Part shown: positions 1 through 41,609 of the stretch, in pieces
How the letters are laid out: each line of letters starts with the position of its first letter
Numbering within the stretch: position 1 is the stretch's first letter
Made by a program: the position numbers and the translations under genes
Origin: Candidatus Bathyarchaeota archaeon
GTDB taxonomy: Archaea; Thermoproteota; Bathyarchaeia; 40CM-2-53-6; RBG-13-38-9
Direction of reading: 5' to 3'
Length of the DNA: 41,609 nt
NCBI GenBank assembly: GCA_018396565.1
Contig: JAGTQO010000004.1
Location: 1 to 41,609 of the forward strand
The notes under the pieces: model-generated
What the model was told of the DNA's origin: nothing
The model's database searches: none
What the model saw: the letters and a program-made list of their open reading frames with translations, nothing else

Positions 1-631
1 AGGGCATCCCTATCCCATACAGGTTCAATAGCTGGTTCAGAGAGCGTCGTCGACGCAGGTTTGAGGTAGGCTTGTATGCTCAGGGTGAATGATGTTGACG
101 ATATCTTCAACGCAGCCATAGCACTGATGAACCAGCCTCTGCCGAAAGGGGATAGAGTAGGAATAATCAGCAATGCAGGTGGGTTGGCGGTCTTGGTGTC
201 AGACTGGTGCAGTAAGTTCGGCCTACAGATTCGTGTTGCCAAGTGAAGTTCAGAGAAAAATCAAAAATTTTCTGCCACCAATAGCTTCAACTTCAAACCC
301 TATAGATATGACTGGTGGGGCTGACTATGAATGTTACAGGAACGTGCTTGATACGATTCTGGCTGAGGACACGATAGATTCTGTAATATGCATATTCGTC
401 TCCCAAGGATTGGTTACGGCTGCGCAGCCTGCTAGGGCGGTCGTAGAAGTAGCTGACAGATACAGTAAACCTGTCCTAGCATTTTGGATGGGTGAGAGGA
501 GTACGAGGGAGGCCGTTGAAATTTTGAGGAGAGGCCGGATCCCATGTTATCCGTCACCCTCGAGGGTTGCCATGGCTGCGTCAACCATCGTATCTTATAG
601 CAGACTCAAGAAAACCCTAAATCAAACTTAA
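1..631 (+). pseudogene. C-terminal part of an ADP-forming acetyl-CoA synthetase alpha-like (CoA-ligase domain) paralog, disrupted by an in-frame TAG and a +1 frameshift
   Basis: Frame 1 from nt 1 reads RASLSHTGSIAGSESVVDAGLR*ACMLRVNDVDDIFNAAIALMNQPLPKGDRVGIISNAGGLAVLVSDWCSKFGLQI. This is collinear with the intact paralog at 8359..9750 (AAMSHTASLAADDAILDAALKQAGVIRVNNYMDLVNYTKAF...KVGVITPSGGLGVISADACQLLGLDL). TAG at 67-69 interrupts it and the frame ends at TGA 244-246. The homologous continuation (LPSEVQRKIKNFLPP..NPIDMTGGADYE..) lies in frame 2 (ORF 173..631). Confidence 0.55.
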
Positions 632-695
632 TATCCTCTCCTAGGAGACATCCCAATAACATCCATGGCCAGTTTGATTAGAACATCTTGATCAG

Positions 696-1925
696 TTGAT
701 CTCTATGGGCTTGGAGTCTGCTGCTGAACAGCAACCGCTGGAGAACTATAGATGGTTGATGCTCTCCTTTGCATGGTTGATATACTTCTGTTTCGGCCTG
801 ATATGTTTCTCTATCGCGCCTCTTGTGACTCCTGTGATGAGTGAGCTCAAGCTTACCTATACGCAGGTTGGAGTCGCGGCCGGCGCTTGGCCCCTCATCT
901 ACATCGCCTCAGCCTATCCTGAAGGTTTACTGATAGATAAACTAGGTCTATGGAGGTCCCTGTTCCTGGGCTTGATCGTGATATCAGCGTCTAGTATGCT
1001 AAGGGCGCTGGCCTTCGACTTTCCAAGTCTATTCGGCTCAATAGCCATATTCGGTTTTGGAGCACCGATGGTCTCTGTTGGCCTACCGAAACTTGTGGCC
1101 ACATGGTTCACTGGTCGGGAGAGGGGAACCGCCTCAGGAATATATTTTACAGGCGTATCTTCTGGAACAGCCTTCTCCCTTGGTGCAACCAACAGTCTGA
1201 TCCTCCCATATCTTGGAAGTTGGAGGAGCTGTTTCCTCCTATACGGTTCAGTAGCCCTGGCTACTTCGGTTCTTTGGCTCCTCCTAGGTAGATCGTCTCA
1301 CAAGAATATGCGGAGTCCAACTGTCAGGGGGCGCGGGGTCTGGGGCGGAGTCTCCGAGCTTCTGAAGTATAGGGACCTATGGTTGGTAATCATCATAGGT
1401 TCAACGACATTCATAGTCGCTCACGGCCTCAACAACTGGTTGCCTAAAATTTTGGAGTCATACTATCTCCAAGCAGCAACTGCTGGATTGCTGGCTGCGA
1501 TCTTCAGTCTATGCAGGATAGTCGGTAGTCTAGGCATCCCAAAGGTCTCTTACATGTTCGGATCGAGGAAATTGGTGGTCTCATCAACCCTGCTGATGGT
1601 AGCTATCTCAATACTGCTTGTGGCGGCTGGTGGAGGTTTATGGGTGATTCTTGGAATAGCTGCATGCGGTATCGGTGTCGGAGCTTTGCCCCCACTCCTT
1701 CTCACCATTCTGATGGATATGCCAGAGGTAGGTTCGAGGAGAATGGGTTCGGCCGGGGGACTATACTTTTCATTTGGGGAAGTGGGTGGGGTTCTCGGGC
1801 CCATCCTCATAGGATTCTTCAGGGACCTCACAGGCTCATTTCTTACAGGTTTATTGACGGTGACGTCACTTATAACATTCATGTTTATACTGAGCCTCTT
1901 CATGAGGAACCCCCCTTCTCCCTGA
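696..1925 (+). CDS. MFS-type transporter
   Basis: 409-aa ORF with about 12 hydrophobic segments and a G/A-rich helix pattern typical of the major facilitator superfamily. ATG at 705 is an alternative start. Confidence 0.7.
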   Translation: MISMGLESAAEQQPLENYRWLMLSFAWLIYFCFGLICFSIAPLVTPVMSELKLTYTQVGVAAGAWPLIYIASAYPEGLLIDKLGLWRSLFLGLIVISASSMLRALAFDFPSLFGSIAIFGFGAPMVSVGLPKLVATWFTGRERGTASGIYFTGVSSGTAFSLGATNSLILPYLGSWRSCFLLYGSVALATSVLWLLLGRSSHKNMRSPTVRGRGVWGGVSELLKYRDLWLVIIIGSTTFIVAHGLNNWLPKILESYYLQAATAGLLAAIFSLCRIVGSLGIPKVSYMFGSRKLVVSSTLLMVAISILLVAAGGGLWVILGIAACGIGVGALPPLLLTILMDMPEVGSRRMGSAGGLYFSFGEVGGVLGPILIGFFRDLTGSFLTGLLTVTSLITFMFILSLFMRNPPSP

Positions 1926-2016
1926 TCTTATTCTTGAAGGCGAGGTTTATGATGTGGTGGTCGATCAATAGATGTACCAAGTCATGTGCTCGGTAACATT
2001 AGACCTCATCTACCTC

Positions 2017-3240
2017 TCATAGAAACTCGAAGTTCAAAGCAGATTTCAACATCTTCCCTCTTAAAGATCGATTCCTTACCGCCATTATCTTTGTGTTATG
2101 GAAGAAGTGGTAATTGAACTTGGTTCTCTGTCCCCCCCTCTTTCTTGGTATTGGGACGAGCCTAGCGATGAGGGGTTTATCCAAGATCAAGGCTAGGGCT
2201 GACATATCCAGCATGATCGACGCTACCTCCCTCTCCGATACGTCTCCTGGGATCGGTATCATGTCTGGACCACAGCCGCAGACTGAAGAATATAGTAATA
2301 GACTGTCCACACTCAGAAAACCTTCATCGTTGCTACGGGCTAAATATCTGTCTTCGAGAACAGGATACATAACCCCTGTGAAACCTACTGTTCGAATTGG
2401 TAGATCTCTCTCCAAACACTTCAAAATATTTGTTAGGTACGATGTTAGGAAGAGTGTTCCATTCACACCGAAAGTCTCGGCTCCCAAATATTCAACGGCC
2501 CTGCCTATCGACTGGCTCTCCGTAGGATACGGGGCCAAGGACAGGTCGATCCCATAATACTTCACACCACTCTCAGACTCAACCTCACTTGCGATACTGT
2601 CTATCTTCTCAAGCTCCGTAGACAAGGCCTTACGGATCCTATCCCTAATCTCCGTCAAATCTCCTCCGGCCCTGACGCTGTCAATTACCAGATCTATGGC
2701 TTCGAGTCCTATTGAGAATCCGTTCTCACCCCTATGCCATGAGTATGGGAAGAAGGCACCGTTAGGCTTCACGTTTGCGCTGACGCAGAACCTGAAGTTG
2801 TCGAATCCGTCACTCCTTAACCTAGAGATCTTCAAAACCTGCCTCGCACATTCAAGGATCACCTCGAAGTTGATTCTGCCTCCCCGGGTTGCTATCACAT
2901 TAGAGAAGGCTATCTCCGAGCTACGCATGATCGTCGGCAGTGTCTTGACGAATCTTAGGTGTGTAGTATCATAGCACTCTCCTATAGGGATGCAGAACCA
3001 GTCTACCCCCCCACTCCTGCAAAGTCGGTCGACCTCTTTCACAAGTCGACCTACCCCCTCAGGATTCAAACCATCTATCTCGATGAGGGGCTGTGTGCAC
3101 AATCTTGTTGTTCTCACTTTCGGATATCTGTCTGTAAGCCTCCTTCTGACTGTGGCCACTATTCCAGCAGCCTTACGTATAGTCTCCTCGTTACTATCCT
3201 TTCGAAGATTGAAGCCGACAGTTATGGATCTTAGATTCAT
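2017..3240 (-). CDS. UPF0210 / DUF711 family protein
   Basis: The long ORF has an internal Met giving the N-terminus MNLRSITVGFNL, which recalls the characteristic UPF0210 start. The ~400-aa length also fits. The start was moved from 3273 to the ATG at 3240. Confidence 0.5.
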   Translation of the reverse strand: MNLRSITVGFNLRKDSNEETIRKAAGIVATVRRRLTDRYPKVRTTRLCTQPLIEIDGLNPEGVGRLVKEVDRLCRSGGVDWFCIPIGECYDTTHLRFVKTLPTIMRSSEIAFSNVIATRGGRINFEVILECARQVLKISRLRSDGFDNFRFCVSANVKPNGAFFPYSWHRGENGFSIGLEAIDLVIDSVRAGGDLTEIRDRIRKALSTELEKIDSIASEVESESGVKYYGIDLSLAPYPTESQSIGRAVEYLGAETFGVNGTLFLTSYLTNILKCLERDLPIRTVGFTGVMYPVLEDRYLARSNDEGFLSVDSLLLYSSVCGCGPDMIPIPGDVSEREVASIMLDMSALALILDKPLIARLVPIPRKRGGQRTKFNYHFFHNTKIMAVRNRSLRGKMLKSALNFEFL

Positions 3241-3579
3241 AAATACCGATTCTATTTGGAAGGCTAAAAACATTAGCTAAAAGTTTAATGGAGTGACAGA
3301 CATGAACCTCCCCAACCTTTGCCTTAATGATGTGCTGAATACTTGACGCTGCTCAATTTCCAATCTCAAATCTGTGAGAGAACCTGAGGAGCAGTTGGTG
3401 GGGTGACTCTTCCCACTCAAAATATAATCATCAGTAGTTTATCTAAGCTGATGAGACTCTGCTTATAGGCAACTCTCAACGTGTAATATCAGTGGGCTGC
3501 AAATAGGGTATATGCCTTGATTTCAAGTTTGACCTTAAGGTTGATGTAAATCTTGTTCAAACTGAAGAGCATCGAGGTC

Positions 3580-3975
3580 CTACTCCTCTTTCAGCTTCTC
3601 AGATATTGACTTCAACCTCCCACCCTCAAGAATTCTTATCTTCACATCGAATCTCGGCTTCAACCCTAGGGTTCTGAGTATGTAGAGGAGTTGACCCTCA
3701 TCCAGAGCCTCGCTTATCTCCCCCCTGAGCACCATGCGGGCGAGACCGTCCTCAAGCCTCTTCATGACTTGGGGGTACTGTCTGCAGGCTACATCCCAAA
3801 CCTCCTCCGCCCTGCCGACAAATATTTTCTTTAAGACTTCCCTCGAATCGATCTTCTTTATACCCGCCTCTAAACCAACCCTTCTATCTTCTTCAATCTT
3901 CTTTGCTAGAAGTCTCCTCTGCATCTCCAATAGTTTACGCTTCTTGAGGAGATCCAGATCAGTATCCTCAGACAT
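3580..3975 (-). CDS. Divergent PDCD5/TFAR19-like (dsDNA_bind) protein, paralog of 7471..7815
   Basis: The N-terminal LLKKRKLLEMQRRL helix and the C-terminal IFVGRAEEVWDV..YPQVMKRLEDGLARMVLRGEISEALDEGQLLYIL...VKIRI follow the layout of the canonical copy ([10 protein letters not shown]...[55 protein letters not shown]). Confidence 0.45.
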   Translation of the reverse strand: MSEDTDLDLLKKRKLLEMQRRLLAKKIEEDRRVGLEAGIKKIDSREVLKKIFVGRAEEVWDVACRQYPQVMKRLEDGLARMVLRGEISEALDEGQLLYILRTLGLKPRFDVKIRILEGGRLKSISEKLKEE

Positions 3976-4038
3976 TTAGTCACTCGCCCTTGACTATCAA
4001 CAGAGTTGGTTTGATGGTTAAAAACATATTTTCAAAGA

Positions 4039-5409
4039 TCAAACGGTTGGAATATTACGTTTTCTCACCATCTCGTATATCTCGTTACACCACCATCTTT
4101 CAGGATTTATCTCTTCACCATCCGAAACCTCATCTAAATGTAGTAGTATGCGTCTGAGGGTTTTTCCTCCCCTTGCCGTAAGTCGCTTCCACAAAATTCT
4201 TGTGGTTGAGTTGAGTCTACTCCATGGGCAGACGCTGATGCATACTCCGCAGTTCGTCCCTCCAACAGCGAAGTAAGCTCTGCACCTCTCCTGATTATTT
4301 ATCCACCTGAGAGGTCCAACACTCTCTGAGATAGTCGGGGCGTCGACGTCATTCTTCTCAAGTCCTACGGTTCTCGGACCATGTGGAATCGCCTGGGCTG
4401 GACAGCGCCTTGAGCATTTTCTGCATTCCTCACAGAAATCGTGGATACCGAATGTTACGGGTCTATCTGTGGCGAGGGGGAGGTCAGTTATCACCTTTGC
4501 TAGCCTGATCCTTGGACCATACTCTGGACTGATTAGGCATCCACCTATCCTCCCATCCTCACCCAGACCTGCGTCTATAGCTATTGGAACATTCAAAGCA
4601 GTATCGTTGGAACTTGGTATGGCATTGTATCCCAATCCTCGGATAAACTCTGCAAGGGATGCTACTGTCTGTATTATGGTTCTGTATCCGTACATTAGTG
4701 TCCCAGCGAAAGCAACCGCTGTAGGTGCTGTTCTGATAGACTCGTAATCCATCTCAAACCCCAGCGATATAGCGTACCTCATCTCTTTCGGTATAACTTG
4801 GGTTCCGTCCTCGAGCTGGGTGGGTTCAACATAATCTTCATAACCTGACTCATCTGAGAAAACTATGGGTGGGTTTCTATGGGGTGAAGCCCTGTTATCG
4901 TACCAGTGTGAGTATACCCACCTCCTATCAAGTGTCGTAATCCTCACGATGGATGCTCCGAACCACATGGCAACCTTCTTGATCAGCCTGGACATCTTTG
5001 TTTCATCGGTAACCTCAAATCTCTCGGCTCCAACGCATCTGTATGTGGGTGTCCTCAAAGGGGTCCAAGATAAGAATCCCGAGTTAGGATAGTTGATGTC
5101 TGTACCGAAGCTTCTCGCCATCGTATATGCTGCATCTGCTAAGGCGTAGTCGAGTATAGTGTAGCCGGCTACACCTCTGGCTGCGAGTTTTTTCATATTC
5201 TCCTCTTGAATATCAAGCTTCTCTCTCAAGGCTTCATCCCAAAAAGGTCTTCCTATGGTGAGGTTATACTTCTGGTTGAACCTGGTGTATCCACTTTTAA
5301 CCTTATATGTTGGTTTATCCAATTCCTCGACGCCGATGAACCTCCTTAATGATCTCTGGAGGTTCAGGGTCCTATCGAAATGCCTCAACTTAGAATCTAG
5401 CGTCAACAT
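4039..5409 (-). CDS. Reductive dehalogenase (RdhA)-like Fe-S protein, cytoplasmic type
   Basis: The C-terminus has FCEECRKCSRRCPAQAI (CxxCxxCxxxCP) and CRAYFAVGGTNCGVCISVCPW (C-x10-C-x2-C-x3-CP), the two-cluster signature of RdhA. The ~455-aa size fits. The start was placed at Met32 of the ORF (MLTLDSK) to avoid overlap with nep1. Confidence 0.55.
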   Translation of the reverse strand: MLTLDSKLRHFDRTLNLQRSLRRFIGVEELDKPTYKVKSGYTRFNQKYNLTIGRPFWDEALREKLDIQEENMKKLAARGVAGYTILDYALADAAYTMARSFGTDINYPNSGFLSWTPLRTPTYRCVGAERFEVTDETKMSRLIKKVAMWFGASIVRITTLDRRWVYSHWYDNRASPHRNPPIVFSDESGYEDYVEPTQLEDGTQVIPKEMRYAISLGFEMDYESIRTAPTAVAFAGTLMYGYRTIIQTVASLAEFIRGLGYNAIPSSNDTALNVPIAIDAGLGEDGRIGGCLISPEYGPRIRLAKVITDLPLATDRPVTFGIHDFCEECRKCSRRCPAQAIPHGPRTVGLEKNDVDAPTISESVGPLRWINNQERCRAYFAVGGTNCGVCISVCPWSRLNSTTRILWKRLTARGGKTLRRILLHLDEVSDGEEINPERWWCNEIYEMVRKRNIPTV

Positions 5410-5479
5410 GCTGGATTCTCTCCTAAGGATCTTCGATCCCAATAACCCGGCATACAATACATTAAATGTAAAATCCACC

Positions 5480-6184
5480 TCACCTATTCTGAACAACCTC
5501 ATCAGCTCCGGTTACATCTATATATGCAAATATTAGCCAGGAAGTCACTGTCCAGCTGTCGAGTCCCGAACTGTATATTCTGAATGTCTTATCTAGGAGG
5601 CTGATGGTTTCCTTGGAGAAGTGGCCTCTGGGGAAACCCCCTACTAGAACAGCCGGCCTATCATGGCTCGCAATCAAACCTACAACATCTTTGATCCCTC
5701 TACTCTCTCCCCTCATCGATATCTCAACCTTCAATGTTGGATCTATGTTTCTGAGCAGCTCTTCAACCCCCATTCCTCTGATTTTCATTAAAGGTTCACC
5801 CTCTGGAGGTACCTGGCCAAACTCGTATAGTTGCTCCATTAAACCTTTGAATCTCTCGCTGTTTCTGGGAACTCTTACTTTTGGAGAGATGAATATGACT
5901 TCGTCATTTCTTGTATGTATATAGATCTTCAAGTTTCCAGTCAAGTTTAGGGGTGAGCTCAAGGCTGTCAGTAAGGTGATATGTATTATGTCTGGTCTAC
6001 CCCTTCTATGGGCATCCCTTAACCCCGCCATCGCTTGATGGTGGTAGGACCTGTCGAGTATGAGCTGCTCAGGCCTCTTACACCGCTTCCTAGCGTCCTT
6101 CACGATCGAAGGGTGATCTAATATCTCCCTTGGAACAGGCTCCAAAGCAGATTCGGCGAGAACTATGAATAGCAAGTCTGCCAC
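5480..6184 (-). CDS. nep1: rRNA small-subunit pseudouridine methyltransferase Nep1/Emg1
   Basis: LILDRSYHHQAM...RGRPDIIHITLL and the SPOUT-like C-terminus are typical of Nep1. The start codon is GTG. Confidence 0.8.
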   Translation of the reverse strand: MADLLFIVLAESALEPVPREILDHPSIVKDARKRCKRPEQLILDRSYHHQAMAGLRDAHRRGRPDIIHITLLTALSSPLNLTGNLKIYIHTRNDEVIFISPKVRVPRNSERFKGLMEQLYEFGQVPPEGEPLMKIRGMGVEELLRNIDPTLKVEISMRGESRGIKDVVGLIASHDRPAVLVGGFPRGHFSKETISLLDKTFRIYSSGLDSWTVTSWLIFAYIDVTGADEVVQNR

Positions 6185-6229
6185 GAAGATTTAACTCTTA
6201 AGAATCATAATTTAAATTGGGATGGTCCC

Positions 6230-6574
6230 ATGGCGAGGATCAGTAGCCGTTATAAGGAGCTGGCCTCAGAGAGAATAGAGAGACTCTTCGAGTTGGCTGG
6301 AGAATGTTTCAAGGAGAACCCCCACCTCGCGGACAGATATGTGGAGCTTGCGAGAAAGATAGGGATGAAGTGTCGGGTAAGGATTCCAAAACACCTGAAG
6401 ATGCGTTTCTGCAAGGGGTGCGGTTCATACCTTGTTTTCGGAGTCAACTCAAGGGTTAGGACAAGACCTGAAGGGGATGGGAGGGTTGTTGTTACATGTC
6501 TAAAATGCGGGGTGGTCAAAAGATATCCGATGTTAAGGGAGAAGGCCCATCGAAGAAAAAGTTTCGGAGACTGA
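6230..6574 (+). CDS. rnp4: RNase P protein component 4 (Rpp21/Rpr2)
   Basis: An N-terminal helical ERIERLFELA...ADRYVELARKI is followed by the zinc ribbon FCKGCGSYL...VVVTCLKCG. Confidence 0.8.
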   Translation: MARISSRYKELASERIERLFELAGECFKENPHLADRYVELARKIGMKCRVRIPKHLKMRFCKGCGSYLVFGVNSRVRTRPEGDGRVVVTCLKCGVVKRYPMLREKAHRRKSFGD

Positions 6575-6834
6575 GTGAAAGATCCGCTTCCGCCAAGCCT
6601 AAGATCTGGGTCGGTAAGGCCGGTCTTACAGATGAGTTTATCACACAGCTTAAGAAGCAGCTTAAGGTCGATAAACTTGTTAAGGTGAAAGTTCAAAAGA
6701 GTTTCGCTTCGGTACATGGGATGAATGAGATCACCGGGGCGGCTGCCGCCGCGACAGGAGCGTACGTCATCGATGTGAGGGGTAGGACATTCACCCTTTA
6801 CAGGGAGAAGGACGATGTGTCTGAAACTTCTTGA
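6496..6834 (+). CDS. YhbY/CRS1-type RNA-binding protein (UPF0044)
   Basis: KPKIWVGKAGLTDEFITQLKKQLKVDKLVKVKV ... FTLYRE matches the YhbY/CRM domain pattern. The 5' end overlaps rnp4 by 70-79 nt in another frame. Confidence 0.6.
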   Translation: MSKMRGGQKISDVKGEGPSKKKFRRLSERSASAKPKIWVGKAGLTDEFITQLKKQLKVDKLVKVKVQKSFASVHGMNEITGAAAAATGAYVIDVRGRTFTLYREKDDVSETS

Positions 6835-7015
6835 CGATGTCTGTTTTTAGCCTTCATTTGAGTGAGCATTTTGGAAATAGAATATTTGAAATCGTTAGGT
6901 TAACATATATATTACAGGTTAAACCTTTACCCTACTTAATTCTACGAAAACTTATATTGTGCGTTTCAGTCAAGTGGTTAAAGTCAAACTGAAATATTGA
7001 TGAAGAAAAGGGGCG

Positions 7016-7468
7016 ATGCATTACTTGCCGACACCTTTCGATGTTCCGGCAGACGAGATGATCAAAAGGCTGGCCACATACCTCAAGGAGAATATAGGCG
7101 AGGTCACACCGCCGGCTTGGTCCCTCACATCGAAGACCGGATCACATACTGAACATCCTCCACAAGACCCTGATTGGTGGTACACAAGGTGCGCCTCTAT
7201 CCTACGTAAACTCTACATTCACGGCCCCACAGGAGTATCTAGGTTAAGGTCTGAGTATGGTGGGCGGAAGAGGCGTGGAACAAGAAGAGAACATGTTAGG
7301 CGTGGAGGTGGATCATCTGTTAGGGAGCCTCTCCAGCAATTGGAGAGAGCGAAATTGGTGGCAAAGGTTAACAAGAAGGGTCGTGGACTCACAAGTGAAG
7401 GCGTGAGTTTACTGAACAGGATCGCTGCGGAGATATTGAAAGAGAGTAAGGTTGAAGGTGGAAGGTGA
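7016..7468 (+). CDS. rps19e: 30S ribosomal protein S19e
   Basis: [51 protein letters not shown] is canonical eS19. Confidence 0.9.
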
Positions 7469-7470
7469 GG

Positions 7471-7815
7471 ATGAGTATCGGCGAGCCAACGGATGAGGAG
7501 CTTGAGCTTATCCGTAGAAGGAAACTCTCTGAACTTCAACGTGCCATGGCTGATGAGCAGAAGGCTGAGAGATTACAGAGTCAACTTGAGGCTCAGAAGC
7601 AAAGTATTCTCAGGGTGATACTTACACCTGAGGCTAGGCAGAGGTTGACGAACATAAAAATGGTGAGGCCTGAGTTTGCTGAGCAGATTGAACTCCAGCT
7701 TATCCAGCTCGCCCAGGCTGGGAGGATCCGTGTTCCACTGACTGACGAGCAGCTTAAGGAGACGCTGAGGAGGATCCAAAGCCAGAGGAGAGAGATTAAG
7801 ATAAGGAGGATCTAG
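7471..7815 (+). CDS. DNA-binding protein, PDCD5/TFAR19 homolog
   Basis: It occupies the conserved archaeal position between rps19e and rpl39e and has the dsDNA_bind motif pattern. GGTGA precedes ATG 7471. Confidence 0.8.
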
Positions 7816-7817
7816 AT

Positions 7818-7974
7818 TTGGCCAGAAATAAGCCGGTATCGAAGAAGAGGAGGTTAGGTCGGGCCCATAAGAGGAGCAGACCTGTACCGACATGGGTTGT
7901 CGCTAAAACTCGTGGAAAGGTGAGGGCTACCTCCAGGAGGAGGCATTGGAGAAGAAGCAAACTAAAGATTTAGG
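7818..7974 (+). CDS. rpl39e: 50S ribosomal protein L39e, interrupted by an apparent 1-nt insertion (frameshift at about 7919-7921)
   Basis: TTG start at 7818 with AGGAGG 7 nt upstream. Frame 0 gives (M)ARNKPVSKKRRLGRAHKRSRPVPTWVVAKTRGK. The conserved C-terminus VRATSRRRHWRRSKLKI* is in the +1 frame (7921..7974). It is not in the supplied ORF track. Confidence 0.7.
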
Positions 7975-7984
7975 GTGAGAATCC

Positions 7985-8332
7985 ATGTCATCGAACAAGA
8001 GCAGTGAAGAGCCTGAAGAAGTTGAGGAGATAGAGGAGGTTGAGGAGAAGCCTGTTGAAGCTGAAGAAGTGGAGGTTGTTGAGGAGAAGTTCTACACGAT
8101 CAACTTAAGGGATGTTTGGACTACTCCAAGGGGGAGGAGAACCCCTAAAGCCATCAGGGTCTTGAAAGATTACATAAGAAGACATATGAAGGTTGAGGAT
8201 TTCAAGATAAGCAATGAAGTCAACCAAATGGTTTGGGGCATGTCCTTAAAGAAGCCTCCTAGGAGATTGATTGTGAGGGCCGTCAAGGATAAGGAAGGGA
8301 ATGTGATAATATTTCCAGCCAAGTCTACTTGA
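7985..8332 (+). CDS. rpl31e: 50S ribosomal protein L31e with an acidic N-terminal extension
   Basis: FYTINLRDVWTTPRGRRTPKAIRVLKDYIRRHMK is canonical eL31. GGGTGAG precedes the ATG. Confidence 0.85.
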   Translation: MSSNKSSEEPEEVEEIEEVEEKPVEAEEVEVVEEKFYTINLRDVWTTPRGRRTPKAIRVLKDYIRRHMKVEDFKISNEVNQMVWGMSLKKPPRRLIVRAVKDKEGNVIIFPAKST

Positions 8333-8358
8333 GCTATGTTGGGAATCCGTGGCGTCGA

Positions 8359-9750
8359 CTAATCAGCTTCTCCCCTTATCTTCGAATATCTATACATCAC
8401 AGCCAGTGCTTGAGCAGCTTCCTCAGGTGAGTAATAGACTGGGATATTCTCCTTCTCAAGTATTGCTCTCATCTTCTCAACCAAAACCCAATCGCTTGAT
8501 GCGTAAGCGATTATGGGTTTGTCAGGATGTTTCCTTGAAGCCTCAGATATGAATCTGTGATCTTTTAATTCGAATCCTTCAGTAAACTGGAACCCTGCAA
8601 TTATGGCGTCGACGTTCTCATCCTCGAAAAGAGCCTCGATCCCGACTTTGTAAGCTTCATCAACCCCTATATATGTGACTGAAGGCCAGATATCGTAAGG
8701 GTTCCCAACCCTTATGAACGGTGGGCTGGCCTTTCTGAATCTTTCAAGGGTCTTCTCCGAGAGGTTTGCTAGGTCGAGGCCTAGAAGTTGGCATGCGTCT
8801 GCGCTTATTACGCCCAAGCCTCCGGAGGGCGTTATGACCCCTACTTTATTGCCTTTTGGAGGTTGCTGGAACACGAAGGCCTTAGTATAATTTACCAGGT
8901 CCATATAGTTATTGACCCTTATAACACCGGCCTGCTTAAGAGCCGCATCCAATATAGCATCGTCTGCTGCAAGTGAAGCCGTATGCGACATAGCAGCCTT
9001 AGAGCCTGCAGGTGTCCTCCCCGACTTCAATGCTAAGATAGGCTTCTTCTTTGACACTCTCTTGGCAACTTCCACGAATCGTCTACCGTCCTTCAAACCT
9101 TCGATATACATAGCTATGACCTTCGTGTGGGGGTCGCTCTCTAAATACTCTAGGGCGTCAGCATCGTCTACGTCACACTTGTTCCCTAATCCTATTATCC
9201 TACTTATCCCGAAATTCTCCCTAGTCACTATCCACCTGAAAGTTATTGATGCAAAGTTTCCAGTCTGAGCTATGTAGGCGGCTGATCCAGGATTATAGTC
9301 TACCTTGAAGAAGGTTGTTGAGAATCGTCCTGGAATGCTGACTATTCCAGTTGTATTCGGCCCAATGATCCTCATTCCATATTTTCGGCCAATCTCCACA
9401 ATCTCTTGCTGCATCTTAGCGCCTTTCTCATCTACCTCACTGAATCCTCCTGCAATTATAACCGTATGTTTTACTCCTTTCTCAGCCAGGTCCTTTACAA
9501 CGCCCACTACAGCCTCAGCGGGTACAAGTACCAATCCTACATCGACAGGTTCAGGTATGTCCTTGACGTTTGGATACGCCTTCAGCCCCTGAATCTCATT
9601 AGCTTTTGGATTTACTGGAAAGATCTTTCCTGGATACCCGAGCCTGATCAGGTTCTCAACTGCAACATAACCCAGTTTTCCAGGTGTGGTCGACGCTCCT
9701 ACGACAGCTACGCTTTTAGGGTTGAAGAATTTATCTAGACTCGTCTTCAT
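8359..9750 (-). CDS. acdA: ADP-forming acetyl-CoA synthetase, alpha (CoA-binding/CoA-ligase) subunit
   Basis: FFNPKSVAVVGAS...PGKLGY...VNPK (CoA-binding Rossmann fold) and MSHTASLA (phosphohistidine loop). The start was placed at MKTSLDKFF (ATG 9750), preceded by GGAG. Confidence 0.8.
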   Translation of the reverse strand: MKTSLDKFFNPKSVAVVGASTTPGKLGYVAVENLIRLGYPGKIFPVNPKANEIQGLKAYPNVKDIPEPVDVGLVLVPAEAVVGVVKDLAEKGVKHTVIIAGGFSEVDEKGAKMQQEIVEIGRKYGMRIIGPNTTGIVSIPGRFSTTFFKVDYNPGSAAYIAQTGNFASITFRWIVTRENFGISRIIGLGNKCDVDDADALEYLESDPHTKVIAMYIEGLKDGRRFVEVAKRVSKKKPILALKSGRTPAGSKAAMSHTASLAADDAILDAALKQAGVIRVNNYMDLVNYTKAFVFQQPPKGNKVGVITPSGGLGVISADACQLLGLDLANLSEKTLERFRKASPPFIRVGNPYDIWPSVTYIGVDEAYKVGIEALFEDENVDAIIAGFQFTEGFELKDHRFISEASRKHPDKPIIAYASSDWVLVEKMRAILEKENIPVYYSPEEAAQALAVMYRYSKIRGEAD

Positions 9751-9882
9751 ATCTCCACTTTCCCCCCTCAAAGAAATATTCAATTGATAAAAAGATTTTC
9801 TATTTCTAGGGTTAAACCCCATCTGGTCGTTTTAATAAGTTTTATTAGCCCTACCCTACATCGCCTATATAGGGTGTTAAGT

Positions 9883-10593
9883 ATGGTGAAGATAATAGAT
9901 CTCAGCCAAGAGATATATAATGGGATGCCTGTCTTCCCAGGCCACCTGAATACTGTGATATTCCCATTCCACACCCATGAGGGGACAGTAGGTAAGATCC
10001 ATGGGACCAAAGGCGGATTCACCTATACAACTTTCGGTCTACTCATGTCTGATCATGGTCCTACCCACACTGACTCGATATGGCATATATGTAACAAGCC
10101 AGGTGCCAAGAAGATAGATGAGATCCCCCTCGAATGGTTCTACACGAGCGCAATATGTCTGGACTTCACACATATCAAACCTCGAGGGATCATATCAGTT
10201 AAGGATCTTGAGGATGCCTTGGTCAAGGCCAGACTCGATGTTAGGAAGGGAGACACTGTGCTCCTTTACACAGGGCACTATACCAGGACCTATCCGAGAC
10301 CCGAGTATCTGACTGAGAATCCAGGTTTAGATTACGATTCCACAGCTTGGCTTGCCGAGCGTGGTGTAGTCAATATTGGGATAGACGCCACAACAATAGA
10401 TTCATGTGGAAATACTGCTACAGGCTTCTTCCCTGCTCATGAGGTCTGCTGTGAATACGGTATAATGAATACTGAGAACCTATGCAATCTAGATAAGGTT
10501 GCAGGGAGACGCTTCACATACGTTGGTCTACCCCTCAAGATACGTGGAGGCACAGGGTCGCCGATAAGGGCCGTAGCTGTCCTTGAAGAGTAG
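9883..10593 (+). CDS. Putative cyclase / kynurenine-formamidase-like metal hydrolase (PF04199-like)
   Basis: MVKIIDLSQEIYNGMPVFPGH... and DHGPTHTDSIWH (HxGTHxD-type motif). Confidence 0.65.
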   Translation: MVKIIDLSQEIYNGMPVFPGHLNTVIFPFHTHEGTVGKIHGTKGGFTYTTFGLLMSDHGPTHTDSIWHICNKPGAKKIDEIPLEWFYTSAICLDFTHIKPRGIISVKDLEDALVKARLDVRKGDTVLLYTGHYTRTYPRPEYLTENPGLDYDSTAWLAERGVVNIGIDATTIDSCGNTATGFFPAHEVCCEYGIMNTENLCNLDKVAGRRFTYVGLPLKIRGGTGSPIRAVAVLEE

Positions 10594-10603
10594 ATAATAT
10601 AAA

Positions 10604-10614
10604 TTTTCTTTTTT
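10604..10614 (+). terminator. Oligo-T tract downstream of the cyclase gene (archaeal-type terminator candidate)
   Basis: TTTTCTTTTTT lies 10 nt after the stop codon, in a convergent intergenic gap. Confidence 0.3.
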
Positions 10615-10660
10615 ATCAATTACTCTTAGAACCTTTCTATTTCTGCTTTTCCAAGGGAAG

Positions 10661-11761
10661 CTAGTAGGAGTCAGCCATCTCCAGTTTAGCAGGTAAATAC
10701 TCGTCAACTATGTATGTTAAGCCATATCTACTGAATGCTTCCTGCTCAGCCTTCTTCTTTATCCTCATGAATGTCTCTATCTCTCTGCTCCAGATTTTAC
10801 CTTCATATCTTGGGTCCTTCCTCAATTCATGTAGCCTCTTGATGTCTAGCTCCGTCAATTTATCGCTTGGGAGCTTATACTCAACTATGTCTGAGGCCCA
10901 TACGCCGAACCACTTCGCATCCGGTGTGTTCAAGTCGCGGAGGTGTGCGGCGTTCGCTGAACCCGATATTATAACCATCGCAATATGCATACCCCAAGGG
11001 TCTCCGTCTGTGAATATGTATACAGGTAGGCCGAGTTCCTGATTCAACCTCCTAAGGAAGCTTCTTGTAGCCCTCGGCGCTTGGCCCGCTGTATGGACTA
11101 GGAGGGCCTTATGTTTGATGTGCACCCGCTCCTCTATGAATCTTGTGAAGAGGCCCCCCTTCTCTATTGCTATAACTTTATCCGCTTTACAGTCGATAAA
11201 CTCGGCCCCTGTCAGCGCAGGCCCTATCATCATGCCATCTGGGTGTGAGGTGAGGTTGAGTCTCCTTCCTTCATATCCTGGAATCGTATACTCTATGGTC
11301 AGGTCTCCGAATATTGCGCTCCTCTCTTCAGGGAAGACGTTGAAGTCTTCTCTTGAATATCCTATAACGGTCTCAAGGTCTGTGATGAGGTTGTCGCTCT
11401 CCTGCTGGTCTGTGAAGGACATCTCATAGGCTTGGGCTGAGTAGAAGACGTCTCTGAGGGTGCTGGTCTTACTCTGTCTGGTCAGGTCGTTGACGAACAT
11501 AGCTGTCCAAATCAGCTGGGTTAAGGGTCTGATATGTCTGATGTTTCTTGAGCTTCTTCTCACACTCCTGTTGCCCAATATGTACTGTCTGAGTTTCTGG
11601 TCGTATAGTATGTTGTTTATTGATCTGCTAGGCATCTTTATCCACGGAAACTCTCCCGCAATTATTTGGCGGTAGATCCTCTCACCTAGGTTTTGGAGGG
11701 ATGTAAGAACCTTCTCCTTCCTCTCTCTGACAGCTCCCCTTGAAGACTCATTCTTCGACAT
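10661..11761 (-). CDS. top6A: DNA topoisomerase VI subunit A (Spo11 family)
   Basis: LRDVFYSAQ (catalytic Tyr region). Toprim motifs IAIEKGG and FTDGDPWG. Overlaps the top6B C-terminal ORF by 14 nt. Confidence 0.95.
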   Translation of the reverse strand: MSKNESSRGAVRERKEKVLTSLQNLGERIYRQIIAGEFPWIKMPSRSINNILYDQKLRQYILGNRSVRRSSRNIRHIRPLTQLIWTAMFVNDLTRQSKTSTLRDVFYSAQAYEMSFTDQQESDNLITDLETVIGYSREDFNVFPEERSAIFGDLTIEYTIPGYEGRRLNLTSHPDGMMIGPALTGAEFIDCKADKVIAIEKGGLFTRFIEERVHIKHKALLVHTAGQAPRATRSFLRRLNQELGLPVYIFTDGDPWGMHIAMVIISGSANAAHLRDLNTPDAKWFGVWASDIVEYKLPSDKLTELDIKRLHELRKDPRYEGKIWSREIETFMRIKKKAEQEAFSRYGLTYIVDEYLPAKLEMADSY

Positions 11762-12605
11762 ATTTTGCGATGCTCCCTAAAAGTTTCTTGACGTCTGGAA
11801 TCTTCTCTCTATTCGCAAGTTTGGCTGAGAAGGATGCGATCTTTGGCAGATACTTTGAGAATACATCGAGCCTCCTCCTCTCTCTCTCCATATGGTGTTT
11901 CCTAGATAAAAATAGGGCAAGTTGCCTGGCGACCTCCCTCAGAGCGTTCAGAATCTCATGTTCAACCTCAGGCCTATCCGCTATGAACTCTTTCCCAACG
12001 GTCTTGTAGGGTATCTTGAGGCTGCATATGTGGATGAAGACCGCGATAGGTGTCTCTGGTGTGACTTTGTAGTGTCTCCAGTTCATCAACTCGTTCACAA
12101 CCTTATATGATATGTCGCTGGCCTCATCGAATAGAAGCGGTATCCTATTCGCGAATCTGTATAGTAGGATGCCGTCTGTCTTGAGTATGCCTCCGCCGTA
12201 GGCTACCCCAACCTCGACTATGAATGGAAATCCCGAATAAGCCGCCGGCTTCCTCTGGTGAACGGCAACAAATTCAGGGTTGAGCTCCTTCTTTATCCCT
12301 GTCTTCAGAAGGTCCTTCCCTAAAGGTGATAGGCAACTTGCGTCTGGAGGGAGGAATCCATCGTAATTCTTAAGGGCGTTCACGAGCCTAACGATCTCGT
12401 CTTGGGTGAGCCTCTTAGGATTCTTCTTGATTCCGACGTCCGCAAACTCTAGGAACCTCCTAGCTATCTTCTCGCCAACCCTCTGGAAATGCTTCTTCAT
12501 AAACTCCTTCATAGTCTTGGAGTCTGTAGCCTCAATCATCCTCTTCAGGGTCTCTATGTCTATTCCATGTGGATGGGGTGTAGTCTCACTTGGAGGCTTG
12601 GGCAT
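11748..12605 (-). CDS. top6B: DNA topoisomerase VI subunit B, C-terminal fragment (H2TH + transducer domains)
   Basis: MPKPPSETTPHPHGID...LTQDEIVRLVNALK...RKPAAYSGFPFIVEVGVAYGG is the H2TH/transducer part of Top6B. It is in the same reading frame as 12621..14486, separated from it by TGA-TAG plus 4 codons. No Shine-Dalgarno motif is evident upstream. Confidence 0.85.
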   Translation of the reverse strand: MPKPPSETTPHPHGIDIETLKRMIEATDSKTMKEFMKKHFQRVGEKIARRFLEFADVGIKKNPKRLTQDEIVRLVNALKNYDGFLPPDASCLSPLGKDLLKTGIKKELNPEFVAVHQRKPAAYSGFPFIVEVGVAYGGGILKTDGILLYRFANRIPLLFDEASDISYKVVNELMNWRHYKVTPETPIAVFIHICSLKIPYKTVGKEFIADRPEVEHEILNALREVARQLALFLSRKHHMERERRRLDVFSKYLPKIASFSAKLANREKIPDVKKLLGSIAKYVEE

Positions 12606-12620
12606 GATGCTTGTTGCCTA

Positions 12621-14486
12621 TCAGAACCTGTATAGTCTACCCCTGGGATCCACAAAAGTCAGGTTTGCATATGGGACGACTATGGCGGTCTCCTTCAAAT
12701 ATTCAAGGATCTTGGGCATGGCTCTTGAGTAATCGGCTTCAGTAGTGAACTCAACAATCGTTCCATGCCATCTCGACTTGTTGATGTGGACCCTATGTTT
12801 TGTAACTATAGGCTTGTTCCTCTGTATGTCCATCATCAAGACATACTCATGAATCTTGGATGTTCCTACACTTGAGATGACTCTCGTCTGGCCGTGGGTG
12901 GTTATCTGACCGTAGAGGACAGCCATCTTTCCGCCGAGGCCGAATGTTCCTCGGGTGTTATGGCAACAGACGCCTCCTAACCCGCATATGAAATTCTCTC
13001 TTCCAGGTATAGATAGATCGTAAGCGTAGGGTGAGGTTGACTTGACCCTTCTCAATTCGATTATCCTGCAGAACACGAAATCCGGATAATCAGCTGAAGT
13101 TTTGAAGGCCTCATTAGATTCTTTGGCTCCAACCTTCAAAGCCTCATCAAGATTCCGGCCTAACATTTTAATTACATACATTGTATTATTCTTATCCAGC
13201 TCCAATTCTTCGACTGTTGGGAAGACTCCTATAGACATCAACAGATACATCAAATCATAGGCTAGTTTTCGCCTTCGGGTTGGAAAAGATATATGCTCAC
13301 CATCAGCTACGTATCCTCCACCGTTGTATAGGCCTTCTATGAACGCCATCCTGAGCTCGGTGGGGATGTTGAATGCAATTTTAGGGATCTCCCCACTATT
13401 CACTCCTTCTATTTCAATACTGATCGAGGTGGCAGTTGACCCTGGATTGTTCAAAACGAGTCCAGACTCGAGGGAAAAGAAGATTTCAACTTGTTCTTCA
13501 ATATTTGGAGTATCTTTGAATGTTACGGCTAGTTCGTTTGACTGTTCAATTTGAGACCCATCTATTCTAATGGTTGGGCCCTTCTGGAGTTTTTCACCTC
13601 TGCCTACGACGTATCCTAGAGAACTCATGAATTCTTTCGTGAGTGGGATACGTGAATTCTTAGGCTCATCTTCTGCTCTATGATGGCTCAGGCATTTATA
13701 GATGTTTCTGGATGGGTTGCCAGGAAGATTCTCATGTTTATTTGAATTATCCCACTTTGCATGGGTTTTGAGCGGTTTCTCCGATTTTTCACCTTCAACT
13801 TTATATGTGTTGAAAGGTAAGGTTCTTGGAACTGCAACATACTCACCGACCTTCATCTGTTCAACATCTTTCAAGGCGATCCTGCCGTCTTTCATAATGA
13901 ATATGCTGTGGCCGCCGGTTACTCTGACCTTTCTGCCACCCTCCAGCCTAACCTCATATAGTGGCTCATCGACTGTGTGTCTGGAGACATGTGATATTCT
14001 GCCCCATGAGAACCTGAAGTTCTCAAGGTTGAAAGCTAAGGTCTCATAGCCTCTCTCATGAATATTCTTAATAATCTCGTTAGGTTTGAGGAATTGCTCG
14101 ACGAACCTTCCTATCTCGACAGATTCAATGTTCCGCCCATTTCTTATCAGTATCCTCTCGTTGTAGTCTACGCTCTGCCTGAGTCTGTATTTCGAGCCGA
14201 AGAGGACTTGGCCGAAAGCCGATGGTATAACCTCGGCTGGAAGGCCTGAACCGTTATCTTGGATCCTTATCTTGTAAACAGCGGGATCCGCTGTGGTCTC
14301 AGCCTGAGGGGAGACCCTTATGTAGATGTCTGGGAGGATGCCATGGATCTCACATGCATCCAGAGAGTTCTCAACCAACTCTCTAATTGTTGAGTATAAT
14401 GCCCTCGAAGGATTTGTGAAACCTGCGATATCCCTGTTCCTATAGAAGAAGTCTGACGGGGTTATCTCCTTGAACTCTTCAGCCAA
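12621..14486 (-). CDS. top6B: DNA topoisomerase VI subunit B, N-terminal GHKL ATPase fragment containing an intein
   Basis: Bergerat-fold motifs ELVENSLDA (N box) and QDNGSGL (G1). The G2 box is split: FGSKYRLRQ | intein | TRGTFGLGG. TTG start with GGTGA upstream. The ORF ends ..FVDPRGRLYRF TGA TAG. Confidence 0.9.
   Translation of the reverse strand: MAEEFKEITPSDFFYRNRDIAGFTNPSRALYSTIRELVENSLDACEIHGILPDIYIRVSPQAETTADPAVYKIRIQDNGSGLPAEVIPSAFGQVLFGSKYRLRQSVDYNERILIRNGRNIESVEIGRFVEQFLKPNEIIKNIHERGYETLAFNLENFRFSWGRISHVSRHTVDEPLYEVRLEGGRKVRVTGGHSIFIMKDGRIALKDVEQMKVGEYVAVPRTLPFNTYKVEGEKSEKPLKTHAKWDNSNKHENLPGNPSRNIYKCLSHHRAEDEPKNSRIPLTKEFMSSLGYVVGRGEKLQKGPTIRIDGSQIEQSNELAVTFKDTPNIEEQVEIFFSLESGLVLNNPGSTATSISIEIEGVNSGEIPKIAFNIPTELRMAFIEGLYNGGGYVADGEHISFPTRRRKLAYDLMYLLMSIGVFPTVEELELDKNNTMYVIKMLGRNLDEALKVGAKESNEAFKTSADYPDFVFCRIIELRRVKSTSPYAYDLSIPGRENFICGLGGVCCHNTRGTFGLGGKMAVLYGQITTHGQTRVISSVGTSKIHEYVLMMDIQRNKPIVTKHRVHINKSRWHGTIVEFTTEADYSRAMPKILEYLKETAIVVPYANLTFVDPRGRLYRF
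12957..14174 (-). mobile_element. Intein (406 aa, LAGLIDADG homing-endonuclease type) inserted in the Top6B ATP-lid/G2 motif
   Basis: Ser1 (SVDYNERILI, block A), block B RVTGGHSIFI (TxxH), LAGLIDADG-like LGYVVGRGE and FIEGLYNGGGYV, block F YAYDLSIPGRENFICG, and block G GVCCHN followed by Thr+1. Removing it restores ..RLRQ-TRGTFGLGG.., which fits the conserved Q(S/T)RG..G.G of Top6B. Confidence 0.85.
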
Positions 14487-14547
14487 AAACTTTCACCTAT
14501 CCATCGCATTCACATATTCAGGTCAGATGTGTGTTGTGTCTTGTAAA

Positions 14548-15135
14548 TTATTCCGGATGGATCCAAAGCTCAGTCATTCTCTTTTTCTTCTCCTCATGTC
14601 TGCGCCTTCTCAGAAACTTGTATACTGTTGAATGTTGCTTTCCCTCAATCAACATAGATATGGCTTCCCTAGCCGTGGATACGGCTTCATAGTCTCCAGT
14701 GATGGCTACGGTGTGGCCATATATTGACATGTCTGTTCCTGTGAGTTCCTCAAGCGCCCTTCTCATCTTCCCGTTTCGACCGATGATCCTTCCCTTCACC
14801 CTTGTTATGTCGCTGTCGCTCTTTCCAAAGATCTCCCTAAGATCTATTATGTCCAAGATGATATCGTCGCTCTTGAGTTTGAGGGCGTCTTCAGGTGAGA
14901 ATCCTCTCGCGATGGCTGTAACTGCGTCACGGGCCTTCAAGACGTTTGTGAGGTCGCCGTCCTGTGTTTGAGTTATCTCTATTGTTCCACTTTCGCTGTC
15001 TATATTCAGATTCACCTTGAAGATTCTTTCAATCCTATCTTTTACTTTCCCATCCTCCCCTATTATTACCCCTATTCTCTCTCTTGGAACCAATAGGCTG
15101 AACCTATTCTGCATCCTCACCAGCCACGCGTCCAT
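14548..15135 (-). CDS. KH-domain RNA-binding protein (archaeal Dim2/Pno1-like)
   Basis: Two KH modules (IGVIIGEDGKVKDRIE; GRIIGRNGKMRRALEE). It occupies the conserved aIF1A-Rio1-KH gene order. The true start may be Met8 (15114). Confidence 0.75.
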   Translation of the reverse strand: MDAWLVRMQNRFSLLVPRERIGVIIGEDGKVKDRIERIFKVNLNIDSESGTIEITQTQDGDLTNVLKARDAVTAIARGFSPEDALKLKSDDIILDIIDLREIFGKSDSDITRVKGRIIGRNGKMRRALEELTGTDMSIYGHTVAITGDYEAVSTAREAISMLIEGKQHSTVYKFLRRRRHEEKKKRMTELWIHPE

Positions 15136-15907
15136 ATAATTTTTCTGCAGATGGAATATCTAGACCCATCTTTGAGAAGAACTTATGAATGTTATATAGG
15201 TCTCTTCTGAGGAAGGTTCTCGCCATGGGGTGGTCTAGTTTGACTGCTTGGGAGACATCGAAGAAGACAGGCTTATCCTCCCATATCATGATGTTATATT
15301 CACTCAAGTCCCCATGTACGAGTCCTGCGATACGGTATAGTTTCTCGACGCCTTCAATTATTAGGTCGAAGGTTTTCCCAGGATCTTGCAAGGGGACCTC
15401 TTTGAGTAGGGGGGCTGGGGTACCATCCTCCCCTATGAACTCCATTATCAATATGTTCTTCTCCACCGCAACCCTTCTTGGAACTCTGACGCCTGCGTCC
15501 CAAGCCAACTTTAGATTCTCAAACTCCTTAAGGGCCCAACGGTATATGAGGGCTCTTGTGCTTCTGTCGATACTCTTGAACCTTGGGTCACCATCGATAT
15601 ATTGTAATATCCCCCTACGAAATTCAGATGAGACCGTGAGGTATATCTTGATCGCTAAGTCCTCTCCCCTCATACTCTTCCCCCAGTAGATCTTCGACTC
15701 CTTTCCAGCTTTGACTGCTCCGTAGACTTCCTTTAGATATCCTTTATTGAGTAGATTGTATAGGGCCATCAAGGTTGGTTTATCGAAGACTTCCTCTAAT
15801 ACTTCCATCTCTTCGCTTCTTTTTCTCCGCATCCTTCTCTCAAAATCATACCTCTTCTCTCTAAGCTTGAGCCTCTCCCTTGTCTTATCCTCTAAAAATT
15901 TACTCAA
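15104..15907 (-). CDS. rio1: RIO-type serine/threonine protein kinase (Rio1)
   Basis: GKESKIY...AIKIY...LVHGDLSEYNIM...FFDVSQAV are RIO kinase signatures. The ~266-aa size, without an N-terminal wHTH, fits Rio1. Confidence 0.85.
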   Translation of the reverse strand: MSKFLEDKTRERLKLREKRYDFERRMRRKRSEEMEVLEEVFDKPTLMALYNLLNKGYLKEVYGAVKAGKESKIYWGKSMRGEDLAIKIYLTVSSEFRRGILQYIDGDPRFKSIDRSTRALIYRWALKEFENLKLAWDAGVRVPRRVAVEKNILIMEFIGEDGTPAPLLKEVPLQDPGKTFDLIIEGVEKLYRIAGLVHGDLSEYNIMIWEDKPVFFDVSQAVKLDHPMARTFLRRDLYNIHKFFSKMGLDIPSAEKLYGRVAGEDAE

Positions 15908-15916
15908 TATCTCTCC

Positions 15917-16225
15917 CTATTTCGTAGGGAGGTAACCCTTCTCCCTGAGGGTGTCAACTTGACTCTGCGTGTAACGCCAGATAATGTCTCCCCTCTCATT
16001 GTATTGGAAGTCCCATGGATCCACTAGGACAGCGTCGCCGACTCTGACCCATACCTTCCTCTTCATCTTCCCCCTGATTCTGCATAGCCTCTCATACCCG
16101 TCGGCGCATTTGACCCTGACCCTATCGTAGCCTAGAAGTTGCGATACGAAGCCGACTACCTGCCTTGGCCCAGGCAAAACCATCTCCTTCAACTCTTCTT
16201 CGCTGATGACTTTCTTCTTCCCCAA
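15917..16225 (-). CDS. eif1A: Translation initiation factor aIF-1A
   Basis: S1-like OB fold: VGFVSQLLGYDRVRVKCADGYERLCRIRGKMKRKVWVRVGDAVLV. Confidence 0.9.
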   Translation of the reverse strand: MGKKKVISEEELKEMVLPGPRQVVGFVSQLLGYDRVRVKCADGYERLCRIRGKMKRKVWVRVGDAVLVDPWDFQYNERGDIIWRYTQSQVDTLREKGYLPTK

Positions 16226-16386
16226 TCTATCCTCTGCAGCTCCATACTTTCGAGTATGATGATTTTTGATCTGACTATGGTACCACGAGTGTAGATAAAG
16301 GTTTGGCTTATAAACTGCTCCGATATTGAGATATTACAAAATATTTTTTATCGATTCATCTATTTGTAGGTGAGGTCCCTTTTTCT

Positions 16387-16695
16387 TCAAAGCTTTAGGA
16401 GTTGCACATGCGGAATCCCCGCAATGTATATGATGGCGTCTGGGTCCACAAGTTTACTATCGACAGCCATCTTCACGGCGTTCCTGCCCACCAAGTTACC
16501 CATATCTGCGTCGAGCAATTGTTTTAGTGCCTCAGATGCTGTTACAAGCTCACCCCCATAGAATTTGCTCGTAACCTCAAGCTTCAGTTTACCCTCTCTA
16601 AAGGTCTTTCCTATGAGGTCGCTGTCACAGACAGCAACCAGTTTCTGTCTATCCTTCATATATACTTTCACATAGACTTTTTCCAATGCGGACAT
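16387..16695 (-). CDS. DUF424 family protein
   Basis: VYVKVYMKDRQKLVAVCDSDLIGKTF...IAGIPHVQLL resembles archaeal DUF424. It lies immediately downstream of aIF2-beta. Confidence 0.6.
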   Translation of the reverse strand: MSALEKVYVKVYMKDRQKLVAVCDSDLIGKTFREGKLKLEVTSKFYGGELVTASEALKQLLDADMGNLVGRNAVKMAVDSKLVDPDAIIYIAGIPHVQLLKL

Positions 16696-16697
16696 CT

Positions 16698-17132
16698 CTA
16701 AACAGGCTTTACAGGAGATTTTGCACCGCAGGCTTCACATGTTAAGGTTGTGAATCTTCCAGATTTCTCAATCTTTGTGTCGGGTCCCTTACATATCGGG
16801 CAGATAACATATCTTGTTACGTATATGTGTATAAGTTGGCCTATTGTTGCCTCATGGAATTTTCCTTGAAAGTATACTCTCTGGCCATCATATGTGCCTG
16901 CTGTCGCCATCTCCTTAGATAGAAATTTGAGAACATGTTGGGGTGACCTATTCAATCTCCTCGCTAATTCATTGAAGTTGTGTATGACTGTTCTAGTCCC
17001 GAAAACGGTAACCTCAGGCTTCGGCTCCTCGAATCTTTCTCCACTAGTCGTCCTCTTAGGGATCATGCTCAATGCTCGGTCAAGGGACTTTATGTACTCC
17101 TCTTCCATAGGGACTCTCACATCGACCTGCAC
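16698..17132 (-). CDS. eif2b: Translation initiation factor aIF-2 beta subunit
   Basis: TVIHNFNELARRLNRSPQHVLKFLSKEMATAG plus the C-terminal zinc ribbon ICPICKGPDT...LTCEACGA. Confidence 0.9.
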   Translation of the reverse strand: MQVDVRVPMEEEYIKSLDRALSMIPKRTTSGERFEEPKPEVTVFGTRTVIHNFNELARRLNRSPQHVLKFLSKEMATAGTYDGQRVYFQGKFHEATIGQLIHIYVTRYVICPICKGPDTKIEKSGRFTTLTCEACGAKSPVKPV

Positions 17133-17222
17133 TAAGATATTTCATGCTCACCTATTAAATATGGAGGTAGACTTACAAGATACCTTTAACCATATCCGTT
17201 CCAATCTTAATCTCCAAACTGA

Positions 17223-18914
17223 TTGGTGATCCCTTTGGGTAGATGGATAGTTAACGCTGCCTGGCCGTATGTGAATACAGTCCCCCATCTTGGAACATTC
17301 ATACACCTTCTATCGGCAGATGTCTACGCAAGATACTTGAGGTTGAGAGGGGAGGATGTGGTGGCTGTCACGGGGTCTGATGAGCATGGAACACCAATAG
17401 AGGTCGAGGCTCTGAGGAGAGGAATTGATCCAAGGCAGCTCACCGACCATTACCACAGCATCATGTTGGATCTTCTTGGAAAATATTCGATATCATTCGA
17501 CAACTACACTAGGACCGAGGCTCCGGCCCACATCGATTTCACTCAGACATTTTACTTGAACCTATACAATAGGGGCTACGTCTACAAGAGGCAGGTTGAG
17601 CTTCTACACTGCAATAGATGTGACAAGTTTCTTCCAGATAGGTTTGTGGAAGGTATATGTCCACACTGCGGTTTAGATGGTGCAAGGGGTGATCAATGTG
17701 AAAGTTGCGGAAGAGTCCTCGAACCTACAGAGCTTAAGAATCCTAGATGTGTATTCTGCGGATCCCAACCTGAGGTTAAGGAGTCTACCCACTGGTTCTT
17801 CGACCTTCCCAAGCTCGAACCTGATATTAGAAAGTTTCTCACCGAGAACAGGCAGCTCCCAGAGAACGCCAAGAACTTCTCCCTCAGATGGCTTGAGGAA
17901 GGATTGAAGCCTAGGGCCCTCACAAGGGACAACAAGTGGGGTATCCCAGCGCCTTTTCCAGGATCTGAAGGAAAGACGATATATGTATGGATGGAGGCAG
18001 TTCTGGGTTACATCTCAGCTACAATAGAGCTTGGTGAGAGGTTAGGTGACCCAGAACTCTGGAGGAGGTACTGGCTCGACAGGGAGACCAAGAATATCCA
18101 TTTCATAGGGAAGGACAACATTCCATTCCATACTATAATATTCCCAGCCCTACTCATAGCCTCCAATGAAGGCTACACGCTACCATGGCAAGTCTCATCT
18201 ACAGAATTTATTCTATATGAGGGGCAAGGAAAATTTTCCAAGAGTCGAAGAATAGGTGTTTGGATGGATGAGGCCCTGAAGATAGCTGACCCCGAATATT
18301 GGAGGTATGTTCTGATCGCTATCAGGCCTGAGATGAGGGATGCAAACTTCACATGGAAAGAGTTTGAGAGACGCGTAAACACTGAACTTAACGACATCGT
18401 AGGCAACTTCTTCTATAGAACCTTAACCTTCATAAAATCGAATTTTGAGAGTAGGGTCCCCAATTTAGAAGCCCCATCACCAGCAGATGAGGAAGTGATG
18501 AAAACTATTATGGACGTGCCTTCTAGGGTTGGGTCTCTGATGGACAATTTCAGACTCAGAGACTCCTTGGCAGCGATAGTTGATCTGGCTAGGATCGGCA
18601 ACGAATACCTCAGTAGACGTGAACCTTGGCACATGATCAAGACTGATAGGCAGGATGCTGCGAATGTGATAAACGTCTGCAGCCAACTCGCCTCCTCAAT
18701 CGCTATTCTCCTATACCCTTTCATGCCTAAGACATCTGAGGAGATTTGGAGGCAGATAGGTTTAGGTGGTAGGGTTGAGGATAGATACTGGAGCGACGCT
18801 GGAAAAATGCTTATTGAACCAGATCATAGGATCGGAGAACCGAAGCCCCTATTTAGAAAGATAGATCTTCAAGAGATAATGAGGTTATGGTCCACAACAC
18901 CAGGTCAGGTTTAG
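17223..18914 (+). CDS. metG: Methionyl-tRNA synthetase
   Basis: PHLGTFIH (HIGH-type motif), four CxxC zinc knuckles (CNRCDKF, CPHCG, CESCG, CVFCG) and KFSKS (KMSKS motif). The start codon is GTG. Confidence 0.95.
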   Translation: MVIPLGRWIVNAAWPYVNTVPHLGTFIHLLSADVYARYLRLRGEDVVAVTGSDEHGTPIEVEALRRGIDPRQLTDHYHSIMLDLLGKYSISFDNYTRTEAPAHIDFTQTFYLNLYNRGYVYKRQVELLHCNRCDKFLPDRFVEGICPHCGLDGARGDQCESCGRVLEPTELKNPRCVFCGSQPEVKESTHWFFDLPKLEPDIRKFLTENRQLPENAKNFSLRWLEEGLKPRALTRDNKWGIPAPFPGSEGKTIYVWMEAVLGYISATIELGERLGDPELWRRYWLDRETKNIHFIGKDNIPFHTIIFPALLIASNEGYTLPWQVSSTEFILYEGQGKFSKSRRIGVWMDEALKIADPEYWRYVLIAIRPEMRDANFTWKEFERRVNTELNDIVGNFFYRTLTFIKSNFESRVPNLEAPSPADEEVMKTIMDVPSRVGSLMDNFRLRDSLAAIVDLARIGNEYLSRREPWHMIKTDRQDAANVINVCSQLASSIAILLYPFMPKTSEEIWRQIGLGGRVEDRYWSDAGKMLIEPDHRIGEPKPLFRKIDLQEIMRLWSTTPGQV

Positions 18915-18916
18915 AG

Positions 18917-19558
18917 ATGATTCTCAGAATAGACACTCACATACATACAGTCCTTTCAGGAGACGCCTCCACACAGGTTAACCAGATCCCTTCGATTGCC
19001 AAATTGAAGGGACTTGACGGTGTGGCGATAACAGACCATGATAGATTCTCCAATCATCATATCGATGGTATCATAGTAATACCTGGAGTGGAGGTGAGTG
19101 CGAGGGAGGGGCATATCCTAGCTTACGGTGATGTTGAAGAAATCAGTCCAGGACTCTCCGTCGACGAGACTGTGAGGTTGATACATGAAAGGGGAGGATT
19201 AGCCATCCTGGCCCATCCCTACGATGTGGTTCGTGGCGGTGTCAAGCCTGAGATGGTGTCTGAGAGGCTTGACGGGATCGAGACTATAAATTCTAGGTCG
19301 AACCCTTTCAGGCTCTCCAAGCATCTTGCGGAGAGGGCTTCGAGGAGACTCGGCTTACCATCCTTCGGCGGAAGCGACTCCCATACACCTGAAACCATTG
19401 GAGACGCATATACCTGCATCGACTCCGACTCCAGATCGTTGGAAGATATCTTGACAGCTATGAGGGATGGGAGGGTTCAAGCAGTGGGCGGTCCAACTTG
19501 CTGCGTGAATATTCTAAGGAGGGCTGGAAGCAACTTTACCCGTAGGTTCAGGATATGA
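18917..19558 (+). CDS. PHP-domain metal-dependent phosphoesterase
   Basis: IDTHIHTVLSGDA...AITDHD...GVEVS...LAHP...GSDSH are PHP motifs. The ATG is 3 nt after the metG stop. Confidence 0.75.
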   Translation: MILRIDTHIHTVLSGDASTQVNQIPSIAKLKGLDGVAITDHDRFSNHHIDGIIVIPGVEVSAREGHILAYGDVEEISPGLSVDETVRLIHERGGLAILAHPYDVVRGGVKPEMVSERLDGIETINSRSNPFRLSKHLAERASRRLGLPSFGGSDSHTPETIGDAYTCIDSDSRSLEDILTAMRDGRVQAVGGPTCCVNILRRAGSNFTRRFRI

Positions 19559-19565
19559 CTTGTCT

Positions 19566-20939
19566 CTAAACCCTTGGGGAAGATGCTATCTCCGAGCATA
19601 GGTATCTCAAGTTAGCTGAGGTAACCTTGACCCTCAATCTTTCACCTAGAAATCGTTCTCCCCCAACCATAACCTTCTTGTAGTTATGCGTTCTCCCAAA
19701 TGCGCTATTCCGCCTATTCTTCTCAATTACATTGATCTCCTCGACAACACCGATCATCCTAATGTTTCTTTCAAGGATAAACCTCGCTGCAAGGTTTGAA
19801 AGTCGACGTGACCTCGAGGCGACAACATTACTCTCCAACTGCTTCATCTTCGCCGCCTCCGTTCCAGGTCTCGGCGCATACTTTGAAATGTTTATAACAT
19901 CTGGACTTGTGGTCTCGATAAGCCTGACTGTAGACTCGAAGTCTTCCCAACTTTCCCCAGGGAAGCCGACTATCAGGTCTGTCGCTATGGAGATTGTTGG
20001 AAACTCTGAACGGAAAGTTTCGACTAGGGAAACGAAGTCTCTCACTGTATACCTTCTATTCATTAATCCCAATATTCTGTCGGAGCCAGACTGAACTGGG
20101 ATATGTAGAAACTTGTATACCTTAGGGCTTCTATAAGCCCTGATCAGTTCATAAACTATCTTTGAGGCATGGTCTGGATTCATCATACCGACCCTGACCT
20201 TGAACTCGCCGTCAATACTCACTATCTTCTCCAGAAGCGTTCCAAGATTGTATCCGTCAACTTTGTAGCATGCGGTGTCCTGGGCTGTTATCTGGACTTC
20301 AAGAGCACCTTCAGCTACGGCTTCCTCAACCCTTTCGACTATTTTATCCGGCTGATATGCGTAGAGTCGACCCCTAGCGAATCTTGTGCAGCAATAGGTG
20401 CATTCGCCAAGGCAACCTTCTGAGATAGGTATAATCTCCACGAGCCTATTGAGCCGCCTTTTAGGCAGTGAGGCCTTGTCCTGAGGCTTATTTGAAAATC
20501 TGATTTCTCCAACCGATCCCCCTGCAACCGCGTCAGCCACCTCAGCAACCTCAGATATTGATGTGGGGTCTATGATTCCGGAAAAGTCTGGGACAGTCTT
20601 TTTTATGCTGTCCAGATCTATTCTTGGCAGGCATCCAGATATTATGATGGGTTTCCTGTAGCGTCTCAACTTTCTGAGTCTCTCAAGCATCCTATCTTCA
20701 GTGACTTTCTTGACAGCACATGTATTTACGATAATGATAGTAGCTTCCTCAGGACTCTCCACCTCCAAATATCCAGATTTTTCTAGGATTGCTAACATTA
20801 TCTCCATATCGCTCTTGTTTGAGGCACACCCGTAAGTTTCAAAATACACAGTCTTGAAATCATTCTTGCAACATTCCTTACCGGCCTCCAGATAACTATC
20901 GGATCTTGGATATTGTTGGTGGATAGGAGGCTCCGCCAT
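19566..20939 (-). CDS. Radical-SAM methylthiotransferase, MiaB/MtaB (CDKAL1-like, archaeal type)
   Basis: N-terminal UPF0004 domain (ETYGCASN..NTCAV..SGC), radical-SAM motif CLGECTYC, and a C-terminal TRAM-like segment. The start ATG overlaps the upstream moaD-like stop (TAATG). Confidence 0.85.
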   Translation of the reverse strand: MAEPPIHQQYPRSDSYLEAGKECCKNDFKTVYFETYGCASNKSDMEIMLAILEKSGYLEVESPEEATIIIVNTCAVKKVTEDRMLERLRKLRRYRKPIIISGCLPRIDLDSIKKTVPDFSGIIDPTSISEVAEVADAVAGGSVGEIRFSNKPQDKASLPKRRLNRLVEIIPISEGCLGECTYCCTRFARGRLYAYQPDKIVERVEEAVAEGALEVQITAQDTACYKVDGYNLGTLLEKIVSIDGEFKVRVGMMNPDHASKIVYELIRAYRSPKVYKFLHIPVQSGSDRILGLMNRRYTVRDFVSLVETFRSEFPTISIATDLIVGFPGESWEDFESTVRLIETTSPDVINISKYAPRPGTEAAKMKQLESNVVASRSRRLSNLAARFILERNIRMIGVVEEINVIEKNRRNSAFGRTHNYKKVMVGGERFLGERLRVKVTSANLRYLCSEIASSPRV

Positions 20940-21229
20940 TATACTCCTCCACCTACCGGCGGGATTATGACGAAGACGCATCCATCGTATAGCCGGGTCT
21001 CCATCCTATCGAGCATCATAATGTTTCTTCCATCCAGTAGGAAATTCAGGTTTGGAGAAGGCTCTGCGCCTCCTTTCTCATATACGTAGTCTCTGAAGGC
21101 GACGCCATACATCTCCGATAGAACTTCAAGTAACTTCTTGACCGTCGTATCCTCCGGTAGGGTTATGGTCTCCTCAACCTTTCCAACTATCTCCCTCAGA
21201 TGGGCGAAATATTTTAGCTTGACCTTCAT
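20939..21229 (-). CDS. MoaD/ThiS-family ubiquitin-like small sulfur-carrier protein, C-terminus ..PPVGGGV
   Basis: The 96-aa beta-grasp pattern (MKVKLKYFAHLREIVG...LLDGRN...VFVIIPPVGGGV) is typical of MoaD/SAMP, except for one residue after the Gly-Gly(-Gly). Confidence 0.7.
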   Translation of the reverse strand: MKVKLKYFAHLREIVGKVEETITLPEDTTVKKLLEVLSEMYGVAFRDYVYEKGGAEPSPNLNFLLDGRNIMMLDRMETRLYDGCVFVIIPPVGGGV

Positions 21230-21334
21230 CCTGAAGCACTTCTGAACCTGTGATATTTAATTCCTTAATAAATGGTATCTGGATTCCTAGAAGATTTAAG
21301 TCTGGTAAACACATTAAAGGTTCGTGGCGGTTCG

Positions 21335-22153
21335 ATGTCTACTGAATCCCATATAGATCCAACAGCCAAGGTTAGCGTTGATGCTGAGGTCGGGGAGGGG
21401 TGTTACATTGGGCCAGGGGTGAGAATAATAGGCCACGCCAGGCTCGAAAGAAATGTGTGGCTCGACTCCTACGTTACGATTCTAGGTGAAGTGTCGATAG
21501 GTGAATATACTTATGTTGGGTACGGGTGTCTCATCGGACATCCGAAGAGGCAGAGTATCATCGAGATTATAAAAGGTGGAAGGGTTGGGGCTGAGGTGTC
21601 AGGCCAATCAGTCTTGGGTAAGAGGTGCATCGTTAGGTCTGGAACAATCATCTATACAGACTTCACGTCCGGAGATGAGGTTGAGATGGGCCACAACGTC
21701 CTTCTCAGAGAGGATGTGAGGGTAGGAGATCGGTCCCTGATAGGGTCGAAGGTGGTAATAGACGGTGAGACAATCGTGGGTAAGGGTGTCTCAATCCAGA
21801 CAGGCGCCTATATATGTCGAAAATCTATAATCGAAGACTTTGTGTTCGTAGGGCCGAATTGCGTATTTACAAACGATAAGTATCTGATGCAGAAGATGTT
21901 TGAGCTCAAGGGTCCAACCGTCAGGAGAGGCGCCAGCATAGGTGCGAACTCCACCCTCATGCCAGGCGTTGTGGTGGGTGAAGGTTCTGTCATAGGTGCC
22001 CAATCCGTTGTTACAAGTGACGTACCAGCAAGGACGGTTTATGTAGGGGTTCCAGCGCGCAGGTTTGGTAAGGTTCCTAGAGACTGGTCTCCAATCTTGA
22101 GGGTCGATTATGAGAGGAGGCTGGGAGAGGTTGGTGCGGATGGTTCGAGTTAA
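21335..22153 (+). CDS. Left-handed beta-helix (hexapeptide-repeat) acyl/acetyltransferase
   Basis: Repeated [LIV]-G-x-x-x-x hexapeptides run throughout (IGPGVRIIGHARL, IGEYTYVGYGCLIG, IGANSTLMPGVVVGEGSVIGAQSVV). Confidence 0.7.
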   Translation: MSTESHIDPTAKVSVDAEVGEGCYIGPGVRIIGHARLERNVWLDSYVTILGEVSIGEYTYVGYGCLIGHPKRQSIIEIIKGGRVGAEVSGQSVLGKRCIVRSGTIIYTDFTSGDEVEMGHNVLLREDVRVGDRSLIGSKVVIDGETIVGKGVSIQTGAYICRKSIIEDFVFVGPNCVFTNDKYLMQKMFELKGPTVRRGASIGANSTLMPGVVVGEGSVIGAQSVVTSDVPARTVYVGVPARRFGKVPRDWSPILRVDYERRLGEVGADGSS

Positions 22154-22527
22154 ATCTTCTCCACCCTGATCCTCTCACCATCCCTGACTTTTCTGAATAT
22201 CTTTGCGTCGCCGACTATTCTTCCAAAGATGTTAACTGGACTAGCCGCCACCGGCTTCTCCCCCCGGCTGGCAGGTGTCCTTCCAAAGAAGATGCAGAAA
22301 CAATTCCCGGCAGGCCAGTAGCCGCAATCGCCCACCTCAACCTCCCGCTGAGAATTCTCCTCATCTACGTCGACTGGTATGCTGAAGTACACCTCCTCCC
22401 CCCAAGTGTTGGCTCTAGAATCGAAAGGCAAACCTTCAATTACGGCCTTGGCCGTTTTCGGATTTTTGTCCTCCAGTACCTCAGCCTCCACATATCCCGT
22501 GCTCTCTGTATATATTCTGATCTTCAT
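22150..22527 (-). CDS. Cyclophilin-like superfamily protein (PF04126-like)
   Basis: NPKTAKAVIEGLPFDSRANTWGEEVYFSIP...GDCGYWPAGNCFCIFFG resembles the TM1367/Cyclophil_like family. Confidence 0.5.
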   Translation of the reverse strand: MKIRIYTESTGYVEAEVLEDKNPKTAKAVIEGLPFDSRANTWGEEVYFSIPVDVDEENSQREVEVGDCGYWPAGNCFCIFFGRTPASRGEKPVAASPVNIFGRIVGDAKIFRKVRDGERIRVEKI

Positions 22528-22915
22528 ACTGGTTTCACATACTCCCGTATATTGTTCTGCGGCTTTTTGTGTGTTGGCTGACTCCTCCCAACCGTCAGTA
22601 TGGCCAGACGTAGACTGGAAGAGGCCAGTAGTAGTAAGGGAGAGGTATCATGTATGAGTACGGGATCAGTGGGTAATATAATGTGTATGGAACGGTCCAA
22701 GGCCAATATGTGTATACTGGATACCAGGCCAAATCCTTCACCTATCCCTTTTTAAGATATGAAGGCCATTTTAAGTTTTCTAACAAGACAAATAAGTCTG
22801 TTAGCACAATACTTAAACAGAAGGTCTCTGGAGGCCAAGCCTCATTATGGGAGTTGTGTACTGGTCTGGAAGAAATTGTAAGAGATCCCTGTAAAGAGTA
22901 TTGGGAGGATTAGGA

Positions 22916-23458
22916 ATGGTTGACTTTAGAAGACTCAGCGAACACCACTTGAGGAGGCTGGCAGCGGATTATCCTGAATCTGCAAGCTACCCAGGGGCCC
23001 TGGAGAGGAAGATTCTTGTCATCTGGAATTTTCTGAATGAGAAGCCTCCATGTACGATTGAGGAGTACAGTATGTCGTTGAAGGAGGGTGCGAGGAAGGA
23101 GCTTGAGAGGAGGTTGGAGGAGGAGAGGCGACGGAGGGCTGAGCTCGAGGCTAAGGAAGCGAAGAGGAGAACTGTCTTGATAAAGAAGCTTAAGAGATGG
23201 CTTGTAGGCATCGAGGAGCCTATCACGGTCATAGAGGAGACGGGGCATCTAGAATGGAAGTGTCCTGTATGTGGGAATAAGGCCAAGTTCGATCTGAAAG
23301 AGCATATCGATTCGATAGCGAAAGGAGGATCGACCATCCTGACATGGTCATGCTCCGGTAAGGATGTTGTTGAAGGCCCGCCTCACTGGGGGCTGACGAG
23401 GGAAGTGAGGCTGGCCCAAGGTGAAGAGATAAGTAGGAAGATACTTGAGAGGGAGTAG
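22916..23458 (+). CDS. Hypothetical protein with a charged coiled-coil and a zinc-ribbon-like CPVCG motif
   Basis: ATG 22916 is preceded by GGAGG. It has an RLEEERRRRAELEAKEAKRR helix and WKCPVCGNKAKF...WSCSGKD. Confidence 0.45.
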   Translation: MVDFRRLSEHHLRRLAADYPESASYPGALERKILVIWNFLNEKPPCTIEEYSMSLKEGARKELERRLEEERRRRAELEAKEAKRRTVLIKKLKRWLVGIEEPITVIEETGHLEWKCPVCGNKAKFDLKEHIDSIAKGGSTILTWSCSGKDVVEGPPHWGLTREVRLAQGEEISRKILERE

Positions 23459-23628
23459 GCTGCTGAAAGGTTGATGAAGAATTTGAGGGAGGAATCTTTG
23501 GCATGAAGGCGCATATTCATTATACAGGTCCATTCAGGCTCAGCCAAGCCATCATCGAGAAGATATATTAGTAAGGTGTATGGTCTAAAGCCTCTCAGCA
23601 CCAGTGCAAATGTTGGATGTGAAGACGT

Positions 23629-25320
23629 TTGAGGCAGCCGGCTATAATCCTTACGCTCCTCACCATTTTCGCAGTCTCATCTATCATCCCGCCAGCCAAC
23701 TCCGTGACATACGGGTATGTCTTGGGAGCGGAGAGAAAGGTTGTTATAAGCAAATATGGCTTAGCAACATTCACAGATGTTCTGTCGATCTTTAATAATG
23801 GGACTTCACCGATGAATACTCTGGAATTCATTTATCCTAAAGGTTACTCTTCAATGCTCGATTCAGTCGATGCTAGGGATGCGGATGGAAAGACTCTGAA
23901 GGTTGAGAGGGTCATCGACCAGTCCTCTATGATTTTAAGGATAAACCTAGAAACGCCTATCCAGCATGGATCAACATTCAAGGTCTATATGAAAATGGTT
24001 TTCTCAGGTCTCGTAACCTTCGACGGGATTGATTATAAGTTATCTCTACAGCCATACCCAAATATCCCCTTGAGCATGGCATCATGCAACATCACAGTAA
24101 TATTTCCAAAAGACACCACTCTGAAGAGTTGGCCGAACCAAACATTTACCAGAAGGACGGTCGATGAAAAGCCAGCCTTGATTGGAAGGACCAAGTCCAT
24201 GCAGCCACTCTCAAGCGGGGAGGTTTATATCAAGTTTGGAAGTGAGGGTTATGAGCTCCTGTCCTTCGAGTCGATTAGGAGGGAGGTTGTGATGGACCTG
24301 CTGGGCCGACTGACCTCCAAGGACACATATAAGATATTGAACTTGGGTAAGGAGCTCAGCTATGTGACTATGCCGTCACTCGAGGGCGTGAGGGAAGTGA
24401 AAGCCTATGATGCTACAGGTCCGATATCCGACAGAGTCAAGTTTAAGGATGATTCAATCCAGGTCACGCCGAGATTCGGAAAACTCAAGACGAACAGCTC
24501 ATTCTCATTCACCTTGGAATATGATCTGCCGATCAACGGATCGATTAGGAGGACCAGTTGGGATGGAGACTACAGGTTGACGTTGATGCTTGCTTCGCCC
24601 AGCGATTATGTTGCTAAGAATTATAGGATTCAAGTCGACCTACCCAAAGGGGTTGTCGTCAACCGCATCTCAGTGGAGGCCAATTCAACCTCGGTCCTTC
24701 CTGACGGTAGCTATGTATTAACCTATGAGTATTCTAAGGTCGTACCTGATAGAGAATACAGTCTGACTGTCGACTACAAGTATAAGCCATTCATGTATGC
24801 GATATATCCTGTCGAGTGGATTCTAGCATTAGAGGTCATAATCGGCGCTTTGGCTTCAGCAATAATTCTCAGAAAGCCACCAAGAATCATTTCCCCAACG
24901 TCTGTGGGGAAGATCAGAAGGTACATTGAACTTCAAGATGATAAGAGGGCTTTGAGGCTTGAGCTTGAGAGGAGAAGTGAAGAGTTGAGTAGAGGGGCTA
25001 TTACCAAACATGACTATCGAAGGGTGAGGAAGTCGCTGGATTCGAGGTTGAGCGAGATAAACAGATCCCTTGCAACATTGAAGAATGAGTTGAAGAGCAT
25101 CGACTCGAGATATTGGGAGATGGCGAATAGGCTCGAGAGGGCGGAGAGTGAGGTTGAAGCATTGAAGGCGAGTGAGAACCAGCTTACAAGCAGATATAGG
25201 AGTGGCCAATTGAGCAGGGAGGTCTACGAGTCGATGCTCAGCGACTTGAGGAAGAGGATTGGAAAGGCTGAAGAGATTATTGAAAGCATAATTGTGATGC
25301 TGAGGGAGGAGGCTAGGTGA
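23629..25320 (+). CDS. Type-I membrane glycoprotein: signal peptide, ~370-aa external domain (ribophorin I/Ost1-like?), one TM, coiled-coil cytoplasmic tail
   Basis: TTG start. Signal peptide MRQPAIILTLLTIFAVSSIIPPANS. Six N-x-S/T sequons. TM segment VEWILALEVIIGALASAIIL. The tail has two G-x-[IL]-[TS]-x-x-x-Y SHOCT-like repeats. The functional assignment is tentative (see findings). Confidence 0.6.
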   Translation: MRQPAIILTLLTIFAVSSIIPPANSVTYGYVLGAERKVVISKYGLATFTDVLSIFNNGTSPMNTLEFIYPKGYSSMLDSVDARDADGKTLKVERVIDQSSMILRINLETPIQHGSTFKVYMKMVFSGLVTFDGIDYKLSLQPYPNIPLSMASCNITVIFPKDTTLKSWPNQTFTRRTVDEKPALIGRTKSMQPLSSGEVYIKFGSEGYELLSFESIRREVVMDLLGRLTSKDTYKILNLGKELSYVTMPSLEGVREVKAYDATGPISDRVKFKDDSIQVTPRFGKLKTNSSFSFTLEYDLPINGSIRRTSWDGDYRLTLMLASPSDYVAKNYRIQVDLPKGVVVNRISVEANSTSVLPDGSYVLTYEYSKVVPDREYSLTVDYKYKPFMYAIYPVEWILALEVIIGALASAIILRKPPRIISPTSVGKIRRYIELQDDKRALRLELERRSEELSRGAITKHDYRRVRKSLDSRLSEINRSLATLKNELKSIDSRYWEMANRLERAESEVEALKASENQLTSRYRSGQLSREVYESMLSDLRKRIGKAEEIIESIIVMLREEAR

Positions 25321-25524
25321 ACAGATAGCGAGATAGGCTTCTGACGGTTTTGGAGTATATTCTGGCACCTTTTATGGATATGTATGTTTGAGACGCAGCC
25401 CCCTCACCCCTCGATAGTGGGGTTAAACTTGGCCTCCACAATCTCTGTGGGGGTTTATCAATAGTCCATTCTTGGCCGGGGACCTACCTTTAACGACTTA
25501 TGGGCGGCTTGCGCGATGGCTTGC

Positions 25525-26994
25525 TCACGGTGAGTACTTGAATGGGTGCTTGGCCCTCTCCTTATTCTCTAACAATTCTTCTATTGTGGGTCTACCTTCG
25601 AGAGCCCTCCTGATGGCGTGTCTCACAGCTTTATAATTGTTTATGTAGACCCTTCTCCTATCGACGGCTGAAGGATGTATGAACACGTTCACCATAATGA
25701 TCAGGCTCTCGACAGACCTTTCAGGGATCAGACCTTCAGCTACGCTGTCAACCACAGCCTTTGCGACAGCTGCTTGGGCTGGACCGTAGATTATGCTTGC
25801 CTGCCTCATGCTCTTTATGGTTACTGTAGGTATTATCAGTGTCGTCGGCTTCACTGCGAGGTTCGGTTCAAGAATCGCTATTAGAGGTTCATGTCCGGCT
25901 GATGGCGTCGCCTTGGCTTTGACGAAGGCCTCTCCAACAGGGCCGTCTTTGAGTCCGATGATGACCTCGACATGAGCGACCTCAGCCCCATCCCCGGCGA
26001 GGCCCTCCCCAACCCTTATCTCAGGGCCCTCCACCGGCACCATATCTTTGACAGCGAATTCGGAGGCGCCGCCTCGGACAGCTATCTCAGGGGCGAGAGC
26101 TCTACGCTCAATCTTCCCAACCCTCTCCAACTCTATTCTCAACTCCTCAAAGTCTTCGTATGAGAGTTCGCCTCCCACCGATAGTGGGAGCCTGACAGGG
26201 CCTACTTTGATATTCATCATGTTGAGGGCTGCCTTGGCTCCGACAGGCCCGCTCTTAACGATTATTCTACATATCTTCTGGATGCTTGTCTGAATCTTTT
26301 GGGCCTCAGCCATATTCTCCTTAAATCTGCGGTATAGTCTGAGCCAAATATCCGGTATGAAGTTTGCACTGGCAAGGATCATTCCTGATGCGCCTGCGGC
26401 TAGGGCTGGGAGAACAACTTCATCATGGCCGCAGAGAATCGAGAGTCTCGAACCTGTCTTCTCTATGACAGTAAGTATATACTTTATCTCGCCGCTACTG
26501 TCTTTTAAGCCTAATATATTCGGTATCTCAACGAGGTCTTCGACCATCTGCCAACTCAAGTTAACACCAGTGGCTTGTGGAATATTGTATAGGACTATTG
26601 GTAGATCAACCTTGTCCGCCAGGACCCTGTAATGTTCATATATACCCCTATCTGTAGGTTTATGGTAGTAGGGTGTGACAACCAAGGCGGCGTCTGCGCC
26701 TACATCCTTGGCGTGGCGTGTAAGTTCAACAGCTGCATTTGTGCTGCTGTGGCCTGTTCCCGCGATTACAGGAACCTTACCGTTTGCTTGGTCGACAACA
26801 TATTCTACGACCCTCTTACGCTCCTCAAGGGTGAGGTTCTGGCACTCCCCAGTCGTTCCACATGGAACCAGGCCGTTTACTCCACTCTCAACGGTGTAGT
26901 CTACAAGCCTCCTCAATCTGGCCTCATCGATTTCCTCCCCCGAATCTGTGAAGGGTGTGACGAGGGCGGGGAAGACTCCCTCCAGCCTCAACAT
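25525..26994 (-). CDS. Fusion protein: DapA/NAL-family class I aldolase (aa 1-~295) + formaldehyde-activating enzyme (Fae) domain (aa ~325-489)
   Basis: The N-terminal half has GTTGE, TPYY, YNIP and the Schiff-base Lys context ILGLKDSSG. The C-terminal half, VGEGLAGDGAEVAHVEVIIG...LIAILEPNLAVKPTTLI...VTIKSMRQASIIYGPAQAAVAKAVVDSVAEGLIP...VNVFIHP...KHPF, is collinear with Fae as I recall it from Methylobacterium extorquens. Confidence 0.8.
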   Translation of the reverse strand: MLRLEGVFPALVTPFTDSGEEIDEARLRRLVDYTVESGVNGLVPCGTTGECQNLTLEERKRVVEYVVDQANGKVPVIAGTGHSSTNAAVELTRHAKDVGADAALVVTPYYHKPTDRGIYEHYRVLADKVDLPIVLYNIPQATGVNLSWQMVEDLVEIPNILGLKDSSGEIKYILTVIEKTGSRLSILCGHDEVVLPALAAGASGMILASANFIPDIWLRLYRRFKENMAEAQKIQTSIQKICRIIVKSGPVGAKAALNMMNIKVGPVRLPLSVGGELSYEDFEELRIELERVGKIERRALAPEIAVRGGASEFAVKDMVPVEGPEIRVGEGLAGDGAEVAHVEVIIGLKDGPVGEAFVKAKATPSAGHEPLIAILEPNLAVKPTTLIIPTVTIKSMRQASIIYGPAQAAVAKAVVDSVAEGLIPERSVESLIIMVNVFIHPSAVDRRRVYINNYKAVRHAIRRALEGRPTIEELLENKERAKHPFKYSP

Positions 26995-27120
26995 GTCTTG
27001 AAGATCTCCATTACTTTCTCAAACTATCCAAGAAACTATGAGATTGATTCAAAAATGGTGGGATGACATTCCTGTTCTTGTCCTGAACGTTGACGTCATC
27101 AGCCTGGACTATCATCCCTT

Positions 27121-27444
27121 CTATGTAGACGACTCTGCTTGTGTGGTCTCAGCTTTCGACTTACCCTCAGTCCTCAAAGTTATCTCTATGGAGGAGACTG
27201 ATCTCTTACCTCCCTCCTTAGTCTGAACCTCCTCGGTTCCTATTGTTACGTTCTCGATCCTTAGGCTGTCAAGGAATCTTCTCTTGGTTACTTGAGCTAC
27301 ATCTACGGCAGTTGTTATGGCCCTTCCCCTCGCCTTCAATATCACCTCATTACTGCCGCTGCTTATTAGGCTCACAACAGACAGTACATAGGTCATTACA
27401 GGTTTCTTTCCTACAAGAACAACATTCGGTTGCAAACCAGCCAT
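27121..27444 (-). CDS. albA: Chromatin protein Alba (Sso10b family)
   Basis: NVVLVGKKPVMTYV...EVILKARGRAITTAVDVAQV...IEITL. Confidence 0.9.
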   Translation of the reverse strand: MAGLQPNVVLVGKKPVMTYVLSVVSLISSGSNEVILKARGRAITTAVDVAQVTKRRFLDSLRIENVTIGTEEVQTKEGGKRSVSSIEITLRTEGKSKAETTQAESST

Positions 27445-27516
27445 CTCTCATCCCCTGCAAGACGTAGTGTGGAGGTACATAGATTTAAAAGTAACCCATC
27501 CATCAAGGTCAGGTAG

Positions 27517-27524
27517 CCTATAGG
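27517..27524 (+). promoter_or_regulatory. TATA-like palindrome CCTATAGG about 55 nt upstream of the 27578 gene
   Basis: It lies in the intergenic gap between albA (divergent) and 27578. The same core recurs upstream of other operons in the window. Confidence 0.3.
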
Positions 27525-27577
27525 ACTTTCAAGGGTAAGCTCAAACAGTAGGTCTGTTTAGTTGAGCCGGTGCCTTA

Positions 27578-28426
27578 ATGTCCCGTAGAAAACCTAGACA
27601 TAAGAAGCGTAGGCTCGGGGAAAAGGCCGTTGAGATAGTCTCAATTATTTTGATGGTCGGCCTGATAGTCTTTGTTTTCCAGAATTGGCTCGTCAAACCT
27701 GAGAGGGCGAGTGTAACTTCAGAGAGGAGAGCTGCCCTCATAGACCAGCTCTCAATATCCTTCCCAAACCAGACTTTTGTGGCTGAGTTCAAGAAGATCT
27801 TCAGAGACGCCGGTTTCACGGTTGATGTGTATAGTGGCTCCGAGGTCACCATCGAACTTTACAGGCAACTCCCCCTTATGGGTTACAGGGTCATAGTCCT
27901 CAGGGTCCACCAATCGACACCAGTAGAATATCTTTTACCAAGCAGTAGGCCGGTGAAGGGGCCGCCGGTCTACCTATTCACAGGTGAGCCTTATAATGAG
28001 CATAAGTATGTTATCGAACAGTTGACTGACCTGGTTGTTCCTGCGAGGGAGATAAACGGTTCAAAGATCTACTTTGCAATTGGACCGAAGTTTGTCCATT
28101 CGATGCAGGGTAGATTTCAGAATACGATAATAATACTTGCAGGCTGCTCAGGACTTTACAGCGCTGAGCTGGCCGACTCATTCATAGTCAAGGGAGCATC
28201 GGCGGTCGTTGGATGGCAGAGGTTTGTGCAGATTGAATATACGGACAAGGCGATAAGTCGCTTCCTCAGAGCTACTATCCTTGATAGGACCACCATATAC
28301 AGGGGTATGCTTCTGACATACACCGACGTCGGGTTAGATCCATTGTACAAGACGAATATGATATGTTACCCTGAGGAGAGGAGTAGCCTCACATTCGAGG
28401 AGGCATTCACGCTACCATCCAGCTGA
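27578..28426 (+). CDS. Hypothetical N-terminally membrane-anchored protein
   Basis: Basic N-terminus (RRKPRHKKRR), one TM segment (IVSIILMVGLIVFVF), and an alpha/beta-looking external domain. Confidence 0.5.
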   Translation: MSRRKPRHKKRRLGEKAVEIVSIILMVGLIVFVFQNWLVKPERASVTSERRAALIDQLSISFPNQTFVAEFKKIFRDAGFTVDVYSGSEVTIELYRQLPLMGYRVIVLRVHQSTPVEYLLPSSRPVKGPPVYLFTGEPYNEHKYVIEQLTDLVVPAREINGSKIYFAIGPKFVHSMQGRFQNTIIILAGCSGLYSAELADSFIVKGASAVVGWQRFVQIEYTDKAISRFLRATILDRTTIYRGMLLTYTDVGLDPLYKTNMICYPEERSSLTFEEAFTLPSS

Positions 28427-28638
28427 TTTGTAATCGATATGGTCATCCGACAGTTTGAAAGTGGTGTCCGACATCCTATTATCGTGATGTGTGTTTTATA
28501 TTCGAGTGAAATCAAGCCGACTACGCGCCATCTGGGATATCTCTTAAAGGGCCTCGTCACAGAATCATGAATATACCACTCCAAGCTGCTGATGAGTTGA
28601 CCATGCGCTGATTACGTTGCTTGTTGTTGGAAGATTAA

Positions 28639-28652
28639 ATTCCTATAGGAAT
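28639..28652. promoter_or_regulatory. Perfect 14-bp palindrome ATTCCTATAGGAAT plus an extra TTCCTAT half-site, upstream of the homocysteine operon
   Basis: Seen directly. It lies 49-62 nt upstream of ATG 28701. A third half-site is at 28657-28663. Confidence 0.35.
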
Positions 28653-28700
28653 ATTTTTCCTATTAAAGTATTAATATTTGAGTAGGAGACGTTCAGGGAC

Positions 28701-30200
28701 ATGGAAATCCGTAGAACAGTCGAAGAGATCAATGAGAAGATTGAGAGGGGAGACGCCGTAGTTGTAACTGCTGAAGAGATGACTGAGATAGTTAAGAGTA
28801 AGGGGGTTCACGTTGCCGCTAGGGAGGTGGATGTGGTTACGACAGGTACATTCGGCGCAATGTGCAGTTCAGGGGTCTTCATCAACTTCGGCCATACAGA
28901 CCCTCCGATAAAGATGGATAGGGTCACATTGAACGGTGTGGAGGCATACCATGGGAACGCAGCGGTCGACGTATACTTGGGAGCTACGAAGATGCATCCT
29001 GAGAAGATGTTTGAGTATGGTGGGGGCCACGTCATCGAGGATCTGGTCTCAGGTAGGGAGATAGAGGTTGTGGCGTCAGGGTTCCAGACCGACTGTTACC
29101 CAAGAAAATCTGTGAGGACGACGATAACTATCGACGACCTCAACCAAGCTATCCTTTGCAACCCCCGAAACGGCTACCAGAGATATAACGCCGCGTCGAA
29201 CGGTAGGGATGAACTCATCTACACCTACATGGGTAAACTCCTTCCGAACTATGGGAACGCAACCTTCTCAGGGTCAGGGGAACTCAACCCACTGACAAAC
29301 GACCCTGACTACGAGACTATAGGGGTTGGAACCAGAATATTTCTAGGCGGAGGCATAGGATATGTAACAGGTCCGGGGACCCAGCATGATCCAGTGAACG
29401 GCTTCGGAACTCTCATGGTTCAGGGAGACCTCAAAAGGATGAGTCCAAGATTCTTGAGGGGAGGCAGCTTCACAAATTACGGCACAACCCTGTACGTCGG
29501 CCTCGGCATACCCATACCTGTGTTGAATGAAGGCATAGCGGAGAAGACAGGGATCAGTGACGAGGAGATAAAGACAAACCTTCTAGACTATGGAGTTCCA
29601 CGTAGGAGCAGGCCCATACTCAAGCAGACAGACTATGCGGAGCTCAAATCTGGCAAGATAGTGTTCAGAGACAGATCGATCCACGTCAGCTCCCTGTCAA
29701 GCCTGAAGATGGCAAGAGAGGTTGCGTCTACATTGAAGAGATGGATTGAAGAAGGCACATTCCTGCTCACAAATCCTCAGGAGAGGTTGCCATTGCAAGG
29801 AACCATGAAGCCCATGAAGGTTGTTGAGGAGACGCTTTTCGCAAGGCACATAATGGCGCCTGCAGTAACCTGCCATCCAGACGAAGATCTAGATACAATA
29901 GCAGCAAGAATCATTGAAGAGAAGGTCAATCATGTAGTGGTTGTGACACCTGAGAAGAAGCTGAGAGGCATCATCACCTCATTCGACATAACAAAGGCTG
30001 TTGCCTTGAAGGAGAAAGACCTCTCAAAGGTGATGACCCACCAAGTCATAACCGCATCGCCAGATGAGCCTATCGAGTCATGTGCAAAGAAGATGCAGAA
30101 GCACGACATATCAGCATTACCTGTCACCGACATCGACGGGATCGTCATCGGAATAGTTACGAGTGAAAGAATAAGTAGACTCTTCGGAGAGTACCGGTGA
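28701..30200 (+). CDS. COG1900 (DUF39) homocysteine-biosynthesis enzyme with two C-terminal CBS domains (MA1821-type)
   Basis: The N-terminal ~380-aa domain (VVTTGTFGAMCSSG...) is COG1900-like. The C-terminus has tandem CBS repeats (HIMAPAVTCHPDEDL...VVVV; VMTHQVITASPDEPI...ALPV). Confidence 0.8.
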   Translation: MEIRRTVEEINEKIERGDAVVVTAEEMTEIVKSKGVHVAAREVDVVTTGTFGAMCSSGVFINFGHTDPPIKMDRVTLNGVEAYHGNAAVDVYLGATKMHPEKMFEYGGGHVIEDLVSGREIEVVASGFQTDCYPRKSVRTTITIDDLNQAILCNPRNGYQRYNAASNGRDELIYTYMGKLLPNYGNATFSGSGELNPLTNDPDYETIGVGTRIFLGGGIGYVTGPGTQHDPVNGFGTLMVQGDLKRMSPRFLRGGSFTNYGTTLYVGLGIPIPVLNEGIAEKTGISDEEIKTNLLDYGVPRRSRPILKQTDYAELKSGKIVFRDRSIHVSSLSSLKMAREVASTLKRWIEEGTFLLTNPQERLPLQGTMKPMKVVEETLFARHIMAPAVTCHPDEDLDTIAARIIEEKVNHVVVVTPEKKLRGIITSFDITKAVALKEKDLSKVMTHQVITASPDEPIESCAKKMQKHDISALPVTDIDGIVIGIVTSERISRLFGEYR

Positions 30201-30584
30201 ATGAAGGTACATTTGAGTTTCGACAGGGAAAGGACTACGAAGCCGATAATCTCAACCATAATCCTGAGTACAGGAGTTCAAATAAACATTCTCAGGGCGA
30301 AAGTCGACGAGGCAGGTGGAGAGGTTCTCGTCGAGATACCTGACGCCGAAGCAGAGATGGTGATGGATGCTTTCAGGAGTATGGGTGTCAAAGTCCATGT
30401 TGGAAGACATGTGGAGATACTGAGGGAGAGATGCATAGACTGTGGACACTGCATCACAATATGTCCGGTCGAAGCAATATATGCTGAGAGTGACCTGACT
30501 GTGAAACTGAACCAAGAGAAATGCGTAGACTGCGGCGCATGCATAGACTCATGCCCAACAAGGGCAATAAGGGTAATGCAGTAG
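30201..30584 (+). CDS. NIL-domain + 2x[4Fe-4S] ferredoxin protein (MA1822-type)
   Basis: The ATG abuts the upstream TGA. The NIL-like N-terminus (KPIISTIILSTGVQINILRAKV) is followed by CIDCGHCITICP and CVDCGACIDSCP. Confidence 0.8.
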   Translation: MKVHLSFDRERTTKPIISTIILSTGVQINILRAKVDEAGGEVLVEIPDAEAEMVMDAFRSMGVKVHVGRHVEILRERCIDCGHCITICPVEAIYAESDLTVKLNQEKCVDCGACIDSCPTRAIRVMQ

Positions 30585-31336
30585 GATGGGAATACTTGGG
30601 TACTTCCAAAACATTCAGGGTAAAAAGATTTGTTGAGGACAAGTTGATAATTGTGAAGACAGACCATTACGATGCGGCGGAGGCAGCTTTCAAATCTATC
30701 AGAAACAACAGGAGAGCACTCAAAGAATACATTAGACGCTACCCCGAATTTCTATACGCCCTCGACCCCCTCCCAGTGAGAGGCGATGCTCCGGAGATAA
30801 TCTGCAGAATGGCCGAGGCGGCGGAGAGGGCTTCAGTAGGCCCGATGGCGGCTGTGGCTGGGGCACTCGCAGATATTGCGGCCGAGCAGATGGTGAGGGA
30901 AGGAGCAACAGTCGCAGTTGTCGAGAATGGCGGTGAGATATCTGCAAAGAGCGACTCAGACCTGAACATCGGCATATACGCTGGTGAGTCACCACTATCC
31001 GGAAAATTAGGTTTGAAGTTTCTCAAGAACGATCTCCCGGCTGGTGTAGCCACAAGTTCAGGGACTGTCAGCCACGCTCTCAGCCTCGGCTTCGCAGACT
31101 CGGTGACCGTGATAGCTGAGGATGCAGCCATCGCCGACGCGGCTGCAACAGCTGCCGGTAACGCAGTGTCATCAAATGATCTTCCGACCTCCATAAGCTC
31201 AGGTTTGGAGGCTGCTATGAGGATTAAAGGTGTGTGGGGCGCGCTGGTGATAAGGGGGAGCCATGTAGGAATGGCTGGCCGACTCCCAAGACTCCTACTC
31301 ATCGAGGGGAGGCCCGTAGACCTTCCTGAAATCTAA
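30521..31336 (+). CDS. UPF0280 / COG2122 ApbE-like protein
   Basis: VGPMAAVAGALADIAAEQM...VENGGEI...ATSSGT are family-typical segments. The real start is probably downstream of 30521 (ATG 30551 or TTG 30596), which would reduce the overlap with the ferredoxin gene. Confidence 0.65.
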   Translation: MRRLRRMHRLMPNKGNKGNAVGWEYLGTSKTFRVKRFVEDKLIIVKTDHYDAAEAAFKSIRNNRRALKEYIRRYPEFLYALDPLPVRGDAPEIICRMAEAAERASVGPMAAVAGALADIAAEQMVREGATVAVVENGGEISAKSDSDLNIGIYAGESPLSGKLGLKFLKNDLPAGVATSSGTVSHALSLGFADSVTVIAEDAAIADAAATAAGNAVSSNDLPTSISSGLEAAMRIKGVWGALVIRGSHVGMAGRLPRLLLIEGRPVDLPEI

Positions 31337-32059
31337 CCTATACAGTTCAACACCTGAACCCCTACATGTCTCTCTCAGCCCACCACCATACCTTAGGCAG
31401 ACTATCATCTTGCGAACATTCTCCATCGGAATGCAGCTTGAACTTGAGTAGCCTGCGGCTAGCCTACAAACTTGAGCGGCAGATTGATCCCTCGCCGTTG
31501 TCTCAACCTCCACAACAACCACCCTACCCGAACAATCCCTCAGTAAGACATCTATGACGCCGGTAGGGGTCCTTACATTAACTCCGAGGAGGGTCAATCC
31601 CTCCTCAATCGCTTCTGGACAGTCTGAAATTATTCTGGTGAGGGGATCCTCAATTATGCCCCTTGCCTCAAGATACTGGTCAGGCCCATATCTGAGTATG
31701 TTATTGAGCGAATCCTCAACCCCCCTATATCTTGCTCCTAGAAGATGGGGATATACATCTACAGGCTCAGAGTCTCTCTCAAGTAGAACTATCGGCGTAT
31801 TCAAAAGGTTCAGCTGCTTACTCCTGGATAATGGTAGTGCATAATTTCTTGAGGTGACTATCCGACCCCTCACCTGGGGTGGGATATTCCTGATCTTGCT
31901 TCTCAAATTTTCAACCTCTTCGCTGGTCAAATTCTCTCCATCGAATATTCTATACTCAACCATCCACCTCTCGAATATCTCCTCCAATATTTTCCTCAAA
32001 CCTTGAATTCTGTAGGAGTATGCTCCCTTGCTGTGGATGTATAATGTTATTCTGTACAA
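31295..32059 (-). CDS. Hypothetical protein with a NucS/DUF91-like PD-(D/E)xK C-terminal domain
   Basis: GVIDVLLRDCSGRVVVVEVETTA resembles the NucS nuclease core (D...ExK), but the Lys position reads Glu. The N-terminal half is unassigned. Confidence 0.35.
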   Translation of the reverse strand: MYRITLYIHSKGAYSYRIQGLRKILEEIFERWMVEYRIFDGENLTSEEVENLRSKIRNIPPQVRGRIVTSRNYALPLSRSKQLNLLNTPIVLLERDSEPVDVYPHLLGARYRGVEDSLNNILRYGPDQYLEARGIIEDPLTRIISDCPEAIEEGLTLLGVNVRTPTGVIDVLLRDCSGRVVVVEVETTARDQSAAQVCRLAAGYSSSSCIPMENVRKMIVCLRYGGGLRETCRGSGVELYRLDFRKVYGPPLDE

Positions 32060-32080
32060 TATGCTCCGATCCTTACTCTG

Positions 32081-32584
32081 TCAGTATATTGAGACCTTAG
32101 CTATTCCGGGGATCTTCAATACTTTAGGTATCAGGTCCCCAGGCAGCATCCTCTCAGCTATTAGGGTGAGTTTTGGTTCCGGTGAGAGTTCTGGATCGTC
32201 CACTATAGCTTGTCTGATGCTTATGTTCTCTTCAGCGATGAGTGTTGAGGCTTTAGCCAAGATCCCTACTGCATGTGGGTCGTGGGGGGTTATCTCCAAG
32301 ACGCCGAAACCCAGATGTTTCGCTATCTCCCTGAGGGAGAGGCCTGCCGACCTCATCCTGGCGAATATCTCTCTCAACTCAGGGTTGGATGTTATCGTCT
32401 GGATGGTCTTAACGACGGTTCTCCTATCTACACCCGCCGCCTTGGCTATTCTCACTGTCGGTATCTCTATTTGGTTGCAGTATATTCGGCCATCCCTTAT
32501 GGATAGTCCTGTCTCGACGAGGAGTCTGGCTACATCAAGTCTCTCTGGGTGTCCTTCCAAGTGTTTTGCTATCTTATTCCACAT
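32081..32584 (-). CDS. Predicted amino-acid metabolism regulator with an ACT domain (COG2150-like)
   Basis: An HTH-like N-terminal half (IPTVRIAKAAGVDRRTVVKTIQTI; LSLREIAKHLG) is followed by an ACT-like C-terminus (GILAKASTLIAEENISIRQAIV). Confidence 0.5.
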   Translation of the reverse strand: MWNKIAKHLEGHPERLDVARLLVETGLSIRDGRIYCNQIEIPTVRIAKAAGVDRRTVVKTIQTITSNPELREIFARMRSAGLSLREIAKHLGFGVLEITPHDPHAVGILAKASTLIAEENISIRQAIVDDPELSPEPKLTLIAERMLPGDLIPKVLKIPGIAKVSIY

Positions 32585-32671
32585 GACAAATCAAGTATAT
32601 TTTTGTACACGAAAGATTAAAATATTTCTCATGAGTCCAAGAAGATGCTAAAAAATACAGTAGTGATCAAG

Positions 32672-34036
32672 ATGAAAAAGATAAAAGTAAACCTACACAC
32701 AGACGAGATACCGACAAAATGGTACAATATCCTTCCAGATCTACCACCAGGCTACCCTCCACCCCTAGATCCGAAAACATTCAAACCGATATCTCCAGAA
32801 CCCATGATGAGACTATTCCCGAAAGAATGCGTTATGCAAGCGGTCTCAACTCAGAGGGAGATAAATATACCCGAGGAGGTTCTGGAGACATACCTTGCGA
32901 TAGGTAGACCAACACCCCTACAGAGGGCGGTCAGGCTTGAGAGGGCCCTTAACACACCTGCGAGAATATACTTTAAGAGGGAAGACGTGAACCCGGCAGG
33001 AAGCCATAAACCAAACACAGCAATAGCCCAAGCATACTACAATATGAAGGAAGGTGTCGAAAGACTCACCACGGAGACAGGGGCTGGACAGTGGGGCTCA
33101 GCCCTAGCCCTCGCCTGCTCACTATTCAACCTTAAGTGCACAGTATATATGACAAGGAGTAGCTACTTGACAAAGCCTGGTCGTCGAATAGTGATGGAAG
33201 CCTTCGGAGCCGAAGTATATCCATCACCGAGCGACAAGACTGACTTCGGCAGGAAGCTATTGGAGAAAGATAAAAATCATCCTGGAAGCCTCGGAATAGC
33301 GATAAGTGAAGCTGTCGAGGACTGCATAAAGAATGAGAGGACAAAATACTCCCTAGGAAGCGTACTCGACTTCGTCTTACTCCACCAGACCATAGTAGGC
33401 TTGGAAGCGAAGAAGCAGATGGAGATCATCGACGAATATCCAGAAGTAGTTGTTGGATGTATCGGAGGCGGCAGCAACTACGCCGGGCTCTGCTACCCGT
33501 TCATCCAAGACAAGCTGAAAGGTAAGAAGGATATAACATTCATCGCCTCTGAACCTAAGGCTGTACCCTCAACCACGAAAGGAGTTTACGAGTATGACTA
33601 CGGGGATACAGCTGAGATAGCTCCAATAGTGAAGATGTATACTGTAGGCCACACATATCAGTGCCCACCCATACACGCCGCAGGCTTAAGATACCATGGT
33701 AAAGCGCCGAGTATGTCGTTCCTAATAAATAAAGGCGTCATGGAGAGTAGGGCTTACACTCAGACTGAAGTCATGGAGGCGGCCAGCCTCTTCGCCAGGA
33801 CCGAGGGTTTCATAGCGGCCCCTGAGACAGCCCACGCCATCAAGACAGTTATAGATCTGGCCATAGAATGCAAGAGGAGAGGAGTCGGTAAGACCATACT
33901 ATTCAACTACAGTGGACACGGACTGCTCGACCTGAAAGTATATGAGGAATACCATAGCAATACACTGCAAGACTTTGAGGCGACAAGAGAGATGCTCGAG
34001 GCCGGATTCAAGTCCCTACCAAAGATCCCGGCCTAA
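32672..34036 (+). CDS. trpB: Tryptophan synthase beta chain, TrpB2 type
   Basis: IPTKWYNILPDLP (TrpB2-specific N-terminus), the PLP Lys context NPAGSHKPNTA, and GGGSNYAG. The start was placed at MKKIKVNL. Confidence 0.9.
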   Translation: MKKIKVNLHTDEIPTKWYNILPDLPPGYPPPLDPKTFKPISPEPMMRLFPKECVMQAVSTQREINIPEEVLETYLAIGRPTPLQRAVRLERALNTPARIYFKREDVNPAGSHKPNTAIAQAYYNMKEGVERLTTETGAGQWGSALALACSLFNLKCTVYMTRSSYLTKPGRRIVMEAFGAEVYPSPSDKTDFGRKLLEKDKNHPGSLGIAISEAVEDCIKNERTKYSLGSVLDFVLLHQTIVGLEAKKQMEIIDEYPEVVVGCIGGGSNYAGLCYPFIQDKLKGKKDITFIASEPKAVPSTTKGVYEYDYGDTAEIAPIVKMYTVGHTYQCPPIHAAGLRYHGKAPSMSFLINKGVMESRAYTQTEVMEAASLFARTEGFIAAPETAHAIKTVIDLAIECKRRGVGKTILFNYSGHGLLDLKVYEEYHSNTLQDFEATREMLEAGFKSLPKIPA

Positions 34037-34134
34037 CATTTTTCTATTATTCTAGAGTTATCACAACAATTTCTTTACTAGTCAGCCTTATAGGCTCTCA
34101 AGCCCTCTCTACTCGAGGGCACTTGCTCGAGGCT

Positions 34135-34767
34135 ATGTTAAGGGAGTGGGATGGGGAGGAAAAGCCCACCCACAGACTCTCAAGACTCAGAATATTTAGA
34201 TCTGAAACCAGATCTAGAAGCCTCAGAGAAAGAATAACCCTCTGCATATACACCTTGAAGGTTCAGAAGGAGAAGCTGGAGATAATCATATTCAGACTGA
34301 AGAGGAGAGACAGAGAATTCTTCGATAAGTGTGTGAACGCCCAAATAGTGAGGGATGAGGCTAGGGCGAAGATTTATGCTGAGGAATGTTTGCAGACAAG
34401 AAAGATATTCAGAATAGTTCTCCACTGCAAGATAGCTTTGGAACAGGTTATTCTAAGACTTGAAACTATAGAGATATTTATAGACTTGGCTGGAGCCATA
34501 TCGATACCGATGCACCTCATCTACGAGGTTAAAGAGAGGATCTCAGGCATATTACCGTCTGTTTCGAGTCAGCTTGGGAAGGTTGCTGCTGAACTTGAGG
34601 AGATAGTTGTCGTCGCTGGAAAGATCCAACATACCCCAATCGAAGTATCAGAAACTACAGAAGAGGCTAAGGGTATACTTGAGGAAGCACGTGCAGTATT
34701 TGAGGAGAAAGTTAAGAGAATTCTTCCAGATATTCCTATAGAGGATGTGGAAATAGAGTCTGCATGA
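34135..34767 (+). CDS. ESCRT-III/Snf7 (CdvB)-like coiled-coil protein (tentative)
   Basis: Basic N-terminal helices, a helical hairpin with ..DEARAKIYAEECLQTRKIF.., and an acidic C-terminus ending in a proline motif ILPDIPIEDV (MIM2-like). Confidence 0.4.
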   Translation: MLREWDGEEKPTHRLSRLRIFRSETRSRSLRERITLCIYTLKVQKEKLEIIIFRLKRRDREFFDKCVNAQIVRDEARAKIYAEECLQTRKIFRIVLHCKIALEQVILRLETIEIFIDLAGAISIPMHLIYEVKERISGILPSVSSQLGKVAAELEEIVVVAGKIQHTPIEVSETTEEAKGILEEARAVFEEKVKRILPDIPIEDVEIESA

Positions 34768-34774
34768 AGACTTT

Positions 34775-35815
34775 TCACTGCTCCGGGGATACAGCAGTCA
34801 AGTTCAAGACAACCTCAGCTATGTCGCTTCCATACTCCTCCACCCTCCTCATGCTCTCAATGATCAATCTCAGGAAAGACATCTGAATTGGGTCTATCTT
34901 CTGCCCACTCATATCTTTGAGAACCCGTTCCTCCAGAGATTTGAATAGATTCATTCTCTTCAGAACTTCATCAGCATCCCCATAGTTGCGCTTGTAAAGT
35001 GCTCTTACCGAGTCCTCAAAAAATCTTGTGGCTTCTTCACCTAACTCACGTATATTTCGGAGAAGTCTCTGCGGTGTTTCCTTCCGCATTGCCTTTACGT
35101 TCTCAGCAATCTTAACAGCGTGATCGGCGACTCTCTCAACACTCTTGGTTACAAGCCTATACCCTATTATGTCTCTTCCAGAGCTGAGCCCTAAATGTTT
35201 CATAATGGAAGGACTCTGAGATGCCATCTTCAACTGTCTTACTATATAGAATCCGAATCTGTCAACCTCATCTTCCATCTTCAGCACCTCAGCCGCCAAG
35301 AAGACATCGTTTGTGGCTAAGGCTGAGACCGCGTCTCTGAGCATCGCAACAGTTACAGTTACCATTCTTCTGAGGGCACTATCGACTGACAGTTCAGGAT
35401 AACTTATCAACACTTGGAGGGTAAGCTCGTTTGGAGACTCGGATACCACCTCTGTCCCAACAAGTTTTCTTCTCACAAAATCCTTCACATAGTCGGAGTG
35501 AAGGGACTCAAATCTATCTTGTGTGGTCTTCATCCTTATCACAGTGAACCCGATTAGATACAGCGCCACGACTCTTCGAATAATCGATTCAGGCTCCATC
35601 AATGGATGGACTGTAAACATTGTTTCAGACGAACCTGACTTTTCAAAACTCTCCATAGGAGATAATATCAATGAGCCTTCTCCACCATCTGAGAATACTA
35701 CTCTGTCACCCCGCACTAGCCGTCTCTCCATCGCCCACCTCTTTGGAAGGGACACGATGAAGGACCCGCCGCCAGTAATCTGTACCTTCCTGACTTCAAA
35801 CTTGTCATCTTTCAT
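34775..35815 (-). CDS. AbrB/SpoVT-domain + tandem PhoU-domain regulator
   Basis: VRKVQITGGGSFIVSLPKRWA (AbrB/SpoVT swapped-hairpin) is followed by two PhoU-like helical repeats (..ERVADHAVKIAE.. / ..EEYGSDIAEVV..). The start was placed at MKDDKFE. Confidence 0.75.
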   Translation of the reverse strand: MKDDKFEVRKVQITGGGSFIVSLPKRWAMERRLVRGDRVVFSDGGEGSLILSPMESFEKSGSSETMFTVHPLMEPESIIRRVVALYLIGFTVIRMKTTQDRFESLHSDYVKDFVRRKLVGTEVVSESPNELTLQVLISYPELSVDSALRRMVTVTVAMLRDAVSALATNDVFLAAEVLKMEDEVDRFGFYIVRQLKMASQSPSIMKHLGLSSGRDIIGYRLVTKSVERVADHAVKIAENVKAMRKETPQRLLRNIRELGEEATRFFEDSVRALYKRNYGDADEVLKRMNLFKSLEERVLKDMSGQKIDPIQMSFLRLIIESMRRVEEYGSDIAEVVLNLTAVSPEQ

Positions 35816-35877
35816 GATAGATGCACCGAACAGTTGATTAACAGTCAGTATATTCGAACTGTAATAGAATAGATAAC

Positions 35878-35893
35878 TATATAGGCCTATATA
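35878..35893. promoter_or_regulatory. Perfect 16-bp palindrome TATATAGGCCTATATA in the divergent phoU-regulator/pstS promoter region
   Basis: Seen directly. It lies about 60 nt from each divergent start codon (35815 and 35952). It could be two back-to-back TATA boxes, an operator, or both. Confidence 0.4.
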
Positions 35894-35951
35894 TTTCACG
35901 TGCAATTAACATATATATTTCTAGGATCACCTTCATGGCAAGGTGAGTGGA

Positions 35952-36869
35952 ATGAAGAGTTCAGTTGTAACATGGATAGCTGCGATAGCGATCATAACTA
36001 TCGTTGGAATATCAGTATACTGGAGCATTCCTAAAATGTCAGAGCAGACTAGAACTGAAAAACAATTAGTGAACCAGAAAGGATCCGATACTCTTCTAGT
36101 CCTTGCTCAGAGATGGGCGGAAGCATACATGGCCAAGAATCCCAATGTACAGATCACGGTTGGCGGAGGAGGGTCAGGAACAGGCATAGCGGCTCTGATA
36201 AATAAGCAGATAGATATGGCAGACGCCTCCAGAGAGATAAAAGATAAAGAGATTAAAGATGCAAAGGCTAGGGGCGTCGAACCTGTAGAGTGGAAGGTTG
36301 CTATAGACGGAATCTCGGTGATAGTTCATCCCAGCAACCCGCTAGACAAAATCACTTTAGACCAGCTTAAGGCCATATACAATGGGAGCTATACTAACTG
36401 GAGACAGCTTGGGGGTCCGGATAAGCCTATAAACACTTACGGCAGACAATCCAACTCCGGAACATATGTGTATTGGCAAGAGCATATCCTCCGAGACCAG
36501 AATTACAGGACAGACATGCAATCTTTGAATGGGAACGCCGACATAGTCGAGGCAGTATCTAAAGACCCGGCGTCCATAGGATATGTTGGAGTCGCCTACG
36601 CAGCTGCAAGACCCAAAGATGTTAAGACCCTCAGCGTCCAGGAGAAAGCAGACAGCCCATCATACCAACCAACATCCGAAAACATAGTGAACAAAAAATA
36701 TCCAATATCCAGATACCTGTACATCTACACGGATGGTATCCCAGAAGGAGCTGTCAGAGAATATCTGAAGTTCATAATAAGTGATGACGGTCAGAGGATC
36801 GTTGAGCAGGTGGAATATATACCATTGCCTGAGCAGGTCAGAAAAGAGCAGCTTGAAAAATTGAGGTAG
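35952..36869 (+). CDS. pstS: Phosphate ABC transporter substrate-binding protein PstS
   Basis: N-terminal TM/signal anchor, GSDTLL...GGGGSGTGIAAL...SR.. phosphate-binding motifs. GGTGA precedes ATG 35952. Confidence 0.9.
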   Translation: MKSSVVTWIAAIAIITIVGISVYWSIPKMSEQTRTEKQLVNQKGSDTLLVLAQRWAEAYMAKNPNVQITVGGGGSGTGIAALINKQIDMADASREIKDKEIKDAKARGVEPVEWKVAIDGISVIVHPSNPLDKITLDQLKAIYNGSYTNWRQLGGPDKPINTYGRQSNSGTYVYWQEHILRDQNYRTDMQSLNGNADIVEAVSKDPASIGYVGVAYAAARPKDVKTLSVQEKADSPSYQPTSENIVNKKYPISRYLYIYTDGIPEGAVREYLKFIISDDGQRIVEQVEYIPLPEQVRKEQLEKLR

Positions 36870-36935
36870 CAGAGCTAACCCCTATTTACTTATTTTTATA
36901 TCCAATCTTGATACAGCTATAACGGTACGCTTGGT

Positions 36936-37832
36936 ATGAGAGCAATTAGAAGGAGACCAACCAGAACTGTCGAGAGTATGATAGAATACCTCATCCTAGG
37001 ATGTGCTTGCATATCAATCATGATACTGTTACTCATAATCATATTCCTGTTCAAGGAGGGTCTTCCAGCATTTGCTCACATACCGTTGTCAGAATTTATC
37101 TTTGGTACTGTTTGGCAGGTTCAGGCTGTCGAGCCTCGTTACGGAATCTTACCACTACTTTGCGGCAGCATCCTGGTTACCGGCGGCGCCATAACAGTAT
37201 CCGTCCCCCTAAGTATTATGTGTGCGTTATATATTTCTGAGGTTGCCCACCCCCTTGCAAGGGAGGTAATCAAACCTCTCATAGAATTGCTTGCAGGGAT
37301 ACCGTCAGTCGTTTACGGATTCTTGGCTTTGACAGCACTGGCTGATTTAACCCAGAGATTCACCGGTTCAATTCATAGACTGAACGCATTGAACGGTGCT
37401 TTAATTCTTGCTGTGATGATAGCCCCAACAGTCATCAGCATATCAGAGGACGCAATAAAATCCGTTCCTAAGGAATATCGCGAAGCAGCTTATGCCATAG
37501 GTGCTGATAAATGGGAGACTATGAGCAGGGTAGTCTTTCCAGCCGCGTTTCCCGGGGTCATGGTGGCAGTGATGCTCGGGATAAGTCGGGCTATAGGGGA
37601 AACGATGGCTGTTCTGATGGCAACTGGCAATGCGCCACTCCTGACATTTGACATACTTAGCTCAGTCCAGACGATGACGGCTGTCATAGCCATCGAGATG
37701 GGTGAGGTTACCTTCGGCTCAGTACATTACCACGCCCTATTCGCGATAGGTCTGATTCTTCTAGGAATAACTTTCATAATCAATTTTCTAGCTGAGGCGC
37801 TGCTCAGAAGGTTCAGGGGTGTAAGTCCTTGA
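36936..37832 (+). CDS. pstC: Phosphate ABC transporter permease PstC
   Basis: Six TM segments and the EAA-type loop EAAYAIGADKWETMSRVVFPAA. Confidence 0.9.
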   Translation: MRAIRRRPTRTVESMIEYLILGCACISIMILLLIIIFLFKEGLPAFAHIPLSEFIFGTVWQVQAVEPRYGILPLLCGSILVTGGAITVSVPLSIMCALYISEVAHPLAREVIKPLIELLAGIPSVVYGFLALTALADLTQRFTGSIHRLNALNGALILAVMIAPTVISISEDAIKSVPKEYREAAYAIGADKWETMSRVVFPAAFPGVMVAVMLGISRAIGETMAVLMATGNAPLLTFDILSSVQTMTAVIAIEMGEVTFGSVHYHALFAIGLILLGITFIINFLAEALLRRFRGVSP

Positions 37833-38689
37833 GGTTCAGAAGAGTCAAATCCTCGATTGCTCTAGTAGTGATCCGATTATCAGCTCTTATAATGGTTGGC
37901 GCCGGGGTTCTGATCTTCATCTACCTTACCGTCAAAGGTTCAGGGGTTATCAGTTGGCCATTCCTCACTGAGCCTCCGAGGCAAGGTATGACAAGTGGGG
38001 GAATATTTCCAGCAATATTTGGAACATTATGTCTCATGCTTCTAACCCTGACCTTCGCACTGCCAGTAGGGGTGGCGTCAGCAATATATTTTGCAGAGTA
38101 CACTGGGAGGGGTAGGTCGCATCTCAATATTTTGATGAGATACGCAACCAGTATTCTTGCAGGTGTCCCATCAATAGTTTACGGTCTTCTAGGACTCAGC
38201 CTCTTCGTACTCTACATGAGATTCGGCTTCAGCCTGCTCTCAGCATCCCTCACCCTGAGCATCCTTTCGCTCCCAGTTATAATAGCCGCCTCCGAGGAGG
38301 CCCTGCGCAGTGTGCCCGACTCATATAGAGAGGCCGCCGTTGCCTTGGGCGCTACGAAATGGCAGATGGTGAGATATGCTGTCCTACCATATGCCGTGCC
38401 TGGGATCATAACCTCTTGTATACTTGCCCTGAGTAGGGCTGCCGGGGAGACTGCACCCATACTCTTGACAGGTGCGGCATACTACCATCCTAGACTCCCA
38501 ACGTCGATATTCGACCAGTTCATGGCCTTACCCTTCCACATATTCGCCTTGGCAACCCAGTCTGTTGATCCTGTTAAGACTAGGCCCATACAGTTTGGAG
38601 CAGTCCTCACCCTAATCATGCTCGTTCTCGGTATGAACATGGTCGCAATCCTGATCAGGATCAGGCAGAGGAGGATGGCTCAAGGATGA
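37829..38689 (+). CDS. pstA: Phosphate ABC transporter permease PstA
   Basis: [22 protein letters not shown] loop. 4-nt overlap with pstC. Confidence 0.9.
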
Positions 38690-39447
38690 GTAGTGAATAT
38701 AAGATTGAGATTCGCAACCTCCAAGTAGGGTTCGGCAAACTCATGGTTATCAAGAATTTGAACATAAACATCATGTCAAACTGTGTGACTGCGGTGATGG
38801 GTCCCTCAGGATGTGGAAAGTCAACTTTGATAAGGACGATAAACAGGTTGAATGATCTTGTCCCTGAATGTCATGTCAAGGGTCAGGTATTACTCGACGG
38901 CAGAGACATCTACGACCCTTCGATGGATGTTGTCGAGTTACGTAGGAGGGTTGGTATGGTCTTCCAGAAGCCAAACCCATTCCCGAAGTCAATATATGAG
39001 AATATAGCTTTCGGGCCTAGAATTCATGGAATAGCTGGAGGTAATAGTCTGGATGAGATTGTTGAGAGGAGTCTGAGGGCAGCAGCCCTTTGGGATGAGG
39101 TTAAAGATAGGCTCGACGCGCCGGCCCTCAGCCTTTCAGGTGGCCAGCAACAACGTCTATGCATAGCCAGAGCATTGGCTGTCCAGCCTGAAGTAATCCT
39201 TCTCGATGAGCCCTGCTCAGCATTAGATCCTGCGGCCACTGCAAAGATAGAGTCTTTGATGGTTTCACTAAAGAAAGATTATACCGTAATTGTTGTCACG
39301 CATAATATGCAACAGGCTGCTAGAGTATCGGACTTCACAGCATTCCTTTATTTAGGGGAGCTTGTTGAATATGGGGAGACTAGGAGGGTCTTCGAGAACC
39401 CGAGCAGTAAGCTCACTGAAGACTTCATAACAGGCAGATTCGGCTGA
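38686..39447 (+). CDS. pstB: Phosphate ABC transporter ATP-binding protein PstB
   Basis: Walker [10 protein letters not shown], signature LSGGQQQR, Walker B ILLDEP. Confidence 0.95.
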
Positions 39448-39458
39448 AGGGGTGTGGT

Positions 39459-40103
39459 ATGGAAGAGGCTAGGTTACTCGATAAGGGTTTGAATGAGCTT
39501 TCAGACCTGTTAGATGAGATGGCTAAGATCGCTGAGAAGACTGTCTCAGCTTCCATCCAAGCATATCTTGAAGGCGCAGATATTGACTTACAGGTTAGAC
39601 AATGGTCCGATACACTCATTAACTATAACAATCAGGTTGGAGAGAAGGCTGTGGAATTGATAGCCAGATATCAGCCCGTTGCGAACGATCTCAGAACTAT
39701 CAGGGCATGCATGGAGATCTCATACAACCTATCAAGATTCGGCAGATATGCATATGACATATCGACAATCCATAAGACCATAGGGGGTCGTGGAGAGCAT
39801 GGTAGGGAGGTTGTTTCAGAGATGGGTGAGAGAACAATGAAGATGATAAAGGCAAGCATAAAGGCTTACAAAACGAGAGACGCAAGGCTCGCCGAGGAGG
39901 TGAGTGAAGAGGATAAGATTGTTGACCAGCTCTACTTCAAACATTTGAGAGATTGTGTTAAGAATCCTCCGAGGGATGTTGAACAGCTTATCACCGATAT
40001 TCTAACTGTCCGCCATCTTGAAAGGATCGCTGACCATGCGGTTGACCTTGCAAGTTCAACCCTATACATGATCAAAGGACAAAAGATAAGTAAATGGAGA
40101 TAG
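39459..40103 (+). CDS. phoU: Phosphate transport system regulator PhoU
   Basis: Two PhoU repeats with E(R)xxDxxxN-like helices (..LERIADHAVDLA..). It is the last gene of the pst operon. Confidence 0.9.
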   Translation: MEEARLLDKGLNELSDLLDEMAKIAEKTVSASIQAYLEGADIDLQVRQWSDTLINYNNQVGEKAVELIARYQPVANDLRTIRACMEISYNLSRFGRYAYDISTIHKTIGGRGEHGREVVSEMGERTMKMIKASIKAYKTRDARLAEEVSEEDKIVDQLYFKHLRDCVKNPPRDVEQLITDILTVRHLERIADHAVDLASSTLYMIKGQKISKWR

Positions 40104-40127
40104 GGAAGAGATAAAGTAATCAAATCC

Positions 40128-40157
40128 AAGATAGAGGCATGTCTATCTTCATCTTTT
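40128..40157 (+). terminator. Hairpin (8-bp stem AAGATAGA/TCTATCTT, 6-nt loop) followed by a T-rich tract, between convergent phoU and the MFS gene
   Basis: Seen directly, 25 nt after the phoU stop. Confidence 0.4.
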
Positions 40158-40195
40158 GGCATCTCTCTCAAACTCTTCAGGTACTGTTTCCCCGC

Positions 40196-41362
40196 TTATC
40201 GTCGGCTCGGCCTTGGTAGAAGTATTGAGAGAGCCGCGGAGACCAAGGCGAAAGAGGAGGCTGCTAACATTCCATTCCCAAGACCAAACAGGTCACCTAA
40301 TCTGCCAACCAACATGGGTCCAATCATCGAGCCGACGCCGGAGAATCCGGATATAAGACCAAGGGACGTGCTGAGAGACTCCTCCGGAACATGATCTCCA
40401 ATCACGGCGTATGGTAGGGGGAAACCGAGAAACATCCAGAAACCTGAGATTGATAGAGCAACCAGGGAGATCGGGTACGGTGTCGCAAGGAATATAATGA
40501 GAAATAGCCCCATAAACAGGCAGCTCAACGCTAAAACGTTTCTGCGGCCGAACTTATCTGAAAAGTATCCACCAACAGGCTGGCTGACAACGCCGAATAT
40601 CAAGATGAGTGATGTTGAGATTCCTGCAGAGGCCAAATCCAATTTCAAGTCCCTAACAAGGAATGTCGGTGTGAAACTTATTATCCCAGAATAAAATACG
40701 GTTCTGAAAAGAAATATCGACCCTACGAGTATGATCAAGTTTATTGAGGTTACAATCGACCCCCTAGAGACGCCAGCCCCACCCCAGCAAGGCAGGTTGA
40801 GGGCCAAGACGCCTGCCAGCAGGCCTGTAGCCGAAGTCAGTAATAGTGAGCCGCTCAGGCCGTAGGTCGCCAGAAGAACTCCCAAGATGGCTGGGTAGAC
40901 CCCTCTGCCTAAGCTTCCCCCTAGACCATGGATGCCCAAGCCGAACCCCCTCCTCTCAACATATACCGTGTTGATCACGGACATAGATATCGGATGGTAG
41001 ATGCTGAACCCTAAACCTGCAAGGAATGTCAATGGAAATATCAGGATCAGTGAATTGGCGAATTGTATCGAGAATAGTGATAGCCCCATCAAGATAAGGC
41101 CTGATGCTAAGTAAATCTTCTTGTAGCCTGTAAGATCTGATAAGTACCCTATGAGCGGCTGAGAGAAAACCGAGGTTGCCGAGTAGCATGTCAATATCAT
41201 CCCAGCCTCGAACAATGTTAGGTTATACCTTGAGACCAGCAGGGGCAGAATGACAGGTAGAGCCATGTCCAGACCGTCATTAACGAAGTGGGCTACCGAG
41301 CATACTCCAAGAGTAAATGATGGTTTCTTTATCTCAACTGTTGGAACTGAATCCACCCTCAA
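40196..41362 (-). CDS. MFS-type transporter
   Basis: 388 aa, about 12 TM segments, MFS-like loop motifs (GYLSDLTGYKK; GYFSDKFGRRN, a D-R/K-x-G-R-R/K type). Confidence 0.75.
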   Translation of the reverse strand: MRVDSVPTVEIKKPSFTLGVCSVAHFVNDGLDMALPVILPLLVSRYNLTLFEAGMILTCYSATSVFSQPLIGYLSDLTGYKKIYLASGLILMGLSLFSIQFANSLILIFPLTFLAGLGFSIYHPISMSVINTVYVERRGFGLGIHGLGGSLGRGVYPAILGVLLATYGLSGSLLLTSATGLLAGVLALNLPCWGGAGVSRGSIVTSINLIILVGSIFLFRTVFYSGIISFTPTFLVRDLKLDLASAGISTSLILIFGVVSQPVGGYFSDKFGRRNVLALSCLFMGLFLIIFLATPYPISLVALSISGFWMFLGFPLPYAVIGDHVPEESLSTSLGLISGFSGVGSMIGPMLVGRLGDLFGLGNGMLAASSFALVSAALSILLPRPSRR

Positions 41363-41609
41363 ACACCTTGATGAATCCTCCTAGATGTCTGGTTGAACCT
41401 AATATGGTTTCTCTAGCCTGCATGTGATGATGTTTCGGCTTGAGAGCGCTGGGCTGAGGCCAACCAATTTATAATGGTTCATCACATCATTGATGGGATA
41501 TACTAAATGGTTCCTTTGAAGGTAGGGTGCTGCGGATTTGCAGGATCCATGCATGATTATTACGAGAAATTTGATGTTGTAGAGGTCCAGCAAACATTTT
41601 ACAGGTTGC

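Follow-up and report, generated by a model that had tools for sequence, protein, structure and literature searches.

The top6AB locus examined here comes from a hot-spring Bathyarchaeia genome bin, and all of its pieces lie on the minus strand of a 41,609-nt stretch of DNA (the window). Three open reading frames make up the locus. The N-terminal top6B ORF (12621..14486, 621 aa) opens with a TTG start, carries an AGGTGA-like motif 7–12 nt 5' of that codon and encodes a first GHKL extein, an intein and a second GHKL extein before ending in LYRF-TGA (C-terminus ...FVDPRGRLYRF). It was deposited as MBS7625602.1, 'hypothetical protein KEJ51_00945'. The C-terminal top6B ORF (11748..12605, 285 aa, MBS7625601.1) starts at ATG 12605-12603 with the sequence MPKPPSETTPHPHGID and comprises the H2TH domain, the transducer and the C-terminal helix. 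Finally, top6A (10661..11761, 366 aa) is intact and overlaps the 3' end of the C-terminal top6B ORF by 14 nt; both its length and this overlap are identical in relatives. Top6B has its usual operon partner here. Pfam searches returned HATPase_c (PF02518) together with intein domains for the N-terminal ORF, Topo-VIb_trans (PF09239, E=1.6e-58) for the C-terminal ORF, and TP6A_N and Toprim for Top6A.

The two pieces together correspond to a complete Top6B. The intein-free sequence matched the Saccharolobus shibatae protein (2zbk_B) in phmmer with E=3e-131, and when the pieces were joined as N + XX + ATSI + C with the intein removed, the alignment to 2zbk_B was gapless at the junction, with the stops falling at P216-R217 and the Met at I222. 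The motifs ELVENSLDA, DNGSG and TRGTFGLGGK align once the intein is removed, supplying the N, G1 and G2 boxes of a GHKL/Bergerat fold, and the switch lysine in the C-terminal ORF (VGKEF) aligns to S. shibatae K427, as befits the H2TH and transducer portion of Top6B. Domain order (GHKL, H2TH, transducer, C-terminal helix), boxes, switch lysine and a position directly upstream of and overlapping top6A are all shared with canonical Topo VI B subunits (S. shibatae 2ZBK/1MU5; M. mazei 2Q2E), whereas the present locus stands apart in two ways: TGA-TAG interrupts it behind the last GHKL strand, and its ATP-lid loop holds an intein. The continuous polypeptide joining ATPase and transducer is missing from the deposited sequence but present in all relatives. 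In an AlphaFold2 model of an intein-free homologue (P0002, 84–86% identical), the break maps to E197-R198, right after the last GHKL strand (193-196); it opens a coil (197-218), and the first H2TH helix after it spans 219-228.

Within the N-terminal ORF, extein 1 (14175..14486, 104 aa) contains the N-terminal strap, the N box (ELVENSLDA) and the G1 box (DNGSG) and runs to KYRLRQ, while extein 2 (12624..12956, 111 aa) extends from the G2 box/ATP lid to the last GHKL strand. Between them lies a class-1 intein with a LAGLIDADG domain (12957..14174, 406 aa; PF14890 E=8.8e-20, PF14528 E=6e-8), inserted in the loop adjoining the ATP lid, between KYRLRQ and TRGTFGLGG; the lid residues used for this placement were taken from PMC1616964. 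All class-1 splice features are present, namely S1 (SVDYNER), block B VTGGH, the C-terminal CCHN and Thr+1. Novikova et al. 2016 (PMC4760082) catalogued 15 Top6B inteins, under Euryarchaeota and 'other Archaea', which resemble the one found here in their location at a conserved ATPase motif, their canonical splice residues and their LAGLIDADG domain. Once spliced, the N-terminal product would be a 215-aa GHKL protein. The sequence-only reading had taken this ORF for a GHKL ATPase subunit; the GHKL assignment holds, but a simple subunit it is not, since the 406-aa intein inside it had been overlooked.

The two top6B ORFs are separated by a tandem stop (12618..12623, minus strand), TGA at 12623-12621 and TAG at 12620-12618, which replaces the Asp/Glu-Arg codons of all relatives. 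A 12-nt remnant of former coding sequence, GCA ACA AGC ATC (A-T-S-I, 12606..12617), follows and now belongs to neither polypeptide, leaving a gap of 15 nt (TAG plus remnant) between TGA and ATG 12605 and only six residues (DRATSI) outside both products. The deposited stop-bearing allele reads TTCTGATAGGCA across the lesion. Close relatives have TTC GAY AGG GCA (Phe-Asp-Arg-Ala) where the window has TTC TGA TAG GCA. Relative to 11 close contigs and a more distant one (L001), the lesion consists of +T and -G, six bases apart: T12623 is inserted after TTC, one G is deleted from an ancestral GGG run (now G12618-G12617), and the original reading frame is restored directly after TGA-TAG. Because GATAG read one base out of register supplies both stops, two single-base events are enough. 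We found no Shine-Dalgarno-like motif of at least 4 nt at -18..-3 of ATG 12605, and a TATA tetramer at -29..-26 is too weak to count. An imperfect hairpin, CTAT(A)CAG-GTT-CTGATAG (12618..12635, minus strand), arises only through the inserted T and is weak, being statistically no different from shuffles; a quasi-palindrome origin was rejected for this weakness and because it accounts for +T only. A mutation templated from a second copy was also rejected, as the 14-mer GTTCTGATAGGCAA has a single occurrence in the window. The tandem stop, the four sense codons and ATG 12605 that the sequence-only reading had described were confirmed at these coordinates on the minus strand, and its further observations, of collinear Top6B pieces broken at about the GHKL/H2TH boundary, of an intact top6A overlapping the C-terminal ORF and of a missing Shine-Dalgarno motif, were likewise borne out. 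Its contention that adjacent stops are hard to obtain by error or simple mutation did not survive, since +T and -G turn TTC GAT AGG GCA into TTC TGA TAG GCA.

Among 80 informative Bathyarchaeia loci (62–86% protein identity), none is split at the lesion site, and the same is true of 11 close contigs with 91–95% nucleotide identity and an identical intein. The start Met of the C-terminal ORF is conserved in-frame in 78 of the 80 relatives. Intact Top6B proteins of sister populations (MBS7650822.1, P0254; MEM3595640.1, P0121; and P0122 from JGI) are intein-containing and 912 aa long; they share with the window the intein site, the total length of 912 codons, the synteny, 91–95% DNA identity and near-identical exteins, and differ from it in reading TTC GAY AGG GCA (F-D-R-A) without stops. 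A length of about 506 aa corresponds to full-length Top6B after splicing. JGI metagenome contigs were scanned with a pattern tolerant of the wild type, of either single indel or of both, and only the wild type was found, with the split allele and the single-indel intermediates absent. Two groups of database proteins that look like recurrent splits were set aside: of the 285–294-aa Top6B 'C-pieces', the one that was traced (P0023) begins 70 nt away from the end of its contig, and the 415-aa Top6B calls on long contigs reflect where the start codon was placed in genes that are not interrupted. By sequence comparison, then, only one contig has the split, and the architecture is not a conserved one. 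The earlier suggestion of a naturally three-part Topo VI as an evolved architecture thus finds no support, every examined relative having one uninterrupted gene at this site, which is the first half of what the sequence-only reading had itself named as refuting it.

Overall, the TGA-TAG is a one-off lesion or an assembly error and not an evolved three-part enzyme. The reading that we favor, with a rough probability of 45%, is that the stops are not the organism's working allele and stem from a local consensus or assembly error, or from an unrepresentative variant, in an Illumina/SPAdes bin. The locus is an ordinary single-chain, intein-bearing top6B followed by top6A, with a private lesion in one deposited contig. 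Insertion of a T after TTC and loss of a G from the GGG run cause GAT-AGG (Asp-Arg) to be read as TGA-TAG. On the favored reading, the cell would make a standard A2B2 Topo VI, its B subunit matured by intein splicing. A length-preserving +1/-1 pair lacks a selective rationale, because +T alone splits top6B. Archaea without gyrase normally cannot dispense with Topo VI as their type II enzyme (see PMC11302465, PMC9348778), which makes a fixed inactivating lesion a priori unlikely. The sequence-only reading had listed a very recent lesion and had discounted assembly error; a recent lesion does fit the data, but so does the error.

The quality of the assembly bears on this reading from both sides. 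The likely source study (PMC8407382) assembled Illumina reads with metaSPAdes and re-assembled recruited reads. A sister bin (GCA_018396425.1) is 99.98% identical and contains stretches masked with N, and its contigs stop at 5739 and 14545 of the window, on either side of top6AB, leaving the lesion region uncovered; the masking and the flanking contig breaks suggest assembly trouble around the region. Exact-protein look-ups of Top6A, S19e and a 487-aa ORF call of an ACD gene were all unmatched in the sister bin, although the 487-aa call exceeds the 463-aa gene called in relatives and its miss may only reflect start-codon choice. On the other hand, there is no obvious mechanism by which Illumina/SPAdes would create a double indel, and the rest of the contig is clean. 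In 18–20 kb of alignment with relatives, every other indel lies between genes, preserves the frame or falls at the very 3' end of a gene, the Pfam coverage of the other genes in the window is full-length, and near-identical assemblies of related populations show zero coding indels pairwise, which indicates that indel errors are rare in such assemblies. These three observations speak against a generally error-prone assembly. We saw no strain-chimera signature near the junction.

Unlikely, but deserving of weight, is a real lesion that the organism tolerates. Topo VI would then be a very young enzyme of three polypeptides, with translation reinitiating at a pre-existing conserved Met, ATG 12605. 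Ribosomes would stop at TGA(-TAG) and reinitiate 15 nt downstream to make a 285-aa H2TH-transducer protein, which would bind Top6A by its C-terminal helix and dock the spliced 215-aa GHKL domain non-covalently. The break falls precisely in the coil that joins the last GHKL strand to the H2TH domain, only six residues are lost, and neither the switch lysine nor any catalytic motif is damaged. Selection is not relaxed, top6A is intact and keeps its 14-nt overlap, and the assembly is otherwise clean; moreover, if most of a living population carries this allele, a normally essential enzyme must still work. Archaeal termination-reinitiation keeps roughly 20–60% efficiency at +13/+14 nt (PMC10666635; PMC6728339), but longer spacing lowers it sharply, and in H. 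volcanii none is left at +22 nt (PMC10666635). The lesion is also unconserved, the junction shows no adaptive changes, the -G deletion is left without explanation, and the mechanical coupling from GHKL dimerization to the transducer normally passes through a covalent chain. That TGA-TAG is the true majority allele and that a working enzyme is assembled from a 215-aa GHKL protein, a 285-aa H2TH-transducer protein and Top6A is, if anything, slightly harder to credit.

We regard as more doubtful still a real and inactivating lesion, that is, a new top6B pseudogene or deleterious allele for which a second top6B or a gyrase elsewhere substitutes. Two premature stops do sever ATPase and transducer, the lesion is young and confined to this contig, and real pseudogenes occur in the genome, as shown by an ACD-like gene at 1..631. 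Decay is not apparent, however: window-specific nonsynonymous to synonymous substitutions number 2:15 in the top6B exteins and 1:14 in top6A, as compared with 2:16 on the sister branch. We found neither another stop or frameshift in the top6B pieces nor an excess of nonsynonymous change in either piece, the intein splice residues or top6A, so top6B lacks the further lesions and relaxed selection of a pseudogene. From these counts, the lesion, if inactivating, would take up under about 15% of what is a short branch. The 41.6-kb contig holds no other type II topoisomerase gene and, to our knowledge, Topo VI has been lost only in gyrase-reliant lineages. Very improbable indeed is that the stops are decoded or bypassed to yield one full-length Top6B, whether by reassignment, Sec/Pyl insertion, double readthrough, +1/-1 frameshifting, hopping or an mRNA intron. 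Both pieces share one frame and the +1 frame over the site still reads GAT AGG (Asp-Arg), but TGA (19), TAG (16) and TAA (8) end ordinary ORFs in the window, and its only other in-frame stop belongs to a gene that also has frameshifts. A programmed +1 shift would meet a TAG 20 codons on and would require a second, -1 shift on the non-slippery AGG to TAG. No take-off/landing codon pair is present for translational bypass, and gapless collinearity with homologues leaves a bulge-helix-bulge intron nothing to excise.

Split chains that assemble into active enzymes are known from phage T4 topoisomerase II (gp39, gp60, gp52) and from Nanoarchaeum equitans reverse gyrase. These splits are fixed, conserved and equipped with their own translation signals, and that of T4 lies elsewhere in the chain, in a type IIA enzyme. 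In contrast, the split described here is private to one contig, shows no clear start signal of its own and lacks the conservation in related genomes (0/80 Bathyarchaeia loci, 0/11 close contigs) that marks an evolved split. Archaeal termination-reinitiation pairs have native overlaps of 4 or 1 nt (Huber et al. 2019, PMC6728339; PMC10666635). The present ORFs resemble them in a close stop and start on one mRNA and in the missing Shine-Dalgarno motif, but their spacing is +15 nt, a distance that already costs much of the efficiency (PMC10666635). The earlier remark that no split Top6B has been characterized agrees with the literature that we searched, which contains none. A split that proved real and functional would give the first type IIB topoisomerase with ATPase and transducer as separate chains, and would inform the question of how the DNA gate is reached by the ATP-driven closure of the clamp. 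It would represent a newborn gene fission at a domain boundary, caught very soon after arising, and a natural experiment in which the covalent ATPase-transducer link is dispensable in a type IIB topoisomerase. On present evidence, the locus serves chiefly as a caution: two single-base indels can put a tandem stop into an essential gene in a binned genome, such a stop is no evidence for a new enzyme architecture when relatives do not share it, and the resulting pieces stand in GenBank as two separate proteins, of which one is labelled 'hypothetical'.

Finally, the ACD-like gene is the sole other disrupted gene of the window. It contains an in-frame TAG and a frameshift, both also found in the sister bin, and this reproduction indicates that its disruption is real.

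The window is an entire GenBank contig of 41,609 bp with locus tags KEJ51_. On its minus strand, top6B is divided into two in-frame ORFs, which GenBank lists as separate proteins (MBS7625601.1 and MBS7625602.1). The N-terminal ORF (621 aa) extends from TTG 14486 to TGA 12623-12621 and ends in ...FVDPRGRLYRF. A second stop (TAG, 12620-12618) and the codons GCA ACA AGC ATC follow, and the C-terminal ORF (285 aa, opening with (M)PKPPSETTPHPHGIDIETLK) runs from ATG 12605 to 11748. The position and sequence of the tandem stop therefore match those in the sequence-only reading, which was also right that top6A downstream (10661..11761, minus strand) is intact and overlaps the C-terminal ORF, by 14 nt, and that ATG 12605 lacks an upstream Shine-Dalgarno motif. 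The Pfam domains are HATPase_c for the N-terminal piece and Topo-VIb_trans for the C-terminal piece (E=1.6e-58). When the intein-free N-terminal piece, two unknown residues, ATSI and the C-terminal piece were concatenated and aligned to full-length Saccharolobus shibatae Top6B (2zbk_B), the pieces proved collinear, as had been proposed, with no gap at the junction (E=3e-131). The tandem stops correspond to P216-R217 and the methionine of the C-terminal piece to I222; boxes N, G1 and G2 are conserved, as is the switch lysine. The AlphaFold2 structure predicted for P0002, a close homologue that lacks the intein, has a mean pLDDT of 80 and places the break immediately past the last GHKL strand, at the start of a coil of ~20 residues that precedes the first H2TH helix. 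Model and alignment thus agree with its earlier placement at about the GHKL/H2TH boundary.

The N-terminal ORF also contains Intein_splicing and LAGLIDADG_3 domains, overlooked in the sequence-only reading. These belong to a 406-aa LAGLIDADG intein (12957..14174, minus strand) that has Ser1, TGGH as block B, HN at its C-terminus and Thr+1. Its insertion site, KYRLRQ|TRGTFGLGG, lies in the loop beside the ATP lid (lid residues from PMC1616964). Top6B inteins have been catalogued earlier (PMC4760082). None was found in 79 GTDB Bathyarchaeia representatives, and the carriers form a small hot-spring clade comprising 11 close contigs and the more distant proteins P0123 and P0124, in which the endonuclease region is larger or divergent.

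The source organism is itself a member of Bathyarchaeia from a hot spring. We examined 81 related loci (79 informative GTDB species representatives, one uninformative representative and one JGI contig), all of them without the intein. The junction was uninterrupted in 80/80 loci covering it, reading F-[D/E/other]-R-A-T-x-x-M. The start methionine of the C-terminal piece is ATG in 78 of these 80 loci, while one has GTG and another a locally divergent Asn codon; it is thus older than any split. A second protein search recovered the true sister group, whose Top6B proteins (908-994 aa) carry the same intein and are all continuous; two are 86-92% identical to the N-terminal ORF, three read LYRF-DR-ATSI/ATNT-MPKPP, and the most distant, P0124, reads LYKF-ER-ATRE-MPKPP. 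Likewise, in eleven distinct sister-population contigs from NCBI bins, JGI metagenomes and Logan assemblies (91-95% DNA identity to the window, identical gene order), top6B has 912 codons or is truncated by the contig end. A search for the same split among relatives had been proposed, and every relative covering the junction was uninterrupted; the suggested naturally three-part Topo VI did not hold up against these loci and sister contigs. The split is instead a private, very young lesion. Several short 'Top6B' database entries (P0094, P0095 and P0090; 415-436 aa, on long contigs) start at internal GTG or TTG codons; their underlying genes are uninterrupted, making them gene-calling artefacts rather than splits.

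At the DNA level the junction reads GGTTC-GAYAGGGCAAC in relatives versus GGTTCTGATAGG-CAAC in the window; the deposited and wild-type alleles are TTCTGATAGGCA and TTCGATAGGGCA, respectively. The window has gained a T after TTC and lost a G from the GGG run, and the intervening GATAG pentamer is now read one base late, as T-GA-TAG. Judging from this comparison, a pair of single-base events, or a single complex one, would account for both stops and for restoration of the frame; substitutions alone would require five changes to give TGA-TAG. Gain of this T also creates a short and imperfect hairpin, CTAT(A)CAG-GTT-CTGATAG, the kind of change produced by quasi-palindrome template switching. We rejected this origin, as the hairpin is weak (indistinguishable from shuffles) and the lost G is left unexplained.

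Substitutions specific to the window were counted against sister branch L082, using L083 as outgroup. Nonsynonymous to synonymous changes were 2:15 in the top6B exteins, 1:14 in top6A and 6:10 in the intein; the exteins gave 2:16 on the L082 branch. If neutral changes are about three-quarters nonsynonymous, a neutral phase would occupy at most roughly 15% of an already short branch. No further stops or frameshifts were found in either top6B piece, and by these counts top6B is not decaying.

The assembly is mostly not sloppy: in the 18-20 kb that align to relatives, all other indels lie between genes, have a length divisible by three or fall at the extreme 3' end of a gene, the remaining ORFs give full-length Pfam matches, and no coding indels separate near-identical assemblies of related populations. 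The sole other single-base indel touching coding sequence lies in the last few codons of a MiaB-like radical SAM gene (19566..19575, minus strand; compared with 94-95% identical relatives), whose product has 471 aa in the window versus 457-458 aa in relatives. Only one further gene is disrupted, an acyl-CoA synthetase (NDP-forming)-like pseudogene at 1..631 (plus strand; 3433..4847 in L087), which is a paralogue of the intact gene at 8359..9822. It contains a TAG in frame at 67-69 and shifts frame near 230-250. Both lesions recur in sister bin GCA_018396425.1, where a further frameshift lies upstream, beyond the edge of the window, so this pseudogene is real. That bin overlaps the window at 1-5739 and 14545-25135 (contigs L087 and L095) with 99.98% identity, the rest being N runs of ~40-55 nt; the two bins may represent one population binned or sampled twice. 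Its contigs end at 5739 and 14545, on both sides of top6AB, which suggests that this region is hard to assemble. They lack the junction and give no independent view of the lesion, and searching for exact matches to Top6A, S19e and the acyl-CoA synthetase-like ORF yielded nothing more. From the accession series and isolate names, the source study is probably Qi et al. 2021 (PMC8407382; Illumina, metaSPAdes/SPAdes --careful).

Our leading reading, at somewhat below even odds (roughly 0.45), is a consensus error or an unrepresentative allele. It draws on the absence of any conservation and on how seldom a lesion becomes fixed in a gene that is normally essential; an assembly this clean, on the other hand, argues against a simple error. 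A genuine, tolerated split is rather unlikely. The N-terminal precursor would splice to a 215-aa GHKL domain, and the C-terminal piece would start at ATG 12605, 15 nt past the TGA. The efficiency of termination-reinitiation in Haloferax volcanii drops by ~60% at a spacing of +13 nt, and at +22 nt the process no longer occurs (PMC10666635), so some C-terminal piece could plausibly be made. Six residues (DRATSI) would be missing from both chains, and the GHKL and transducer chains would need to associate non-covalently. The added T alone would already split top6B, leaving the lost G without a role in this model. Our literature search found no published split Top6B.

Inactivation backed up elsewhere in the genome, weighed by the same considerations, is unlikely. 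Recoding of the stops is very improbable, as TGA, TAG and TAA all terminate ordinary ORFs in the window (19, 16 and 8, respectively) and the genetic code is therefore standard. A +1 frameshift would read Asp-Arg and then stop after 20 codons, requiring a second shift, at codons that are non-slippery. An intron or ribosomal hop is unnecessary, since nothing is inserted at the junction.

Elsewhere in the window, a 487-aa reductive dehalogenase-like protein with a double 4Fe-4S domain (4039..5502, minus strand) adjoins an EMG1/Nep1 methyltransferase gene. At 28701..30584 (plus strand), a ferredoxin with a NIL domain comes directly after a homocysteine-biosynthesis enzyme (HcyBio and two CBS domains), in what looks like the archaeal sulfur-incorporation gene pair. 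In a single 489-aa ORF (25525..26994, minus strand), a DHDPS-family domain (E=6e-82) and a domain of formaldehyde-activating enzyme (Fae, E=2e-62) occur together, both of them full. Finally, a 563-aa ORF (23629..25320, plus strand) matches Ribophorin I (PF04597, E=3.8e-12), a eukaryote-type oligosaccharyltransferase-subunit domain, here in a Bathyarchaeia genome.

Follow-up and report, generated by a model that had tools for sequence, protein, structure and literature searches.

The formaldehyde-activating enzyme Fae, 5,6,7,8-tetrahydromethanopterin hydro-lyase (EC 4.2.1.147), interconverts formaldehyde plus H4MPT and methylene-H4MPT. The only Fae fusion known to us is Fae-Hps of methanogens (K13812; NF009833), in which Fae is reportedly coupled in function to a formaldehyde-releasing, aldolase-type reaction. 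Within the DHDPS/NAL family, NanA, KDG aldolase, HOGA1, and YagE/YjhH are class I pyruvate aldolases that have no Arg at the position of DapA Arg138 and accept other aldehydes; the reported L142R experiment in NAL (Joerger et al. 2003) belongs to this comparison. In DapA itself, 4-hydroxy-tetrahydrodipicolinate synthase (EC 4.3.3.7), the Schiff-base residue Lys161 is assisted by the proton-relay residues Thr44, Tyr107, and Tyr133, and L-aspartate semialdehyde binds Arg138 (PMC4977564). Arg138 sits where the active site opens and binds the carboxylate of that substrate. A paralogue of DapA with a changed residue at this position showed no DapA activity (PMC3281039).

The window analyzed here is a 41,609-nucleotide stretch (positions 1 to 41,609) of contig JAGTQO010000004.1 from a Candidatus Bathyarchaeota archaeon (GCA_018396565.1). 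A first-pass annotation, made from the letters alone, had proposed that a single open reading frame in it fuses a DapA/NAL-type aldolase to Fae. The ORF listing of the window, Pfam, and NCBIfam all bear this out (Table 1), and every motif quoted for the two parts (GTTGE, TPYY, YNIP, GLKDSSG, DGAEVAHVEVIIG, GPAQAAVAKAVVDSVAEG, and KHPF) was recovered in the 489-aa product. An identical protein is encoded on a second NCBI MAG contig (GCA_018396425.1, JAGTQQ010000019.1). Like Fae-Hps, the protein joins Fae to an enzyme of an aldol-type C-C reaction. Unlike in Fae-Hps, where Fae is N-terminal and its partner is the Mg-dependent, OMP-decarboxylase-fold Hps, Fae is C-terminal here and is joined to a DHDPS/NAL-type TIM barrel, which works through a Schiff base (class I). 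The Fae-Hps model NF009833 aligns over the Fae part only (positions 2 to 161 of 392), with 185 bits against a cut-off of 274. In an AlphaFold2 monomer model (mean pLDDT of 85.4, pTM of 0.85), two confident domains are separated by a low-confidence linker, of which residues 303 to 324 have pLDDT values below 50. A fold search of the PDB matched single-domain DapA structures only and returned no two-domain precedent.

Table 1. Coordinates of the aldolase-Fae gene, its domains, and its diagnostic codons in the window
Feature	Coordinates	Strand	Basis
Complete two-domain DHDPS-family aldolase/Fae gene	25525..26994	-	Uninterrupted ATG-to-stop ORF, 489 aa plus stop; Pfam and NCBIfam
N-terminal TIM barrel (residues 1-291), a class I (Schiff-base) aldolase domain	26122..26994	-	PF00701 and PDB matches
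Gln140-Ala141 codons, at the DapA Ser/Gly137-Arg138 positions	26572..26577	-	Arg lost; alignment
Lys164 codon, equivalent to the E. coli DapA Lys161 Schiff-base lysine	26503..26505	-	Alignments, codon check
His190-Asp191-Glu192 (GHDE) codons, replacing DapA G[D/N/E]D	26419..26427	-	Family-specific pocket change
Interdomain linker, residues 292-327	26014..26121	-	In frame; low pLDDT and low identity
C-terminal Fae domain, residues 328-489	25528..26013	-	PF08714, TIGR03126, alignment to 1y5y
His341 codon, equivalent to M. extorquens Fae His22	25972..25974	-	Alignment, codon check

The same two-domain architecture occurs in at least 120 protein clusters that are 64 to 95% identical to the query, are 485 to 506 aa long, and cover 99 to 100% of it, and in about 14 further representatives at 39 to 52% identity. 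Relatives are encoded in at least 594 stretches of GTDB species genomes, and the best 80 of these matches, which include the closed 2.17-Mb chromosome OY970072.1, are all from Bathyarchaeia. More distant fusion clusters carry the MAG labels Loki-/Promethearchaeota, Thor-, and Korarchaeota. The survey of phyletic spread suggested in the first-pass annotation places the fusion in hundreds of species-level genomes of Bathyarchaeia and additionally in Asgard and Korarchaeota MAGs. The clusters were drawn from NCBI, JGI, ENA, and Logan assemblies, and some of their contigs are 0.9 to 1.2 Mb long. That an assembly, frameshift, or gene-calling error joined two adjacent genes, a concern raised at the outset about the junction, is refuted: the reading frame runs continuously through the junction, and the fusion recurs in more than 120 clusters from four sources, on long contigs, and on a closed chromosome. 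Averaged over 120 close homologues, identity is 68% in the aldolase half and 74% in the Fae half but only 26% in the linker; by this measure, both domains are under purifying selection and the linker is not. No account of a fusion between DHDPS/DapA and Fae came up in our literature search, in line with the earlier remark that no characterized enzyme of this kind was known.

The C-terminal half is assigned to Fae by PF08714 (residues 328 to 485, profile positions 1 to 158 of 159; E = 2.3e−62, 210 bits) and by TIGR03126 (218 bits, cut-off of 118.05), which removes the reservation that it might fail Fae profiles. It aligns end to end and without gaps to residues 5 to 166 of the Methylorubrum extorquens Fae (PDB 1y5y/1y60), a free 170-aa subunit there and a domain of a larger protein here. 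The two share His22, Phe119, His121, the Gly-Pro-x-Gln motif (within Tyr-Gly-Pro-x-Gln), and the C-terminal HPF of the KHPF tail, and the position of His22 is at least 90% conserved in our alignment of the family. Asp24 is replaced by Glu. Leu53, Phe84, and Phe119 reportedly contact H4MPT in structure 1y60; the first is Ile in the fusion, the second is Tyr, and the third is unchanged. On these residues, the C-terminal half is a complete Fae domain with its catalytic residues intact.

The N-terminal half matches PF00701 over residues 4 to 272 (E = 6.4e−82, 275 bits), so that both of the domain models named in the first-pass annotation recognize the protein. Its best PDB matches are DapA structures (33 to 38% identity; TM-score of 0.90 to 0.95 relative to the target), and it shares with DapA (TIGR00674; PDB 2yxg, 3a5f, and 1dhp) both the fold and the catalytic set: Thr44, Tyr107, Tyr133, and Lys161 of DapA correspond to Thr47, Tyr110, Tyr136, and Lys164, and all are kept. 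Thr48 is also kept beside Thr47, the two being carboxylate- and pyruvate-binding residues. The Schiff-base Lys is retained in 131 of the 133 fused proteins. By its sequence, this half belongs with the class I pyruvate-type aldolases in the DHDPS/NAL family and has its catalytic residues intact. Models for several specific members of the family were tried and rejected: NanA (TIGR00683, 170.5 bits versus a cut-off of 382), archaeal KDG aldolase (Arch_KDGaldase, 112 versus 390), the HpaI-type enzyme (HpaI-not-DapA, TIGR02313, 217 versus 396.7), KdgD (130 versus 374), and the model NF003164 (186 versus 281).

The residue that binds aspartate semialdehyde in DapA is missing from the fusion. The query has ynipqatg in place of the ynvp[gs]rt found in four DapAs of solved structure, and the Arg138 position is Cys (69), Val (38), or Ala (23) in nearly all of the 133 fused proteins and Arg in none. 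Among the standalone relatives, in contrast, 86 of 124 keep Arg138. Further changes surround this one. Relative to DapA, the fusion has Gln for Gly/Ser137, Ala for Arg138, His for Asp187, Leu for Ser204, and SGPxG for ExNPxP, and the remodeled pocket comprises Gln140, His190, Glu192, Leu207, and Ser248-Gly249...Gly252. In a group-specific position analysis, His190 is present in 121 of 131 fused proteins and Glu192 in all 131, whereas the Arg138-bearing relatives have D/E/N and variable residues at these positions. Altogether, 22 positions, including DapA positions 137, 187, 189, 204, and 246 to 251, consistently separate the fused proteins from the Arg138-bearing relatives. In a neighbor-joining tree, the fused aldolase halves form a single clade, and its standalone sister proteins likewise have no Arg138; two of these sisters lie on contigs of 1.3 to 1.8 kb, which offer no useful gene context. 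Because Arg138 is replaced by a small residue and the aldehyde pocket is remodeled throughout the family, we consider that the aldolase half is not DapA: it lacks a defining DapA feature and probably cannot perform the lysine-pathway step. The absence of Arg at this position is shared with NanA and the other non-DapA members of the family, none of which is known to be fused to Fae.

Several observations nevertheless agree with a genuine DapA that makes lysine or DAP, binds aspartate semialdehyde without Arg138, and was fused to Fae for unrelated reasons. The aldolase half scores 261.6 bits with the TIGR00674 dapA model and so is still above the equivalog cut-off of 206.15, every one of its nearest solved structures is a DapA, and the four catalytic residues are present. 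In the window, moreover, a homocysteine-synthesis system (HcyBio), which we take to use aspartate semialdehyde, lies 1.7 kb from the fusion. This neighbor was rejected as a sign of aspartate-semialdehyde use: relatives at 72% identity still have Alba, HcyBio/NIL-ferredoxin, and the ribophorin-like gene in synteny, and those at 66% do not. The genes dapB, asd, and lysA occur neither in the 41.6-kb window nor within 10 kb on either side of the fusion, be it at 80 loci from Bathyarchaeia or at the loci examined from other lineages, and they adjoin it in none of more than 80 loci. Together with the absence of Arg138 from all 133 fused proteins, the inactivity of the paralogue that varies there, the 22 diverging positions, and the separate clade, this makes a lysine-pathway DapA quite unlikely. 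The first-pass annotation had allowed that the aldolase half might group with true DapA in a lysine-biosynthesis context; it groups apart, and the fusion differs from DapA also in its additional 195 aa of linker and Fae domain. Apart from tandem paralogues, tblastn searches with E. coli and Nitrososphaeria DapA detected no second DHDPS gene in 1.49 Mb of loci. A protein search with one standalone relative returned bacterial DapAs (NC10/Methylomirabilales), and the cluster names of the nearest standalone matches were uninformative about a canonical dapA in Bathyarchaeia. Databases name the fusion either "DapA" (e.g., NCBI and IMG) or "Fae," of which "DapA" is likely a misannotation. With such names, metabolic reconstructions may credit these archaea with a lysine-pathway step and miss the catalytic domain attached to "fae."

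Gene neighborhoods point to no metabolic partner. Across 80 GTDB loci, clustering of ORFs (the comparison also used gene calls at locus L002) identified as conserved neighbors a TrmI-like methyltransferase and proteins without a Pfam match. Genes of C1, H4MPT, homoserine, or pantoate metabolism were absent from these 80 neighborhoods, H4MPT genes from the window, and pantothenate and CoA genes from the surroundings of the fusion in the window and at related loci. Neither Rfam nor a tRNA scan gave a match in the window.

The best explanation of these data, in our view, is that the product is a bifunctional enzyme and belongs to a conserved, uncharacterized archaeal family. We infer that its aldolase half, distinct from DapA, acts on 4-hydroxy-2-oxoacids and is coupled to an exchange between formaldehyde and methylene-H4MPT, a reading of substrate and coupling to which we give a probability of about 40%. 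The aldolase half would form or cleave a 4-hydroxy-2-oxoacid with formaldehyde as the aldehyde partner, in the simplest case pyruvate + HCHO <-> 4-hydroxy-2-oxobutanoate. The Fae half would trade this formaldehyde with methylene-H4MPT from the Wood-Ljungdahl pathway's pool and would thereby keep free formaldehyde low. By analogy, such coupling of the fused halves would parallel Fae-Hps, with formaldehyde presumably handed to or from methylene-H4MPT without release in both. For the quaternary structure, we infer an assembly in which DHDPS-type dimers would hold Fae rings together. In favor of this reading, archaeal-type Wood-Ljungdahl (H4MPT-pathway) genes are present in hot-spring Bathyarchaeia MAGs, for which a reverse RuMP route that sets formaldehyde free has also been proposed (PMC8407382). 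The genes fwd, ftr, mch, and mtd are tabulated for MAGs whose accessions are adjacent to that of the source MAG (PMC8407382 Data Set S2). The widespread Bathyarchaeia "fae" has been interpreted as the point where formaldehyde enters the H4MPT pathway (PMC10321748). If the halves do cooperate, the fusion would connect methylene-H4MPT to C4 compounds derived from pyruvate through an entry or exit that is new, and it may link one-carbon and pyruvate metabolism. The coupling is directly testable with recombinant protein.

The pocket itself does not plainly favor formaldehyde. A one-carbon aldehyde might be expected to go with a smaller pocket, and it is not obvious that one results when Arg, Asp, and Asn give way to Ala/Cys/Val, His, and Gly; changes toward smaller residues or His would also agree with an aldehyde that is larger or hydroxylated. 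It is possible, and we take it seriously, that the halves are metabolically unrelated: Fae would be a housekeeping trap, for example for formaldehyde set free by a reverse RuMP route to pentoses, the aldolase would act on another aldehyde (such as that of a sugar-acid or amino-acid-derived 4-hydroxy-2-oxoacid), and the fusion would be kept for DHDPS dimer/Fae oligomer assembly or for stoichiometry. A formaldehyde-releasing reverse RuMP route has been proposed for most hot-spring Bathyarchaeia lineages (PMC8407382), which would give the Fae domain such a separate role, and the "fae" of Bathyarchaeia has already been interpreted as formaldehyde detoxification (PMC10321748). The lack of adjoining C1 or H4MPT genes may also speak against coupling, as may lineages in which one half is catalytically dead while the architecture is retained. 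At locus L008, Lys161 and Thr44 are gone from both of two tandem paralogues, whose Fae residues persist; at locus L095, both aldolase halves are intact and both Fae halves are degenerate. To judge from these residues, the aldolase and Fae activities are separable in evolution; assembly, and not substrate hand-over, may thus be part of the reason why the architecture persists. On the other side, a stable fusion of two unrelated enzymes, with both halves conserved in lineages labeled as at least four archaeal phyla, would be unusual without a functional link, and the Fae-Hps precedent couples Fae to a formaldehyde-releasing reaction. In addition, K13812 ("fae-hps") is listed for four MAGs that also carry the aldolase-Fae gene (PMC8407382 table); if these calls are real Fae-Hps, a housekeeping Fae is already available there.

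Within the coupled-aldolase reading, the family may be cast more specifically as an H4MPT-dependent 2-oxoacid hydroxymethyltransferase built from Fae and class I aldolase modules (pyruvate + methylene-H4MPT + H2O <-> 4-hydroxy-2-oxobutanoate + H4MPT), although we hold this version to be doubtful. If true, it would constitute a hitherto unknown C1 + C3 -> C4 junction leading from the Wood-Ljungdahl pathway to homoserine and aspartate-family amino acids in Bathyarchaeia and Asgard archaea. To our knowledge, a route from pyruvate and C1 to 4-hydroxy-2-oxobutanoate has so far been described only as a reaction of the engineered "homoserine cycle." A related alternative takes a larger 2-oxoacid donor, such as 2-oxobutyrate or 2-oxoisovalerate, which would make the fusion an H4MPT-dependent hydroxymethyltransferase such as a ketopantoate-forming analogue of PanB. 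The architecture formally corresponds to the PanB reaction type (2-oxoacid + methylene-H4MPT -> 4-hydroxy-2-oxoacid + H4MPT), and Leu207 adjoins the pyruvate site at a position where 76 of 87 Arg138-bearing relatives have Ser204. The carboxylate- and pyruvate-binding residues Thr47/Thr48, Tyr136, and Lys164 are unaltered, however, and the neighborhoods are devoid of pantothenate and CoA genes as described above; a larger donor is improbable.

The tandem paralogues also bear on how the Fae half is assembled. In some lineages, the Fae domains of a tandem pair retain complementary halves of the conserved residues, a pattern that suggests a Fae-domain heteromer and lends indirect support to active sites placed between neighboring subunits of an oligomer. 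We know of no earlier description of such a heteromer. The gene with a RibD_C domain upstream of the pair at L008 was considered as a pterin reductase and rejected, since it is an archaeal riboflavin-pathway reductase (TIGR01508). One divergent lineage has a class I aminotransferase gene that overlaps the tandem aldolase-Fae pair, and a Liv-type amino-acid ABC transporter comes after the pair; this context fits an interconversion of a 2-oxoacid and an amino acid and counts in favor of the coupled-aldolase reading. For the question of where the Fae active site forms, the tandem pairs with complementary half-sites constitute a natural experiment.

The first-pass annotation had placed a DapA/NAL-family aldolase and a formaldehyde-activating enzyme (Fae) domain in one ORF; both domains are confirmed by Pfam and NCBIfam profiles, and every motif it quoted lies inside that ORF. 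Residues 5-166 of Fae from M. extorquens (PDB 1y5y) align to the Fae half without gaps. An AlphaFold2 model from a 22-sequence alignment has two confident domains joined through residues 303-324, a disordered linker (mean pLDDT 85.4, pTM 0.85). In a Foldseek search of the PDB, only single-domain DapA structures match, covering the N-terminal half alone (TM-score ~0.57 relative to the query), and no solved two-domain relative was found. NCBIfam scores well under the cut-offs led us to reject NanA, KDG aldolase, HpaI and KdgD as identities of the aldolase half. The NCBIfam model for the bifunctional Fae/3-hexulose-6-phosphate synthase, Fae-Hps (NF009833), is also sub-threshold, with a match confined to its Fae part.

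Features of the window, of the DHDPS-Fae fusion protein and of loci carrying its relatives
Feature	Location	Strand	Details
DHDPS-Fae fusion ORF	window 25525..26994	-	single ATG start, 489 aa (ORF listing)
DHDPS, PF00701 (Pfam)	fusion protein residues 4-272		E 6.4e-82
Fae, PF08714 (Pfam)	fusion protein residues 328-485		profile positions 1-158 of 159; E 2.3e-62
dapA, TIGR00674 (NCBIfam)	fusion protein		261.6 bits vs cut-off 206.15
Fae, TIGR03126 (NCBIfam)	fusion protein		218 bits vs cut-off 118.05
COG1900/HcyBio-CBS protein, NIL-ferredoxin, weak sub-threshold ApbE match	window 28701-31336	+	syntenic with fusion gene only in close relatives
TrpB-like (TrpB2-type) PLP enzyme	window 32645-34036	+	NF009057, 682 bits
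487-aa protein	window 4039-5502	-	reductive-dehalogenase-subunit domain, double 4Fe-4S domain
Topoisomerase VI subunit B, ORF 1	window 12621-14486	-	GHKL ATPase, intein splicing domain, LAGLIDADG endonuclease
Topoisomerase VI subunit B, ORF 2	window 11748-12605	-	transducer domain
Tandem pair, L008	8544-10004 + 10001-11449		GCA_003560875.1, PWJQ01000035.1
Tandem pair, L092	8528-9982 + 10001-11479
Tandem pair, L093	8715-10004 + 10001-11398		Korarchaeota-labelled
Tandem pair, L094	6001-7404 + 7401-8876		Thorarchaeota-labelled
Tandem pair, L095	299-1723 + 1729-3162
Class I (aspartate-aminotransferase-like) aminotransferase, L095	3155-4336		overlaps end of second paralogue
Liv-type amino-acid ABC transporter, L095	4521-7723		after aminotransferase gene

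An identical protein is encoded on a second MAG contig (JAGTQQ010000019.1, assembly GCA_018396425.1; NCBI). In a database of 5.8 billion proteins, at least 120 clusters have 64-95% identity to the query; among the matches listed, all are 485-506 aa long and carry both PF00701 and PF08714, and the organism-named clusters among the 120 listed close homologues belong to Candidatus Bathyarchaeia/Bathyarchaeota. A search against 50%-identity representatives added approximately 14 fused proteins at 39-52% identity, labelled as Loki-/Promethearchaeota (112 members), Thorarchaeota, Korarchaeota/Thermoproteota and one "Anaerolineae bacterium" MAG. Relatives were also found in at least 594 stretches of a GTDB scan (one genome per species), the best 80 of which are Bathyarchaeia throughout and include a closed 2.17-Mb chromosome. 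Given the second contig, the number of clusters and the closed chromosome, there is practically no chance that the fusion is an artefact of a junction error, an explanation that the first-pass annotation had raised, and we regard DHDPS-Fae as almost certainly a real, conserved two-domain protein. Its halves have been inherited together over the long term. Because mean identity to the query over the 120 close homologues is 68% in the aldolase domain and 74% in the Fae domain versus 26% in the linker, we conclude that both domains are under selection.

Two Bathyarchaeia MAGs have two full-length fusion copies each, on different contigs (JAVZNC01, contigs 9 and 4; JAVZLM01, contigs 11 and 2) and with 66% identity to the query; these could be real duplications or mixed-strain bins. 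The cluster named "Anaerolineae bacterium" in NCBI (P0124) corresponds to locus L092, a 297-kb contig (ENA ERZ27256810 k141_394382) on which the genes around the fusion (Wzy_C, TPR, MatE, TrmO and AdoHcyase) are compatible with a bacterial or an archaeal origin. The label could reflect horizontal transfer or mis-binning.

In DapA, aspartate semialdehyde is bound by Arg138 at the active-site entrance, Lys161 forms the Schiff base, and Thr44, Tyr107 and Tyr133 make up the proton relay (PMC4977564; E. coli numbering, used throughout for this domain). In vitro, no DapA activity was seen for a P. aeruginosa paralogue of DapA with variation at Thr44, Arg138 and Lys109 (PMC3281039). The fusion protein retains equivalents of Lys161 and all three relay residues. 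Aligned to four solved DapAs, the query has YNIPQAT in place of the motif YNVP[GS]RT. Across an alignment of 272 sequences, Arg is missing at position 138 from all 133 fused proteins (Cys in 69, Val in 38, Ala in 23, other residues in 3); it is present in 86 of 124 standalone relatives of 270-330 aa. At another 22 positions, the fused family has a residue that is conserved to at least 85% and that Arg138-bearing relatives rarely have. These 22 include Gly/Ser137 to Gln, Asp187 to His, an invariant Glu at 189, Ser204 to an invariant Leu, and SGPxG in place of the ExNPxP motif at 246-251. In a neighbor-joining tree of the aldolase halves, one clade holds all fused proteins, and its two standalone sisters likewise lack Arg138; because neighbor joining on BLOSUM distances is rough, we treat this clade as supportive only. 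The E. coli DapA reference agreed with the alignments run here. Judged by these residues, the class I pyruvate-type aldolase site is intact, with an aldehyde pocket that is remodelled and devoid of the DapA determinant.

Genomic context was evaluated by clustering all ORFs from the best 80 GTDB loci. Neither these loci nor the window have dapB, asd, lysA, H4MPT (tetrahydromethanopterin) or RuMP genes near the fusion gene, and the context therefore speaks against a role in lysine synthesis. The recurrent neighbors are a downstream protein of ~238 aa (60/80 loci), an upstream protein of 395 aa (56/80) and a protein of 242 aa (46/80); by position in locus L002, the ~238-aa protein corresponds to a TrmI/GCD14-like methyltransferase, and neither of the others has a Pfam match. 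The neighborhood thus gives no positive pointer to function. A true DapA, to which the score of the curated dapA model would point, is contradicted by the Arg138 evidence and is improbable; the aldolase half, which the first-pass annotation had suggested comparing with true DapAs, has its own clade and no lysine-pathway neighbors, and is quite probably not a functional DapA.

All five non-Bathyarchaeia loci examined have a tandem pair of DHDPS-Fae paralogues, often overlapping by 4 nt. Four of these five pairs have complementary Fae domains: the upstream paralogue lacks His22 (M. extorquens Fae numbering) and the C-terminal NNYK...RHPF tail and keeps the (M/L)RQAxxxYGPxQ segment, and its downstream partner retains His22, Asp24, Phe119, His121 and the tail and has lost the GPxQ motif. 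Both residue sets are kept in the single-gene forms (the query in Bathyarchaeia, and Lokiarchaeota-labelled MAGs), and the Fae domain of the fusion protein is intact. The Fae contact residues agreed with our alignments. H4MPT is reportedly bound in a cleft between adjacent Fae subunits. Complementary decay is the pattern expected of an obligate heteromer with interface active sites, and it suggests such a heteromer here.

In the L008 pair, both paralogues lack Lys161 (replaced by Ala and Leu) and Thr44, and the aldolase halves look catalytically dead; Fae residues persist, and the downstream Fae half is intact. The L095 pair has two intact aldolase halves and two degenerate Fae halves. Given these losses, the architecture can outlive either activity, which weakens the case for obligate channelling. 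The pattern suggests that the assembly itself is of value.

To our knowledge, Fae-Hps is the only characterised Fae fusion. DHDPS-Fae resembles it in joining Fae to an aldolase and differs in aldolase class and domain order. Following the logic of Fae-Hps, we propose, with a probability of roughly 0.4, that DHDPS-Fae is a formaldehyde-coupled aldolase. The aldehyde would be formaldehyde (pyruvate + HCHO <-> 4-hydroxy-2-oxobutanoate), which the Fae domain would equilibrate with methylene-H4MPT, possibly in either direction. The aminotransferase and Liv transporter genes of L095, the only metabolic operon partners seen for the family, are, as a single case, compatible with interconversion of a homoserine-type amino acid and a 4-hydroxy-2-oxoacid. 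Only somewhat less probable is a joining of two unrelated activities for assembly or stoichiometry, which the half-dead lineages and the ready housekeeping role of Fae support. A different 2-oxoacid donor, as in a PanB analogue, seems unlikely.

Hot-spring Bathyarchaeia MAGs have an archaeal-type Wood-Ljungdahl gene set, and a reverse RuMP route has been proposed for most of their lineages (PMC8407382). A second study describes fae as "widely identified" in Bathyarchaeia and interprets it as detoxifying formaldehyde through the H4MPT pathway (PMC10321748); neither of the two papers notes an aldolase domain on the fae ORF. Four MAGs of the former study carry the fusion gene (QZM_B1_bin_58, JZ_bin_7, DRTY-6_2_bin_115 and QZM_B1_bin_37_1; loci L012, L019, L032 and L042); PMC8407382 Data Set S2 assigns each of them one or two "fae-hps" genes (K13812) and one hxlB, but no hxlA. 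The DHDPS-Fae protein may account for some of the "fae-hps" or "fae" calls published for Bathyarchaeia; alternatively, these four genomes may have two Fae domains. Databases label the fusion protein "DapA" or "Fae." A full-text literature search gave no description of the DHDPS-Fae architecture, just as the first-pass annotation knew of no characterised DapA-Fae enzyme.

The gene content of the window is unremarkable archaeal housekeeping, with Alba, ribosomal proteins, MetRS, topoisomerase VI, a RIO kinase and an ABC transporter for phosphate. The HcyBio/COG1900 and NIL-ferredoxin pair lies 1.7 kb from the fusion gene, in a synteny that is held at 72% identity and gone at 66%; the pair corresponds to the system by which methanogens make homocysteine from sulfide. 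The TrpB-like gene has no other trp genes beside it in the window, and a 487-aa protein combines reductive-dehalogenase-subunit and 4Fe-4S domains. Topoisomerase VI subunit B is present as two ORFs (11748-14486, minus strand); the gene contains an intein and, beyond it, is additionally split or frameshifted.
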